A stretch of DNA of 64,000 nucleotides from Terriglobia bacterium (GCA_963695545.1 OY968796.1:832001-896000), one strand, 5' to 3'; shown: positions 1 to 64,000, counted from the stretch's first letter. Made by a program: numbers and translations. Notes: generated by a model from the letters alone, not told the origin.

Positions 1-681
1 CGCCAGCTCCGTGCGAAAACCGTGCAGAGCCACGATCGCGACGTGCACAATAAAGAATAGGATGAACGCGCAAAGAGCCAGGAAATGCAGGCTGCGCGCC
101 CCCTGGCGCCCGCGAAAGATTTTGATATACCACGGGAAACGCGCGGCGACGGCTGGAGACATGGCGATGCCCGTGGCGATACTGAACGGTGCGAGCAGAA
201 ATATTACCGCCGCATAACTCAACTGCTGCAAAGCGTTGTAGCCTCCCGGCGTCTCCACGATGTGGAAGCTCAGATACGTGAGCGCCGCGTGCCACGCGGC
301 CGGGACAATCTGCCAGGAGGTGGGAATCAGCCGCCGCCACTCCGGCGTGACGAACAGCATCACGATGTACGTCAAACCCGTCAGCAGCCACGCGAAATCC
401 GCGAGAAAGTGCCAGTGCCGACCGAGACCCAAATTTTCGTGGCCGGGCAGGGCAATCGCGGATGGGAAGGAGGTTTCCTCATCACTCGCGGTCCAGAGCC
501 GGTCCGGCGGCCGCTGCTTCTTCGTGAACTTGAGCCATTCGCTGCCGGGCGCGCAGTGATCGTTCCAATAAAGCCTGGGATGTGCGCTTAAAATCTCGAG
601 ACCGCTGCGAACGAGAAGGGACAGAAGAAGAAAATTGAAGAAGTGCGCCGCGCGTAACCACAATGGGTAATCAAGAGACAT
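1..681 (-). CDS. Cytochrome b-type membrane domain, probable N-terminus of a molybdopterin-dependent (MsrP/sulfite oxidase-like) oxidoreductase; partial, runs off the left edge
   Basis: Not in the ORF track because it has no stop in the window. Manual translation from ATG 681 gives MSLDYPLWLRAAHFFNFLLL...HPRLYWN...GRHWHF...YNALQQLSY...ARSLHFL...FFIVHV, with hydrophobic helices and His positions typical of di-heme cytochrome b. Confidence 0.75.
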   Translation of the reverse strand, partial: MSLDYPLWLRAAHFFNFLLLSLLVRSGLEILSAHPRLYWNDHCAPGSEWLKFTKKQRPPDRLWTASDEETSFPSAIALPGHENLGLGRHWHFLADFAWLLTGLTYIVMLFVTPEWRRLIPTSWQIVPAAWHAALTYLSFHIVETPGGYNALQQLSYAAVIFLLAPFSIATGIAMSPAVAARFPWYIKIFRGRQGARSLHFLALCAFILFFIVHVAIVALHGFRTELA

Positions 682-695
682 GGTTCATGGCATTC

Positions 696-1289
696 TTAAA
701 CTCTGGCTTCTCGTTTTTTTTTGCGCAGCTTCCCTCGAGAAGCGTCGGGGGCGATGCGTCCGCGAACAGGATTTTCATCGGGGTACGAGATGCGGCAACC
801 TTGGACGCGCGCGAACGGAGTGAGCGAGTGAACGCGGGAAGCATTCACGCTCATAATGTCGTCAACCTCGATCCCGCGCACAGTCAACGCATCGGCGATG
901 AGCGAACGATGGCAACGCCACGGAACCGCTTCCGCGCACATGATCGCGCTCTTCTTTTGCCCGGCCAATTTGATCAATCGATCCAAGCCCGCTTCGAATT
1001 CCGGAGTCTGCATATAATCGGCGAAGCCACGAAATGAGGCATTGCGCCAGCCCATGTTCGGCGAATCGCGCTTTGCACCGCGCAAGCCGCCGAGCTTTCG
1101 CAAATGCACGTAGCCGATTCGCGCGGCGCGCAGTTTTTTCGACAAGGTCTCGCGATTGAATTGCGGATTGTGTCTAGATCGGGGGATACCGCGTACGTCG
1201 ATGACGCGCTTGACGCGATGCGCCCGAAGAAGATCGAGAAAATCCCGCCAGGTCCGCGACGAATGCCCAACCGTCAAGATCGTGCGCAT
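696..1289 (-). CDS. DUF488 family protein
   Basis: ILTVGHS, DVRxxPxSR, LGG and MCAEAVPWRCHRSLIAD motifs; start trimmed to ATG 1289. Confidence 0.9.
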   Translation of the reverse strand: MRTILTVGHSSRTWRDFLDLLRAHRVKRVIDVRGIPRSRHNPQFNRETLSKKLRAARIGYVHLRKLGGLRGAKRDSPNMGWRNASFRGFADYMQTPEFEAGLDRLIKLAGQKKSAIMCAEAVPWRCHRSLIADALTVRGIEVDDIMSVNASRVHSLTPFARVQGCRISYPDENPVRGRIAPDASRGKLRKKKREARV

Positions 1290-1335
1290 CCCGCTCGTTA
1301 CCTTTCTCGCGACGGGTGCGGTGCCGCCCCGCGGT

Positions 1336-1557
1336 TCAAAGCTGAGCGATCGCCCGCTTACCACGTTCTGTCAGCGCGTAAAAGTCGCCACCACACTCGG
1401 CCAGCATGCCCGTGCGCGTCAATTCGTCTATGGCGTCGAGCACTTCACGCCGCGCGGCTGGTTCATTGCCTGCCGCCTCGAATAGCGAGTGCAGATCCAG
1501 CCGATCTTTCGCCATTTCTCCGAATAGCCGCAGAACACGCAAAGAGAGTGGCTCCAT
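1336..1557 (-). CDS. Small hypothetical protein, possible winged-helix fold
   Basis: 73 aa with protein-like composition; C-terminal YALTERGK resembles a wHTH wing; co-oriented with neighbours. Confidence 0.55.
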   Translation of the reverse strand: MEPLSLRVLRLFGEMAKDRLDLHSLFEAAGNEPAARREVLDAIDELTRTGMLAECGGDFYALTERGKRAIAQL

Positions 1558-1680
1558 TGTGAACCTCGCCGGGATACCTGCCCATGATCGCGCCTTCTAC
1601 CGCTCCGCCAAAGTGCAGTGTTCGCGGTGAGCGCAAGAAAGCCAGAGAAAGTGTACGGAATCCGGATCCGCCAACACCCG

Positions 1681-2151
1681 CTACTTCCGTTTATCGCGGG
1701 GAATCTTCTTCGCGCGCGCCTTCGCCTTCACAATCTTCGTTTCCTCCGGCCATGAGAGCGTCAGCAGAAAGGCACTGTCTTCGGAGGCCTCGACGTCGTG
1801 CGGCACGCAATGATCGAGGGCGAGCAAGCGACCGGCCGGAAGATCCACAACCTGCTCTGGCATATGGAGCCGGATACGTCCGTAAAGCGAATGCACCGAG
1901 ATTCTGCCTGCCGCCGTGTGCTCATGCATACGCGTATTGGCCTTCATAGCGATCAGCACGATGCGGAGATCCGGATATTTTACGAGCGTCTTCGAACTTC
2001 GCCCCGCGGGTTGCAGCCATGATTCATCCCGGTGCAGCTCGTCGAGTTCGCTGGCTAGGCTGAATTGGAGCACCGATCCACTCAGGGTCCCATCAATTGC
2101 CTCGTGCCCAACGGAGCGCTGCGGCGATTCTTTTCTCTTCGGTTGTGCCAT
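1681..2151 (-). CDS. Cupin domain protein
   Basis: MHEHTAAGRISVH...PHDVEASEDSAFLLTL cupin signature; AGAAAGGA RBS upstream. Confidence 0.85.
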   Translation of the reverse strand: MAQPKRKESPQRSVGHEAIDGTLSGSVLQFSLASELDELHRDESWLQPAGRSSKTLVKYPDLRIVLIAMKANTRMHEHTAAGRISVHSLYGRIRLHMPEQVVDLPAGRLLALDHCVPHDVEASEDSAFLLTLSWPEETKIVKAKARAKKIPRDKRK

Positions 2152-2515
2152 GGCGGTTTTCCTTTCTCTTCATCCTGCTCAGATGAGTTGAGTGCGGAGC
2201 GGCTTGACCCCCAAAGCCTCAGGCGAACAAACCAGGAACACACGGTTCCGGGTTTTTGCCGCCGTCATTTCTTGCTTCCGAGCTTCGGGTCGACGGTGAG
2301 CGATCCGGATTCCGGCGGCGCTAAATACACCCCGGCTGAGACGTTATCTTAGATACTGGGGAAAAGTGTTTCCGTGCAGAAAGGAACACATTTCAGCGCG
2401 GGTCCCAGACTCGCAACAGCAGCTGCGGATGGCGTTTGGAGGCGGCGGGGTGTATGGTGTCGGCGAATCGAGGATTGGCAATGAAAATTCTCGCCGAAAT
2501 ATTTGGGAGATCAAA

Positions 2516-2773
2516 ATGAAAAAGCCCTGGCTGGCCGCGCTGCTCAGCTTCCTGATCGTTGGCTTGGGACTCGGTTACTTAGGAAAGTGGGGATGGGCCG
2601 CGCTTAATTTCTTCGGCGTGATCGCCGCGGCGCTGATCGTAAACCGTTTCAGTCCCGATTCGCTGAGCTGGATTGGGCCCGCATTGGGCGCCGCGAGCGC
2701 GAGCATTGCGTTCCAGGCGGCCAAAGCGATGAATCAAAGAGCTCTGGTGCAAGCCGCGCCGCAGCAGTCCTAG
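2516..2773 (+). CDS. Small membrane protein
   Basis: GGGAGA RBS before ATG 2516; KKPWLAALLSFLIVGLGLGYLG N-terminus and three hydrophobic segments. Confidence 0.7.
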   Translation: MKKPWLAALLSFLIVGLGLGYLGKWGWAALNFFGVIAAALIVNRFSPDSLSWIGPALGAASASIAFQAAKAMNQRALVQAAPQQS

Positions 2774-2884
2774 CGATAGCGCGTCCGTGCGGTGAGGCGA
2801 CGGATGCATGCGGACGACTTCGCTGGAAGAGCGGCACCAACGCTGTCCGAAACCGATTTCAGCCGATTCCCCCAGGAGGACACA

Positions 2885-4447
2885 GTGATTCGCGACCATC
2901 GAGGGCACGAGATCGCGCTATTGGCGTGCGCAGTGGTGCTGGGCATGGGCAGCCATGCGGCGGCGCAGGTGCGCACGGCTTCGGGCTTGCTGGAGGGCGC
3001 GACAAGCGCGGACGGGAAAGTGCGAATCTTCAAAGGCATTCCATTCGCGGCGCCGCCGGTGGGCGAGCTGCGCTGGAGGGCGCCGCAACCTGTTGCGGCG
3101 TGGACGGGGGTAAGAAAGGCCACGGAATTCGGCGCGCGCTGCATGCAGGGCAATATTTTCCCCGACATGGTTTTTCGCGATAGCGGCCCGAGCGAAGACT
3201 GTTTGTATCTGAACGTGTGGACTCCGGCGAATTCCGCCGCGGCGCGATTGCCGGTGATGGTGTGGATCTTTGGTGGAGGATTCGCCGCCGGTTCGACATC
3301 CGAGCCACGGCAGGACGGCGAAGTGCTCGCGAAAAAAGGAGTGGTAATCGTGAGCATGAATTATCGCCTGGGGATATTTGGATTTTTCGCGCATCCCGGG
3401 CTCACAAAGGAATCTGGGCACAACGCGTCGGGCAATTACGGATTGCTGGACCAGGTGGCGGCGCTCGAGTGGGTGCAGGCGAATATTGCGGCGTTTGGCG
3501 GCGATCCGCGCAACGTGACGATCTTCGGTGAATCGGCGGGATCTTTTTCGGTGAGCGCGCTGATGGCCTCGCCGCTATCGCGCGATCTGTTCGAGCGCGC
3601 GATCGGCGAAAGCGGCGCGTTCCTGGGCAAGACGCCGGTGGCGAAATCACTCGCTGACTCAGAAGCGGACGGAGAGAAATTTGGCGAGTCGATTGGGGCG
3701 AAGTCCCTGGACGCGCTGCGCGCCGTTCCGGCCGCCGATATTCTGGCCACCGCAATGAAGGAAACCGATTTCCGCTCCTGGCCGAATGTGGACGGATACT
3801 TTTTTCCGGAAGATCCCCACGCGATCTACGCGAGCGGAGAGCAGAGCCACGTGCCTCTGCTGGCGGGATGGAACCGGGATGAAGCCGCCTACACCGCCAT
3901 TTTCGGGAATGCCGATCCGACCGCGGCGAACTTCATCGCGCGCGCGCACGAGATCTATGGCGACGACGCCGACGCGTTGCTGAAACTTTATCCCGCGGCC
4001 ACGGATGCACAGGCCGTGCGATCCGCGCAGGATCTCGCGACCGACCGGTTCATCGCATTCGGCACATGGAAATGGATCGATATGCAGCTCGCCACGGGCG
4101 GATCCACTGTGTATCGCTATGAATTCGACGACGCGCTGCCGCAACCCGCGGGCGTGGCGTCACGCGGGGCGTACCACTCGTCGGAAATCGAGTTCGTCTT
4201 TGAAGCGCTGCCATCGAAAAATCTGCCGTGGCGGCCGGACGACGAAAAGCTATCGGATTTGATGTCAACGTACTGGACGAACTTCGCGAAGACCGGCGAT
4301 CCGAACGGCGCTGGATTGCCGGAGTGGCCCGCGTATGCTGCGGCGACGCAATTTCAAGTGATGCATCTCAGCTTCGATTCTCACGCGGAACCCGACGCTC
4401 ACCGGGCGCGATACGAATTCCTCGATGGATTGCCGCCCGGCAAATAA
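2885..4447 (+). CDS. Type-B carboxylesterase/lipase, secreted
   Basis: [26 protein letters not shown] nucleophile elbow, YHSSEI; AGGAGG RBS before GTG 2885; signal-peptide-like N-terminus. Confidence 0.93.
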
Positions 4448-4512
4448 ATTCGCGAAAGCTTGGCATGGGCCTGTCCGAGAAACGGTGTAATGACCGTCGA
4501 GGCTAACGCAAA

Positions 4513-6252
4513 TCAACCGAAGGTGAACGCGAAGGCTTGCACGCCGGGATCCAAGAACTCGATCTGGAATGTGCGATCTTCGACTTTGCCTTTTTGGCGG
4601 ATCAATTGGTAGAGGCGATACTCATTCACGACGCCGTTGCCCTGAGCATCGACATCCATTCCGTGGTCATCGAGCGGCGCAGCGCCATCGAGCAGCACGC
4701 GGAAACGGACGGGCCGGCCGTGCGGCCCGGGCCCCAGCACAAGATGCAAATCACGCGCGTGAAATCGAAAGATGATTTTGCCGGGCGCCGAGACGAGCAC
4801 GGCCCGCTCGCCGCCAACATTCCACGTGCCGGCCAGAGCCCAATCGTTCACATCGAGGCGGCCGGGAGCGGTATAGGCCTGCGGCGCATCTTGCTTGATC
4901 GGCTGCGGAGAAACATAGTTTTGCTGGCGCTCGTAGCCGACGTAGGTTTCCGGCGATTGAACGTCTTCGGCGTCTGAGGCGGCTTGCACGCCCGACGCGC
5001 TCACCTGAACTGTGCCGCTCACGTTCAGATTCGCATTCTTCTCTTTCAGCAATTCCTGGATGACTTGCTCGGACTTGTCATATTCGCCTTCACCGAAGTG
5101 GTGGTAGCGGATAATTCCGTGGGCGTCGATGAAATAGTGCGCGGGCCAGTATTCGTTGTTGAAGGCTTTCCAGATCGCGTAATTGCTGTCGATCGCGACC
5201 GGATAGGTGATCTTCAGTTCGCGCACGGCGTTCGCAATGTTTGATTGATCTTTTTCAAAGGCAAATTCCGGCGTGTGCACGCCGATCACCACGAGCCCGT
5301 CGTTCTTGTATTTCTCGGACCAGGCTTCCACATAAGGAATCGTGCGGAGGCAATTGATGCACGAGTAGGTCCAGAAGTCGATGAGCACGACCTTGCCTCG
5401 CAATTCTTCGCGCGTCAGTGGCGGAGAATTAAGCCAGGCGACCGCGCCATCCAGGCTCGGCATCGAGCCCTCATTGTCGAGTTGAACTTGGGCCGATTGA
5501 TCCGCGGCGGGGGAAATCTTCTCCGCGGCGTATGCGGCGGGGCGGAAGCGATCGACCAAGCGCTGCTCGAGACCGGAGGTGCCCGCAAGCGATACGCGCT
5601 GCAGAACTCCCGTATCCCAGCCGAACGCGATGGCAACCACGCCCACCAGAACGGCCACGCCCAATCCGCGGCGAATCCACTCCTCCGCGCCGAGGGATCG
5701 CTTCATCAGCGCGAATACTTTTTTACCGGCGAGCAGCGCCACGGCCAGCGAGCAGCCGGCACCCGCGGCAAACGCAAGGAGCAGGAACGCGGTGTGCGCG
5801 CTGGCTCCTTCAACAGCCGCGCCCGTGAGAATCAGCCCGAGGATTGGTCCGGCGCACGGAGCCCAAAGCAGACCGGTGGACACGCCGAGCAGCAGGGACT
5901 TTCCGATGCTTGGCGCTTCATTGGACTGGCCCTGCACGCGCCCGCCCAGCTGCACGAATGGCCGGGACAAAAATTCGGCGAGTGCGGGGAACAGCAGCGC
6001 GAGCCCGAGCACGCCAAAAATGACCATCGCTAAAATTCGGCCAATCTGATTCGCGCGAACCACCCATGCGCCTGCGACCGTGGCAACCGCCGCGACAAGC
6101 GCGAAGGTAATCGCCATGCCGGCCAGTAGAGGCAAGCCGCTGCGCCGGAACGGTTGGTCCGCGCGCGAGAAAACGAACGGCAAGACCGGCAAGATGCACG
6201 GGCTGACGATTGTAAGTACGCCGCCGACGAACGCGAGCAAGTACAAGAGCAT
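4513..6252 (-). CDS. dipZ: DipZ: CcdA membrane domain, thioredoxin domain and C-terminal domain
   Basis: SPCILP and WAPCAGP (CcdA), WTYSCINC (thioredoxin), C-terminal AFAFTFG. Confidence 0.92.
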   Translation of the reverse strand: MLLYLLAFVGGVLTIVSPCILPVLPFVFSRADQPFRRSGLPLLAGMAITFALVAAVATVAGAWVVRANQIGRILAMVIFGVLGLALLFPALAEFLSRPFVQLGGRVQGQSNEAPSIGKSLLLGVSTGLLWAPCAGPILGLILTGAAVEGASAHTAFLLLAFAAGAGCSLAVALLAGKKVFALMKRSLGAEEWIRRGLGVAVLVGVVAIAFGWDTGVLQRVSLAGTSGLEQRLVDRFRPAAYAAEKISPAADQSAQVQLDNEGSMPSLDGAVAWLNSPPLTREELRGKVVLIDFWTYSCINCLRTIPYVEAWSEKYKNDGLVVIGVHTPEFAFEKDQSNIANAVRELKITYPVAIDSNYAIWKAFNNEYWPAHYFIDAHGIIRYHHFGEGEYDKSEQVIQELLKEKNANLNVSGTVQVSASGVQAASDAEDVQSPETYVGYERQQNYVSPQPIKQDAPQAYTAPGRLDVNDWALAGTWNVGGERAVLVSAPGKIIFRFHARDLHLVLGPGPHGRPVRFRVLLDGAAPLDDHGMDVDAQGNGVVNEYRLYQLIRQKGKVEDRTFQIEFLDPGVQAFAFTFG

Positions 6253-6554
6253 GCAGCCATTCTCCTCTTTATTCGATACCATGCGAACGCGTAAGGTTTC
6301 GACTCGCGGAGTGCCACGCTGACGCCAATTCAACGCCCCAATCGGCGCAATCTAACTTATCCGTCCAACTTATACTACGGAGGATTTTTCTGCCTGGATT
6401 TATCGCCAAGAGGTGGATCGCAACGGGTGGAGTATTTGCCGATGTGGCGCGCTCAATCGCGGTGAGCCGCATCGCCAATCGAGAGAAAGTATACCGGTGC
6501 AGAAATGGCTCGCCGCTGGGCACGTTGTCGATGCGCGCGCCACCTGCGCACGGT

Positions 6555-7364
6555 TCATCGATGCAGAGTGATGCCGCGACCGAGAACGAAAATGAAAACG
6601 AGGGACATCGCGGTGGCCACCACGATCCACGCGTAGCTTCGAGAGATGGCCGCGGGCTCGCGCTGGGGCGCGGTTTTCTTGGGAATGTAATAGCGGAGCC
6701 AGAGAAGACCGGAATCGGCGCCGGCGGCGCCGGGCAGCGCGGACTCAAAGAATAATCGCAGTCCAAGCGGATTCAAGAGGCCCCCGGCGGAGAGAAGGAA
6801 TACCGCCGAAAAGTAAGGAATGTAGAGGAGTTTGGTGAGCCGGCGCGGTTGGCTCAGCGGAACGCCGACGTACCTTACGAGCGCGGTGCCCACGAGCAGT
6901 ACGGCGCCGGAATAGGTGACGATTCCGACGACGACTAGCAGCGTCTGCCAGAGCCAATGTGGGTGCATGGGGGCAATCACGTCTGCCCAGTCGCCGAAAT
7001 TGGTAACGCCGGAAAACAGGAAATATCCGGTCGCGCCGAAGAGGTTGAACGCCATGCCCGTGAGCAGAAAATAACGCAGGCGCATCGACGCGCGCTTTGC
7101 GCCGCTCAACGCCAGCCATAAAACAATTCCCAAGGCCAAATTCACGAGCGGTCCGCCGGCGGCGACGAGACGTAAGTCATACGCGCTGTTCCACGCGACG
7201 GTCGAGAGCACGCCGGATTGCGCGCCGGTCAGCAGGGCGACGCCGCCGTGCCCGAGTCCTTCGTGCAAAACATTCGCGAGGATCGCGGAGATGAGGCTGA
7301 TGGCGCAGAGCGTCAGCAGGTCGTCGTTCATCGGCACCGAAGTTGTGCTCGCAGCCGCAGCCAT
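6555..7364 (-). CDS. Integral membrane protein, peptidase M50-like
   Basis: LHEGLGH and AAGGPLVN motifs with multiple transmembrane helices. Confidence 0.65.
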   Translation of the reverse strand: MAAAASTTSVPMNDDLLTLCAISLISAILANVLHEGLGHGGVALLTGAQSGVLSTVAWNSAYDLRLVAAGGPLVNLALGIVLWLALSGAKRASMRLRYFLLTGMAFNLFGATGYFLFSGVTNFGDWADVIAPMHPHWLWQTLLVVVGIVTYSGAVLLVGTALVRYVGVPLSQPRRLTKLLYIPYFSAVFLLSAGGLLNPLGLRLFFESALPGAAGADSGLLWLRYYIPKKTAPQREPAAISRSYAWIVVATAMSLVFIFVLGRGITLHR

Positions 7365-7426
7365 ATTCGCGCCCCCCAAACCTTGCGGTTAGGGCGACAT
7401 TCTACTCAAAAATTTGACCTGGAAAC

Positions 7427-8479
7427 CTACTGCCTGCCTTCGAGCGTGTTCTTGATGTTCGCGAGTTGGTCTTCGAGATTTGAGACCGAGCGGTCTACGG
7501 CGAGGTGGCGAATGATGGTGCCTTTGACGCCGGTCAGTCCGGCTTGCTCGGAGCCCATAGCCACGATCAGATAAAAACCGGGATGCGCAGGGTCTTGCCC
7601 GTCGCGGACGCAGAAGCTGAGGTCGAGCGCGGTCTCGAAATAGTGGCTGGAATAAAGCTGCTTTTCGGCGATGGCGTAGGCGAGATCGTCGCCGGGCTTT
7701 CCGCGCAGCGAGACGACCTGCACGACGCGCAGCGTGGGTTTCAATCCGAATGTCACATTCGACCAGTAGAACATGTTTTCGACGCCGGCGGGCCTGGCGT
7801 TGGGATAGGAGAGCAGGTAGTGGTAAAAGGCCGGCAAGCGCTCCGGGAAAACCTTGAGATAGCTGAGTATGTAGGCGAATTGGTCAGGCACCACAGTCGG
7901 ATCGGGGTGATCGTTGTAAACGCCCAGGACCTGATTCCCTTCGCGCTGATAGTTCAGCACGTGAGCGAGCATGGTTTTCTGCAAGAACTGATTCACTTGC
8001 GCGTCCGTGTCAGAGGCGGACCAATCGATGGATCGTTGCAGCTCTTCGATGGTGCTGGCCGGCATCTGAATCGCGCAGTCGCCGGGCTGGCATTTCCTGA
8101 GCGCTTGAACGTCATCGTCGTCGAAGGAGAAATTCTTAAAGTCGGAAAGCTGCGGAGGATTGCTGAGCACCTCGAGCGCCGCAGTGTAAGGGAGCGCGCG
8201 CAGGCGATTGACGTCGCGAGCGAAATTGTAATACGCCTCGGGAGCGGCGTTGACATAGACGGCGGCAAACAAGAACACTTCCGACGGCGCGCGGGATGGC
8301 AGGGCCTTGGCGACGGGGCGCCCGCTACGGATGGCGGCGATCTGGTCGTCAGCTAAGCCGATGTCTTGGCGAAAGAATGTCTGCAAGTCGGGAGGATCCG
8401 ACTGGGAAAACGCAGGCGCGGCGGCCGCAAACATCGAGAGCAACAAAGCGGCTGCGGCAATCATACTTCGCGTGTGCAC
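7427..8479 (-). CDS. Secreted hypothetical protein
   Basis: GGGAGG RBS before GTG 8479; signal peptide (AAAALLLSMFAAAAPAFSQ); long globular ORF. Confidence 0.75.
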   Translation of the reverse strand: MHTRSMIAAAALLLSMFAAAAPAFSQSDPPDLQTFFRQDIGLADDQIAAIRSGRPVAKALPSRAPSEVFLFAAVYVNAAPEAYYNFARDVNRLRALPYTAALEVLSNPPQLSDFKNFSFDDDDVQALRKCQPGDCAIQMPASTIEELQRSIDWSASDTDAQVNQFLQKTMLAHVLNYQREGNQVLGVYNDHPDPTVVPDQFAYILSYLKVFPERLPAFYHYLLSYPNARPAGVENMFYWSNVTFGLKPTLRVVQVVSLRGKPGDDLAYAIAEKQLYSSHYFETALDLSFCVRDGQDPAHPGFYLIVAMGSEQAGLTGVKGTIIRHLAVDRSVSNLEDQLANIKNTLEGRQ

Positions 8480-8958
8480 AACTTTCCTCCCGGTGCTTTT
8501 TACTGCATCGCTTACGGTGCGTCCTTTGCCGTGGCGAGCTCTAGAGAGCCCGCACGCGGTAGAGCCCGCACTCGTTTGAAAATGGTGGTTATGTTTCCGA
8601 TTCGGCGAGGCCCGGGGAGCGTTCACTGGGCCGCGCGGCGGGCACTGCAGAATGAGACCGCCAGCGTGGCCGTCGAGATGCGTCCGATTGTGAGATCAGG
8701 TCGCCCTTGCTGATCGTCTCCGTTCCGAAGAACAAGAACACATATCAGATTCGCGGCAAGGCCGCAAATGCGCATCGCCGGCGTCGCATCCCCGGCGGCG
8801 TGGACTCGGCGCACCGGAATGTGCAGTGGCCGCGGGACGAACGGAAATCGGCCGCGGGAAGCGGCAATTCGGCTGGAAAGGCTCTCTTCAAGAATGTTCT
8901 AAAAAGCACAGTTCTGCTTCGCCCGATCTGAGGTACAATCCATCCAACACCGGGGTGG

Positions 8959-9909
8959 ATGTCGGAGTTCGGTTTCCGCCTCTGGGCACTCCAAGGGTCA
9001 GTTTTGCCAAAAATTAGCGCTGTCGTAATTGCGTTCAATGAAGAATTGGACATTGCCCGAGCGCTGGCCTCCTTAGCTTGGTGCGATGAAGTGCTGGTCG
9101 TCGATTCGGGCAGCACGGACCGCACCGTCGAAGTGTGCGAGGCGTATGGATGCAATGTTCTGCATCGCACATTCACGGGCTACGGCGAACAAAAAGCCTG
9201 GGCCGTGACGCAGGCCGCGCACGATTGGATCCTCGCGCTCGACGCCGATGAAGAAGTTCCCGCCGCGCTGAAGGACGAAATCCTTTCCAAATTGGGACGC
9301 ACGGAAAATTGCAGCGGATATTACATTCCGATCACCACGGTGCTGTGGGATCAGGTCGTGCGCACGGGACGCCGGCACACAAAACCCAAGCTGCGGTTGT
9401 TCGATCGCAGGTTCGGGAATTTTCGCCGGCAACTAGTGCACGAATCGGTGGCTCTCGAAGGCCGCACCGAGCATCTGCGCGAGGCCATGTATAACTATTC
9501 CTACGCGAGCATCGCGGACTATTTCGACAAGTTCAACCGATATACGAGTCTGGCGGCACTCGAAAGTTTTCGGCCAAGCGAGCGCTCGAGTTTTCTGAAA
9601 GCCGTGGTCAGGCTGCCGCTCACATTCATTCAGTTTTATTTCCTGAAAGGTTTCATGTGGGACGGCTCGGCGGGTTTCACTTGGTCATTGTTTTCATCTT
9701 TGTATCCGGCCGTGAAGCAATTCAAATTATCGGAGTTTCATCGCGCCTACGCGCAGCAGCAACTTACCGACGGTTTTCTGGCGACATCTTCGCCGCGCCA
9801 CGCGCAGCGGGAACAACAGGGCGTTCGACACCGTGCAGATCCTCAATTGGCGGACGACTTGGTTGGCACGCGACAATTGCATTACGGCAAACGCGCCGAA
9901 CAAAGGTGA
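8959..9909 (+). CDS. Glycosyltransferase family 2 (WaaE/KdtX-like)
   Basis: ISAVVIAFNEE, VVDSGSTDRT, WILALDADE; start may instead be TTG 9004. Confidence 0.88.
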   Translation: MSEFGFRLWALQGSVLPKISAVVIAFNEELDIARALASLAWCDEVLVVDSGSTDRTVEVCEAYGCNVLHRTFTGYGEQKAWAVTQAAHDWILALDADEEVPAALKDEILSKLGRTENCSGYYIPITTVLWDQVVRTGRRHTKPKLRLFDRRFGNFRRQLVHESVALEGRTEHLREAMYNYSYASIADYFDKFNRYTSLAALESFRPSERSSFLKAVVRLPLTFIQFYFLKGFMWDGSAGFTWSLFSSLYPAVKQFKLSEFHRAYAQQQLTDGFLATSSPRHAQREQQGVRHRADPQLADDLVGTRQLHYGKRAEQR

Positions 9910-9990
9910 CACCGCGCGCGCGGCACGCCTCGGCCGCCGCACCGGCCTTGCTTCCAATGCGATAATTCTGATTAACTTCTTTCTCGCCGA

Positions 9991-10815
9991 GTGACTTCTT
10001 CTGAATTAATCTACGGCGGAATTGCGTGTCTCGTGATTTTGCTGTGGCTCGTTTATCGCTACGGCCTGTTTGTTCCCGCGCCGAAGGGTTTGCCAATCCT
10101 GCTCTATCACAAAGTCGCGGCGGATCGCGCCGACGCGTTGACCATTTCTACGGATTGCCTCGATCGCGAACTCGCATACATCAAATCGAGCGGCTATACG
10201 CCGATTTCATTTGCGGAACTCAGGGAATCGCTCGCCGGCCGCCGCTCCTTTCCCGCGAAACCGATCATTGTGACTTTTGACGACGGCTATCTGAGCACAT
10301 ATGAGCTCGCGTGCCCGCTGCTGGCGAAACACGGCGTGAAGGCCACCGTCTTCCTGCCCACCGCATTCATCGGAGGCGTGGCCGGCTGGGACGGCGCGAG
10401 CGAGCCGCTGGTGTCCTGGGAGACGATCTGCAAACTCGGCGCGGGCCAAATGGACGCACAACTCATCGAGTTCGGATTGCACTCGCATCGTCACGAAAGC
10501 TACGAACGATATTCAGCCGCGCAAATCGAAGCCGACTTGTCGCAATGTCTGCGCGCGCTCGAAGATTCCGGCTGTCGCTTCACGCGCGTATTCGCGTACG
10601 CTTACGGCCGTGTGCCGAAAGACGCCAGCGCCAATCGCGCCATGCGGGAATTCTTCAGGCAACACGAGATCGATTTCGCCGTGCGCATCGGCTCGCGAAT
10701 CAACGCGCTTCCGCCGAAAGATATTTACGAACTGAAACGCACGGCCATCCGCGGCACAGACAGTTTCTGGGAGTTCAAGACAAAATTGCGCAAAGGCCGG
10801 ATCAAACTCTTCTAG
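9991..10815 (+). CDS. Polysaccharide deacetylase (NodB/CE4), N-terminally anchored
   Basis: PILLYHKV, TFDDGY, HSHRH, FAYAYG. Confidence 0.9.
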   Translation: MTSSELIYGGIACLVILLWLVYRYGLFVPAPKGLPILLYHKVAADRADALTISTDCLDRELAYIKSSGYTPISFAELRESLAGRRSFPAKPIIVTFDDGYLSTYELACPLLAKHGVKATVFLPTAFIGGVAGWDGASEPLVSWETICKLGAGQMDAQLIEFGLHSHRHESYERYSAAQIEADLSQCLRALEDSGCRFTRVFAYAYGRVPKDASANRAMREFFRQHEIDFAVRIGSRINALPPKDIYELKRTAIRGTDSFWEFKTKLRKGRIKLF

Positions 10816-11185
10816 TCTGCGAATACTGCCTCGCCGGAGCGGCCGGCAGCTGCGCCTCGGCGTGCGTCTTGAACCAACAATCGTTTCCTGTGCGCGCATT
10901 TTCGCGTCGCGAAGGCGCGAATAAGTTCCAAAGTGGACAGACACGACCGCTTGAGTGGGTCTAAACTCAGAATTCCTATGGAAGCTCGGAAGGCTCTCGA
11001 CATCAGGTACCAGGGTGAGAAAATGGCCGAAATGAACACGGACAAATACGTAGCTGCTCCTCAACACGAGGTCGTCGACCAGGCGATTCCAACCCCAGAG
11101 GATGAAAAACGCGCGGCAAAAGATGTTTCGCGGACCAAACCCGCGCGGGGCAGGCTGCCTGCGCGCGCGTCGCGATCTTGCTGAT

Positions 11186-11584
11186 TCAGGCTTTCGGATC
11201 CGCTGTGACGGTAATGGATACGCGAGCCCCCTTTTTGAGCTTCACATCGTCGCCATCTTCGTTCAGCAGCATATTCTCGATGCGCAGGTTTCGATGGGGG
11301 CGATTGGCCCCGTCGACGGCAATCTGTGCCTTTTCCGCCTTGTCCACACGCAATGGCGGGAAAATCTTCTCGACCCTCCCGGGCATGGTGACGCTAGGCT
11401 GTTCTGGAATGCGCGTTGGGTCGAGATTGCGCTCCGCGATTCGGGCCGACCTGGCCATCAGCGGCTTCGCAAGCTCGCTAATGACGCGCGCCCGAACCGC
11501 AGCGCGGGATTCCGTCTTGGTTTTCTTACGCCGCACCGCTACACGATGACACCGCCAGATGAGCTTTGCAGCCCCTTTTGACAC
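11186..11584 (-). CDS. Hypothetical small beta-rich protein (start uncertain, possibly GTG 11536)
   Basis: Protein-like C-terminal domain PSVTMPGRVEKI...EKAQIAVDGA...RIEN...VKLKKGARVSITV. Confidence 0.6.
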   Translation of the reverse strand: MSKGAAKLIWRCHRVAVRRKKTKTESRAAVRARVISELAKPLMARSARIAERNLDPTRIPEQPSVTMPGRVEKIFPPLRVDKAEKAQIAVDGANRPHRNLRIENMLLNEDGDDVKLKKGARVSITVTADPKA

Positions 11585-11654
11585 ACTTCCGCGGAATGAG
11601 ACGTTCGGTGGAATGAGTCGAATGCGCTGGAATGAGTCCCCGATTGACGAGGCT

Positions 11655-11861
11655 CTACTTCTTCGAGAGTTCGGCCTTGAAGTGCCTTTCCACTTCTTCG
11701 CGGCCCAGCGGGATCCGGGCTTCGGTCAGTAGCACTGAATAAACCACCTCGTTCCCTTCGATCTGCGCGGTGAGAAATGCGCCGTCATCCGGCAGCGTCT
11801 GATAGACAAATTTCACTTTTCTGCCGTCTTCGAGTGTTGTGACCCACTCTTCGTCCGCCAT
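11655..11861 (-). CDS. Small hypothetical protein
   Basis: MADEEWVTTLEDGRKVKFVYQ...; normal protein-like composition, no competing plausible ORF. Confidence 0.6.
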   Translation of the reverse strand: MADEEWVTTLEDGRKVKFVYQTLPDDGAFLTAQIEGNEVVYSVLLTEARIPLGREEVERHFKAELSKK

Positions 11862-12060
11862 ATTCCGATCTCGCGAGCGGAATTCCATGAAGGGTGCAAG
11901 TATACGTCGTTCGACGCCGCGATACGCGGTCAGTCTTAGCCGAAGCCCGCCCTAGCGACGTTTCCATAAAAGCGGGCTGCGCCGAGGCGGGCGGCGAAAC
12001 CGAACTCCTGATAAAATGCCTCCGCGAGCGATTTCACAAATTGGCGAGGGAGAACGATCG

Positions 12061-13011
12061 ATGCCGGATAAAAAAGTCATCGCAGTCGTCGGAGCGACCG
12101 GGGCGCAAGGCAGCGGCTTGGTTCGGGCGATCCTCGCCGATCCCAATGGCGGCTTCGCGGCGCGGGCTCTCACTCGGGATGTGAATTCGCCGAAAGCCAA
12201 GGAGCTCGCCAAGCTTGGCGCCGAGGTCGTCGCGGCGGACCTCAACAATCCCGAGAGTGTGAAGAAAGCTTTCGGGGGCGCCTACGGGGCATTCTGCGTC
12301 ACGTTTTTCTGGGAGCACTTCTCGCCTGAAAAGGAAATGGCGGACGCCAAGACCATGGCCGAGGCGGCCAATGCCGCGCGACTCCAGCACGTGATCTGGT
12401 CCACGCTCGAAGACACGCGCAAATGGGTGCCTCTCACCGACGATCGCATGCCCACGCTCAAGGGCGAATACAAAGTTCCGCACTTCGACGCGAAAGGCGC
12501 CTCCGATCACTTTTTCACCGACGCCGGCGTTCCCACCACGTTCCTGCTCACCGCTTTCTACTGGGACAACTTCATCTACGCCGGCATGGGCCCGAAAAAA
12601 GGCCCGGACGGAACGCTGGCCATCACGCTTCCGATGGCCGACAAAAGGTTGCCGGGGATCGCCGCGGAGGACATCGGCAAATGCGCCTATGGCATTTTCA
12701 AAAAAGGCCAAGAATTTATCGGCAAGACCGTGGCGATCTCCGGCGAAAATCTCAGCGGCGCGCAAATGGCCGCCGCCTTCACCCAAGTTCTGGGCAAACC
12801 CGTCGGCTTCAACAGCGTCACACCCGAAATGTACCGCAGCTTCGGCTTTCCCGGCGCCGACGATCTTGGCAACATGTTCCAGTTCAAGTGCGACTTTGAG
12901 GATTACTACTGCGGCGCGCGCAGCCCTGCTTTCGCCCGCACGCTAAATCCGTCGCTGCAAGATTTCAAAACGTGGCTGAGCAAAAACAAGAACGCCATCG
13001 CTCTCGATTAG
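12061..13011 (+). CDS. NmrA/HSCARG family protein
   Basis: IAVVGATGAQG Rossmann motif, VPHFDAK; GAGGGAG RBS. Confidence 0.92.
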   Translation: MPDKKVIAVVGATGAQGSGLVRAILADPNGGFAARALTRDVNSPKAKELAKLGAEVVAADLNNPESVKKAFGGAYGAFCVTFFWEHFSPEKEMADAKTMAEAANAARLQHVIWSTLEDTRKWVPLTDDRMPTLKGEYKVPHFDAKGASDHFFTDAGVPTTFLLTAFYWDNFIYAGMGPKKGPDGTLAITLPMADKRLPGIAAEDIGKCAYGIFKKGQEFIGKTVAISGENLSGAQMAAAFTQVLGKPVGFNSVTPEMYRSFGFPGADDLGNMFQFKCDFEDYYCGARSPAFARTLNPSLQDFKTWLSKNKNAIALD

Positions 13012-13167
13012 GTGATCGTGCTGCAGGCGAAAGCGTGCGCTGACGCAGGCCCCGCGCCAAGCGGCGCCCCACTCTGGTGCCTCCGCGTCACACTCCCGTA
13101 ACATAACCATGATAATTTACCGTACCTTGTTGAATATCCTGGCCACCACACGGAAAGGAGCCATACC

Positions 13168-14490
13168 ATGCCCGCACCCGGCTTTGCCTTCGCCAATCCA
13201 CAACCTTCGCCCGACAACCTGAACACCAAGGACCCCAAGGACGCTTACGCCGACGATTCCGCCGTCACGGCCACGCCGGTCACCGAACCTATTCCCAAAT
13301 CGTGGAAGACTCCGGAAGAAATGGCGCTCGCCGACGTTCTGGGCGCGCAAGCCGTTCAGCAGATTCAAAGCGCCGGCAAAATTGTTTTCCACTCCATCGG
13401 AGATACCGGCGGCATCAAGGAACCGTCTCACCAGTTTGCCGTGGCTGACGCCATGACCAAGGACATTGGCGAGACCACTTACGCCGCGGGACGCCCCGCG
13501 TTCTGCTATCACCTCGGCGACGTGGTCTATTACTTCGGCCAGGAACGCTACTATTTCGATCAATTCTACGAAGCCTACCGCGATTACGACGGCCCCATCT
13601 TCGCGATTCCCGGCAATCACGATGGCGAGATGTTCCCGAAAGAACAAGCGCAGTATTCGCTTCAAGCTTTCTACAACAATTTCTGCTCGAAAACGCCCGT
13701 GAAAGACCCCGCCGCGAAAGGGTTTTCGCGAACCACCATGACGCAGCCCGGCGTCTATTTCACTCTCAATGCTCCGTTCGTCAAAATCATCGGCCTCTAT
13801 TCCAATACCGGCGAGGCCACCGGCGTGATCAGCGACACGACCGTCGGAACGGCGCAGCTAACTTTTCTCTCGTCGCAATTGAAGGAAGCAGCGAGCCAGC
13901 GCGCGCAGAAAAGCGCCGCTCCCTTTGCTTTGATCATCGCCGTGCACCATCCGCCGTTCACGCTGAGTAAAGAACAGTTTCCGAGCCCCGCGATGCTCGC
14001 GCAAATCGACGCGGCCTGCCAGCAGGCGAAAATCTGGCCGGACATCGTGCTCTCCGGCCACGCCCATTTGTGTGAGAGGTACACGCGCACGCTCCCGGCA
14101 AAATACACCGGGCTCGCGAGTGTGAAATCTTTTCAGATTCCTTACGTCGTCGCGGGGAACGGCGGCTATCTGCAGCTCAGCCAGACGCGTTTAGGCAAGA
14201 ATGATTCCGATCCGCAGCCCGGCGCCCCCGGCACCGACGGAAAGGGAAACCCGCTGACGCTCGACGTCTACAACAACACCACGTACGGATTCTTGCGTCT
14301 GACTGTAAGCCCGACCTCAATCCTGCTTGAGTCGCTCGGAGTCGATGAATCGAGCGGCCAGACTTCGCCTATCGACACGTTCACCGTCGACCTCTCGAAG
14401 CACGTGGTGAAAGGCACGCCGCCGAAAAGTAGGATAAGATCCGGCGTCGTTGCGTCGCACCAATACGACCGCTCGCCCAGAAAGAAATGA
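13168..14490 (+). CDS. Metallophosphoesterase (calcineurin-like / purple acid phosphatase-like)
   Basis: GDTG, GDVVY, GNHD, VHHPP and SGHAH motifs; AAGGAG RBS. Confidence 0.9.
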   Translation: MPAPGFAFANPQPSPDNLNTKDPKDAYADDSAVTATPVTEPIPKSWKTPEEMALADVLGAQAVQQIQSAGKIVFHSIGDTGGIKEPSHQFAVADAMTKDIGETTYAAGRPAFCYHLGDVVYYFGQERYYFDQFYEAYRDYDGPIFAIPGNHDGEMFPKEQAQYSLQAFYNNFCSKTPVKDPAAKGFSRTTMTQPGVYFTLNAPFVKIIGLYSNTGEATGVISDTTVGTAQLTFLSSQLKEAASQRAQKSAAPFALIIAVHHPPFTLSKEQFPSPAMLAQIDAACQQAKIWPDIVLSGHAHLCERYTRTLPAKYTGLASVKSFQIPYVVAGNGGYLQLSQTRLGKNDSDPQPGAPGTDGKGNPLTLDVYNNTTYGFLRLTVSPTSILLESLGVDESSGQTSPIDTFTVDLSKHVVKGTPPKSRIRSGVVASHQYDRSPRKK

Positions 14491-14561
14491 TCGATGCCGC
14501 GGCGGACGGCGGGAGAGTCGCGGCGGCCAGCGCCTAAGTGCGAATTGAAATTCGCGTGGTG

Positions 14562-15437
14562 ATGCGAAGGCCCTTGCCAATTTTTGTGACGACTGTATTC
14601 TTCGCCGGCGCACTATGCTCGCTGGGCGCGCGAGTGCCGCGCGGTTCCGACGGAATTGGACCCGCGGGAATTCCTTCGCGCTCCTATCTTGGCTTCGACA
14701 ACAACATATATCCCGGCGATGCGGCGCTCCGGACGCTGCGGGAAACCTTCTCTTTCTCCGGATTTTGGCTCAACCCGCCGCCCGGCGAGGCCTCAAACAC
14801 CTGGCAAGGCAAGCGCGAAATCCTGGCCGCGCATGGCTTCGGTTTTCTGGTCCTGTTCAACGGGCGCCTCGATTCCGAACTCCAGCCTCCCGCCGGCGCG
14901 AAATCGCTCGGCGCGCGCGATGCCGCCGTGGCCGTCGCCGCGGCGAAGAAGCAAGGCTTCTCCGCGCGAACCATCATTTTTCTCGATCAGGAAGAAGGCG
15001 GGCGAATGTTGCCCGAGCAGAAGGCCTATGTGTACGCCTGGGTTGACGCCGTCAATGCCTCCGGATTTCGCGCCGGCGTCTATTGCTCCGGAATCCCTGC
15101 GCTAGACGACGACGGAACGACCGTGATCACCGCCAACAATTTGCTGCAAAACTCAGCCGGAAGGAAAATCGTATTTTTCGTTTACAACGACGCCTGCCCT
15201 CCCTCGCCCGGCTGCGCCTTTCCGGAACCTTCGCCATCACCGCGCGAAAGCGGCGTCCCATTCGCCGCGATCTGGCAATTCGCGCAGTCGCCTCGCAGAC
15301 CCGGCTACACGCTCAGCTGCCCCTCCCAGTACGACGCGGACGGCAACTGCTACGCGCCCCTGCTGAAAAAAATTGACGGCGTGTATATCGACGTCGATAC
15401 CGCCTCTTCGCCAGATCCGTCTTTTGGCCGGCGCTGA
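14562..15437 (+). CDS. DUF1906/Rv2525c-like glycoside hydrolase domain protein, secreted
   Basis: GFD.N.YPG, IIFLDQEEGG, AGVYCS, IWQFA, IDVD; signal-peptide-like N-terminus. Confidence 0.8.
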   Translation: MRRPLPIFVTTVFFAGALCSLGARVPRGSDGIGPAGIPSRSYLGFDNNIYPGDAALRTLRETFSFSGFWLNPPPGEASNTWQGKREILAAHGFGFLVLFNGRLDSELQPPAGAKSLGARDAAVAVAAAKKQGFSARTIIFLDQEEGGRMLPEQKAYVYAWVDAVNASGFRAGVYCSGIPALDDDGTTVITANNLLQNSAGRKIVFFVYNDACPPSPGCAFPEPSPSPRESGVPFAAIWQFAQSPRRPGYTLSCPSQYDADGNCYAPLLKKIDGVYIDVDTASSPDPSFGRR

Positions 15438-15489
15438 CGCTCGGCGGCGGCCACTGGCCTCGCGCACATTCATCTGCGACAATCGGCGC

Positions 15490-16014
15490 ATGGCGCAACA
15501 CGACGATGCCGCAATCGAAATCGCGCGGGCAACGCCGGCCGACGTTCCGGTATTGCTCGAGCTTATTCGCGGGCTCGCCGAGTACGAAAAGTTATCCGAA
15601 GAAGTTTCGGCTACGGCTGCGGGTTTGCACGCCGCGCTCTTCGGGCCGCGGCCGGTCGCGGAAGCGATTCTGGCGCGTGTCGAAGGCACGGCAGTCGGCT
15701 TTGCCGTTTTCTTTCACAATTTTTCGACGTTTGTCGGGTTGCCAGGCGTCTATCTCGAAGACTTGTTTGTGCTGCCCGAGCATCGCGGCAAAGGAATCGG
15801 CAAAGCGTTGCTGCTGCATGTTGGCGCGCTTGCAAACGAGCGCGGCTGCGGACGCTTCGAGTGGGCCGTGCTCGATTGGAATCGGCCGGCCATCGAGTTT
15901 TATCGCGGTTTGGGCGCGCGAGCCATGGACGAATGGACGCTCTACCGTCTTGCGGGCGAACCGCTCGCGGCATTGTCTCGAAAACGGGCCGGAAAGCCGG
16001 GGAAATCTGCGTGA
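15490..16014 (+). CDS. GNAT N-acetyltransferase (diamine acetyltransferase-like)
   Basis: LAEYEKL, YLEDLFV, RGKGIG, WAVLDWN.PAIEFY. Confidence 0.92.
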   Translation: MAQHDDAAIEIARATPADVPVLLELIRGLAEYEKLSEEVSATAAGLHAALFGPRPVAEAILARVEGTAVGFAVFFHNFSTFVGLPGVYLEDLFVLPEHRGKGIGKALLLHVGALANERGCGRFEWAVLDWNRPAIEFYRGLGARAMDEWTLYRLAGEPLAALSRKRAGKPGKSA

Positions 16015-17423
16015 AGCTGTACCGTGCACACCGAAATAGAATTTGGATCGCACGCGTCCTCGCGCCGTCGCTGGCAATCGTCGCGATCGCTCTGCTCGCA
16101 AGCGCCGTCGCCGGACGCGAGCGCGAATCGACGTCCGTCTACGCGCTGCGCCGGCAACGACTGGCGTCGCAACTCCGTGCGCCAGTTGTGCTGTTCGGAC
16201 TCACCGGCCACGAAGAAGCCAATCCTTCTTACGTGTTCAACCAGGAGGAGAATTTCTACTATTTGACCGGCCACAACGAAGAAGGCGCGGCGATGGTGGA
16301 ATTGCCGCCCGACGCGAAATACAAAGGCGGAAACGTGGCCGCCGACATTCTCTTCCTTCCGCCGCGTGATCCCGAACAAGAGAAATGGAATGGTCCGCGC
16401 ATCGGGCCCGATGATCCCGGCGTCCGCGAACTCACCGGCTTCGCCGACGTCGAGCCGATCGGCAAGCTGCGCGATGTGCTGAGGCAACTGAAATCGACCT
16501 ACCCGACGATGTATACGCTGCTGCCCGCGCCTGACGAAGACGGGTATCCGCACGAAGCCGACGAACTCGCCTGGCTCAAGGACAACGTTCCCGGCGGCGA
16601 TTGGAAAGACGCGCGCGACGCCATCGGCGCGATGCGCCAGATCAAATCCACCGGCGAACTGGCGCTGATCCAACACGCCATCGACGTTTCCGTCGACGCG
16701 CAACTCGAAGCCATGAAAATGATGCGGCCGGGATTGTGGGAATATCAGGTGGCCGCGCGCATGGTGGAAATCCACGCCTGGGGCGGCTGCGAAGCCGAAG
16801 CCTACGCGCCGATCGTCGGCTCGGCTTTCAATTCCACGGTGATGCACTACAACAAGCTGGACCGCCAGATTCAGGATGGCGACATCGTCCTCCTCGACGT
16901 TGGCGGTCAATACTCCGGCTACGCGGCCGACATCACGCGCACTCTGCCGGCCAACGGAAAATTCACGCCGCGACAGCGCGAAATCTACGAAATCGTTCTG
17001 GGCGCGCAAAACGCCGCGTTCGCAGCGGCCAAGCCCGGCGCGCGCTTCACGCGTGGTTCCGGCAGCCTGTATCAAATCGCTTACGACTACATCAATTCGC
17101 ACGGCAAGGATCGCGAAGGCCGTTCGCTCGGCCGCTATTTCATCACCGGCTTGGGCCACCACATCGGCCTCGACGTTCACGACGCCGGCGATCCTTCGCG
17201 CACGCTCGAAGCCGGCATGACCATCACCCTCGAGCCGGGAATTTACATTCCGGAGGAAAATCTCGGCGTGCGCATCGAAGACGATGTTCTGATCACGCCC
17301 ACGGGCGCGAAATTCCTGACGGCTCGCCTGCCGCGCGATCCCGATGAAATCGAAAAGATTATGGCCGAAGGCAAAGCCGCGCGCGAAAGCGCGCCCACAA
17401 CGCCGGCGGGCGCCGCGCCGTGA
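16011..17423 (+). CDS. pepP: Xaa-Pro aminopeptidase (M24B)
   Basis: FYYLTG, D.G...YAADITRT, GHHIGLDVHD, TLEPGIY, GVRIEDD; GTGA overlap with the GNAT stop. Confidence 0.9.
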   Translation: MKLYRAHRNRIWIARVLAPSLAIVAIALLASAVAGRERESTSVYALRRQRLASQLRAPVVLFGLTGHEEANPSYVFNQEENFYYLTGHNEEGAAMVELPPDAKYKGGNVAADILFLPPRDPEQEKWNGPRIGPDDPGVRELTGFADVEPIGKLRDVLRQLKSTYPTMYTLLPAPDEDGYPHEADELAWLKDNVPGGDWKDARDAIGAMRQIKSTGELALIQHAIDVSVDAQLEAMKMMRPGLWEYQVAARMVEIHAWGGCEAEAYAPIVGSAFNSTVMHYNKLDRQIQDGDIVLLDVGGQYSGYAADITRTLPANGKFTPRQREIYEIVLGAQNAAFAAAKPGARFTRGSGSLYQIAYDYINSHGKDREGRSLGRYFITGLGHHIGLDVHDAGDPSRTLEAGMTITLEPGIYIPEENLGVRIEDDVLITPTGAKFLTARLPRDPDEIEKIMAEGKAARESAPTTPAGAAP

Positions 17424-17450
17424 ACGGTGTTCGAGCCTCGCGCAGTCGGG

Positions 17451-17456
17451 TATAAT
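17451..17456 (+). promoter_or_regulatory. Putative sigma70 -10 box for efp
   Basis: Perfect TATAAT in the intergenic region about 90 nt upstream of efp; no convincing -35. Confidence 0.45.
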
Positions 17457-17542
17457 TGTTGGGTTTGGATGGCGCGCGGAACCTCGCAGTAGCGCCGCAG
17501 CTACGGCCCGCCGGGGTCAGCTTCAAGCTAAAGGGAGATTCC

Positions 17543-18112
17543 ATGTCGGAGGAAGTAAGAGCGACGCAACTGCGTCCGGGAATGATCATTCGCCACGACG
17601 GGGATCTTTACACGGTCCACAGCGTGGATCACCGCACGCCCGGAAACAAGCGCGGCGCCATGGCCACGAAGATGCGGAATCTGCGGACAGGCTCGATCAT
17701 GGATCACAGGTTTCGCGCGGAAGATACGCTTGAGCGCGCGGTGTTCGATGAAATTGAATTCGAGTTTCTTTACGCCGATGGCGAAGGCCACCACTTCATG
17801 AACACGGCAACCTACGATCAAATCCAGCTCGGCCCCGAAGTGCTCGGCGACGCGGTCTACTACTTGATTCCGAACACCGTGGTGAAATTGGAATTTTACG
17901 AGAACAAGCCCATCGGCGTGCTCTTGCCGGATACGGTCGACCTGAAAGTGGTGGACACCGAACCGACTCTGCAGAAGGCCACGGCCAGCGCGGTGATGAA
18001 GCCCGCGAAACTTGAAACCGGCCTCACGATTCAGGTGCCGCCGTTTATTTCAAACGGCGACAAAGTAAAAGTGGACACGTCGGAAGCGCGGTACGTACAG
18101 CGCGCCCAGTAA
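17543..18112 (+). CDS. efp: Elongation factor P
   Basis: LRPGMII, TPGNKRG loop, FLYADG, FMN..TYDQ, KPAKLETG..IQVPPFI..GD.VKVDT; GGGAGA RBS. Confidence 0.95.
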   Translation: MSEEVRATQLRPGMIIRHDGDLYTVHSVDHRTPGNKRGAMATKMRNLRTGSIMDHRFRAEDTLERAVFDEIEFEFLYADGEGHHFMNTATYDQIQLGPEVLGDAVYYLIPNTVVKLEFYENKPIGVLLPDTVDLKVVDTEPTLQKATASAVMKPAKLETGLTIQVPPFISNGDKVKVDTSEARYVQRAQ

Positions 18113-18154
18113 GATCGCGGAATCGCCGCGCGGCGCGAAAATCGGAGAGGACCC

Positions 18155-19006
18155 ATCGACGCCGCATCCAGCCTGGGACCTGCTTCGATCGTCGTGGCCA
18201 GCTACAACGACGCCGACGTCGTCGAACGCACGCTCGCGGCGCTCGCAAAGCAATCCTGCCCGAATTTTGAAATCGTCATCGCCGATGACGGTTCGCGCGA
18301 GCCTTACGCCGAGCTGCTTGAGCGCTGGGCGCCGCGATTTTCCTATCCCGTCCAGCATGTTCGCCACGAAGATTTGGGATTCCGCAAAGCGCGAATCTTG
18401 AATCGCGCCGTGCGCGTGAGCCGCTTCGATCGACTTATCTTCCTAGACATGGATTGCCTGCCGCATCGGGACTTTGTGCGCAATCACCTGCGCTTCGTGC
18501 GCCCCGGCACGGCGATCACCGGCCGCCGTGTGCATATCGACCGATCCGTCGCGTCCACCGTGGCACAGATCGCGGCGCGCGGCGTGGATCTGGGCCCGCT
18601 GAAACTTGTCTCCTTATGGATGGCAGGCAAGGCCCAATGCATCGAGCACGGACTTTTGCTGCCGGAAATGTTTGAATCCTCGCGGCGCGCGATTTTGGGC
18701 AGCAATTTCTCCATTGTGAAATTTGATCTCGAGCGCATCAATGGTTTCAACGAAGAAGTGCAGGGCGCGGGATGGGAAGATTCCGATGTGGATCTGCGGC
18801 TGCAATTGGCCGGCGTGAAGATTCGCGACCTCAAAAATCTGGCGATTCAATATCACATCACGCACGCGCAGCGCGTCGGCAACACCGCGGAAAGCCAGAA
18901 GCGTTACGACGAGATGCGTTCGCAGCGCGTATTGCGCGCGCCGAAGGGCCTTGCGGAAATCGTGGCAGGAGATTTCGAGCGATTCGAGTACGGCACGGCG
19001 CGCTGA
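18155..19006 (+). CDS. Glycosyltransferase family 2 with Glyco_transf_7C-like C-terminus (start probably non-canonical ATC 18155)
   Basis: SIVVASYN, IADDGS, GFRKARILN, FLDMDC, INGFNE..G.GWEDSD. Confidence 0.85.
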   Translation: MDAASSLGPASIVVASYNDADVVERTLAALAKQSCPNFEIVIADDGSREPYAELLERWAPRFSYPVQHVRHEDLGFRKARILNRAVRVSRFDRLIFLDMDCLPHRDFVRNHLRFVRPGTAITGRRVHIDRSVASTVAQIAARGVDLGPLKLVSLWMAGKAQCIEHGLLLPEMFESSRRAILGSNFSIVKFDLERINGFNEEVQGAGWEDSDVDLRLQLAGVKIRDLKNLAIQYHITHAQRVGNTAESQKRYDEMRSQRVLRAPKGLAEIVAGDFERFEYGTAR

Positions 19007-19023
19007 CGCAAGTGCGTCAGCGC
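19000..19023. terminator. Hairpin between convergent GT2 and purB, likely terminator
   Basis: Perfect inverted repeat GCGCTGACGCA-AG-TGCGTCAGCGC; no strong U-tract. Confidence 0.5.
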
Positions 19024-19032
19024 TGTTGCCGC

Positions 19033-20364
19033 TTAGCGCGGCGCCTGCGCCGCGCCTTGACCGAAAACGCGCTGGAAGATCGCGTCTACCGAGCGAAGCT
19101 GGCGATCGAGATCGAATGCGCGCGCAATCGCCGCGGCGTCAAGAAATCGCGCGATGCGCGGGTCCGCGGCAATGCGCTCGCGAAAATTCGATTCCGCCTC
19201 CCACGCGGCCATGGCGTGCTCTTGCACCCACTTGTAGGAATCTTCACGCGGCGCTCCGGCTTCCACCAAATCCTGCAACAGCTGCCCCGAGAAAACCAAA
19301 CCGTGCGTGGCTTCAATGTTGCGCAACATGCGCGCCGGAAAAACGCGCATGCCGGCGATGACTTCCGTGGTGCGCGCGAGCATGTAGTCCGCGAGGATCG
19401 TGGAATCGGGCAGAATAATGCGCTCGACCGAGCTGTGCGAGATGTCGCGCTCGTGCCAGAGCGCCACGTCTTCAAGCACGGGCTGCGCGTTCGCGCGCAC
19501 CACGCGCGCCAGACCGCAAATTTGCTCCGAGGCGACGGGATTGCGTTTGTGCGGCATCGCGGAACTTCCACGCTGCTCGCCCGCGAACGGCTCCTCGGCT
19601 TCGCGAACTTCAGTGCGCTGAAGATGGCGAATCTCGAGAGCGAACTGCTCGAGCGTTGAGGCGATTTCGGCGAGCACGCAAACGTAGTGCGCGTGGCGAT
19701 CGCGCGCGATCACTTGCGTGCTCACCGGCGCAGGATCGAGACCCAGGCGCGCGCAAATCGCCGCTTCGACTTCGGGGCCGAGATGCGAAGAGTTGCCCAC
19801 CGCGCCCGACATTTTGCCGACAGCAAGATCGCGCGCGGCGTGGCCAAAGCGCGCGAGATTGCGGCGATTGGCGTCGAACCAATTCGCGAGTTTCAGGCCG
19901 AAGGTGATGGGCTCGGCGTGAATGCCGTGCGTGCGTCCGATCTGCGGCGTGTGCTGGAATTCGCGCGCGCGGCGCTCGAGCACTTCGCCGAGGCGCACAA
20001 GATCGTGCTCGATAATGCGCGACGCTTCGCGAATGGAAAGCGACTGCGCGGTGTCTACAACGTCGTTGGAAGTGAGCCCATAATGCAACCAGCGCGCTGC
20101 GCTGGGATCGCCGATGGTTTCGCCGACGGCCATCGTGAAAGCGATGACGTCGTGAAGCACTCGCGCTTCGATTTCCGCGATGCGCGCAACCACTCCGGCA
20201 TCCACGCGCGCGCGCTGGCGAATCGTCGCAGCCGCGTCTCGCGGCACAACGCCGCGCTCGGCAAGCGTTTCCGTCGCGGCGAGCTCCACTTCGAGCCAGC
20301 GCCGGAACTTGCTTTCCTCGCTCCAGACGCGGCCCATCTCTTCGCGCGTGTATCGCGGGATCAA
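19033..20364 (-). CDS. purB: Adenylosuccinate lyase
   Basis: IPRYTREEM, HYGLTSND, GRTHGIHAEP, GSSAMPHKRNP; AAGGAG RBS before TTG 20364. Confidence 0.97.
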   Translation of the reverse strand: MIPRYTREEMGRVWSEESKFRRWLEVELAATETLAERGVVPRDAAATIRQRARVDAGVVARIAEIEARVLHDVIAFTMAVGETIGDPSAARWLHYGLTSNDVVDTAQSLSIREASRIIEHDLVRLGEVLERRAREFQHTPQIGRTHGIHAEPITFGLKLANWFDANRRNLARFGHAARDLAVGKMSGAVGNSSHLGPEVEAAICARLGLDPAPVSTQVIARDRHAHYVCVLAEIASTLEQFALEIRHLQRTEVREAEEPFAGEQRGSSAMPHKRNPVASEQICGLARVVRANAQPVLEDVALWHERDISHSSVERIILPDSTILADYMLARTTEVIAGMRVFPARMLRNIEATHGLVFSGQLLQDLVEAGAPREDSYKWVQEHAMAAWEAESNFRERIAADPRIARFLDAAAIARAFDLDRQLRSVDAIFQRVFGQGAAQAPR

Positions 20365-20539
20365 TTCAGGCTCCTTCGGATTCAGCCGGCGCATCGCGGC
20401 CGGAACTTAGAAAACGGCGGGGAATTCCCTGTCCTATGATACCCGATGCGGCGCGATTTTCGGGCAAAAACCGGACTGTGCGTGCAATCAAGGGTGCTAT
20501 GCTGAATTTCGCTAACGAGTGAAATTGCAGGAGGCGCTG

Positions 20540-22597
20540 ATGCGCCGGCCCGTACCCGCCGCAGTTGCCGCGGCATTACTTGCCATGACATTTGCCGCCG
20601 CCGTCCCGATCGCCACGCCGCAGGAGAAAACTCCTGCGCCGCGCGTTTACCTGGTGGGCCGAATCGGATCGTACGCCGTCGTGCAGGTGTATGCCGACGG
20701 ATTCGATCAGTTGACGCCGAACGAGCGCGTACTCGCCTATCATTTGGCCGAAGCTGGAATCGCCGGCGATCCCATTTATTACGATCAAATCGCGCCGTAC
20801 GGCCTGGAACTAAAACGTCTGCTGGAAGGAATCTGGACGCACCCGGAAGGAATTCCTCCCGCGACGCTCAAGAAAATTCAGGATTACACGCAGCTCTTCT
20901 GGATCGGGCACGGCAATTACAATCCCGACAGCTCCGAAAAGTTTCTGCCGGAATTCACGCAAGTTGAATTGCGCGACGCAGCGCGCCGCGCACTGCACAA
21001 CGGCGCCGATTTCGGCGTAAAGGACAACAAGGGTCTGGATTTTCTACTGGAGCGGCTGGATCAGCCGATTTTCGATGCTAATTTCCGCCCGCAATTGACG
21101 GTGAAGAATCCGCCGCCGGGCCAGGATATTTTGACGGCGAGCGCCAACAATCTTTATGAAAACGTCGCGCAGGACGATCTTGCCGGATTCACGGAGCACT
21201 ACGCACTGAACTCACGCCTCGAAAAGCGCGGCGGCCACGTCTTTGAGAACGTGTGGCGCGCGGGCACGCCGGACCGGCGCGTTCCGCCCGGACTCTACGC
21301 GGCGCAGATCGGACGCATCATTGAACATCTGGGCGCGGCGGCCGCCGTGGCGCCGCCGATGGAAGCCGCGGTTTACCTTAAATTGATTCGCTACTACGAA
21401 ACCGGCGAGAAGGCCGATTGGTACGACTACAACATCGCGTGGTTGCAGACGGCATCTACGGTGGATGCCATCAACGGATTCATCGAGGTGTATCTGGATC
21501 CGCGCGGCGAAAAAGGCGCGTACGAATCTGTCGTGAGTTTCGTGGACCAGAACGAGACGCAATTGATGCGTCAATTCGCCGCGAACGCCCAATATTTTGA
21601 GCAGCGCGCGCCGTGGCTCGATGAATATAAGAAGCAAAACGTTCAGCCGCCGGTCGCGAACGTGATCACCGTGGTCTCCGAAGCGGGCAACGGCGGACCG
21701 CTTTCCGCGGCGGGCATCAACCTGCCGAACGAGCAGGATATTCGCCAGCAATACGGAACCAAGAGCATGCTGCTTTTGAACGTGACGACGGCGTGGTCAC
21801 AAGCGGCCGGGCAGCGCGCGCTCGAGGAATTTGCGTCGAGCGATGAGGAAAAGGAGCGCGGGCGAAAATACGGCCTTGAGGTGCGGAAGCTCGTGATCGC
21901 CATGCATGAAGTTTTGGGGCACGGCTCGGGAAGTGTCAGCGAGAAACTCATGTCCGATCCGCGAACATATTTGAAGGAATACTACTCGACGCTTGAAGAG
22001 GCGCGCGCGGATCTGGTGGCGCTGTGGGATTTCACCGATCCGAAACTGACCGAGCTTGGAATACAAGATCAGCAGGAATTGATGAAGACGGCTTACGATG
22101 CCGAGGCGCGCGCGGCGCTCGTGATGCTCTATCGTTATCCGCAGGGCGATCAGATTGTGGAGGACCACGATCGCGGAACGCAGATGATCGTCGGCTACTT
22201 GATGGAGAATTGCGGATGCATTGAGGCGGTGACGCGCGACGGGAAGCTTTATCTGCACGTGACCGATTACGACAAAATGCATCAGGGAATCGGCACGTTG
22301 CTCGCGGAACTGATGCGCATCAAGGCTGAGGGCGATTATCCGGCGATCCAATCGCTGGTGGACACTTACGGCGTGAAGCTAAATCCCGAATGGCGCGATC
22401 AAGTGGTGGCGCGGGCGAAGGCCATCGATCTTCCGACGCGCGGGGTTTTTCTTTCGCCGCTGATCGAGCCGGTGTACGACGCCGCGCACCACGTTGTGGA
22501 TGCGCGCATCCATTATCCGAGCAGTCTTGCGGAAGTGATGCTCGAGTATTCGCGCGAGAGTCTCGGTTACCTGCCCGCGGCGCCGGCGGCGCAATAA
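20540..22597 (+). CDS. Peptidase M49 (dipeptidyl-peptidase III family), secreted
   Basis: HEVLGH hexapeptide, EEARAD, GINLPN, GFIEVY.DP.G; AGGAGG RBS; signal peptide. Confidence 0.9.
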   Translation: MRRPVPAAVAAALLAMTFAAAVPIATPQEKTPAPRVYLVGRIGSYAVVQVYADGFDQLTPNERVLAYHLAEAGIAGDPIYYDQIAPYGLELKRLLEGIWTHPEGIPPATLKKIQDYTQLFWIGHGNYNPDSSEKFLPEFTQVELRDAARRALHNGADFGVKDNKGLDFLLERLDQPIFDANFRPQLTVKNPPPGQDILTASANNLYENVAQDDLAGFTEHYALNSRLEKRGGHVFENVWRAGTPDRRVPPGLYAAQIGRIIEHLGAAAAVAPPMEAAVYLKLIRYYETGEKADWYDYNIAWLQTASTVDAINGFIEVYLDPRGEKGAYESVVSFVDQNETQLMRQFAANAQYFEQRAPWLDEYKKQNVQPPVANVITVVSEAGNGGPLSAAGINLPNEQDIRQQYGTKSMLLLNVTTAWSQAAGQRALEEFASSDEEKERGRKYGLEVRKLVIAMHEVLGHGSGSVSEKLMSDPRTYLKEYYSTLEEARADLVALWDFTDPKLTELGIQDQQELMKTAYDAEARAALVMLYRYPQGDQIVEDHDRGTQMIVGYLMENCGCIEAVTRDGKLYLHVTDYDKMHQGIGTLLAELMRIKAEGDYPAIQSLVDTYGVKLNPEWRDQVVARAKAIDLPTRGVFLSPLIEPVYDAAHHVVDARIHYPSSLAEVMLEYSRESLGYLPAAPAAQ

Positions 22598-22633
22598 ACC
22601 TGCGGCAAAACTCAAGCTCTCAAAACACAAACT

Positions 22634-23434
22634 CTAGAGTTCGATGGGATCGAGCGGGATTTGCTGAGAAGCGACCCAGAGCTTGCCGGCGAAATCGGCG
22701 CGGCGGCCGAGGGCTTCTTCAGCGGAGATGCGCGCGACGTCGGGATTGTTATTGTTTTCGGAGAGATGCGCGAGGACCAGGAAACGAGCGCGGGCGTCAA
22801 AGCCTTCGGCGTCGGCGAGAAATTCGCTGACGGTGTGATTGGAAAGATGGCCGGTGCGACTCATCACGCGCTGCTTGACGTGCCACGGATAGGGACCAAC
22901 CTTGAGCATTTCGAGATCGTGATTCGATTCGAGAACCAAACAATCGGAATCGCGCAAATGGTGTTTCACGAGTTCGGGCAAATAGCCGAGATCGGTGGCC
23001 ACGGCGACTTTCGATCCATTGGAACAGAAAGTGAAGCCCAAAGGATCGGCGGCATCGTGCGGAATCGAGAATGGCGAGACTTCGATATCGCCGACGATGA
23101 ATTTCTGCCCGGCGCGAATGTGTTCGACGCGCGTGAGGCGCTTGGCCGAGCCATCGGGCAGGATGCGTTCGATTTCGTAGTGCGTGGCTTCGGTGAGATA
23201 AACGGGCGCGCGCCAGAAAACCGAGGCTTGCACGAGGCCGCCGATGTGGTCGGAATGCTCGTGAGAGAGAACGATGCCGTCGAGTGTGTCCGGGCGGCAG
23301 CCGAGGGAATCGAGGCGGCGAAGAAGTTCTTTTTTGCTGAGGCCGGCATCCACGAGAAGTCGGGTGTGCTCGGTCTCAAGCAACGTGCAATTGCCTGAGC
23401 TGCCGGATGCGAGAATCGAAATCCTGAACGAGAT
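22634..23434 (-). CDS. MBL-fold metallo-hydrolase (YycJ/WalJ-like); start probably ATC 23434
   Basis: ILASGSSGN, LVDAG, SHEHSDH, HDAADP, TDLG, LESNHD, GHLSN, AHLS..NN. Confidence 0.9.
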   Translation of the reverse strand: MSFRISILASGSSGNCTLLETEHTRLLVDAGLSKKELLRRLDSLGCRPDTLDGIVLSHEHSDHIGGLVQASVFWRAPVYLTEATHYEIERILPDGSAKRLTRVEHIRAGQKFIVGDIEVSPFSIPHDAADPLGFTFCSNGSKVAVATDLGYLPELVKHHLRDSDCLVLESNHDLEMLKVGPYPWHVKQRVMSRTGHLSNHTVSEFLADAEGFDARARFLVLAHLSENNNNPDVARISAEEALGRRADFAGKLWVASQQIPLDPIEL

Positions 23435-23570
23435 GCCGAGCCCCCAGATGACCTTAAAGCACTGCGCTCCGCGCAGCCAGGCGCGCGGACGAGCGCGCGG
23501 CGTCCGTTAAGGATGATCGCAAACTGCGCATCGGGCGTCAATGCGGTGGCTCGGCGATGCGCGGTGATGG

Positions 23571-24848
23571 TCATGAGGCGAGCAAGTCGCGAGTGAGATG
23601 GAAACCGTTGGGTGGGCCGACGACGGCTGCGGCGATTCGTTCGGGCGCGAAAGTTTCTTTGGCGATCTGCTGAATTTCTTCGGCGGTTACGGCTTCGATG
23701 GCCACGAGCAATTCTTCGACGCTGAAGAAACGGCCGAAATAGAGTTCGTGGCGGGCGAGTTGCGACATGCGCGCGCCGCTCGATTCAAGCGAGAGCACGA
23801 GCGAGCCTTTGAGCTGGTCTTTGCCGCGGCGCAACTCTTCGGCGGCGAGCGGTTCGTCGCGCAGGCTGCGAAATTCTTGGAGGACCGAGCGAATGAGCTG
23901 CTCGGCAGTTTTCGGCGCGGTGCCGGCGTAGACGGAGAGCACGCCGGCGTCGGAATAAGGATTGACGTCGCTGAACACGGAGTAGGCCAGGCCCTGGCGC
24001 TCGCGGATATTTTGAAAGAGGCGAGAAGACATGCCGCCGCCGAGGACGTTGTTGAGCAGAGAGAGGGCGAAGCGTCGCTCGTCGGCGATGCGATACGACG
24101 GAACGCCGAGGCAAATGTGCGATTGGCCGAGCTCGTTCTTGCTGCGCGAGACCAGCGCCGGCTCGGGACGCGGCGCGGGATCGATGGGCGCCTGAGGAAT
24201 CGATGACGAGGAGCCAAATTCGCGGGCGGCAAGTTCGACCAGGCGCGCGTGCTCGATGCGTCCGGCGGCGGTGATGATCGCGTTGTTCGGAGCGTAACCG
24301 GAGCGGAAGGTGTCGCAGAGCGCCTGGCGGGTGAAGGCGGAAACGCTTTCAGGCGTGCCGAGAATCGGGCGGCCGAGAGAATGCGCGGGCCAAAAACCCT
24401 GCGTGAATATTTCGTGCACGACGTACTCGGGATTATCTTCCTCCATGCGAATTTCCTCGAGCACGACCTGCTTTTCGCGCTGCAATTCCTCGCCGTCAAA
24501 GCGCGGGCGGAGAACCAGATCGGCGAGAAGATCGAAGGCGATGGGCAAGTGTTCGTCGAGGACCTTGGCGTTGTAGCAGACGATCTCTTTTTCAGTGAAG
24601 GCGTCAAGCAGGCCGCCGATGGAATCCATTTCGCGGGCGATTTGTTCGGCGGTGCGGCGCTCGGTGCCTTTGAAAAGCATGTGCTCGATAAAGTGGGAAA
24701 GACCGGCGCGGTCGGCGGGCTCGCGGCGCGAACCGGCGCGCAGCCAGATGCCAACGGAAACAGAACGCACGTGGGGCATGGGCTCGGTGACGATCACCAG
24801 ACCGTTGGGCAGAACATCGCGCTCGATTGTGCGTGCGGGTTCAGGCAT
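23571..24848 (-). CDS. M16 (pitrilysin family) zinc peptidase
   Basis: HFIEH inverted zinc motif, LGGGMSSRLFQ.IRE..GLAY. Confidence 0.93.
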   Translation of the reverse strand: MPEPARTIERDVLPNGLVIVTEPMPHVRSVSVGIWLRAGSRREPADRAGLSHFIEHMLFKGTERRTAEQIAREMDSIGGLLDAFTEKEIVCYNAKVLDEHLPIAFDLLADLVLRPRFDGEELQREKQVVLEEIRMEEDNPEYVVHEIFTQGFWPAHSLGRPILGTPESVSAFTRQALCDTFRSGYAPNNAIITAAGRIEHARLVELAAREFGSSSSIPQAPIDPAPRPEPALVSRSKNELGQSHICLGVPSYRIADERRFALSLLNNVLGGGMSSRLFQNIRERQGLAYSVFSDVNPYSDAGVLSVYAGTAPKTAEQLIRSVLQEFRSLRDEPLAAEELRRGKDQLKGSLVLSLESSGARMSQLARHELYFGRFFSVEELLVAIEAVTAEEIQQIAKETFAPERIAAAVVGPPNGFHLTRDLLAS

Positions 24849-24971
24849 GTGTTGGGTGTGAACTTGATTCTGGCACACGCTGGTTGCGAGCGCCACAGAG
24901 CCAGCGCGGGCTACGTCCTGCGAGCGGGTTCGAGGGGGTTTGCGCGTCACGGATGTCTCTCGATGAGCGGA

Positions 24972-25159
24972 GGGGTATATATACCCCCGGTATGTTTTTG
25001 CGAAAGTACTGAAACTACAGGGGATGCAGCAAAAGAGTGCGGATGAGTGTGAAAACGCAGGGAGTTAAAAATCAAGCTGTTCAATGAGTTGCGCACTCTT
25101 TTGCAATGGATTGAAAACAAAGGGGGTTGCGGGGGCACTTTGCGCGTGTCAAACGCGCA
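24972..25159. repeat. Structured intergenic element with palindromes and degenerate direct repeats
   Basis: 16-bp palindrome GGGGTATATATACCCC (24972-24987); 13-bp inverted repeat GCAAAAGAGTGCG/CGCACTCTTTTGC (25029-25041, 25092-25104); three TGAAA..AGGG units; hairpin at 25141-25159. Confidence 0.6.
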
Positions 25160-25242
25160 TTTCGGATGCCAAGGCTGTGAGGGGCGCGAGTGGGGGACCG
25201 GACGTGATGACAATTCGAAATGTACAAGGGCGAACATATACA

Positions 25243-25271
25243 ACCATAGCATATGTAAATTGTAATGTCAA
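25243..25271 (-). promoter_or_regulatory. Sigma70-type promoter firing leftwards
   Basis: Minus strand reads TTGACA-17 nt-TATGGT with an extended TGn. Confidence 0.65.
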
Positions 25272-25435
25272 TTAGTTTGTGAGTATTCGAAACAATTTCC
25301 ACAGGCACGCTTTGCTTACGGACCGGATGCATTTCCCAGAATCGCGCTATATCCAAGAAGTGGCGAGAGCAAGTCCGCCACCAATGTATAATCCCGTTTC
25401 CAATGGTGAGTTCCGCGCTGCGCGGGGAGGAATGA

Positions 25436-26350
25436 TTGTTCGATCCGAATCAACAGGTCTATCCCGATCGGCTGCCGCAGATTGTGCCGGCGTTCGGCGT
25501 GCGCGTGCGCGCGGATCTGGTGTTCACCGATGCCAAGGGAAAAGACAGTGCGGGGCAGAAGAAAATAGCGGAAAATGCGCTGGCGGGATTGCAGGCGATT
25601 CTGCCGCGGTTGATGGGGCCGAACGAGGTGGTGCTGGCGGTGGGGTTTGCGCAGGGACAAATTCCGATTTTCGAGCGGATGTTTCTTGGCTGGGGCGCTT
25701 ATCTGCTGGGACGGACTTGTTTGGTGGCGACCAACCGGGGACTGTTGCGATTCCGGATTCGCGGCAAGGGATTGTTCGGATGGGAGTGGGACAACGGAGT
25801 ACAAGGCATCGGCTGGGGAGACGTGGCGGAGGCTAAGGCAAAGGGCGGACTGGGAAGGCTGTTTGCGCTGCGCTACCGAAACAATCAGAAGGAAACCTAC
25901 TGGCGCCTGGCGGGAGTATTCGGCAAGAAACTTCAGACCCTGGCTCCGCTGCTGCTGAACGCGAATCTGGGAGAAGCGACCGCCGCGGGCGGACCGACGT
26001 CGCTGTGCCCGAAATGCCTCGCGCCACTGAACGCGGGCGTGTACCGGTGCGCGCAGTGCGGACAGGTATTTCGGGACGAAAAGAAATTGTTCTGGCGCAC
26101 GCTGCTGATTCCGGGCGGCGAATATTTTTATGTGCGTCAGTTTGGATTCGGGATTCTGCAGGCGTTTGTTGAGTTGATGGTGCTGGTGTACGCCGTCGTG
26201 CTTCTGGCTACGGCGGCCACCAGCGGCGGGGACGACGCAGTGACCGCCGCAGTGGCCGGCGCTTTCATATTCCTGGTGCTGATATTCCACAAATTGGCGG
26301 CCTACCAGCAATGCCGGCGGATGGTGCGAGGCTTCCTGCCCGCGAATTGA
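25436..26350 (+). CDS. Hypothetical membrane protein with zinc ribbon
   Basis: GGAGG RBS and TATAAT upstream; CPKC...CAQC; C-terminal transmembrane helices. Confidence 0.75.
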   Translation: MFDPNQQVYPDRLPQIVPAFGVRVRADLVFTDAKGKDSAGQKKIAENALAGLQAILPRLMGPNEVVLAVGFAQGQIPIFERMFLGWGAYLLGRTCLVATNRGLLRFRIRGKGLFGWEWDNGVQGIGWGDVAEAKAKGGLGRLFALRYRNNQKETYWRLAGVFGKKLQTLAPLLLNANLGEATAAGGPTSLCPKCLAPLNAGVYRCAQCGQVFRDEKKLFWRTLLIPGGEYFYVRQFGFGILQAFVELMVLVYAVVLLATAATSGGDDAVTAAVAGAFIFLVLIFHKLAAYQQCRRMVRGFLPAN

Positions 26351-26392
26351 ATCTGCTGTCGTATCATGGGTCGAGTATCCGCGGAAAACGCC

Positions 26393-27469
26393 ATGCCGGT
26401 TGAATTACTCGGAAAATCGATGGAGGAACTGCGAGGCTACTTCGCGTCGCTGGGCGAGGCGCCGTATCGCGCGAGGCAGCTTTATCGCGCGCTATATGCG
26501 GAGCGGCGATTCGATTTCGCGGCGATGACCAATTTGCCGGCGGCGCTGCGCGCGCGGCTTGCGACGGAGGCGCGCATATCGCTGCCGCGCGTGATGCGGC
26601 GATTCCCTTCCGCGGATGGATCGGTGCGATTTCTGATGGCGCTCGAGGGGGACGCGGGGCGCGCGGCGCAAATCGAAGCGGTGTTTATGCCGGCGGATGG
26701 GCGGCAGACCATTTGCATTTCAACGCAGGCGGGCTGCGCGGTGGATTGCCATTTCTGCTTGACGGCACAGTTGGGATTGATTCGGAATTTGACGGCGGGA
26801 GAAATTGTGGGGCAGGCGCTGGTGGCGCTGGCGGAACACGGCGAAGCGGCGCTGGCACCGCGAACCAACATTGTTTTGATGGGGCAGGGCGAGCCGCTGC
26901 TGAATTACGACGCGGTAATGGCGGCGGTACGCATCATGTTGGACGCGGAGGGCATGGCGATTTCGCCGCGGCACGTGACGCTTTCAACGAGCGGGATTGT
27001 GCCGGGGATCGAGCGGCTGGCGACGGAGAGCGTGCGGCCGAAGCTCGCGATTTCGCTGAACGCGTCGACGGACGAACAGCGCGACGCGCTGATGCCGATC
27101 AATCGCAAATATCCGCTGGCGGCGCTACTGGAGGCATGCCGGCGATATCCGCTGCGGACGTGGGAATCGCTCACATTTGAATACGTGCTGCTAGGCGGAG
27201 TGAACGATGCGGTGGAAGACGCGCGACGCGTGGCGCGCTTGGTCGCGAATTTGCGCGCGAAGGTGAATCTGATTCCGTGGAATCCGGGGGCGCTGCCGTA
27301 TCGCTCGCCGGAGGCGTCGCGCGTGGAGGAGTTTCGGCGAACGCTGGTGGATAAAGGCGTGCCGGCGTTTGTGCGGTTATCGCGCGGGCAGGATGTGTTT
27401 GCGGCGTGCGGGCAATTGGCGCTGGTGGAGACGGGGGCGGGGGCGTTGCCGGTGATTCCGTCTCGGTGA
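26393..27469 (+). CDS. rlmN: 23S rRNA m2A2503 / tRNA m2A37 methyltransferase RlmN (alternative start 26366)
   Basis: CISTQAGCAVDCHFC radical-SAM motif, MGQGEP, AISL, FEYVLL.GVND, AACGQL. Confidence 0.95.
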   Translation: MPVELLGKSMEELRGYFASLGEAPYRARQLYRALYAERRFDFAAMTNLPAALRARLATEARISLPRVMRRFPSADGSVRFLMALEGDAGRAAQIEAVFMPADGRQTICISTQAGCAVDCHFCLTAQLGLIRNLTAGEIVGQALVALAEHGEAALAPRTNIVLMGQGEPLLNYDAVMAAVRIMLDAEGMAISPRHVTLSTSGIVPGIERLATESVRPKLAISLNASTDEQRDALMPINRKYPLAALLEACRRYPLRTWESLTFEYVLLGGVNDAVEDARRVARLVANLRAKVNLIPWNPGALPYRSPEASRVEEFRRTLVDKGVPAFVRLSRGQDVFAACGQLALVETGAGALPVIPSR

Positions 27470-27496
27470 CGCGCGCATTCTCATCTGAACAAAGGC

Positions 27497-27541
27497 GGGC
27501 GCAGGCAAGCCTGCCTGTCGGCAGGCAGGCTCCGCCCCTAC
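27497..27541 (-). repeat. GTAG-type REP-like element with a nested palindrome
   Basis: Minus strand reads GTAGGGGCGGAG-CCTGCCTGCCGACAGGCAGG-CTTGCCTGCGCCC, between convergent rlmN and pgeF. Confidence 0.6.
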
Positions 27542-27611
27542 AAAGGCAAAAGCAAAGGCGGCGTTAGCGCGGTCATCGGCAAGAGCAAGGCGGCGTTAGC
27601 TCAATCTATTT

Positions 27612-28565
27612 CTAGCGGTGGCGGATGCCGATTGCGGACATCAGGCGGCCTGTGGCGGCGCCTTCGCGGCGATAACTGAATAAAAGATCGGTGCGGCAGG
27701 CGGTGCAGAGCGGACTGACGGCGATGCGCGCGGAGGGGACACCGGCGTCAAGCAATTGCCAGCGATTCGCGGCGCGCAAATCGAGTTGCACGCGCGGCGG
27801 CGGAGGCTGGTGGCCGGGCGGCATCATGTTGAGCCACGGAAGAGGATTCGGTTCTTCGCCGGAGGAGAGGCGATCGAAGGGGCCTGCGAACCAATTTTTC
27901 GCGGCGCTGAATTGTGCTGCGAACAGTTGCGCGACTTCGGGGCCGACTTCGTAGCAGCACGGGCCGATCGAGGGGCCGAGCGCGGCGATGACGTCGGCGG
28001 GGCGCGTGCCGAATGACATGCGCATTTTGCCGAGCGTTTTTTGCGCGATGCGCGCGAGTGTGCCGCGCCAGCCGGCGTGGATGGCGGCGATGGCGCGGCG
28101 GCGCGTGTCGACAAGAAGGATTGGAACGCAATCGGCGGTTTGCACAGTTAACAGGATTCCGGGCGTTTGGGTGAGGAGCGCGTCGGCGCGCGGCGGCTGG
28201 GCGGGGATGCGCGGCTCGGAGATGACGTGAATCACATCGGAATGAAATTGGCGCGCGGCGGCGAAAGGCCAATCGGCGGCACCGAGCGCGGCGGCAAAAC
28301 GATGGCGGCGCGCGGCGACGGCGGGGCGGGAATCGCGCTCGGTGAAACCCAAATTAAATGGGGCGCTCTTCGCGCTGGCGGCGGTGTCAACGCGCGTGCT
28401 GAAACCGTGGACGAGCCAGGGGAGGCGCGCGAGCTGTGCGGATTCGAGCGTGCAGATGCCATGAGCGCGGCGGGACGTCCAAACTTCGGCGTCGGTGGAG
28501 GCGGGTCGCGCGGCGCGGGAGCGTGCCGGCTTTTTGTTGCGTGGCGTGCGTAGTTTGCGAGCCAT
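27612..28565 (-). CDS. pgeF: YfiH/PgeF family (laccase domain / purine nucleoside phosphorylase)
   Basis: HGFSTR, Q.HS, TADCVPILL, HAGWRG, GPSIGPCCYEVG, FSYRR. Confidence 0.93.
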   Translation of the reverse strand: MARKLRTPRNKKPARSRAARPASTDAEVWTSRRAHGICTLESAQLARLPWLVHGFSTRVDTAASAKSAPFNLGFTERDSRPAVAARRHRFAAALGAADWPFAAARQFHSDVIHVISEPRIPAQPPRADALLTQTPGILLTVQTADCVPILLVDTRRRAIAAIHAGWRGTLARIAQKTLGKMRMSFGTRPADVIAALGPSIGPCCYEVGPEVAQLFAAQFSAAKNWFAGPFDRLSSGEEPNPLPWLNMMPPGHQPPPPRVQLDLRAANRWQLLDAGVPSARIAVSPLCTACRTDLLFSYRREGAATGRLMSAIGIRHR

Positions 28566-28780
28566 GATTATCACTCGACAACTTTCCGCGGCACGGAAAA
28601 GGCTGGAGACCTAAAGTTCTCCGCTGCGAAGGCCGCGAGGACGCGGCGCTGGACGGATTTCGCGCGGGAGCGACGGAAACGCGGGAGCGGCGGCCGCCGG
28701 AGCGCGCGGCCGGCGGATGTATAATTTTCAAGCGGCGCACACAATGTTTGGGGCGCCGGGGGAGACGGACGAACGCCGTT

Positions 28781-29158
28781 ATGATCGTGGGGCTGGGAGT
28801 GGATTTGGCGGAGGTGGGCCGCGTGCGCGCCGCAATCGAGCGGCGTGGCAAGGCGTTTCTGCACCGCGTGTACACGGAGCGCGAAATCGCGTACTGCGAG
28901 AGGCACCGCAATAAATTCGAGCGCTACGCGGGGCGCTTCGCGGCGAAAGAAGCGGCGATGAAGGCGCTGGGAACAGGATGGTCGCACGGGGTGCGCTGGG
29001 TAGACATTGAAGTGGCGCGCATGGCGAGCGGGAAGCCCACGCTCGCGCTGCACGGCGAGACGCAGGCGATCGCGGAACGATTGGGCGCGAAAAATATCAC
29101 GGTGAGCATTACGCACAGCGGCGATTGGGCGTTTGCGCAAGTGATCTTCGAGAATTGA
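28781..29158 (+). CDS. acpS: Holo-ACP synthase
   Basis: IVGLGVDL, AGRFAAKEAAMKALGTG, VSITH. Confidence 0.95.
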   Translation: MIVGLGVDLAEVGRVRAAIERRGKAFLHRVYTEREIAYCERHRNKFERYAGRFAAKEAAMKALGTGWSHGVRWVDIEVARMASGKPTLALHGETQAIAERLGAKNITVSITHSGDWAFAQVIFEN

Positions 29159-29196
29159 AACTGCCTTCGCTTTACCCTTCCCCGCAACAGACAAGA

Positions 29197-30651
29197 TCAT
29201 GCGCAGCGCACGGGCACGGGCGCGTCCGCCGAAACACACGGCTCGGCGGCGAGGCCGGAGGGGGTGGCGGCGACGGCGCGCACTTCAATCATGCGATTCG
29301 CGGGCCACACGCCGGGCAATTGCACTTCAATGTTGTTGCTCGAGACGGCGGGCGTGACGCCGGAAGCGGCATCGCGCGGCGATGGGCGCAGCGTTAGCAC
29401 GGACAACGTGGCGCCGACGTGGCGCGCGAGGAATGCGGCCTTCTTCTCGGCGGCCAGTGCGCGCAACTCGCGCGCGCGACGCAGGATTTCGCGCGGCGCG
29501 ACTTGGCCGGGAAGCGCGGCGGCGGGCGTGCCAGGGCGCGGCGAAAATGAAAATACATGGAGATAGGTGAAGGGCTGGGCGCGCACGAAATCAAGCGTGG
29601 CGCGATGATCCTCTTCGGTTTCGTCGGGGAAGCCGGCGATCACGTCGGCGCCGATGGCGGCTTCCGGCAGCCACGCGGAAATCCATTCGAGGCGGCGCGC
29701 GTAATGCTCGGCGCGATACCAGCGGTGCATCGCGGCGAGAATGCGATTGGAGGCGGATTGCAGTGGAACGTGAAAATGGCGGGCGATGCGCGGCGTGGAG
29801 GCGACGAGAGCGACGAGGCCTTCGGTGACGTCCATGGGCTCGATCGAGCTCAAGCGCAGGCGCTCGAGGCGCGTTTCATCGAGAATGAGACGCAAGAGGC
29901 CGAGCAGATCGGCGCGCGGAACGAGATCGCGGCCGTAACTTCCGAGATGAATTCCGCTGAGCACGATTTCTCGATAGCCGCGCGCTACGAGAGCATTCAA
30001 TTCATCGACGACGCGCGCGGGCGAGAGGCTGCGGCTATTTCCGCGAACGTGTGGAATCACGCAGAAGGCGCAGCGATGATTGCAGCCGTCCTGAATCTTG
30101 AGAATGGGGCGGGTGTGCTGCGCTTCTCCGCCTTCGACGGGCGCGACGAGAACGTCGGTGAGCGTAGATACATCGCCGACGAGAATCCGCGCACGGTGCG
30201 GCGCGGGAACTGTGCTGGGGGCGCCACCCGGGAGGGCGAGCGACGCGAGTGGGACGAATGCGGCTCGGCCAGGCGCGAATGGAGCGGGGGACGATTCGCC
30301 GGCGTCGATCGCGGCACCGATTTCCGCGAGGCGCGGGATTTCGGGTTTGTGGGAATTGCCGACGACGAACGCTACGCCTGGCAACGCAGCGAGATCTTCG
30401 GGCGCGCGCTGGGCGTAACAACCGGTAGCGATGATGCGCGCGTCGGGATTCGCGCGATGAATGGCGCGAATCGCGCGGCGCGCCTGGGAATCGGCCGCGG
30501 CGGTGACCGTGCAGGTGTTCACGATCACGACGTCGGCGGCGGCGACGGCAGGGGCGCTATCGAAGCCGCGCGAGCGCAATTGACGCTCAATCGCGGCGGC
30601 ATCGGCCTGCGTGGCGCGACAACCGAATTGTTCGATGAAAAATGTGGCCAT
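29197..30651 (-). CDS. mtaB: tRNA t6A37 methylthiotransferase MtaB
   Basis: FGCR, NTCTVT..AD, TGCYAQ, KIQDGCNHRCAFC, RLSSIEP, HVFSFSPRPGT. Confidence 0.88.
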   Translation of the reverse strand: MATFFIEQFGCRATQADAAAIERQLRSRGFDSAPAVAAADVVIVNTCTVTAAADSQARRAIRAIHRANPDARIIATGCYAQRAPEDLAALPGVAFVVGNSHKPEIPRLAEIGAAIDAGESSPAPFAPGRAAFVPLASLALPGGAPSTVPAPHRARILVGDVSTLTDVLVAPVEGGEAQHTRPILKIQDGCNHRCAFCVIPHVRGNSRSLSPARVVDELNALVARGYREIVLSGIHLGSYGRDLVPRADLLGLLRLILDETRLERLRLSSIEPMDVTEGLVALVASTPRIARHFHVPLQSASNRILAAMHRWYRAEHYARRLEWISAWLPEAAIGADVIAGFPDETEEDHRATLDFVRAQPFTYLHVFSFSPRPGTPAAALPGQVAPREILRRARELRALAAEKKAAFLARHVGATLSVLTLRPSPRDAASGVTPAVSSNNIEVQLPGVWPANRMIEVRAVAATPSGLAAEPCVSADAPVPVRCA

Positions 30652-30683
30652 AGGGCGCGGCGTGCGGCTGCGCGAAGCCGTTC

Positions 30684-30692
30684 ATTATAGCA
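30684..30692 (-). promoter_or_regulatory. Extended -10 promoter for mtaB
   Basis: TGCTATAAT on the minus strand about 33 nt upstream of the start. Confidence 0.5.
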
Positions 30693-30774
30693 ACGCGCGC
30701 AGGCCGCGAGGCGGATTCCTATTGCCCGGCGCGCGCGTTCTGCCGCAAGATGCATTCTTCGCAATGCCACAGCT

Positions 30775-31167
30775 ATGCATCTGATCGCCATCGCGTTGGG
30801 AGCGTTTGTCGGCGTCCTGGTGGGATTTTTGGGCGTGGGCGGCGGCGTGGTGCTGGTGCCGGTGATGGTCTACCTGTTGCATTTCGACCAGCACACGGCG
30901 CAGGGAACATCGCTGCTGATGCAGTTGCCGCCGCTGGGGATCGGGGCGCTGCTGGTGTATTGGCGGCGTCGCGAAGTGGACGGGGTCGCGGGCGTGCTGT
31001 GCGCGGTGGGATTTCTGCTGGGCGGATACTTCGGGAGCGCGCTGGCGATCGGCATCGCTTCGCGGCCGCTGCGCGCGTACTTCGCAATCTTCCAGATGAT
31101 CGCCGCCGTGCTGCTGTGGAGACGCAAACCGGCGAAGCCCGTCGCGGGGGCAACCGATGTCGCTTAA
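30775..31167 (+). CDS. Half-size TauE/SafE (TSUP) transporter subunit
   Basis: GFLGVGGGVVLVP and QHTAQGTSL; 130 aa with about four transmembrane helices. Confidence 0.88.
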   Translation: MHLIAIALGAFVGVLVGFLGVGGGVVLVPVMVYLLHFDQHTAQGTSLLMQLPPLGIGALLVYWRRREVDGVAGVLCAVGFLLGGYFGSALAIGIASRPLRAYFAIFQMIAAVLLWRRKPAKPVAGATDVA

Positions 31168-31543
31168 GCAAGCGCTGCGCTGGGGAGCGATGCTCGCGGT
31201 GGCGTGCGGCGTGGGCGTGCTGGGCGGAATGTTTGGCCTGGGCGGAGGCACGATTCTGGTGCCGCTGCTGGTGCTGCTATTTTCCTTCGAGCAGCATCGC
31301 GCGCAGGGCACGACGCTGGTGGCACTGGTGCTGCCGACGGGTTTGCTGGGGTTCCTGAACTACGCGCGCGCGCACGAAGTGGACTGGATTTTCGGGCTGC
31401 TGCTGATGCCGGGCATTTTTGTGGGGAGCTACTACGGGAGCAGGCTCGCGCAGAAGCTGACGCCGCTCCGACTGCGCCGGGTGTTTGCGGCGCTGCTATT
31501 TGCATTGGGAGCCGTGCAATTGATCATCGCGTATTGGAAATAG
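31157..31543 (+). CDS. Half-size TauE/SafE (TSUP) transporter subunit
   Basis: GMFGLGGGTILVP and QHRAQGTTL; 128 aa; overlaps the preceding paralog. Confidence 0.88.
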   Translation: MSLKQALRWGAMLAVACGVGVLGGMFGLGGGTILVPLLVLLFSFEQHRAQGTTLVALVLPTGLLGFLNYARAHEVDWIFGLLLMPGIFVGSYYGSRLAQKLTPLRLRRVFAALLFALGAVQLIIAYWK

Positions 31544-31772
31544 CCGCGCTTCTCTCATCCTCTGGCATCGATCGTGCTCTCTTCTAAATGCGCGCTCCGT
31601 GCGGGTTCGCTCGGAATTCGCTTCGGTCACAACAATCGTGAGCGCACGTAACGCATCGTGAAGAAAACGGGCGAGAAGCGGGCGACGCGTACACCGGAGT
31701 TCGAGCGCGCGGCGGAGAGCGCGATTCTAGATTGGGACAAAAATTCAAAATGGCACTGATGGTGGTGTGCAC

Positions 31773-33059
31773 ATGAACGCCGATGGGACACTGACACGCT
31801 CGGTTAATTTCATGTGGCGCGCCGCGCTGACGGCGGCGCTGGCGTGTGCCGCGTGGGGCGCGGCGCGTATCGGCATTGGTGCGTGGTACGCGCGGCGCGG
31901 CAGCGAGCAAGACCTTGCGCGCGCCATGAAGTGGGCGCCCGAAAATGCCGAGAACGACGCGGCCCTGGCACAGCTCGATGAACTTGCCGGTGGCGCCGAC
32001 GGCGAAGCGCGGGCGCTCCAGTTGCGGCAACGCGCCACAACGCTCGAACCGGGCAATGCCATCTACTGGCTCGCGCGCGCCGTGAGCGAGGACGAAGCTG
32101 GCGTGCCCGAAAGCGCGGGGCCCGATTACCTGCGGGCGCGCGAACTGTTCCCGTTTTCGCCCGACGCGAACCGCGCACTCGGCGAATATTATTTGCGGCA
32201 GGGGCGCATCGACGACGCGCTTGATGCGCTGCGTTTCGCGATTGCGGCCGATCCCGGAATGCGGCCGGCGGTATTCGGCGAATTGTTGCGCGCAGGCGTC
32301 GGAGCGCGCGAGGTGCTCGAGCGCGGCGTGCCGCCGGATCGCGAGGCGCTGGTGGCCTATCTCGATGTGCTCGCCGCGGAGGGCGCGCTCGACGACGCCC
32401 ATATAGTGTGGACGCGCATCGAGACGCTCGGGGGAGCTACGCCACGGGACGCTGTTCAATCCGACGCGTTCCAATATATCGATGCGCTGATTCGATTCCG
32501 AAGGACCGCGGAGCTCGAAGCGGTGTGGGACGCGGCCGCGCCGGCGGAGGCTGCGGCGGCGCGAGCGTCCGGAAATTCGATCTCAAACGGCAGCTTTGAA
32601 GAGCCAATGCTGAACGCGGGCCTGGACTGGCGCGTGAATCCCGTGGACGGAGTGTTCGTGAGCGCGGACGCGAGCGAGGCGCAGGACGGCGCGCGCTCAC
32701 TGCGCATCGATTTTGGCGCGCCCGGGAATCTGGATTATCAACACACGGTCCAGTTCGTGCCGGTGGACGCCGATACAGATTACGAATTCAGCGGATACTT
32801 GCGCGCTGCGAATATTACGTCCGATTCCGGGCCGCGATTTGAGCTATACGATGTTGCCAATCCGCAGAATCTCGATATTTCAACGAGCGACGTTCGCGGA
32901 ACGACTGACTGGACGGCCGAGCGGCTGCGCTTTCACACGGGCGCGGATACGCACTTGTTGATCGTGCGCGTCGGGCGCCCGCCCAGCACGAGTTTCGATA
33001 ATCGCCTTTCGGGAACCGTGTGGATAAACAACGTGCGCCTTGCGAAAGCGGCGAATTAG
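31773..33059 (+). CDS. Membrane-anchored TPR protein with C-terminal carbohydrate-binding (CBM4/9-like) domain
   Basis: N-terminal hydrophobic segment, TPR-like helices, then ISNGSFE...GARSLRIDF...VWINNVRL beta-sandwich. Confidence 0.75.
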   Translation: MNADGTLTRSVNFMWRAALTAALACAAWGAARIGIGAWYARRGSEQDLARAMKWAPENAENDAALAQLDELAGGADGEARALQLRQRATTLEPGNAIYWLARAVSEDEAGVPESAGPDYLRARELFPFSPDANRALGEYYLRQGRIDDALDALRFAIAADPGMRPAVFGELLRAGVGAREVLERGVPPDREALVAYLDVLAAEGALDDAHIVWTRIETLGGATPRDAVQSDAFQYIDALIRFRRTAELEAVWDAAAPAEAAAARASGNSISNGSFEEPMLNAGLDWRVNPVDGVFVSADASEAQDGARSLRIDFGAPGNLDYQHTVQFVPVDADTDYEFSGYLRAANITSDSGPRFELYDVANPQNLDISTSDVRGTTDWTAERLRFHTGADTHLLIVRVGRPPSTSFDNRLSGTVWINNVRLAKAAN

Positions 33060-34501
33060 CGCCGGGCCCCGCGGCGTTCGGGCGCATCCGCATCTCCGCC
33101 GGAAAGCGTCCACGCCAAACCTGCAAGCACGGCAAACAACAGCGCGTTGGCCGGAATGTGCAGATTGAAATCGACGACCGCGTGCAACAGCATGGCGCAC
33201 AGGCCGCCGCAGCAACCCAGGAGCAGGAACCGGTCCGCCGAACGAGCCGTGTGTGCAATTCCTCGCAGTGCACGGAACAGAACGAAACCAATGAGAGCGC
33301 AGAGCAGCGCGGCGCCGGGCAAGCCCCACTCAGCGGCGAACTCAAGATAATCGTTGTGCGCGTGGTTCAGGCGCATCGTGAGATGCGACGATTGCACGCG
33401 CGTGAAGGCGTCCTCAAAACTGCCGGGGCCAGCGCCCCAATAAGGGTGCGCGCGGATGAGCTTTGCGGTGTCTTTCCATACGGCGACGCGCGAAGGCAAA
33501 TCCTGTTCGGCGGAGCGGAACCGCGTGAACACAGGCTCAAGACCGACCCAGGCGCCGGCCGCGAACGTGAGCACGACAAGACTCAGTACAATGGCCATGG
33601 CGACCGAACGCAACTGCCGACGCGCGACGCAAACCGCGGCGACGAGCAGGACGCCTGCCGAGGCCGTGGCTATCCCAGCGCGCGATCGCGAAAACAAGAG
33701 CGCGGTCATCAGCACGAGCGTGCCGAAGAGGTAGAAGGCAGCGCGCGGCCCGGCGTCTTCGCGCAGCCACAGGTCGCCGCGGCGACGAGATCCTCGCGAG
33801 TTACCGGTCCATTTCTCGAATTCCCATAGCGCGCGGGCCAAAACGAGCGGCAAGATCATTTCGATGAGGCCGGCGAAATTGTTGGGGTTGATATAAGTGC
33901 CGGTGGCCTGCGCGGTGTAATTGACTTTCGTGAACGCGAGAACTTCCTGCCAGCCGGTCATGTACTGGACAAGACCATAGAACGCCTCGGCCAGACCAAG
34001 CGCCACGAGAATTGCCCAGATGGAGCGGCGCGCTTCGGCGTCGCGCGCGGCGAGCGCGGCGAGCGTGAAACCGCACAGACAAGCGGCGACCGTCAATAAC
34101 TGAACGCGCGCGGGATATGCGGCGGGATGAACGACGGCGACGTCGCACGCCAAATAAATCAGCAGCAGCGCGGGGGCGGGCCACCAAATGCGCGGGCCTT
34201 CGCGAGGCTCGATCCAAAGCGCGCAACCCGCAAGAACGAACAGCAGAATTTCGACCGCCGCAAAGGAGGCGGGCTCCGTGCCGCCGAAGGCCAGAACCGC
34301 TGCGGCCACGGCGCCGACGAGCGCGGATGTGATGATGCGCCAAGAAATCGGCCGCGGATGTTCTACGGAAATTGGCCGAGAGCGGCGATGCGATTTTTCG
34401 GAAGATTGCATCGAGGCCGAATCCGCGGCGGCGCTTCCGTCCACCGCGCGTGACGCAGCCGACGCGGAGAGTCCGTGGCGCGGCTCACGATGCCTACGCA
34501 T
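33056..34501 (-). CDS. O-antigen ligase (Wzy_C) family protein
   Basis: GTYINPNNFAG, SRSRAG, G.GPGSF, HAHNDYLE; many transmembrane helices. Confidence 0.88.
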   Translation of the reverse strand: MRRHREPRHGLSASAASRAVDGSAAADSASMQSSEKSHRRSRPISVEHPRPISWRIITSALVGAVAAAVLAFGGTEPASFAAVEILLFVLAGCALWIEPREGPRIWWPAPALLLIYLACDVAVVHPAAYPARVQLLTVAACLCGFTLAALAARDAEARRSIWAILVALGLAEAFYGLVQYMTGWQEVLAFTKVNYTAQATGTYINPNNFAGLIEMILPLVLARALWEFEKWTGNSRGSRRRGDLWLREDAGPRAAFYLFGTLVLMTALLFSRSRAGIATASAGVLLVAAVCVARRQLRSVAMAIVLSLVVLTFAAGAWVGLEPVFTRFRSAEQDLPSRVAVWKDTAKLIRAHPYWGAGPGSFEDAFTRVQSSHLTMRLNHAHNDYLEFAAEWGLPGAALLCALIGFVLFRALRGIAHTARSADRFLLLGCCGGLCAMLLHAVVDFNLHIPANALLFAVLAGLAWTLSGGDADAPERRGARR

Positions 34502-35813
34502 GGTGTTCGCGCCGTGCGCAGTTTTGGGCCGAGCCCGCGAGCAGGCGCTCGAGCCGCGCCAGGACGCGTTCGCTTGCGAAATTTTCCTCAGCGAACGCGC
34601 GGCCACGGCGGCCCAGGCGCGCGCGCTCGCCGGAATCGTCGCGCAATCTCAGGATGGCTTCGGCGAGCGACGCCGCATCCTCAGGCGGCACGACGAAGCC
34701 GCCTCCGGAGCGTTCGATCGTTTGCGCCGCCTGACTGTGCCGGTGGGCCGCGGCGACGACGGGCCTGCCGGACGCGAGATAGGTGAGCAACTTCGAGGGA
34801 ATAACGGAATCACGCACGGCAGCGGACTGGCTAAGCAACAAGAGATCAGCCGCCGCCAGCATCGCGGGCAGGTCCGCGCGCGAAGCGAGGGGAAGAAAGC
34901 GCACGTTCGCGAGGCCGCGGCTTCGAGCCAGCGACTCAAGGCGTGGCCGATCGGCGCCATCGCCGACGAGGCAAATCGTGGTGTCCTGCGCGGCGCGCAA
35001 ATACGCAGCAGCCTCGAGCGCGACGTCGAGCTTTTGCTTTGCGCCCATGTTGCCGATGTGCAGCACAAGGAAATCGCGGCCGAGGTTGTGGGCGCGCCGA
35101 AATTCCCGGCCGGGCGCGCCGGGATGAATGAAACGCGTGTCCACCCAGTCCGGGACGACAACAATGCGTTCTGAAAGCACGCCGGAGCGAAGAACGTGTT
35201 CGCGAAATCCTTCGCAGATCACCAGAATGCCATCGGCACGGCGATAGAGAAAACGCTCGATCGCGCGCGCGAAGCCGATCGCGGCGCGATTGCGCAGCAT
35301 GCCGAGCGAGACAGCGAGATCGGGCACAAGATCCTTGATCTGCAGGAGAAAAGGAACGCCTCGGCTTCTGGCGATGGCCCATGCGGCGAGGCCGGCCTGC
35401 AATGGCGGCGAAATTCCGAATACGAGGTCCACGCGGCCGACCGCGAGGCCGGACAATCCGGCGGCAAGGCCGACCGAGGTATCGAAGACGATGCGGCGCG
35501 CGGGCGTTCGGTGCTTTGGAACCCAAATCCAGTGGCGGCGGACGGCGACTCCGGCGCGCTCTTCGCGAAATCCGAAGTGGCCGCGATAGGAAGGCGGCAC
35601 GCGCCATTCCGGATAGTGCGGCAGTCCCGTGGCCACGGTGACTTTGTGGCCGCAGGCGACCAGATATTCGCACAGCTCAGTGTTGAGCGGAGCAATGCCG
35701 GTGCTATCGGGCGCGTAGGAGCCGGTGACGGCGAGGACGTGCAGCTTGCGCGCGATCGCACGGTCGGCGGCGAGGCGCGGGAGATCGCGCGCGGCGACTG
35801 TGGTTGCGCTCAT
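34494..35813 (-). CDS. WcaI-like glycosyltransferase family 4
   Basis: YAPDSTGIA, PHYPEW, GNMGAKQ, PSKLLTYLASGRP; ATGA overlap with the upstream gene. Confidence 0.88.
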   Translation of the reverse strand: MSATTVAARDLPRLAADRAIARKLHVLAVTGSYAPDSTGIAPLNTELCEYLVACGHKVTVATGLPHYPEWRVPPSYRGHFGFREERAGVAVRRHWIWVPKHRTPARRIVFDTSVGLAAGLSGLAVGRVDLVFGISPPLQAGLAAWAIARSRGVPFLLQIKDLVPDLAVSLGMLRNRAAIGFARAIERFLYRRADGILVICEGFREHVLRSGVLSERIVVVPDWVDTRFIHPGAPGREFRRAHNLGRDFLVLHIGNMGAKQKLDVALEAAAYLRAAQDTTICLVGDGADRPRLESLARSRGLANVRFLPLASRADLPAMLAAADLLLLSQSAAVRDSVIPSKLLTYLASGRPVVAAAHRHSQAAQTIERSGGGFVVPPEDAASLAEAILRLRDDSGERARLGRRGRAFAEENFASERVLARLERLLAGSAQNCARREHHA

Positions 35814-38800
35814 TGTGGCGAAGCCGCGGCACGCGCGGAGCGGGCGACGGCCGGATCTTCTTTCCATGCGACCGCGCGCAAAGAATTTCCCCAGCGGCCA
35901 GCCAACAAATTCGCAGCGCGGAACGCCGCGCGAAACACGGCGCGCAAAGGGCGCGGTTCGAGAAATCGGTAGAAGCGAAACGTCCAGGGCTGGTAGTAGA
36001 TCAAGCTGCGGCGCATGCGCCAGCTTCGCGCGCCAGCTTCGCCGAACAGACGGACGAGGCGCGCGGGATCGAGGCGATAGACGAAGTTTCCGGCATCTTC
36101 GCACGCGCCCGATATGCCAAGACGTATGGAGAGATGCGTGAGCGCGGCATCGGCCGGCTCGGCGATCACCACGGCGCGACGGGCCACGCGAAACATTTCG
36201 CGCACGCCGCGATACGGATCGGAAAGATGATGCAACCCGTCGTGCACGAAAACAAAATCGAAGCTTGAATCGGCGAACGGAAGGTTTTCGGCGTCGCCGA
36301 CGACCAGATCGAGCGGGAAACCGAATCGCGCGGTGCGTTCGCGCGCGCGCGCGACAGCCGCGGGAGAAATATCCAGCGCGACAACGCGGCGGCCGGTGCG
36401 CGCAACCATTTCCGCTTCCATTCCGGAACCGCAGCAGATGACCAGCACGGTTTCCGCGGCCGCATTCGCCGGGAGCGCGGCGCTCGCGGCGGCGCTCGAT
36501 GCGTTGCGGCGATCGTCCGCGAGGCGCCACGCGTCGCGAATTTTGTAGTTCAATAGATAGCGAACCGGCTCGGGATAGCAGCGCGGGCGCGTGATTTCTT
36601 CCTCGGGGTCTACGCCTTCGCGGTAGAACTCCGCCTGGGCGGCGCGATTCGCGCCGGGCGCGGCGCCAGCGGAGTGCGCGGCTGTCTGTGATCGCCCAGC
36701 GGACGGAGCGACGACTCGAGCGGCGCGTTCACGGGCGCGCTGGCCGAGGCGAATCTCGTATTCCTTTACGCCCACTTGATACCAATAGAATGATTTGAGC
36801 GCGTTGTAGATGAAGCCCGCGCGGCCATCGAGGAAACCTCCGCGCGCGATGTAGGAATAGAAAAAATACAGCCACGGGCGGCCCGGCATGGCGAGAAACC
36901 AGCGCTTGAAGAAGCGGCGCCGCTCGACCTGCGATCCGGCCAGGAGCGGCCGAACTTCGCCCGATACATCTCGATGGCGATAGCGCGTGCGCAGCAGCGC
37001 TTCCCAATCGGAATAAATATTGTGGCGATCGAAGTGATGGTGCAGGTCCGCGAAATCGCGATGCAGGATCACTTCGCGCATGCGGCCCACGGAACCCGCA
37101 ACGCGCACCCATTCGTGAACCTCCACATCGTAGGCAGTGACTTCGGGGACGTCCACGGTCTCAAAGCGCGCGCAGGCGTGACGCACCAGACAAAGTTTCC
37201 AGAGCGGATCGCCGTGGCGCAACTTGCGGCCAAGGAAAAAATAGTGAAAGCGGATGAGAAAGCCGTCGTGCTCGGAGTCCCGGCGCACCACGCGGTCAAT
37301 CTCGACGCCGAGTTCGGGCGAGGCTTCCTCGTCGGCGTCGAGCAGAAGAACCCAATCGTGTTTCCAGGGATGATTTTCGAGCGCCCAGTTCCGTTTGCGT
37401 GGACCGCCCGGCTCGCGCGCGAACGGGACGACGGTGGCTCCATGAGCGCGGGCGATTTCCACGGTGCGGTCACCGCTCGAGGAATCCACGACGACCACTT
37501 CATCGGCCCAAGCCACGCTCGCCAGACACTTCGCCAGGTTCGATTCTTCGTTGCGCGTGGGAATCAGCACGGAGACGGGCACTCGATTGCCGGCCGCCGT
37601 TCGCGCGGCCGCCGGCTCGGCCGCGGAATTCGCGCTAGCGGTCGGGCTGTCGTGCGAATTGCTGGCGCGAGTGGGGCCGCTGCGGCCGGCGGCTGCGCCC
37701 TTACGGGAAATCTCCGCGTAGACTTCGAGAGTTTTCTCAGCCACCGCCGGCCACGTCCAGTTTTGCTCGACCCACGCGCGACCGTGCGCTCCCATGCGGC
37801 GCGCGGTCTCAGGGTCCTCAAGAAGAGTCTCGATCGCGCGTGTGGCGGCTTCGGCTTCGCAAGGAACCACGATGCCGGCTTCGGCCCGCGCGATTTCCGG
37901 CCAGATATTCACGCGATCGGAAATCACCACGGCGGCGCCTGCGGCCATGGCTTCGGCAACCACGTTGCCGAAATTTTCCGAGTACGAGAGCAGCGCGAGC
38001 AATCGCGCGCGACGCAGCAGCGCGACGCGTTCCGAGCCCTGGAGCGGTCCGAGAAACGTGGTGCGATCGAGCACGCCGGCATCGCGCAGCCACGCCTGCA
38101 CCTTCGCGCCGTAGCCGGGGCTTTCAGGGCCCGCGAGCACCAGGCGCGCTTTTCGATTTGCGCGCGCCACGGCGCCGAAAGCGCGCGCCAGCAAATCCAG
38201 GCCTTTTTTGAAATCGATGCGCCCGAAATAGACCACCAGCGGAGAATTTCCGAGATGCTGGAGTTTCTGCGCCATGCGCTGGTCGGCATCGGGCACGGGC
38301 TCGCGAAACCATTCTTCGTCGACACCGCCCGGAACGATGAATCCCCGCGGGCCAGCAGGCGCCGCGCTCTGCGCAGTGCCCGAACCCGTCGCGAGGCGCA
38401 TTTCTTCGGCGGAGTTGAACAGGATGCCCGCAGCGCGACTCCAACATGTGTTTCCAACCAAGCGCGCGTAGACGCGTTTGCGCAGGGGACGGTGCCGCAG
38501 CAGAAATGGATCGAGCGAACCGTGTGGATGCAACAGATACGGTGTGCCGCGCGCGCGGCAGGCGCGCGCCGCCGCCCACACCCAATGACCGTAGTAAGAC
38601 GAGATCTGAACCACGTCGAATTCGCCGACCGTGCGCGCGAGCGCGCCCGCGAGACTGGGCGCGACCTTAAATTCGCGCGGATGCGCCCAAGCGGAAAAAT
38701 AGCGAATGCGAAATCCATCGACAACCTGCGGCTGCTCGAGTGGAACGTGCATGCGCAGCGGGCCATCGGCGTCGGTCGCGTAGATCGTCACCTGGTGGCC

Positions 38801-38893
38801 GCGCTGGGCCAGAGCCCGGCAAAGCGCGGGGCAGGAGATCGAAGGCCCGCCGTATCGCGGCGCGAGACTGCCGATGACTTGTAGAATGCGCAT
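35810..38893 (-). CDS. Three-domain fusion: GT4 + GT2 + class I SAM methyltransferase
   Basis: GT4 (GRIDFKKG, ENFGNVVAEAMAAG), GT2 (SVLIPTRNEE, LLLDADE) and MTase (ICCGSG, GDAENLPF, DGLHH) in one 1027-aa frame. Confidence 0.88.
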   Translation of the reverse strand: MRILQVIGSLAPRYGGPSISCPALCRALAQRGHQVTIYATDADGPLRMHVPLEQPQVVDGFRIRYFSAWAHPREFKVAPSLAGALARTVGEFDVVQISSYYGHWVWAAARACRARGTPYLLHPHGSLDPFLLRHRPLRKRVYARLVGNTCWSRAAGILFNSAEEMRLATGSGTAQSAAPAGPRGFIVPGGVDEEWFREPVPDADQRMAQKLQHLGNSPLVVYFGRIDFKKGLDLLARAFGAVARANRKARLVLAGPESPGYGAKVQAWLRDAGVLDRTTFLGPLQGSERVALLRRARLLALLSYSENFGNVVAEAMAAGAAVVISDRVNIWPEIARAEAGIVVPCEAEAATRAIETLLEDPETARRMGAHGRAWVEQNWTWPAVAEKTLEVYAEISRKGAAAGRSGPTRASNSHDSPTASANSAAEPAAARTAAGNRVPVSVLIPTRNEESNLAKCLASVAWADEVVVVDSSSGDRTVEIARAHGATVVPFAREPGGPRKRNWALENHPWKHDWVLLLDADEEASPELGVEIDRVVRRDSEHDGFLIRFHYFFLGRKLRHGDPLWKLCLVRHACARFETVDVPEVTAYDVEVHEWVRVAGSVGRMREVILHRDFADLHHHFDRHNIYSDWEALLRTRYRHRDVSGEVRPLLAGSQVERRRFFKRWFLAMPGRPWLYFFYSYIARGGFLDGRAGFIYNALKSFYWYQVGVKEYEIRLGQRARERAARVVAPSAGRSQTAAHSAGAAPGANRAAQAEFYREGVDPEEEITRPRCYPEPVRYLLNYKIRDAWRLADDRRNASSAAASAALPANAAAETVLVICCGSGMEAEMVARTGRRVVALDISPAAVARARERTARFGFPLDLVVGDAENLPFADSSFDFVFVHDGLHHLSDPYRGVREMFRVARRAVVIAEPADAALTHLSIRLGISGACEDAGNFVYRLDPARLVRLFGEAGARSWRMRRSLIYYQPWTFRFYRFLEPRPLRAVFRAAFRAANLLAGRWGNSLRAVAWKEDPAVARSARAAASPQ

Positions 38894-38959
38894 GGTTTTT
38901 TATCTGCCCGTCAATTCTCCGTGGCTTGCCATTTCTCCGAGGCTCGTCCGATTCGCAGA

Positions 38960-40084
38960 CTAGATCCAGCGCGGCACGACCGAGCGGTAGGCTTCGGCTA
39001 CGGCCTCCGCATGCGCGCGCCAGGTGAATTTCTGCGACGCGATTCGGCCTCGCTCGGCGCGCTCCGCGCGAAGATCGCAGGATTCGCTGAGCCTCGCGAT
39101 TTCGCGCGCCATGCCTTCGACATCGTCCGGGGCGTGGAGCGGCGCGGTTTTCTGCACGACTTCGGGGATCGCCCCGCGATCGGAAGCCACGACGGGCAGG
39201 CCCGAAGCCATGGCCTCGGCGACCGGCCGGCAAAATCCTTCGTGGTAGGAGGGGTAGAGCAAGACGTCGCTTGCGCGATAGAGCTGCGCCATCTCGTCCT
39301 GGGAAAGATTGTCGAGGACCGTCACGCTGTCCGCCGCGCCGAACGCGGCAAACGCCCGCAACTCGGTGGCGCCGATCCCGTATCCAGCTTTGATCAGGTG
39401 TACGGCGCGGTCCGTGCGACGCCGCAGCGCCGAAATGACGCGAAATACCCCCGGCAAATTCTTGCGCGAGTCGTTGCTGCCCACATGCAGAACGTGAATC
39501 GCGCGGGAATCGAATCGGTGGCGCGCGCGAAATTCGGAGATCGCTTCCCGCGGCGGCGCCGAACGGAAGCTCTCGGCAATGCCGTGGTATCCGAGGAACA
39601 TCCTTCGCGGGGACACGCCGAGAAATTCGCGGCATTCCGCGCGGGTGTGTTCGGAAATCACCACGACGGCGGCGGCGCGCCGCAGCGCCCGCAATCGAAA
39701 CGCCGTGGGCAGCATGGCCGCGCGGCTGGGCGCGCCGGGAAAGCGCAGGCGCCCGCGCGATACAGCGACTGGGTAGAGATCATGGCACGTGATCACGGTG
39801 CGGCGCGCCGGCAGAGCGCGCAGCAACTGCGCGTTGGCGTGATCGGAGATATGAAAGAGCTCGGCCCGAAGGCCGCGGGCCCAGCGCACGTACAGCACGT
39901 TGCGAACCCAGCGCTGCGCGAGGCGTCCCTGCATATCGCGTTCGGCAAACGGCGGCCAGGCCACGCGCGCGTCGATTCCCGGCGTTGCGGCCAGACCGTC
40001 GAACAGTTCGTTGACGTACAGCCGCATGCTCATTCCAGCTTGCGAGCGAAGCACCGGCAGCACCGCCACATCGAGTTGATTCAT
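38960..40084 (-). CDS. Glycosyltransferase family 4
   Basis: TCHDL, RKN, PSYHEGFCRPVAEAMASG. Confidence 0.9.
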   Translation of the reverse strand: MNQLDVAVLPVLRSQAGMSMRLYVNELFDGLAATPGIDARVAWPPFAERDMQGRLAQRWVRNVLYVRWARGLRAELFHISDHANAQLLRALPARRTVITCHDLYPVAVSRGRLRFPGAPSRAAMLPTAFRLRALRRAAAVVVISEHTRAECREFLGVSPRRMFLGYHGIAESFRSAPPREAISEFRARHRFDSRAIHVLHVGSNDSRKNLPGVFRVISALRRRTDRAVHLIKAGYGIGATELRAFAAFGAADSVTVLDNLSQDEMAQLYRASDVLLYPSYHEGFCRPVAEAMASGLPVVASDRGAIPEVVQKTAPLHAPDDVEGMAREIARLSESCDLRAERAERGRIASQKFTWRAHAEAVAEAYRSVVPRWI

Positions 40085-40162
40085 TTCGCTGCTTTCCGCA
40101 TTACTTCCCGCGCCCTTTTCCGCAAGGCATCGTTACGGTTGGGAACGCCGAAAACTGTGTAT

Positions 40163-41137
40163 TCACGCGCGCGCCGCTGTGACGGCGGCAGCAGATGCGC
40201 TTTCGGTGCGCCAGATGGTTTTCTCGTGCCAGTATTCGACGGTGCGCCGCAAACCGTCTTCGAGCGTCACGCGCGGCTGCCATCCAACCGTGCGCTCCGC
40301 CTTCGCGGCATTGCCGATCAGCACCTCGATGTCCAGAGGACGCCGCGGAATCGTGTCCCACAGAATTTCGGCGCGCGAGCCGGTCAATTCCTGCAGCGAG
40401 AGCACGAGATCTTCAATGCTGATTCCGCGGCCTGTCGCGAAGTTCAGGACTTGGCCGACGGCGTTGGGATTGCCCAGGCAAGCGAGATACGCGCTTACGT
40501 GATCGTCCACGTGGAGAAGGTCGCGCACCGGCGTGGGAGAGCCCAGGCGAACGCATTGCCCGCGCAGCATCTGCACCACGATGCGCTCGACGATGAAATG
40601 CGTGTTGTCTTTCCGGCCGTAGGTGTTGAATGGCCGGAGAACGGTCGCCGGAAATCCATAGGCGGCGTGCATGTACATCACATACTTTTCCGCGGCCAGC
40701 TTGCTCACCGAATACGGGCTGTTGGGGCACTGCGGCGTGTCTTCAAGTTTCGGCACCGGTCCATTGCCGTAAGTCTCCGAGGTCGAAGCGAACAGAAACT
40801 GTTTGAAGTGCGGCACCTCGCGCAAGCAAGCTTCCGCCAGATGAATCGTGCCTTGAAGATTGGCTTCCATCACTTCGTTGGGATGGTCGTAGCTGTAGGA
40901 GACCGGGCTGATCGCCGCGAGGTGGATCACCGCTTCGGGTTGAACGTCGCGCACCGCCTGGCGCACGGCGAAATGGTCGCGCAAGTCGCAGAAAACCGAG
41001 CGGACCTCGCGATGGCCTCCGAGTACATAACGACCGGTGACGTAGCGTTCGAGCGAATAGACGTGGTGCTCGGACGCCAGGCGTCCGATCAGATGCGCTC
41101 CGATGAAACCCGTTGCGCCAGTGAGAAGAATGCGCAT
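40163..41137 (-). CDS. NAD-dependent NDP-sugar dehydratase/epimerase (Gmd/RmlB-like)
   Basis: TGATGFIG, HLAA, ASTSETYG, SPYSVSK, RPFNTYG; GGAGG RBS. Confidence 0.88.
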   Translation of the reverse strand: MRILLTGATGFIGAHLIGRLASEHHVYSLERYVTGRYVLGGHREVRSVFCDLRDHFAVRQAVRDVQPEAVIHLAAISPVSYSYDHPNEVMEANLQGTIHLAEACLREVPHFKQFLFASTSETYGNGPVPKLEDTPQCPNSPYSVSKLAAEKYVMYMHAAYGFPATVLRPFNTYGRKDNTHFIVERIVVQMLRGQCVRLGSPTPVRDLLHVDDHVSAYLACLGNPNAVGQVLNFATGRGISIEDLVLSLQELTGSRAEILWDTIPRRPLDIEVLIGNAAKAERTVGWQPRVTLEDGLRRTVEYWHEKTIWRTESASAAAVTAARA

Positions 41138-41234
41138 AACCATTACCTCCGTGTGTTCGCGTGACCGAATGACTTCCGCAAATTCCTCAATCAGTTCCTT
41201 CGTGTACGTTCGCGAAGCGCGTGATCGCAGCGCC

Positions 41235-42008
41235 TCACCAGTTCGCGGGCGGCCGGTGCGCCACGGCGATCAGGTTGCGCGTGAAAATTTCGCGCCGCGT
41301 TTGCCCCGTCTCCACGGCGAGAGAGAAACGCAGTACGGCGTTGATTCCCTGCCAGAGCGTCCAGCGCACGGCGCTCGCCGGTCCGTGCACGCGCGGGCCT
41401 TCCGGCAGCACGCGGATGCGCTCAAAGCCGGCGAGGCGCAGCACTTGAGAAATGCTGGACAGCGTGAAGGCCTGCCGATGCGTAAAATCGGAATAGCGAA
41501 TCAGCCCCGCGAGAGGTCCCGAGCCATTCGCGGTGCGCAGGATCAGGCGGCCGCCGGGCCGCAGTGCGTCCAGCTGTGCGCGAAGAAACGCAAGCGTCGC
41601 GGCGGGCTCGATGTGCTCAAGCACATCGAAGTTCGCCAGGCAATCGAAAGACCGGCAGTTCGCATCGAGAAAACTCATGGCGTCGGCTTCGATCGCGCCT
41701 TCGATACCATGGCGTTTGGCGAGCTCGATTTGCTCGCGACTGCGATCTACGCCGCAGGCGTTCGCGTAGCCGCACGACTTGAGGAAATAAAGGAAACTGC
41801 CGCTGCCGCAGCCGATATCCGCAATCCGCGCGGAGCGGTCCGCGGGCAAAAGCGAACCGAAATAATCGCGCCAAGTGCGCCGGTCGGCTTCGAGCGACGC
41901 GCGGTCCTGCGAGCGAATCGACCCGACGTGCGTGGAAACGTAGCGGTCATACGCTTCGTCGCCCGCGGCGCGCGCAGGCTTTGCGCGCACTTCACCCGTC
42001 GATGCCAT
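41235..42008 (-). CDS. Class I SAM-dependent methyltransferase
   Basis: ADIGCGSG, FDVLEH, LRPGG. Confidence 0.88.
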   Translation of the reverse strand: MASTGEVRAKPARAAGDEAYDRYVSTHVGSIRSQDRASLEADRRTWRDYFGSLLPADRSARIADIGCGSGSFLYFLKSCGYANACGVDRSREQIELAKRHGIEGAIEADAMSFLDANCRSFDCLANFDVLEHIEPAATLAFLRAQLDALRPGGRLILRTANGSGPLAGLIRYSDFTHRQAFTLSSISQVLRLAGFERIRVLPEGPRVHGPASAVRWTLWQGINAVLRFSLAVETGQTRREIFTRNLIAVAHRPPANW

Positions 42009-43224
42009 GGCCGCACTCCTGTCGGGAAAATTGAGAACGTGCCGGCGAGCCGGTTCTGCGCGCGAGGGCTTGCTCGAAGGCTTGGTAAGTGCGCGCGGCC
42101 ACAGCGTCGTTGGTATAGAAGCGCAACGCGCGGATGCGCCCCCGGTCGCCGATTTCCCCGCGCAAATCGGGGGAGGCAACAAGAGCGTCGAGTGCCGCTC
42201 GCAGTTCGCGCGTGTCGCGCTCAGGCACGATCATCGCCGCGTCGCCCGCGACTTCCGGCAACGCGCCGGAATTCGAGACGATCGACGGAATTCCGAGCAT
42301 CATGGCTTGCGCAAGCGTCAAGCCGAACTGTTCTTTCCATGCGGGCACGGCGTAGGAATCGAGAGCGAAGATGTCCGCGCAGCGGAGATAGCGCGGCACC
42401 TGGTCGTGCGCGACCGCGGGCACATGCACGATGCGTCCAGGAAGGCGCGCCATCCATTGCTCCCGAATTTCCCGCTCCAGCGGCCCGGAGCCGACCAGCA
42501 GCAGCTTCCATCGCCGGCAAGCGAGCGAAGCCAGGGCCTCATGCAGCAAACCAACTCCCTTTTCCGGAATCATGCGGCCCACGTATGCGACGACAACGCC
42601 TTCCGACAATCCCAATTCGCGGCGCAGCTTGGGCTCACGCCCCGGCCGATGAGCCGCGGGATCGAGACCTAGTTGAGGAACAACGTGAGTGCGGAACTGG
42701 ATGCGCGCCGCGCTTGCTTCGTCGCGCGCGAGCGTTTCCGCATCACGATTGCCACAGAGCAAGAGGTCGGCGCGGCGCAAAGTGAAGCGACGCAGCACGC
42801 CTTTCACCGCGCCGAGCGGGAAACGCCGGCGACGCAGTAAGTTGTCCCACGTGAAAACGGTCAGCGCCGCGTTCGGCGCGAGCGCCGCGCGGGCGAGCAC
42901 AACTTCGAGCGTGACCACCGATTGCGGCTCTTCCTCGACGTGAATCACTTCGGGACGAAACCGCGCGAACACCCGCGCGAGACCGGGCGGGTCGTATACG
43001 GCGGTAACGTGCGAGCACCCCAGCGCCGTGGCCAGCGGAACAATTTCCTGCGCGTCGAGTTGTGCGTGCCGCTCGAGCGCGTAGGTATGGCGAAAGACGT
43101 CGTGTCGTGCGCGGCGCGGCACGATCAGACGCAGCTCAAGCGTCGGGTCTAAGCGCTTCATCGCGGCGTATTTTTCCTGGTTCTGCGCCACAACGTAGGT
43201 GTGACCGACGACGGCGAGTCTCAT
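41992..43224 (-). CDS. Glycosyltransferase family 4
   Basis: True start MRLAVVGHTY at an ATGA overlap; YVGRMIPEKG, WKEQFGLTLAQAM. Confidence 0.88.
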   Translation of the reverse strand: MRLAVVGHTYVVAQNQEKYAAMKRLDPTLELRLIVPRRARHDVFRHTYALERHAQLDAQEIVPLATALGCSHVTAVYDPPGLARVFARFRPEVIHVEEEPQSVVTLEVVLARAALAPNAALTVFTWDNLLRRRRFPLGAVKGVLRRFTLRRADLLLCGNRDAETLARDEASAARIQFRTHVVPQLGLDPAAHRPGREPKLRRELGLSEGVVVAYVGRMIPEKGVGLLHEALASLACRRWKLLLVGSGPLEREIREQWMARLPGRIVHVPAVAHDQVPRYLRCADIFALDSYAVPAWKEQFGLTLAQAMMLGIPSIVSNSGALPEVAGDAAMIVPERDTRELRAALDALVASPDLRGEIGDRGRIRALRFYTNDAVAARTYQAFEQALARRTGSPARSQFSRQECGHGIDG

Positions 43225-44729
43225 GTCGATTCCTCGGCGATCTCGCCTTGCGCCGATGCGTCTTCGCACGGACGATCGAGCGCCGGCAAACTCGCCATCA
43301 CGCCCGCGAACAGCCAGAAATAGACGTTGACGGGATCGAGATCGAGCAGCCAGGTCTTGAAGCTGTAGAGCATGGCGACAATCAGAAAACCCAGGAGCGC
43401 GGCAGCTGTCGCGTGCAGCCCCGGATCGCGCAGACGTCTTAAGATTTTCGATCCCGCGATCAGCAACGCAGCGAACACCGCGATCAACAACACCAATCCG
43501 AGCGCGCCGAGTTCGTAGCCGGCTTTGGCGTAATAGTTTTCGATCGCTCGGAAGAATTCCGGCCGCTCGAGTGCGTAGCGCGCAGAACCCGTGTTGGTTC
43601 CCGTGCCGTACCCAAACCAGGATGACGCGAGCGATTCGACGAGGCCGTTGTAAGCGGTGCTCACGGCGTAGGTCTCGAATAGGCCGGAGATCAATCCGAA
43701 CAACGGCCGCGCGGCAATGCGCGAAATCGCCAGCGCTCCGGCCAGGCCGGCTGCGGTGTAACCCACGGCACGGAGAGCGCCGGCCAGGCCGCGGTTGAGC
43801 CAGTACATCAGCGCGAGAAGCAGCGGAACGAAAATGTAAGCGGCGCGCGCGCCGGAAAGAAATCCGGCCATGGCCACGAAAACCAGCATCGCGCTTCCGA
43901 ACCGGCGCCAGGCGCGCGATGGATCGCCGAACGCCAATGCAAAACACGGCACCAGCATGGCCAGCGTGAAGCCGAAATATTGCAGCTCGAAAGTGAACGT
44001 CGAAGGAATACGCATGATCTGTCCGCCGCCCACCTCGAACAAACCAAGCGATTGCGTGACGTCCGCCGCAGCGCTGCCGTAGACCGTGGCCATGACGCGG
44101 TCGTAGCCAAACAAGAGCGACGCGACGTATTCGCCCACTCCCAGCGCGCATGGCAGGAGGGCCAGCACGGAAAGCATGCGAATTACGCGCGTCAAATCTC
44201 GGCGCTCGCTCACGAAGGCCACCGCCAGCACGAACAGCGGCAAGTAGGAAAGCCAGACCTTCGCTCCGATCACGGCGCTCAGCAGGTTGGGCACGCCGGG
44301 ATTGAACATTTGGGCGGCGACCAGCGCTGCGAACGCGCCCATCAACGCGGCGAGCGTTCGGTTGATGCGCGGAAACTGCTGACGGCGAAGCGCGATCGCC
44401 CCGAAAAATCCCAGATAGGCCGGCAAAACGAACAGCCAATCCTTGAAAAGCGCTGGTTGAAGAATCTCCGGACCCGTCCAGCCGTAAAACGCCAGCGTCG
44501 CGACGCCGGAAACCGGTAGGAACAACAGAAGGCCGTAGATGCCGCGCTTCCAGTCCACAAGAATCACGAGATAGAGAGCGCATGCGATGAATAGGCCGGC
44601 CGCGGCTGTCGATTCGGCGCGGAGAATGCAAAATGCCGCAAGCGCCGTGGCAACCGCGAGGGCGCCGAGCAAGCCCAGCGTCGATAGAAACGGGCGCTCC
44701 GCGTCCGCGGGCGCATTCACGGCTGCCAT
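43221..44729 (-). CDS. Putative Wzy polymerase (polytopic membrane protein)
   Basis: About 12 transmembrane segments; RIPSTF, SGARAA, GYGTG, ENYY...ELG motifs; lies among GT genes. Confidence 0.75.
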   Translation of the reverse strand: MAAVNAPADAERPFLSTLGLLGALAVATALAAFCILRAESTAAAGLFIACALYLVILVDWKRGIYGLLLFLPVSGVATLAFYGWTGPEILQPALFKDWLFVLPAYLGFFGAIALRRQQFPRINRTLAALMGAFAALVAAQMFNPGVPNLLSAVIGAKVWLSYLPLFVLAVAFVSERRDLTRVIRMLSVLALLPCALGVGEYVASLLFGYDRVMATVYGSAAADVTQSLGLFEVGGGQIMRIPSTFTFELQYFGFTLAMLVPCFALAFGDPSRAWRRFGSAMLVFVAMAGFLSGARAAYIFVPLLLALMYWLNRGLAGALRAVGYTAAGLAGALAISRIAARPLFGLISGLFETYAVSTAYNGLVESLASSWFGYGTGTNTGSARYALERPEFFRAIENYYAKAGYELGALGLVLLIAVFAALLIAGSKILRRLRDPGLHATAAALLGFLIVAMLYSFKTWLLDLDPVNVYFWLFAGVMASLPALDRPCEDASAQGEIAEEST

Positions 44730-44756
44730 GGATCGAATGATTCGCTTCTTGGCTCC

Positions 44757-46841
44757 TTATCCCGCGGACAGCGCGCGCGACACGGCTGCCGCGAGCCGCT
44801 CGCCATACGCTGTCCAAGAAAATTCTTCGGCTCGTCGCCGCGCCGCGTGCGCCATGTCCCGGCGACGCTCGGCATTGCAGTACAGCTCGACCAAGCGCTC
44901 GGCCAGCGGCTCGATCTCCCCGGCCGGCACGAGGAATCCTTCGATGCCGTTGCGCACCACTGAACCCGCGCTCGGCGTGGCAATTACGGGCAGGCCGGAC
45001 GCCATCGCCTCATAGGTCACCAGCGCCGAGCCTTCGTGCAGCGACGGAAGAACGAACACGTCGGCGCGGCGATAGATTTCGGCCAGCACAGCCTGCGAGG
45101 TTTGCGGCCGCCAGACGAACGTGTCGCGATAGCGTGGAAGCCAGTGCCCCCCGCCCACGATCTCTCCCACAAGTTCCAATTGGGCGTGGGGCAAATGCAA
45201 ACTGCGGAAAGCCTCGAGCAATTGCGCGATGCCTTTTGTTTGCGAGAGCCTGCCGACGAACAACACGCGAAAAACTCCGTCCGTGGCGCGTGGTTCGGGT
45301 GCGAAACGCTCGAGATCCGCGCCGAACGGCACATCCAAGATCCGTTCCGGCGCGGCGCCGGAAGCGAGCAGCGCCTCGCGCACGTAACCTGATGGCGCGA
45401 GAATGGCGTCGGCAAGGCGCATCTCTTCTCGATCTCTCGCGAGCCGCTCGTCCGACAAAGTCTCGGGATGCGGAAGCGAGTCCGCAAAATCGGGCCAGCG
45501 CTCGGCTTCGCGCGCGAAAAGATGCCGCGCGTGCAAGAGCGGTGCGCTGCTTTGATCGAGGATGGTGCGAATCCCCAGGCGATGCGCCGCGCGAAACGTG
45601 GCCATCGCGCAAGTATCGAAACAAATCACTCCGGCGGGACGTTCACGCTGGAGACAGCGCGCCACGCTCGAATCGAAAACACGGTTGCGCCAGCCCGATA
45701 GAAATTCCCAGTGCCGGCGCCCCGCGCGAAAACGCGTCGCTAGAAAGTAAGCGCCTTCAACCAATGGACGCGTGAGGATTCGTTCGGCTGGAATTTCGGG
45801 ATACGATCGCCGCGCGCACTGCCGCCGGAATTTTTCGGCCTGCGCCTCCGGAAGAAGCCGCAGCGCGCCAGCCAACGGCCCCGCAGCGGAAAAACGCACG
45901 CCGGTTACGAATCGCTTGAGCATGCCCGAGCGATTGAGCGCCACGGCCGCGCGCTCGCAATGCTGGCCGCCGGGATGCGCCAGCAAAACACTTTGTTGCG
46001 AGGAAGTACCTTCACCGGGTCGAACTCTCGACGGGCGAATCGGTGTGCACTCTCTCGCCGGGCCCGCCGGCTTCTGCGCCACCACCAACAGACGAAACGC
46101 GTGGCCGGCCACGCGTTCCCAGCGCTCATGTCGCCGCCGCAGCGCCCACACGATTCGGAAACGCGTTTCCTCAATCAATTGCTCGAGGTGCGTGGCACGG
46201 AAACGGAATGGATGGCAGAGCACGGCGAGCGTATCGCGATCGCGCCGGCCGGCGTAGGCGTGAAACTTGATGAGGCTCGCGATCGAAACCGTGTCGCATC
46301 CCAGAATCAAATAGCCGCCAGGACGCAAAATCCGAAAACATTCGCTCAACACCGCCGCGGGCGATTCGACGTGGTCGAGCACGTTGTATGAAGCCACGAT
46401 CGCAACGGAGCCCGTGTCCACAGGCAGATCTTCCCCGCGCGCTTCGATGTGCGTGTAATTGCGGCGGCATTCGGCGACCAGCGCGTGCATCGGTCGAGGA
46501 AGATCGATAGCGGGCGCGGCCGCGGGAAGCGGATCGACGCCGAGCAGGCTCCCTTCGGTTGAAAGAAAATGCAGCATGCCGATTCCCATCGGGCCGATGC
46601 CGACTTCTACTTTTTGTCCGTCACAACCAAGCAGCTCCGGCACAGCCGCCACCGCTTGATCGAGCGCGACAACCTTTTCGGCCAAAATGCGCGCCTGTTC
46701 GCGCAGCGAGCGGCGCGCGTGTTCCCAATAAATGGCTTCACCGCGCTGCGCGATTCGCCATCGCCCCGCATCCACGGCGAGAATGAGGTGCGCCGGGCCG
46801 GGAATGGCTTCAGATTTCATTTCAGGAGTTTCAAAGCGCAT
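44757..46841 (-). CDS. Fusion: SAM methyltransferase + GT4 glycosyltransferase
   Basis: N-terminal VEVGIGP, NVLDHV, ILRPGG; C-terminal FVGRLSQTKG, PSLHEGSALVTYEAMASG. Confidence 0.85.
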   Translation of the reverse strand: MRFETPEMKSEAIPGPAHLILAVDAGRWRIAQRGEAIYWEHARRSLREQARILAEKVVALDQAVAAVPELLGCDGQKVEVGIGPMGIGMLHFLSTEGSLLGVDPLPAAAPAIDLPRPMHALVAECRRNYTHIEARGEDLPVDTGSVAIVASYNVLDHVESPAAVLSECFRILRPGGYLILGCDTVSIASLIKFHAYAGRRDRDTLAVLCHPFRFRATHLEQLIEETRFRIVWALRRRHERWERVAGHAFRLLVVAQKPAGPARECTPIRPSRVRPGEGTSSQQSVLLAHPGGQHCERAAVALNRSGMLKRFVTGVRFSAAGPLAGALRLLPEAQAEKFRRQCARRSYPEIPAERILTRPLVEGAYFLATRFRAGRRHWEFLSGWRNRVFDSSVARCLQRERPAGVICFDTCAMATFRAAHRLGIRTILDQSSAPLLHARHLFAREAERWPDFADSLPHPETLSDERLARDREEMRLADAILAPSGYVREALLASGAAPERILDVPFGADLERFAPEPRATDGVFRVLFVGRLSQTKGIAQLLEAFRSLHLPHAQLELVGEIVGGGHWLPRYRDTFVWRPQTSQAVLAEIYRRADVFVLPSLHEGSALVTYEAMASGLPVIATPSAGSVVRNGIEGFLVPAGEIEPLAERLVELYCNAERRRDMAHAARRRAEEFSWTAYGERLAAAVSRALSAG

Positions 46842-46853
46842 GCTTCTCCTCGC

Positions 46854-48446
46854 CTACGCGCTGCGCACCACGCCCGACATCCAACGGCTCAGCACGCCCG
46901 ATTGCCATCGCAAGAAATGCCCGCAAGCCGTGGCCTCTGGCACGCGCAGGATCAGGCTGCCGAGGAAAAAAACTGCGATGCTCGCGCAGAATCCGCCGCT
47001 CACCTCGAGCCCAGAACCGACGCGCGGCACTTCCGTGGCCTGACCGAGAAGCGCGCCTGCCGCGGCGCCGGCCCAGCCGCTCACAACGCCGAGCGCGGTA
47101 AGCTCGAAAGCAAACGGCAACCATGCGCGCACATCCGCGAAACCCGCTCGGCCATAGAGCGCAGCGAGCAATGCCAGCGCGCACGACCAGCCGAGGATTG
47201 TATAAAGTGACGCGAGGCCGTCTGCGCCCCAGCGCGCGGCCCAAAGCGCTGCAACCGTCAGCGCTAAGCATCCTCCGAGGCTCACGATCGTCGGCAACCA
47301 AGCTTGCTGCCGGGCATAGAGCATTTTTTGTGCGTGGGTAATGATCACCACTGCCGGCGTTGATAGACTCAGCAGTCCAAACAACTGCGCGACGTGCGCC
47401 GAAGCCTGCGCGCCGAGGGCGCCGCGCTCCAGTAGCAACGCCACAATCGGACGGCGCAGTGCCAGCGCCCATGCGGCCGTGGGAGCCGCAAGAAATAAAC
47501 CCATGCGCAGTCCGCGCGTGCCCAGAGTTTCCAGATCCGCAGGCGCTCCCGTGGAGCGTTCGTCGGCGAAGCGCGGAAACAAAACCGTGGCCAGCGTCAG
47601 CGGCGCAAGCGAGATCAAAAGCCCGAGCTTGAATGCGTAGCCGAAAACAGCGAGACTTCCCGTCGGCAAACCCGACAACACGCGATTGATCACCAGCGGC
47701 GACCAAATTCCAGCAAGGAACATTCCCAGAAGAGGAATTGAAAGCGCGAGACCTCGGCGCACGTCCGGATCGCGAAGGCCGAACGCGAAACTCGCGCGCG
47801 CCCGATCTTTTCTGACCAGTGGAACAAGGCGACCGAGCGTCAGCGCGGAGCCCACTGCGACCGAGACGATCGTGGCGAAGATCAAAGGCCCGGAAGTCGC
47901 GCGCGCCGCAACCACCACGATCGCCGCGAGCAAAAGATTGCGCGCGAGTTGCGCAACCGAGGGCAGCCAGAAAATGCGTTGCGTATAAAGCAGCGCCGTG
48001 GCCACCCCGGTCACAACCAGCGGCGCGTAGGCCAATCCAATCCAGCGAACAAACGCCAAGGCTTCGGCGCGCCCAGGACCCGCGAGCCCTCCGGCCAGCA
48101 ACCACACCACGGCTTTCGGCCACAAAAATTGCGCCGCGCCAAACAGTCCCGCGCCGAGCAGAAAAACGTTGCCGATTCCCTGCGCCACGCGCCAGGCTTC
48201 CGCTGCGCCGCGCCGCGCCCGGCAATCCGTGAACACCGGCACCAGCACATGCGGCAGAATTTGCAGCACCAGCAGTTGTTGCCCCATCAGCAACAGCATC
48301 GAGCCGATGCGATATGCATCGGCGATGCTCGACGTGCCGTAGCGCCACGCCAAGGCCATCTCCACGGCCATGCCGGCCACCGGGCTCAGCAGCGAAAGAA
48401 TGGTGAGCGCGATTGCGGCGCGCGCCGTCTCGTAGGCCGGACGCAT
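46854..48446 (-). CDS. MurJ/MviN-like MOP flippase
   Basis: YGTSSIADAY, LVPVF, ATVLFP, LLERGA; about 14 transmembrane segments. Confidence 0.8.
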   Translation of the reverse strand: MRPAYETARAAIALTILSLLSPVAGMAVEMALAWRYGTSSIADAYRIGSMLLLMGQQLLVLQILPHVLVPVFTDCRARRGAAEAWRVAQGIGNVFLLGAGLFGAAQFLWPKAVVWLLAGGLAGPGRAEALAFVRWIGLAYAPLVVTGVATALLYTQRIFWLPSVAQLARNLLLAAIVVVAARATSGPLIFATIVSVAVGSALTLGRLVPLVRKDRARASFAFGLRDPDVRRGLALSIPLLGMFLAGIWSPLVINRVLSGLPTGSLAVFGYAFKLGLLISLAPLTLATVLFPRFADERSTGAPADLETLGTRGLRMGLFLAAPTAAWALALRRPIVALLLERGALGAQASAHVAQLFGLLSLSTPAVVIITHAQKMLYARQQAWLPTIVSLGGCLALTVAALWAARWGADGLASLYTILGWSCALALLAALYGRAGFADVRAWLPFAFELTALGVVSGWAGAAAGALLGQATEVPRVGSGLEVSGGFCASIAVFFLGSLILRVPEATACGHFLRWQSGVLSRWMSGVVRSA

Positions 48447-49300
48447 CAGCACACCCACTCGCGCGCGAAATAAGCGTGGGACGGCGGCGCGAGAGCCATG
48501 CGAGCAAAACCGTGTTGCCGGAGCAGGCGCTCGCAGGCGCCCAGGCTCTGTGCGCCGTGATACTCCATCACGATGCGCTCGATGCGATCGAGGACGGGCC
48601 GCGCGCCTTCGAGCGCTTCGAGTTCCGAACCTTCGACGTCGAGTTTCAGGAGATGAACGGCCGGAACGGCGTAGCAATCCAAAAGCGCTGGGAGCGTCGT
48701 CACATCCACGAAAATCTCAGACCACGCACTCGCCGATTCGTCCGCGCCTTTCTCCGTCATGGCCCCGGCCAGCGCCAGATGTCCGAGCGTCGATGCGTCC
48801 GATCGCCGGAACGCCGCTCGGCCCACCGCGCGTCCTACGGCTAAACGCAGCGCCGTAACCGCCGCAGCACCATTGCGCTCGAGATTTATTCCCAGACGAG
48901 CGAAGGTCTCAGGATCCGGCTCCAGCGCGAAAATCCGCGCGCAAGCGGCGCGCGCGGCGCGCAGCGAAAACATTCCGATGTTCGCGCCGCAATCGACCAC
49001 GCACCAACCCGGCCGCAGCGCGAACGCCGGATGCCGCTCGTACACAAGGTCTCGGAAAATTTCCTGATAGAGACACAACTCGCCGCCGCCGGGGCGCACA
49101 TGAATCTCCAACCCGCCGAGCCGAATCGCGCACTCGCCGTGCCCGCGAGAGCCCAGGCCCGCGCGGCCCAGCGCGCGTCGCGCGATATATCCGGCAAGCG
49201 CGCGATGCTCGGCGAATCCCCGCGCGTCGTGCCAGCAACCTGCCGCCGCGCGAAGCATCGGCTTGAAGTGACTCCATTCCGTTTGGGCGGCATTGCTCAC
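48446..49300 (-). CDS. FkbM family methyltransferase
   Basis: VVDCGANIG, ALEPD, LLKLDVEGSE; GTGA overlap start. Confidence 0.9.
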   Translation of the reverse strand: MSNAAQTEWSHFKPMLRAAAGCWHDARGFAEHRALAGYIARRALGRAGLGSRGHGECAIRLGGLEIHVRPGGGELCLYQEIFRDLVYERHPAFALRPGWCVVDCGANIGMFSLRAARAACARIFALEPDPETFARLGINLERNGAAAVTALRLAVGRAVGRAAFRRSDASTLGHLALAGAMTEKGADESASAWSEIFVDVTTLPALLDCYAVPAVHLLKLDVEGSELEALEGARPVLDRIERIVMEYHGAQSLGACERLLRQHGFARMALAPPSHAYFAREWVC

Positions 49301-49911
49301 GATCTCGCTCCCGCTCTGGCTGCGCGCGCGAATCGGCCGGCGCCGCGGCCCAGGTTCGACAAAATCCACGCCGCGGCGCGCGGCAGATCTTCGGCGCGCG
49401 CATCGGGTCTCGCGCCGCGAACTTTGGCGGACGCGCGCGTCGCGGCGCGTAGCGGTCGCGCCGCCGCTCTCGGACCGACCAGAATCGTGCGGCATCCCGC
49501 GGCGCGGCCCGCGGCGATGTCTTTCGCGGAATCGCCAACCAGAAACGAGCCGCGCAAACTCACACGCCATTGCCGCGCGGCGTCCAGCAGCAAGCCCGGC
49601 AGCGGCTTCCGGCACTCACAATGATCGGCGTCGCGATGCGGGCAAACGTAAATCCCGTCCAGCTCGATTTCGCGGTCGAGCGTCTGGTGCATGCGCTCAA
49701 GTTCCGCGGCGTGCAAGCGCCCGCGCGTGAGTTCGGGTTGGTTGGTGACCACCAAAGCCAATAAGCCCGCGCGGCGCAGCTTCCGAACCGCGCGCGCCAC
49801 GCCGGGCAGCACGGCGAAGTCCGCAAGGCGCAGCGGCGAAAGCCAGCGGCCGTCGCGACGCACCAGCGCGTTCAGAACTCCGTCTCTATCGAGAAACAGT
49901 GCTCGCCGCAT
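49297..49911 (-). CDS. gmhB: GmhB-like sugar bisphosphate phosphatase (HAD IIIA)
   Basis: FLDRDGVLN, VTNQP, CPH....CECRKP, VGDS..D. Confidence 0.88.
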   Translation of the reverse strand: MRRALFLDRDGVLNALVRRDGRWLSPLRLADFAVLPGVARAVRKLRRAGLLALVVTNQPELTRGRLHAAELERMHQTLDREIELDGIYVCPHRDADHCECRKPLPGLLLDAARQWRVSLRGSFLVGDSAKDIAAGRAAGCRTILVGPRAAARPLRAATRASAKVRGARPDARAEDLPRAAAWILSNLGRGAGRFARAARAGARS

Positions 49912-50527
49912 GAGCCCTTTTTCTTTCGGCGCCGGCGCGGATGCGCTCGGCCACGCAGAAGGTCAGCAGGTGATGAATCACAACGTGAAAGGATTCAACG
50001 TGCGGCGTGGTGTGATACGGCACGATCACCGCGGCGTCGGCCAATTGGCGCATGGCCCCGCCGGTGAAACCGGCCAGGCCAATCGTTTGGCCGCCGTGCT
50101 GCTTTGCGAATTCCATGGCGCGCAATAAATTCTGCGACCACAATCCCGCGCGATCGCGCCCGCTGCCGCCATGCACGCTGATCGCGATCAGCAGATCGCC
50201 CGGGCGAAACAGCGTTTCGAGCTGCCGCAGATAGACGTTTTCCCAGCCGTCGTCGTTCACCAGCGCGCTCATCAGCGGCGCGTTGTCTCCGAGCGAGAGC
50301 ACGCGCAAGCGCGGCTGGTGCGGCACGATCGTGCACTTGAACAAATCCGCGGCCAGATGCGTGGCCGTGCCCGCCGAGCCGCCATTGCCGCAGGTGAACA
50401 CCGTGGCGCCGCGCTGCCAGGCCTCCCACAGCAGCTCAACGGCGCGGTCGAGAGATGCGCGGTCGATTTTTTCCGTGATCTCCTTCACACCCCGAAGGTA
50501 CTCGCCGATATATTCTCCGTTGCGCAT
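49886..50527 (-). CDS. gmhA: GmhA-like phosphosugar isomerase (SIS domain)
   Basis: TCGNGGSA..A.H, ND.G, AISVHG, ES.H; AAGGAGG RBS. Confidence 0.85.
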   Translation of the reverse strand: MRNGEYIGEYLRGVKEITEKIDRASLDRAVELLWEAWQRGATVFTCGNGGSAGTATHLAADLFKCTIVPHQPRLRVLSLGDNAPLMSALVNDDGWENVYLRQLETLFRPGDLLIAISVHGGSGRDRAGLWSQNLLRAMEFAKQHGGQTIGLAGFTGGAMRQLADAAVIVPYHTTPHVESFHVVIHHLLTFCVAERIRAGAERKRAHAASTVSR

Positions 50528-50569
50528 ATTGCGCCTCCTTCAGTCATCCAGTCGTCTTTCAATCTTTCG

Positions 50570-51577
50570 TTACGCATCGATTCGCACCACAGCGTTCGTG
50601 CGCGCCGATTCGTACGCCGCGGCCGCCAGACGTAGCGCCTGCCAGCCGTCCCAACCGCTCGCTTCTGGAGCGCGCTCCTCGCGAATGGCGGCCGTAAATT
50701 CCGCCCACTCCGCGGCCCAGGAGGTGTCTTCGCCCAGAAATTCGATTTGCTGTTCCGCCGGGGCGCCGCTTGCGCGCCGCTCGCCGATCACCAGGCGCTC
50801 CGGTCCGTAGCTGCCGCCTAATCCTTCGATCTCGATGTAACCGCTTTCGCCGAACACCTCGAACGAAAATAGGTTCTTCCACTGCGTCCAGCTTGCGTGC
50901 AGACTCGCGGTAACGCCTTCGGCGGTGCGCAGCAAACAAAACGCGTTGTCTTCCACCGCGATCGGCCAGTACGCCGACGAAACCATCGCGGACATTTCCG
51001 AGAATTCGCCGGCGAACCAGCGAAACAAATCGAGCGCGTGCACGCCCTGATCGAGCAATTCGCCGCCGCCGGAAACGCGATCGGCGCGCCATTCATGCTC
51101 GTAGCCTGTGCGTCCGCCGTGACCGTAGCGGCAACGCAGCAAGAGAATCCGCCCGATGCGGCCCTCGCGCGCCAGGCGATGCGCCTCCGCAATGGCCGGG
51201 TGATAGCGGTGATTGAAACCGGTCTTGAGAGCGCGCTTGGCGCGCGCCGCGACAGCCACCAGATCGGCCGCTTCCTCAGGAGTGCGCGCCAGCGGCTTTT
51301 CGCAAAGCACGTGCTTGCCGGCCTCGAGCGCCGCTTTCGCCACCGGCGCGAGCCATTGGTGCGGCGTCGCGACGATCACCGCTTCCACGTCGCGCGCGGC
51401 AACGAGCGCTTCGGACTCTGCATACACGCGCGATCCAAACGCGCGCGCCATCACTTCGGCGCGCCCCGCGTCCACGTCCGCCACGGCCACGAGGCGCGCG
51501 CCGCCGGCGCGAGACAACACTTCCGCGCGCCGCGCTCCCGCGCGTCCCGCTCCGACGATGCCGACGCCAAGCGTCAT
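50570..51577 (-). CDS. Gfo/Idh/MocA family oxidoreductase
   Basis: GIVGAG, ATPH, CEKP, GGGELLDQGVH. Confidence 0.92.
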   Translation of the reverse strand: MTLGVGIVGAGRAGARRAEVLSRAGGARLVAVADVDAGRAEVMARAFGSRVYAESEALVAARDVEAVIVATPHQWLAPVAKAALEAGKHVLCEKPLARTPEEAADLVAVAARAKRALKTGFNHRYHPAIAEAHRLAREGRIGRILLLRCRYGHGGRTGYEHEWRADRVSGGGELLDQGVHALDLFRWFAGEFSEMSAMVSSAYWPIAVEDNAFCLLRTAEGVTASLHASWTQWKNLFSFEVFGESGYIEIEGLGGSYGPERLVIGERRASGAPAEQQIEFLGEDTSWAAEWAEFTAAIREERAPEASGWDGWQALRLAAAAYESARTNAVVRIDA

Positions 51578-52446
51578 CGCGCCTCAAGCACTTCGGTGAA
51601 TTTGCGCCCGTCGATCCGGCGCAGTGTGTAGAGCGACGTGCGGCACAATTCAATGGACCGCCCGCCCAGCGATCTCCAGTCGTCCCAAACCGCGCTGATC
51701 AATCGCCCGGTGATTCCGGCGGCTGCCGGCGAGGCCAAAAACACCGCAAGTTCCGCCGCGCGCTCCGGCGGCGTGCCGCCGGAAGCTTTTTGTTCGAGCG
51801 TCTTCTTGTAAAATTCGGCGCCGGCGCGTTCTCCCGCCGCAAGCACTTCGTCGACCAGACGCGTGTTCACCGCGCCCGGCGCGATGGCATTCACGCGCAC
51901 GCCCGCGTCGCGCACTTCTTCCGCCACGGTTTCGGTCAATCGCACAACGGCGGCCTTTGACGCGCTGTAGGCGGAAAATCGCGGAAATGGCGCGACCGCG
52001 CCACCGCCGGAAAAATTCACGATCACGCCGCTGCGTTGCTCCACCATGCGCGGCAGCACAGCGCGCATCGCGTAAGCCGTGCCCAGCAGGTTCGTCGCGA
52101 TCGCCGCGCTCCAGGCCTCCATGTCGGCGTCAGCCAGTGGACCGATCGGGCCGTACACACCGGCTGCGTTCACCAGCACATCGAGCCGGCCAAACATCTG
52201 CAGCACGCCCATGACCGCGCGCTGCATATCGCCTGGCTCGGCCACGTCGGCTGAAAACGCCTGTGCGCGCGCGCGGCCCGCGCTCAGTTCGTGCGCGACG
52301 CGCTGCAGATGAGCCGATGGCCGCGCGACAAGCGCGACATCCGACCCTTGGCGCGCAAACGCACGCGCCACGGCGCAGCCGATGCCGCGGCTTGCGCCTG
52401 TGACCATTACCACCGAGCGTGCCGCCGCGGCGCCAGCGTGATTCAC
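51574..52446 (-). CDS. Classical SDR oxidoreductase
   Basis: TGASRGIG, VNAAG, YSASK, NAIAPG. Confidence 0.92.
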   Translation of the reverse strand: MNHAGAAAARSVVMVTGASRGIGCAVARAFARQGSDVALVARPSAHLQRVAHELSAGRARAQAFSADVAEPGDMQRAVMGVLQMFGRLDVLVNAAGVYGPIGPLADADMEAWSAAIATNLLGTAYAMRAVLPRMVEQRSGVIVNFSGGGAVAPFPRFSAYSASKAAVVRLTETVAEEVRDAGVRVNAIAPGAVNTRLVDEVLAAGERAGAEFYKKTLEQKASGGTPPERAAELAVFLASPAAAGITGRLISAVWDDWRSLGGRSIELCRTSLYTLRRIDGRKFTEVLEAR

Positions 52447-53777
52447 AGGGCACGCTCCGCCCGCGATCGTGATTCCGCGCGCCCCAAACCCACGCCCCAG
52501 TAGGCCAGGCCTGCGGCTCCCGCGGCGCTGCGATCGAGAAAATTGTGCGCGTCCACCAGTACCGGCCGCGCGAGCGACGCGCGCAGCCGCGCGAAATCCA
52601 GAGCGCGAAATTCCGGCCACGGCGTCATTAGAACCACGGCGTCAGCGCGCTCGGCCGCCTGGTAGGGATCGGCGGCCAGCGTCACTCCGCGCGTTTCCGC
52701 GCACTCCGCGTGCACCTGCGGATCGTGCGCGCGCACCTGCGCGCCCATGCGCGTCAATCGCGCGGCGAATTCAAGAGACGCCGAACGGCGCAGTGTGCTG
52801 GTGCCCGGCTTGTAGGTCAGTCCCAGCAGCGCAATCGTCGCGCCACGCAATCCTCCGCAAGCCCCCGCCACGCGCTCCGCAAGACGCGCCAGCCGTCCTC
52901 GATTTACCTCGAGCGCGGCGTCCAGCAGCCGCGTGGGAAGCGAAGCGCGCGCCCCCAAGCCGCGCAGCGTCTGCACATCGCGCGCCAATGTGCCGCCGCT
53001 GAAGCCAGGCCCCGGATCGAGAAACGCCTGCGGGCCGATGCGTCGGTCGCGGCGAAGCACCTGCATCACTTCGCGCACATCCGCGCCGGAGACCTCCGCC
53101 AGATCGGCAAGTTCGTTCGCGAAGCTGATGGAACTGGCGAGAAAAGCGTTTACGGCGTGTTTTGAAAGCTCGGCGCTTTCCCAGCTCATGGGTAGCGCGT
53201 GCGTCGAAATTCCCCGGTACAGGCGCAGAAATTCCTGCGCGTCGTCCGGCTCGTCGGCGCCCACCACCAGAAAATCCGGTGCGAGAAATGTTTCGAGTGC
53301 GCGGCCCAGGCGAAGATTTTCAGGCTGATAGATCAGCCGCGCCGCAAGCGCCGGCGCTTCGCGCAAGCGCATCTGAAGTTGCGCGAGTGTTCCCGCCGGA
53401 ACCTGACTCATCACCACGATGAACACGCCCCGCGGCATTCGCGGCGCCTCTTCGACTATGGCGTCTACGGCGTTAAGAATCGGCGTGAGATCGCTGTGAT
53501 CGTTTTCGTCCACCGGCGTGTCGAACGTTACGTACACGGCGTCAGCGCCTTCGACCGCTTGCGCAACCGATGCCACAAATTGCAATCGTCCCGCGGCCTG
53601 CTCGCGCCGGACGGCTTCGGCCAAGCCCGGCTCAAACACCGGCGGCTCGCTGCGCTCAAGCGACGCGACCGTTCGCGTGTCCGGGTCGGTTGCGCGTACG
53701 GTGTGTCCGAGAGACGCGAGACCCGCGGCCGCAACCGTGCCCAGATGCCAGAGTCCGATTAGGCCGATGCGCGCCAT
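52443..53777 (-). CDS. UDP-glucose/GDP-mannose dehydrogenase family protein lacking the catalytic Cys
   Basis: FEPGL, DTP, PENLR.G, AELSKHAVNAFLA, GLTYKPGT; GFSGGTLARD where GxGGxCxxKD is canonical. Confidence 0.88.
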   Translation of the reverse strand: MARIGLIGLWHLGTVAAAGLASLGHTVRATDPDTRTVASLERSEPPVFEPGLAEAVRREQAAGRLQFVASVAQAVEGADAVYVTFDTPVDENDHSDLTPILNAVDAIVEEAPRMPRGVFIVVMSQVPAGTLAQLQMRLREAPALAARLIYQPENLRLGRALETFLAPDFLVVGADEPDDAQEFLRLYRGISTHALPMSWESAELSKHAVNAFLASSISFANELADLAEVSGADVREVMQVLRRDRRIGPQAFLDPGPGFSGGTLARDVQTLRGLGARASLPTRLLDAALEVNRGRLARLAERVAGACGGLRGATIALLGLTYKPGTSTLRRSASLEFAARLTRMGAQVRAHDPQVHAECAETRGVTLAADPYQAAERADAVVLMTPWPEFRALDFARLRASLARPVLVDAHNFLDRSAAGAAGLAYWGVGLGRAESRSRAERAL

Positions 53778-54802
53778 GCGTGGTCTCCATTTCCATTGCT
53801 GTAGCCGGCGCCATTGCTCAAATTGGCGACGACTTTTGTGCCCTCGAAATCGAACCGGTAACGCATTTCGCGCAGGCCGGCCGCGCGCATGGCCTCGCGC
53901 AATTGCTGGTGCTTGCTCTCGGTGTAAAAAACGAAGAAGCCGCCGCCGCCGGCGCCGGAAATCTTTCCGCCCAGCGCCCCGTTCTGCTTGGCCAATTCGT
54001 AAAGTTCGTCGAAACGCGGATTCGAGACGCGGTTTGAGAGTTTTTTCTTGGCTTGCCAGTGGCGATCGAGTTCGCAGCCAAAGCGAGTCAGGTCTCCCGC
54101 TTCCAACATCTCGCGGATGCGGTAGCCCACCTCCTTGATTGCGTGCAGGCTCTCGGTGACCGGGGAGTGCGCGAGCGTCGCGCCGCGGCTTTGTTCGTCA
54201 AGGATCGCCAGACTCGAGCGTTCCGTGCCGGTATAGAACGCCAGCAGATTCCGCCCCAGGTCTTCCAGCGTGGCTTCGGAGATCTGCGCGCGATTCACCT
54301 CAACGTTGCCGTCGCGATCGATTTCAAGCATCGTCAATCCGCCGAATGACGCCATGTACTGATCCTGTTTGCCGATGGGCTTGGCCAGGATCTCGATTTC
54401 CAGGCGGCAGGCTTCTTCGGCCAGCGTGCGGTATTCAACCGGCGTGCGGCACAGTGTGTGCAGCGCATGCAACAAACCGACTGCATAGCAGCTTGAAGAT
54501 CCGAGCCCCGTGCCCGCCGGCACGTCGGCCATCGAAGTGATCTCGATGCCGCGCTCGATGCCCGCAAAGCGCAGTGCCTCGCGCGCGATTTCATGCTGCA
54601 GATCGTCTCGATGCGTCACGGTTTCCGAGCGCGAATATTTCACGCGCACCAAATCGTCCACCACCGGGCGATTCACGTTCACGAACATATATTTGTCGAT
54701 GGCCGCGGCCAGGATGAACCCGCCGTAGCGCGAGTAGTAACTCGGCAAATCCGTTCCGCCGCCGCCGAGCGTGATGCGAAACGGTGTGCGCGTGATGATC
54801 AT
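53759..54802 (-). CDS. GHMP sugar-phosphate kinase (HddA/LmbP-like)
   Basis: IITRTPFRITLGGGGTD, PAGTGLGSSS, GKQDQY, GKISGAGGGGF. Confidence 0.9.
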   Translation of the reverse strand: MIITRTPFRITLGGGGTDLPSYYSRYGGFILAAAIDKYMFVNVNRPVVDDLVRVKYSRSETVTHRDDLQHEIAREALRFAGIERGIEITSMADVPAGTGLGSSSCYAVGLLHALHTLCRTPVEYRTLAEEACRLEIEILAKPIGKQDQYMASFGGLTMLEIDRDGNVEVNRAQISEATLEDLGRNLLAFYTGTERSSLAILDEQSRGATLAHSPVTESLHAIKEVGYRIREMLEAGDLTRFGCELDRHWQAKKKLSNRVSNPRFDELYELAKQNGALGGKISGAGGGGFFVFYTESKHQQLREAMRAAGLREMRYRFDFEGTKVVANLSNGAGYSNGNGDHAWRASA

Positions 54803-54857
54803 CGGCGCCCCGCGCTTTTCGCGCCGTTCGGAAATCGCGTGCGCGTCCGCTGCGGCG

Positions 54858-55979
54858 TCATGCGTGCACCGCTGAGCGGCGCAGCACGCCGCGCGCGGCC
54901 ATTTCCGACGCGGCCTGCTCGGTCGAATCCGGCACATCGTCTTGTTGCCTTGCCCAATCGACGTACTCCGCCACAATCTGTTCCACCGCGGCGCGCGGCC
55001 GCCAGCCGAGTCTGCCAATCTTCGCACTCGACGAAATCGTGTGGCGCGGATCTCCCACGCGGAATTCTCCGCGCTCAATCGGCTCGAGATTCTCGCCGCA
55101 GGCTTGGGTCACCAGACGCGCGAATTCCCTCACCGTGACGCCACGCTCGCCGCCCACGTTGAACACCTCAAAATCCGCCGCCGGATTTTCGAGCACGGCC
55201 ACGTGCGCCGAAACCACGTCCTGCACGTGCACGTAATCGCGCAACTGGCCTCCATCTTCGTAAATAATCGGCGCCTTTCGATGCAGCAGGCGCTGCGTGA
55301 ATGTCCGGCACACTCCGGAATACGCGTTGTGCGGCGAATTGCGCGGCCCTTGCACGATTGAGTAGCGCAGCGCCACGGTCGGAATGCCGTAACGCCGGCC
55401 CAGCGCCAGGCCCAGCATTTCAAGCGCATATTTTGAGATGGCGTACGCGGTGTGCGGATTGGCCGACGATTCATCGAGCGCTGCCGGCGTCATCACGCGC
55501 TTGCATTCGCGGCAGGTGTGTTCCCATTCGCCGCGCTCGAGCTGCTCGATCGAGCGGGGCGCTGGATACGCAATGCCGTGCTCCGCGCACGCGTAGCGCC
55601 CTTCGCCGTAAACCGATTGCGAACTTGCGAGCACGACCTTCCGCAGTGCAAGCCGGCGCGCAACCGCGATCTCGTAGAGCAGCGCGGTTGACGCGGCATT
55701 GACGCTGATAAAGGTGCTGAAGTCCGGCATGTAATCCTGATAAGCCGCCAAATGAAAGACGGCGTCGACGCCGTCGAGCGCGCGCTCCCAGGCACCCCTG
55801 TCGCGCACGTCGCCTTCGATGAATTCCGCATCGCGCGCGAGATATTCAGGCTGCCCCGCGCGGTGCACGCGCGTTTGCAGGCTATCGAGCACGCGCACGG
55901 CATAGCCGCGCTCGAGCATGCGGTCCACCGTGTGCGACCCGATAAATCCCGCGCCGCCGGTGATCAGAATTCGTTTCAC
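54858..55979 (-). CDS. NAD-dependent epimerase/dehydratase with Cys/His-rich insertion
   Basis: TGGAGFIGSH, ASSQSVYG, YAISK, RDYVHV. Confidence 0.9.
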   Translation of the reverse strand: MKRILITGGAGFIGSHTVDRMLERGYAVRVLDSLQTRVHRAGQPEYLARDAEFIEGDVRDRGAWERALDGVDAVFHLAAYQDYMPDFSTFISVNAASTALLYEIAVARRLALRKVVLASSQSVYGEGRYACAEHGIAYPAPRSIEQLERGEWEHTCRECKRVMTPAALDESSANPHTAYAISKYALEMLGLALGRRYGIPTVALRYSIVQGPRNSPHNAYSGVCRTFTQRLLHRKAPIIYEDGGQLRDYVHVQDVVSAHVAVLENPAADFEVFNVGGERGVTVREFARLVTQACGENLEPIERGEFRVGDPRHTISSSAKIGRLGWRPRAAVEQIVAEYVDWARQQDDVPDSTEQAASEMAARGVLRRSAVHA

Positions 55980-56009
55980 GCGCCCAGCCTCGTTTCTTTC
56001 ATCCGCGTT

Positions 56010-57471
56010 TCAATACGCTCCGCGGCCGCGCAGTACCGCGGGAATGGTTTTCAGCAGAATCTTGCAATCCAGCCACAACGACGCCGAAGCGATGTATTCC
56101 AGATCCATTCGCGCCCATTGCTCGAAGCTGCGGATTTCGCTGCGGCCGTTGACCTGCCACAGGCAGGTGATTCCCGGCTTGATGCTCAATTTGCGCCGCT
56201 GCCAGAATTCATATCGCTGTGCTTCTTCCGCGAATGACGGGCGCGGCCCCACCAGGCTCATGTCGCCTTTGAGCACGCTCCACAGTTGCGGCAATTCGTC
56301 CAGGCTGTACTTGCGCAGAATTCGCCCCAGCGGAGTCACGCGCGGATCATTGCGCAGCTTGAATACCGGCCCGTCCATTTCGTTTTGCGCGAGAAAAGCC
56401 GGTTTCAGCTCCTCGGCATTTGTGACCATGGTTCGGAATTTGTAGCCGGTGAACGGCTTCTTGTTGATGCCCAGCACGCGCCAGCGAAAAAAAAATCGGG
56501 CCGTCGGGCGAGGTCAGCCGAACCAGAGCGGCGATCAGCAGGAGCAGCGGCGCAAGCAGCACCAGCAGCGCTGCCGACACGCCCACGTCCAGAATTCGTT
56601 TGGCCGCGCGATAGCTCTCAGGCCGGTCAAGATCAGAAAGTGCCACCGCCGGGCAGCCTGCCACCGGCTCCAGACGCACATCGCGCCATCCCTGCGTGTA
56701 CCCCAGCCGCGGCAAATAAAAATCCGGCAGCACGGCCACGCGCAGGCCTAATTCCAGCGCCGCTTCGATGTGCGCGCGGCAGTTCGGCACGCGCTCGGCC
56801 GGCATGGCCAGAACCACCAGATCCACCGGATGATCGAAAAGATAAGCGCCGATTCCATCGGTTGAACCCAGCAGCGGCGCGCCTTCGATTTCCGGCGGAG
56901 CCGCATCGGGTTCGGGATCGAAGCAGCCCACCAGTTGGTACTCGCAGCTTTCGGTCGATAGCGCGGCGCGCATGAATTCTCGCGCGCGTTCGCGCGTGCC
57001 GATCACGGCGATGCGCACGATGTTGTAAATGTGCGAGCGGCGCGCGCGAAACCATCCGAGCAGTGCTCCGCGCACGGCAAGCGTCGCCGGCACGGCCACG
57101 AGCGAAAAACCGAACACCAGCAGCCGGCTGGTGGTCGCGGCTTTGAACGTGAAAATCAAAAGAGCCAGCGCCGCAAGTCCCAGCAGCGTTGCGCGTATGG
57201 TTTGCCCCAACGCCGCGCCCAGTGGAATTCGCCGCGCCGCCAATAATCCCGCGCGCTCATACAGCGCATACCAGAGCGGAAGAATGATCAGCAGCATCCA
57301 GGCGAATTCTCGGAAGGGTCCGACGCGCGTTGGATCGTGCCGCAGATACGGCCGGTAAAGCGGCAGCGCGCGGTACGACGCATAAAAGCACGCCGAAAGC
57401 GTGGCCGCTTGCGCCACGGCCAAGGCGCGCCGCGCGATACGTGCTTCGAACAATTCGCCTCTGAGATTCAC
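56010..57471 (-). pseudogene. Priming polyprenyl-phosphate glycosylphosphotransferase (WcaJ/CpsE-like), frameshifted at a T9 tract
   Basis: N-terminal TM part and AKRILDV...GPIFF lie in one frame; YKFRTM, DPRVT, SLDELPQ, GDMSLVGPRP lie in another. Removing one base from the A9 run at 56487-56495 joins them as PIFFRWRVLG. Confidence 0.85.
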
Positions 57472-57505
57472 CGCAATCGCTCCTGCTCGGATTTGTTCCA
57501 GTCGC

Positions 57506-58195
57506 TTACTGTCCGGCGCGCGCTGCGGCCGCGGCCGTAAACGCGCGCGCGGCGTCTGCGTTAAATTGCCGCACGGTCTCGCGGCTGTATTTGTGGTCCA
57601 CCATCTTCGGCAGCATGGCCGGTGGAATGGTGATGATGTCCGCGCCGGCCTCGGCCGCGCGCTGCACGTCCATCACCGAGCGAATGCTTGCCACAAGCAC
57701 GCGCGCCTGAGATTCCCAGCGCCGCAGCCACTGCTGAAGCCCCGCGATCAACTGCGCGGGGTCGTGGCCTTCGTCCGCGACGCGCCCCGCGAACACGCTC
57801 ACGTAACAAGCGCCGGCCTTGGCCGCGAGCACCGCTTGATTGAAGGAAAGAATTGCCGTGGCGTTCACCGGAATTCCCGCGCGGCTGAGCGCGTAAATCG
57901 CTCGCAGGCAGGAATCGCCGTCCTGCGTGACGATCGGAATTTTCACGACCACATTCGACGCCCAGCGCGCAAACGCGCGGCCCTGCTCGATCATCTGCCC
58001 TGGCTCGCTCGCGGTGACTTCTACTGAGAGCGGGCGATGACCCAACAACGCCGCAAGTCGCCGCGCCATGGATTCCAGATCGCTCGCGCCATCCTTCAAT
58101 AAAATGCTGGGATTCGTGGTCACGCCGTCGACCACGCCTTCGGCCAGCCAGTGCGTCAATTCCTTTTCATCCGCGGAATCGAGAAAAATCTGCAT
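57506..58195 (-). CDS. Transaldolase (short TalC/FSA family)
   Basis: FLDSA, TTNPS, SVEV (Glu), VVKIP (Schiff-base Lys), VNAT, YVSVFAGR (Phe, transaldolase type); AAGGAG RBS. Confidence 0.9.
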   Translation of the reverse strand: MQIFLDSADEKELTHWLAEGVVDGVTTNPSILLKDGASDLESMARRLAALLGHRPLSVEVTASEPGQMIEQGRAFARWASNVVVKIPIVTQDGDSCLRAIYALSRAGIPVNATAILSFNQAVLAAKAGACYVSVFAGRVADEGHDPAQLIAGLQQWLRRWESQARVLVASIRSVMDVQRAAEAGADIITIPPAMLPKMVDHKYSRETVRQFNADAARAFTAAAAARAGQ

Positions 58196-58247
58196 CGCGC
58201 TCTCCTTTGGTCTCGATAGATGTCTCTTCGCTTGCGCTCTCGCGTAC

Positions 58248-60617
58248 TCACGCCGCGCTGCTATGCCCCGGCTTCTCGTCTTCTCCGTAATAGTCGTAGC
58301 GGTAATAGCGGTAGTAGTCGTCGCCGGAACGCACGTCGAGATTGTTCAGCACCACGCCGATCAGATTCGCGCCGACGTCTTCGGCGTAACTCTGCGCGCG
58401 CTGAGCCAGCTCGCGCGGCGTCACGCCGCCTTTGACCACCAGAATCACGCCTTCCACCAGCGTCGCGAGAATGCGCGCGTCGGAAACGTTCAATAGAGGC
58501 GGCGAATCCACCACCACGAACTGATACTCGCCGCGCGCCTCGTCGAGCATCGCGCGCATGCGATCTGAGGAAAGCAACTCCGCGGGATTCGGCGGCACCG
58601 GACCGCACACCAGCGCGTCCAGATTTTCTACGCCCGATGGAATCACTGCTGCGCGCCAATCCTTCTGGCCCGTCAGATAACTCACCAGGCCCAGTCCATT
58701 CGCAAGACCCAGCGCCTTGCGAATACTCGGCCGCCGCATGTCGCCATCGATCAGCAACACGCGCTGATTGAGCTGCGCGAGTGAAATCGCCAAATTCACC
58801 GAGACCGTCGTCTTGCCCTCCGATGGACGCGGGCTCGATACCAATAACGTGCGCGGCGGCTGGTTCGCGCTCGAAAGCATCACCGAAGTGCGCAACCCCC
58901 GAAACGCTTCGCCCAGCGCTGCCGGAGGCTCGATGCCGCCCGCGATGCGATACCAACTTTTCGCCGCGCCGTCCGCGCCTCGCGAATGACCGTTGTCGCC
59001 ATTTCCGTTCGCCGCGACAGTTCCATTCGCGCGCGATTCGCTCCCATCCGCGGTCGCGCCGCGATCCGCCAGGCCATACACGCCGTGACGCTGCCCGTTC
59101 AGCGATTCAACCGAAGGAATCAGACCGAGCGCCGGAAGTCCTAGATACCGCTCGATGTCCTCCGAAGATTTCAAACTGTTGTCGAGATGCTCCTGCAAAA
59201 ACGCTCCGCCCACGCCGAGGCCCAGTCCCAGCACGAACGCCAGCGCCAAATTCAGCGGCAGATTGGGCCTCGCCGCCTTACGCGGCGCTACGGCCTCGTC
59301 AACCACGCGGATATTGCTGGCCTTCAGACCGGCTGAAACGCCGGTTTCCTTCAAGCGCTCGAGCAACCCTTCGTAAAGCTGCCGGTTGGTGTCCACTTCG
59401 CGTTTCAAAATGTTGTATTGCACCGAACGCGAAGCGATCTGATCGGCGTCTTGCTGTTGCGCGCCGAAGGCCTGCTGCACCAAATCCTCGCGGCGCACCG
59501 CGGCCTGATAATCGTTGGTCAATTGATCGGCGGCGCGCTGGCGTTCGCGCGCGATCACGCTGGTGATTTTGTCCTCCTGATTTTGTAGCTCCTGAACTTT
59601 GGGATAATCGGCCGTGAAGGTGGTCTCGAGTTGCGCCTTTTGTCTTTCCACATCGGTTAGTTGCTCGGTCAGATCCTCGATCAGCTTGTTGTCCGCCACG
59701 CCCGGCAGCGCGTCGATTTGACCCGCTTGCACCAACCGATAGAGCGATTCCTTTTCATATCGATCTGCCTGTGCGCGCGTCAATTCTTCCTGTAGCTGCC
59801 GCAACCGCTCGTCCACAATGTTTTCTTCCGAGCCTTTGTCGTCCTGCAGATAAAGCAAACCGTTCGCTTGCGCATACGCTTGCATCTGGTTTTCGGATAT
59901 CTCGAGGCGCCCCTTCAAATCGTCGAGTTGCTGCGTCAGCCACTCGGAAGCCCGCTGCGTGGCGTCCCAACGAACGCGCAGATTCTCGTCGATGTCGGCT
60001 TCCGCCAGCGCGTTCACGATGCGCGCCGCCAGCGCCGGATCGCTCGACTCGAAACGAATCTCCACCAGGCGGCTCAACTTCACCGGCTCAACCGACAGCC
60101 GATCCTGAAACACGCCCAGCGCGCGCTCCACCGCCAGCGGATCCGGTGGCGCCATTTGACCGCCCAACACTCCTTCGCCGGCGACCGCGCCCTTGGCCTT
60201 CGGGTTAAATTCCGGCAGCAGGTCCAGTCGCAGTTGCACAATCACCTGCCGCGCAAGCGTGTCGCTCTGCAGAATTTTGTACTCGGTCTCGAGATACGTG
60301 TCCGAAACGGTTTCGAGCTGAAACAGTTCCTGCACGCTCAAAATGTTCGGATTCTCTTTCTCGATTTCAAGAAGCGCGCCGGATTGATAGATCGGCGTTT
60401 CTCTGAGCGTGCCCACCAGCACCAGTGTGAACAGCACGGCGAGGACCGTCAGCACTGTCCACCGCCGCTTGCGCAGCACGCGCCAATAACTCAGAAGGCT
60501 GGTCGATTCCTGCATGTCGAGCGTCGCCGGCCGAATCGCCCGCAGCGCGCGCAAGCGCTCCAGACTCTTGGGAGCCGGCTCGTAGCGCTGGATTTTCGTT
60601 TCCTGCTCGTTCGTCAT
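58248..60617 (-). CDS. wzc: Wzc polysaccharide co-polymerase / BY-kinase (alternative start TTG 60659)
   Basis: Two transmembrane segments flanking a coiled coil, PSEGKTT Walker A, IDGDMRRP, VVDSPP, Tyr cluster YYRYYRYDYY. Confidence 0.93.
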   Translation of the reverse strand: MTNEQETKIQRYEPAPKSLERLRALRAIRPATLDMQESTSLLSYWRVLRKRRWTVLTVLAVLFTLVLVGTLRETPIYQSGALLEIEKENPNILSVQELFQLETVSDTYLETEYKILQSDTLARQVIVQLRLDLLPEFNPKAKGAVAGEGVLGGQMAPPDPLAVERALGVFQDRLSVEPVKLSRLVEIRFESSDPALAARIVNALAEADIDENLRVRWDATQRASEWLTQQLDDLKGRLEISENQMQAYAQANGLLYLQDDKGSEENIVDERLRQLQEELTRAQADRYEKESLYRLVQAGQIDALPGVADNKLIEDLTEQLTDVERQKAQLETTFTADYPKVQELQNQEDKITSVIARERQRAADQLTNDYQAAVRREDLVQQAFGAQQQDADQIASRSVQYNILKREVDTNRQLYEGLLERLKETGVSAGLKASNIRVVDEAVAPRKAARPNLPLNLALAFVLGLGLGVGGAFLQEHLDNSLKSSEDIERYLGLPALGLIPSVESLNGQRHGVYGLADRGATADGSESRANGTVAANGNGDNGHSRGADGAAKSWYRIAGGIEPPAALGEAFRGLRTSVMLSSANQPPRTLLVSSPRPSEGKTTVSVNLAISLAQLNQRVLLIDGDMRRPSIRKALGLANGLGLVSYLTGQKDWRAAVIPSGVENLDALVCGPVPPNPAELLSSDRMRAMLDEARGEYQFVVVDSPPLLNVSDARILATLVEGVILVVKGGVTPRELAQRAQSYAEDVGANLIGVVLNNLDVRSGDDYYRYYRYDYYGEDEKPGHSSAA

Positions 60618-60692
60618 CGTGCCGCCCTTCGCGTGGTCTCGTGCCGCGTGTTCATTCAAATCTCCGACGACGCTTCGTCCGTGCCGCGCCGC

Positions 60693-61787
60693 TCAAAACG
60701 GGTGATAGATCGCGATGCCCGTGGTGATCTGCACGAGCGCCTCGCTGCCGCGATACAATCCCGATCGCGCGGCGCTGTTCGGCACGAAAACGATGTCGCG
60801 CGCTTCCAGTTCGGGATCTGTCTCTTTCCCGCTCAGAACTTTTCCCAGATTGAGTGGAATCTCGATGCGCTTTCCGGTCGCGGGATCCGTGCGGATGATG
60901 CGCGCCTGGCTGCGCGCCGCCGTGGACGTCAAACCCTCGGCCAGCGAAATCGCCTGCAACACCGAAATGTTGGCGTTGGCGTGCAGGGCGAACCCGCCCG
61001 GCCTGTGCACTTCGCCGACCACGTACACCGTACCGGCCTCGCCCACCTTCACGACGTCTCCCGGAAAAACCAGCACGTTGCTTTTCGTGTCGTCGCCTTC
61101 GAGAAGTCCTGCGATGTTGACTTCCGTGGTTAGCCCCGCTTGCGGCGCCGGGTCGTCCACCGCCGCCTCCGCAGATGCCGTTTGATTCACGCCTCCTCCG
61201 CGCACGATCGTCGCTGTGTCGCCCGCGTCGTCGGCTAGGCCCCCGGCCATCGAGAGCACCTCAATCAGCGATTTCGCTCCGCGAATCTGATACACATCGG
61301 GCTTGACCACTGCGCCGAACACCGAAACCCCGTGGCTTTCCATTTCCTTCACGAACACCGTCACTTGCGGATTTTTCATATAGTGAGCGCGCAGCTCGCC
61401 CGCGAGCGACTCCTCAACGTCCTGCGGCGTCTGCCCGGCCACCGGCACCGCGCCGAGCAGCGGCAATGAAATATCTCCGCCGGCGGAGACGCGAACCGTG
61501 CGGCTCAGGTCCGGCACGCCGAACACCGAAATGTCCAGCAAATCCTCAGGACCAATGCGATAGCTCGCCACTTCCGGTGGCAACGCGCGCCGAAGCTCGT
61601 CGAGGCGGCGGTTGATATCCGCCGATGTTCCGCCTTGCCAGGATTCCGCCGCGCTGGCCGGCGAAGATGAACGAGCTGGTGATGAAGATGGAGACGACGA
61701 TGTCTGCGCAAACATCCACGGACACGCCACGCCGAGAGCGCAACTGCCCAACGCCAGAACCGCGACGACAAATCCGCGCACGGACAT
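60693..61787 (-). CDS. wza: Wza-like polysaccharide export protein with SLBB domains
   Basis: YRIGPEDLL.I.V, G.ISLPL.G, NPQVTV, V.GEV.RPG, DIVFVP. Confidence 0.9.
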   Translation of the reverse strand: MSVRGFVVAVLALGSCALGVACPWMFAQTSSSPSSSPARSSSPASAAESWQGGTSADINRRLDELRRALPPEVASYRIGPEDLLDISVFGVPDLSRTVRVSAGGDISLPLLGAVPVAGQTPQDVEESLAGELRAHYMKNPQVTVFVKEMESHGVSVFGAVVKPDVYQIRGAKSLIEVLSMAGGLADDAGDTATIVRGGGVNQTASAEAAVDDPAPQAGLTTEVNIAGLLEGDDTKSNVLVFPGDVVKVGEAGTVYVVGEVHRPGGFALHANANISVLQAISLAEGLTSTAARSQARIIRTDPATGKRIEIPLNLGKVLSGKETDPELEARDIVFVPNSAARSGLYRGSEALVQITTGIAIYHPF

Positions 61788-61913
61788 CACTTTTCCCCCA
61801 CTCACAATCGGTCTTGGAACGTTCGCTGCGCGCCCCCGCTTCTTCTCAGGACGCTCTCGGGTTCGGGAAGAGTTCAGAAATGGAACTCAACCCAGGCGCT
61901 TTCACCCTACCTA

Positions 61914-61931
61914 TTGCAAACGATGGGCCAA
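61914..61931 (-). promoter_or_regulatory. Putative sigma54 (-24/-12) promoter of the EPS operon
   Basis: TTGGCCCATCGTTTGCAA on the minus strand, a GG-N10-GC match, about 125 nt upstream of wza. Confidence 0.6.
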
Positions 61932-62014
61932 CGACGGGATGGATTGGAAAACGCGGACCGAAAAGCTTTCTTCGTTGTGCAGCTTATTTGTTTCAAGTAT
62001 CTTCGCTTGAAGCG

Positions 62015-62794
62015 ATGGTCGATATTCACTGCCACATTCTGCCGGGCTTAGACGACGGCGCCGAGTCCCCAGAAATTTCGTTCCAAATGGCGGAAGCGGC
62101 CATTGCCGATGGCATTACACACGTCGTCGCCACGCCCCACGCCAACACCCGGTTCGCGTTTCGTCCCGAATTGGTACAGCAGCGCCGGGATGAACTTCAG
62201 GCCAAACTCGGCGATCGCCTGCTCCTCGGCACCGGTTGCGATTTCCATTTGAGTTTTGAAAATTTGCGTGACGCGCAGCAGCACCCGCACAAATACACCA
62301 TCAATCAGAAACAATATCTTCTTGTGGAACTCGGCGATTTCGCGATTCCTCCGGCCATCGAAGAAACTTTGCACCACCTCCAACTCGCCGGCGTTGCCCC
62401 GATCATCACTCACCCCGAGCGCAACGCTCTCGTTCGCGCGAAACCCGATCGCCTCTACGGATGGTTGCATCAGGGCTGTTACGTCCAAGTCACGGCGGGC
62501 TCTCTCTTGGGTCGGTTCGGCCGCGGCGCCGCGGAATGGGTGGAGCGGTGGCTCAAAGAGGATCGCATCCATTTTTTTGCAAGCGATGCGCACAATCTGA
62601 CCGGCCGGCCGCTCCGCTTGCGCGAGGCCTACGAAAAGGTTTCCGCGCTGCGCAATGAAAGCGTGGCGCAGGCGTTGTTCGTCGTTAACCCCACCGCAGC
62701 ATTTGAAGGCCGGCCGCTGCCCTACGAACCGGAGCAGCAGGAAGCCCCGCGCGAAGACTCGCCGCGCAAGAAGAAGAGATTTTTCTTTTTCTGA
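62015..62794 (+). CDS. CpsB/CapC PHP-family tyrosine phosphatase
   Basis: DIHCHILPGLDDG, ATPH, THPERN, ASDAH. Confidence 0.92.
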   Translation: MVDIHCHILPGLDDGAESPEISFQMAEAAIADGITHVVATPHANTRFAFRPELVQQRRDELQAKLGDRLLLGTGCDFHLSFENLRDAQQHPHKYTINQKQYLLVELGDFAIPPAIEETLHHLQLAGVAPIITHPERNALVRAKPDRLYGWLHQGCYVQVTAGSLLGRFGRGAAEWVERWLKEDRIHFFASDAHNLTGRPLRLREAYEKVSALRNESVAQALFVVNPTAAFEGRPLPYEPEQQEAPREDSPRKKKRFFFF

Positions 62795-62860
62795 GGGCCG
62801 AAGTTTCTGAGGTGAACCACATTTCGGCGCGTAGCGGCCCCTCCGCGCTCAACCGCACAT

Positions 62861-64000
62861 CTAAGCAAAGATTTCGAGAACGTCTTCGTAGCGCTTGAAC
62901 GGCGCGATCAAATAAGCCCCCGCAAGTTCCGCGCGCGCCCAATCGAGCATGCGCCGCGCGATGCGAAAACCGACTTCGCGCGCCGACGCGCCTGCCGCTT
63001 CCAGTTCGTCGAGCACCGCTTGCGGAATCACAATTCCAGGGACTTCATTGTTCAGTCGCACCGCTTGCTTGTAGCTCACCAGCGGCCAGATCCCGAGCAG
63101 CACGGGCACCGCGCATTTTCCGCCGATGCGTTTTTCAAACGCGTGCCAGTGTTCGGGATCGAACACCGGCTGCGTCATCAGAAAGTGCACGCCCGCGTCA
63201 ACCTTCGCGTGATAGCGATCGATCTCGTATTTCAAATCCTCGGCCAACGGATTGACCGCCGCACCAATCGTGAAATTGGTCGCGCCGCCCAGCGCCTTTC
63301 CGGCCCAATCCGTGCCGCGATTTAATCGTGAGAGCACGTCGACCAATCCGATCGAATCGATCTCATAGACGCCGCTTGATTCCGGATGATCGCCAAGCGA
63401 TGGCGGATCGCCCGTGATGGCCAGAACGTTGCGCACGCCGCCCACGGCCCAGGCGCCCAGCAGCGCGGCCTGCAGACCAATCAGATTCTGATCGCGCGTC
63501 GTGAGGTGCGGAATCGTCTCGATCCCCTCAGCCGCGAGCGCGCCGGCCAATTGCAGCGCGTCCATCCCCACGCGCGCCATCGAGCCGCTATTGATATCGA
63601 TCGCATCCACTTGCCCAGCGGCCATGATCCGTTTCACCTGCTCGAGTGTGCGCTCGAGCTGCGCGCCGCGCGGCGGATCGATTTCCACCGAGACGACAAA
63701 TTTCTTCTCTTGTATCTTTCGCCACAGCGCGCTCTCAGGCTCGCGGCGAAGATCGCGACGCGGCGCAGTTACAACCTCCACGTGCGACGCCGCGGCTGAA
63801 GCGGTTCTCGCCGGCCCCATGTTCCGCGTGGCCTCGGCCAGTGCGCGAATGTGTTCCGGCGTCGTGCCGCAGCATCCGCCCAGAATTCGCACCCCCAGCG
63901 CTACCGCTTCCACCGCGAATTGCGCGAAATATTCAGGCGACGAACGTGGATAAACAATGCGATCCCCGACGCGCTTCGGAAAACCCGCGTTCGGCATGGC
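62861..64000 (-). CDS. Bifunctional homocysteine S-methyltransferase / methylenetetrahydrofolate reductase (YitJ-like); 5'-partial
   Basis: PNAGFP, GGCCGTTPEHI, VSVEIDPP, HLTTRD.N, ITGDP, TQPVFD. Confidence 0.9.
   Translation of the reverse strand, partial: AMPNAGFPKRVGDRIVYPRSSPEYFAQFAVEAVALGVRILGGCCGTTPEHIRALAEATRNMGPARTASAAASHVEVVTAPRRDLRREPESALWRKIQEKKFVVSVEIDPPRGAQLERTLEQVKRIMAAGQVDAIDINSGSMARVGMDALQLAGALAAEGIETIPHLTTRDQNLIGLQAALLGAWAVGGVRNVLAITGDPPSLGDHPESSGVYEIDSIGLVDVLSRLNRGTDWAGKALGGATNFTIGAAVNPLAEDLKYEIDRYHAKVDAGVHFLMTQPVFDPEHWHAFEKRIGGKCAVPVLLGIWPLVSYKQAVRLNNEVPGIVIPQAVLDELEAAGASAREVGFRIARRMLDWARAELAGAYLIAPFKRYEDVLEIFA

Follow-up and report, generated by a model that had tools for sequence, protein, structure and literature searches.

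Gene content of the cassette and its operon

We analysed a window of 64,000 nucleotides (GCA_963695545.1 OY968796.1:832001-896000) from a Terriglobia bacterium, a soil acidobacterium of the Ca. Acidiferrales type. Eight genes lie between wzc and the flippase gene of a Wza/Wzc/flippase exopolysaccharide (EPS) operon, all of them intact, co-oriented and overlapping, and they belong to the eight families that an earlier, sequence-only reading of this DNA had named. The features are listed below from high to low coordinates; the substrates and products given here and in the following sections are those that we infer.

60693-61805, minus strand: Wza-type polysaccharide export protein (PF02563 + SLBB; context)
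58248-60659, minus strand: Wzc co-polymerase/tyrosine kinase (Wzz, GNVR, AAA_31; context)
57506-58195, minus strand: small transaldolase (PF00923), pathway-dedicated; LmbR-like role, likely octulose-8-P maker
56010-57471, minus strand: WcaJ-like priming glycosyltransferase (PF13727 + PF02397), within the cassette run
54858-55979, minus strand: NAD-dependent epimerase (PF01370) with a Cys/His-rich insertion; LmbM-like role, likely C4 epimerase
53759-54802, minus strand: GHMP anomeric kinase of the LmbP/HddA family, transaldolase-linked clade
52443-53777, minus strand: oxidoreductase of the UGD family, with Thr263 for the catalytic Cys and the motif GLWHLG; LmbL-like role, probably forming a keto-sugar and not a uronate
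51574-52446, minus strand: classical SDR (adh_short); likely terminal ketoreductase in the LmbS slot
50570-51577, minus strand: Gfo/Idh/MocA oxidoreductase (domain match); LmbZ-like role
49886-50527, minus strand: SIS ketose-aldose isomerase of the LmbN/GmhA family, divergent from GmhA
49297-49911, minus strand: HAD bisphosphate phosphatase of the LmbK/GmhB family, GmhB-like
48446-49300, minus strand: FkbM-family methyltransferase (PF05050, TIGR01444), overlapping the HAD gene (context; possible O-methylation)
46854-48443, minus strand: MurJ/Wzx-type flippase (PF03023; start uncertain; context)

Intergenic gaps across the cassette do not exceed 55 bp and several gene pairs overlap; the start of the SDR was inferred from the GTGA overlap with the stop of the UGD-like gene. 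The epimerase carries the motifs ASSQS and YAISK and has the UDP-glucose 4-epimerase 4zrm as its top PDB match, and the SDR carries TGASRGIG and YSASK. A sigma-70 promoter was sought upstream and none was found. All eight genes recur in the same order in a sister genome, with 74-98% identity.

The surrounding operon has the complement of a Wzx/Wzy-dependent EPS locus, namely Wza, Wzc, a priming glycosyltransferase, a flippase, glycosyltransferases and a polymerase-like membrane protein. Pfam gives no match for the polymerase candidate (43221-44729), and a Wzy_C protein is encoded at 33056-34606. The priming glycosyltransferase inside the run and the FkbM gene between the HAD gene and the flippase had gone unmentioned in the earlier reading. 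A single surplus base near 56487 breaks the frame of the priming glycosyltransferase. This base is missing from the contigs of all four runs examined, all from one study, and the gene is a single frame in two further genomes (G003 and G005). Therefore, we concluded that the frameshift is an assembly error and rejected the idea of a pseudogene.

Putative tailoring enzymes and the nested architecture of the cassette

The UGD-like protein lacks the catalytic Cys, as had been claimed: the Cys position of GxCxPKD aligns to Thr263, a residue shared by all 34 family members that were aligned, out of 120 matches. Its AlphaFold model (pLDDT 93.6; TM 0.91 to UgdG 4a7p) shares its fold with the UDP-glucose 6-dehydrogenases (UgdG, BceC, human UGDH), and the protein keeps their catalytic residues as Lys206, Glu153 and Asp267. 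It differs from these enzymes in the Cys-to-Thr change and in having GLWHLG for GxGYVG, where the Rossmann-loop Tyr is replaced by His; the two changes together make a second oxidation to a uronate unlikely. An ESM Atlas search with this protein returned generic UGD clusters alone. Judged by the UGD mechanism, the residue pattern would suit an enzyme that oxidises a secondary alcohol at C6, a group present only in sugars of seven or more carbons.

We searched for the module in other genomes, as the sequence-only reading had suggested, and it recurs across many bacteria and some archaea. The Cys-less UGD family was found at 459 GTDB loci, in Acidobacteriota, Patescibacteria, Chloroflexota, Planctomycetota, Verrucomicrobiota, Proteobacteria and archaea. 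Among the 80 UGD-like loci retained for comparison, which include no Actinomycetota genome, the Gfo gene lies close to the UGD-like gene in 68. Rhizobium jaguaris CCGE525, which is in culture and is not a pathogen, has a complete nine-gene set.

In the lincomycin octose route LmbS transaminates the 6-keto group. Among 82 loci this slot holds an SDR in 47, an extended SDR in 18, both in one and neither in 16 (six Gmd rows among the 36 of a cluster labelled 'epiB' were removed prior to the count). SDR and extended SDR are thus mutually exclusive in the reductase slot. A DegT-type aminotransferase was found at 7 of 109 UGD-like loci, each time at least about 8 kb away, and none is present at this locus. 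These data support the proposal that an SDR stands in the aminotransferase position, as a ketoreductase fills the LmbS slot in most of the surveyed loci.

The cassette is nested. Among 52 kinase-anchored stretches, 32 hold only the transaldolase-isomerase-kinase core, eight add Gfo and SDR without the UGD-like gene, one adds the SDR only, and the 11 that have the Cys-to-Thr UGD-like enzyme all have Gfo as well. Loci with Gfo and SDR that are devoid of the UGD-like gene suggest that oxidation-reduction (epimerisation) without dehydration is possible.

The transaldolase, the kinase and the length of the sugar chain

The transaldolase retains D6, N28, E59, K85, S133, S170 and R172. Its E59, K85 and SVF motif align with the Thermotoga and Thermoplasma transaldolases and set it apart from fructose-6-P aldolase (FSA); we take E59 to be the Glu acid/base, K85 the Schiff-base Lys and the SVF Phe the replacement of the FSA Tyr. 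In a quick tree it fell outside the group of 25 housekeeping TalC proteins, and the cassette transaldolases form at least two deep groups. The genome (G000) holds a second, full-length housekeeping transaldolase, and the suggestion that the cassette copy is its sole transaldolase was rejected. It also holds a separate hddA-hddC-gmhA-gmhB block.

We observed a close tie between this transaldolase and the cassette kinase. Among 201 genomes of the host's order, 37 of which have the kinase, all 23 with a cassette-type transaldolase also have it, and in 12 of the remaining 14 kinase genomes a different transaldolase subtype adjoins the kinase. Across 301 Acidobacteriota genomes a transaldolase accompanies 15 of 20 stretches with a cassette-type kinase but only one of 38 with another HddA-like gene; on full 20-kb stretches the figures are 12 of 14 and 0 of 22. 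The significance of these counts is overstated because related genomes are not independent. At transaldolase-anchored metagenome loci with at least 8 kb downstream, the kinase was seen in only 14 of 27. Whole genomes place the two genes as much as 19 kb apart within one cluster, and together with the 23 genomes this largely rejects a mere passenger of the EPS operon.

The main alternative to an octose is an NDP-heptose with a modified side chain, in which the transaldolase merely raises the level of sedoheptulose-7-P (S7P) and the Gfo, UGD-like and SDR enzymes epimerise or deoxygenate C6 (or C4). This reading is unlikely but has points in its favour. The best characterised matches of the SIS protein, the kinase and the HAD protein are heptose enzymes, the active site of the transaldolase is ordinary, heptoses too have a secondary C6-OH, and the one HddC-like gene of the genome sits in its heptose block. 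Against it, the kinase scores 169 bits with its best NCBIfam model, HddA (cut-off 600), and the SIS protein 105 bits with GmhA (cut-off 209), so that neither qualifies as the equivalog. The transaldolase-linked kinases form one clade of their own (54 rows, FastTree support 0.998), and the genome carries the cassette on top of its heptose block and its housekeeping transaldolase. The earlier reading had allowed for the transaldolase as a general S7P supplier; this is contradicted by the co-inheritance and the kinase-locus counts, which show it to be dedicated to the pathway. As S7P is a central metabolite, a co-inherited transaldolase would point to a different ketose phosphate.

We looked for residues diagnostic of chain length and found none in the cassette enzymes compared. 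SIS Asp61 and Glu178 occur in 58 and 57 of 58 cassette proteins, respectively; they were rejected as a signature since they are present in 9 of 14 SIS proteins from transaldolase-free loci. Alignment of the kinases gave merely three weakly differing columns. Beside the active site, the cassette transaldolases share Ala114 for Leu, Leu/Met116 for Phe, Val/Ile134 for Pro and Thr207 for Gly, and all four substitutions are absent from 25 of 25 housekeeping TalC. They could speak for another acceptor, arabinose-5-P or hexose-6-P, giving a differently configured octose with unrelated tailoring, or a nonose; this is improbable, as the lincomycin pathway with this family set uses ribose-5-P (PMC7014725).

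No nucleotidyltransferase is encoded at this locus or in any of 18 sister stretches, and searches of 8 of 10 related genomes gave none of the LmbO/HddC type. The lone HddC-like gene of this genome lies 1.4 Mb off, at G000:2276092. The cassette might therefore be incomplete here or feed a non-EPS product (another glycan or a small molecule), which we hold to be improbable given the eight intact genes conserved in order and sequence in the sister genome, the overlaps of cassette genes with each other and with downstream EPS genes, and the priming glycosyltransferase within the run.

Proposed product and comparison with known systems

We give about even chances to the reading that the eight genes together form a single conserved cassette for a nucleotide sugar, probably a C8 sugar whose side chain is reworked, destined for the Wzx/Wzy-type exopolysaccharide of this bacterium. 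A C8 chain as such is somewhat probable, while an 8-deoxy product is a tentative and rather doubtful refinement. The transaldolase would move the C3 unit of fructose-6-P (F6P) or S7P onto ribose-5-P to give octulose-8-P, which the SIS protein would isomerise to octose-8-P and the GHMP kinase and HAD phosphatase would convert to octose-1-P. Activation would come from a nucleotidyltransferase encoded elsewhere, most likely the HddC-like gene mentioned above. The epimerase may then invert C4, and Gfo with the Cys-less UGD-like enzyme may oxidise C6 and most likely strip the C8 hydroxyl. The SDR would act at the step where LmbS transaminates and reduce the 6-keto group; the result would be a neutral NDP-8-deoxy-octose that a GT4 of the operon could use.

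To our knowledge, straight-chain C8 aldoses have been described chiefly from antibiotics, and the ribose-5-P route of lincomycin is the sole characterised pathway with such a family set. The literature searched, mostly outside subscription journals, contained neither a description of this cassette nor a report of a straight-chain octose in a surface glycan. An octose product would mean that a whole class of surface sugar has been overlooked, its synthesis mis-annotated as that of heptose or uronate.

The GDP-D-glycero-alpha-D-manno-heptose pathway (GmhA, HddA, GmhB, HddC; Campylobacter, and Burkholderia wcb capsule tailoring) shares the SIS, GHMP kinase and HAD families and a surface-glycan product. 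The cassette differs from it in the dedicated transaldolase, the separate kinase clade, the sub-cut-off kinase and SIS scores and the Cys-less UGD-like plus Gfo tailoring, and HddC is not in the locus.

The lincosamide GDP-octose pathway of Streptomyces lincolnensis and S. caelestis has seven of its nine families in common with the cassette, a likeness at family level. LmbR and LmbN make the C8 sugar from ribose-5-P plus F6P or S7P (PMC7014725), and GDP-octose is converted to GDP-lincosamide via LmbM, LmbL, CcbZ and CcbS (PMC12945683). The families of LmbK, L, M, N, Z, P, O and R in Table 2 of PMC4351081 match those considered here. The R, N, P, K, M, L and Z families claimed by the sequence-only reading were all matched; the LmbO equivalent is missing, so the locus does not hold the full Lmb set. 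Lincosamide proteins are similar in size (CcbR 222, CcbL 436, CcbN 202 and CcbP 323 aa; PMC4351081, supplement 1), and a transaldolase heads the gene run in both (lmbR-S-O-P-Z; PMC7014725). In contrast, the cassette has an SDR in place of the LmbS aminotransferase, an epimerase of 373 aa with a Cys/His insertion instead of 325 aa, no carrier-protein fusion, annotated neighbours without the LmbC/D/E/T/V machinery, and an EPS operon setting. Published lmbN-region primers had no match in the genome or metagenome contigs scanned, and no Lmb protein was among the PDB matches of the cassette proteins. As the best non-lincosamide match of CcbL is just 33% (PMC4351081, supplement 1), LmbL may fall outside the Thr family. 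The direction of antibiotic chemistry used for EPS, as first proposed, is probably to be reversed, since glycan loci with the cassette are far more widespread than lincosamide clusters.

The Coxiella burnetii O-antigen region CBU0673-CBU0681 is annotated as phosphatase, phosphoheptose isomerase, transaldolase, two epimerases, NADH-dependent dehydrogenase, UDP-glucose dehydrogenase and epimerase. By annotation alone, it resembles a cassette variant with two epimerases, the UGD-like enzyme, Gfo and an extended SDR. It differs in that a reversed HldE-like protein, CBU0678, takes the place of the GHMP kinase and of the nucleotidyltransferase. Its product has a genetic link to virenose, and the word 'octose' has no occurrence in a 2026 review of C. 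burnetii LPS. We tentatively suggest, though with less than even confidence, that a widespread primary pathway supplies octoses to bacterial and archaeal surface glycans (plain, side-chain-epimerised or 8-deoxy according to swappable Gfo, UGD-like and SDR enzymes), that the lincomycin sugar route was recruited from it, and that the Coxiella region is its HldE-type variant. An octose product would moreover show where lincosamide chemistry came from and provide new enzymes for rare sugars.

Locus and genes in the window

The host genome is a single contig of 4.16 Mb whose closest named relatives are Ca. Acidiferrales MAGs, and the DNA of the window also occurs in soil metagenomes, all from one study. 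The eight genes named by the sequence-only reading (transaldolase, NAD epimerase, GHMP kinase, UGD-like, SDR, Gfo/Idh/MocA, SIS and HAD; 49297–58195) were all found intact on the minus strand, with intergenic gaps of ≤55 bp and several overlaps. This cassette is bordered by wza–wzc on one side and by an FkbM methyltransferase and the flippase on the other; beyond the flippase lie GT4/GT2 glycosyltransferases, methyltransferases and a Wzy_C protein. A WcaJ-like priming glycosyltransferase, located between the transaldolase and the epimerase, has its frame broken by an extra base in a homopolymer run at 56487. As this base is missing from the contigs of 4/4 short-read runs and the gene is one frame in two sister genomes, the split is an assembly error.

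Other features of the region were as follows. A CpsB/CapC-type PHP phosphatase (62048–62794, plus strand), divergent from wza, is likely the Wzc phosphatase. A second NAD-dependent epimerase/dehydratase in the same operon (40163–41143, minus strand; 89% identical in the sister genome G003) has LegB as top NCBIfam match (194 bits, under cut-off); its substrate could be either the cassette product or a different sugar. Two long minus-strand ORFs combine GT4, GT2 and methyltransferase (35810–38893, 1027 aa) and methyltransferase and GT4 (44757–46841, 694 aa); the latter may be a genuine fusion, since its G003 match spans 686 aa. Together with FkbM and 41235–42182, these ORFs suggest a heavily methylated EPS.

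The cassette genes are additional copies in this genome. It has a separate full-length transaldolase, several further UGD-family genes (at least two retaining the catalytic Cys) and a kinase–nucleotidyltransferase–SIS–phosphatase block at 2.275–2.278 Mb. A second large glycan cluster (G000:C1:2245535-2285990; gene labels partly assigned by reading sequences) contains two GmhA-like genes, HddA, HddC, GmhB, a TPP-dependent E1 alpha/beta pair and a DegT-like aminotransferase.

Association of the transaldolase with the kinase

We anchored the transaldolase control on the kinase, to avoid circularity. The kinase search gave 61 matches in 301 Acidobacteriota genomes, from which 58 stretches were taken after omitting the window's own locus, one duplicate of an earlier-collected locus and one fragment. 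Transaldolase was present in 15 of the 20 top-scoring stretches versus 1/38 of the remainder (12/14 versus 0/22 among full 20-kb stretches); these counts carry no p-values because related genomes are not independent. The transaldolase-linked kinases form a single clade (support 0.998). Among 201 genomes of the order, 23 have the window-type transaldolase and 37 the cassette kinase; all 23 have both, and in 12 of the other 14 kinase genomes another transaldolase subtype adjoins the kinase. A contrary result was that only 14/27 transaldolase-anchored metagenome loci with at least 8 kb downstream had the kinase; in whole genomes it lies as far as 19 kb from the transaldolase in the same cluster.

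Cassette transaldolases retain every catalytic residue, fall outside 25 housekeeping TalC proteins (SH-aLRT 100, quick tree) and split into at least two deep groups. At L222, L224 and L228 (loci from other genomes; 10001–14200), a window-type transaldolase is followed directly by gmd and an fcl-like gene, and related loci add a C-methyltransferase-like ORF; the arrangement may encode a second deoxysugar route, with C-methylation, within these same clusters.

The UGD-like protein and tailoring genes

The predicted model of the UGD-like protein has the UGD fold (pLDDT 93.6; TM 0.91 to UgdG). Aligned to UgdG, it retains Lys206, Glu153 and Asp267, with Thr263 at the catalytic Cys and GLWHLG versus GTGYVG in the Rossmann loop. 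Thr263, Trp10 and His11 are invariant across 34 homologues selected from 120 matches. Read against the mechanism of UGD, this residue pattern fits an enzyme that oxidizes a secondary alcohol once, to the ketone, rather than one that forms a uronate.

A motif search of GTDB contigs confirmed 459 UGD-like loci, and the family is patchy (6/301 Acidobacteriota genomes). Neighbours at 80 of these loci, and at the 38 of at least 20 kb, were Gfo (68; 36), kinase (52; 28), SDR (50; 21), transaldolase (48; 26), HAD (48; 29) and SIS (47; 26); a nucleotidyltransferase cluster is present at 31/80. The complete nine-gene set occurs on plasmids of two cultured organisms, amid LPS genes in the first:

L097, 8564–16915: nine-gene cassette, Lawsonia intracellularis plasmid 3
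L098, 10544–18435: nine-gene cassette, Rhizobium jaguaris plasmid

The R. jaguaris transaldolase scores above the TIGR02134 'transald_staph' cut-off, and therefore TIGR02134 includes glycan-pathway enzymes. At L265–L267 and L270 (about 8500–11700), several family members have HAD and SIS in what appears to be a single fused ORF of 417–452 aa.

Among 52 kinase-anchored stretches, some genomes being represented repeatedly, 32 had only the core (transaldolase, SIS, kinase), eight added Gfo and SDR, and one SDR only. The UGD-like gene was present in 11, all with Gfo. The stretches with Gfo and SDR lacking the UGD-like gene show that this pair can function without that enzyme. The reductase beside the UGD-like gene was a classical SDR at 47 of 82 loci and an extended one at 18; one locus carried both, and 16, many of them truncated, carried neither. 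DegT-type aminotransferases occurred at 7/109 loci with the UGD-like gene, in every case about 8 kb or more away from it. Both counts support the earlier proposal of an SDR-type reductase in the aminotransferase (LmbS) slot.

Sugar activation, proposed route and known systems

No nucleotidyltransferase was found in the window locus, nor the cassette type in 18 sister stretches bearing the window-type transaldolase. Its profile matched HddC-like genes in the host genome and G003, and gave no match in eight other genomes (91–99% complete), in five of which the PF00483 genes were labelled, by reading their N-termini, as GlgC-, RmlA-, ManC-, GalU-, RfbF- and GlmU-like. Sugar activation in the window lineage must be supplied in trans.

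In the most likely route, all of it inferred chemistry, the transaldolase would form octulose-8-P, converted through octose-8-P and octose-1-P to NDP-octose. After C4 epimerization, C6 would be oxidized and C8 probably deoxygenated, followed by reduction by the SDR and transfer into EPS. A 6,8-dehydration is part of the lincosamide pathway. A C8 product is somewhat favoured, the full octose route ending in EPS has an even chance, and the 8-deoxy detail is tentative. That the product is a modified heptose is rather unlikely. Another acceptor or chain length is improbable, and so, to the same degree, is an incomplete cassette or another destination. The window kinase and SIS score far under the HddA and GmhA cut-offs; on the tests applied, the locus falls outside the canonical heptose pathway, and its UGD-like protein outside UGD.

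We found no description of the cassette in the literature searched, which left out most subscription journals. The tests made in this analysis covered the control anchored on the kinase, co-inheritance across whole genomes, the nesting of the tailoring genes, the absent nucleotidyltransferase and the error in the assembly.

Coxiella CBU0673-0681 resembles the cassette by annotation: passages in PMC5843353, PMC13552124, PMC13252051, PMC5423948 and PMC7549970 give a similar family set and an HldE-like enzyme required for phase I LPS. The region cuts both ways, being a lead, yet the review passages on Coxiella LPS name no octose. Against the Lmb families and roles in the relevant parts of PMC4351081 (including supplements 1 and 3), PMC7014725 and PMC12945683, the suggested lincomycin family set held for seven of nine families, LmbO (nucleotidyltransferase) and LmbS having no counterpart. 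The published top non-lincosamide matches of Ccb proteins, several of them from Acidobacteria, lie at 33–49%, with CcbL lowest at just 33% (PMC4351081). The window locus, not assigned as a member of that pathway, may by analogy work like it.
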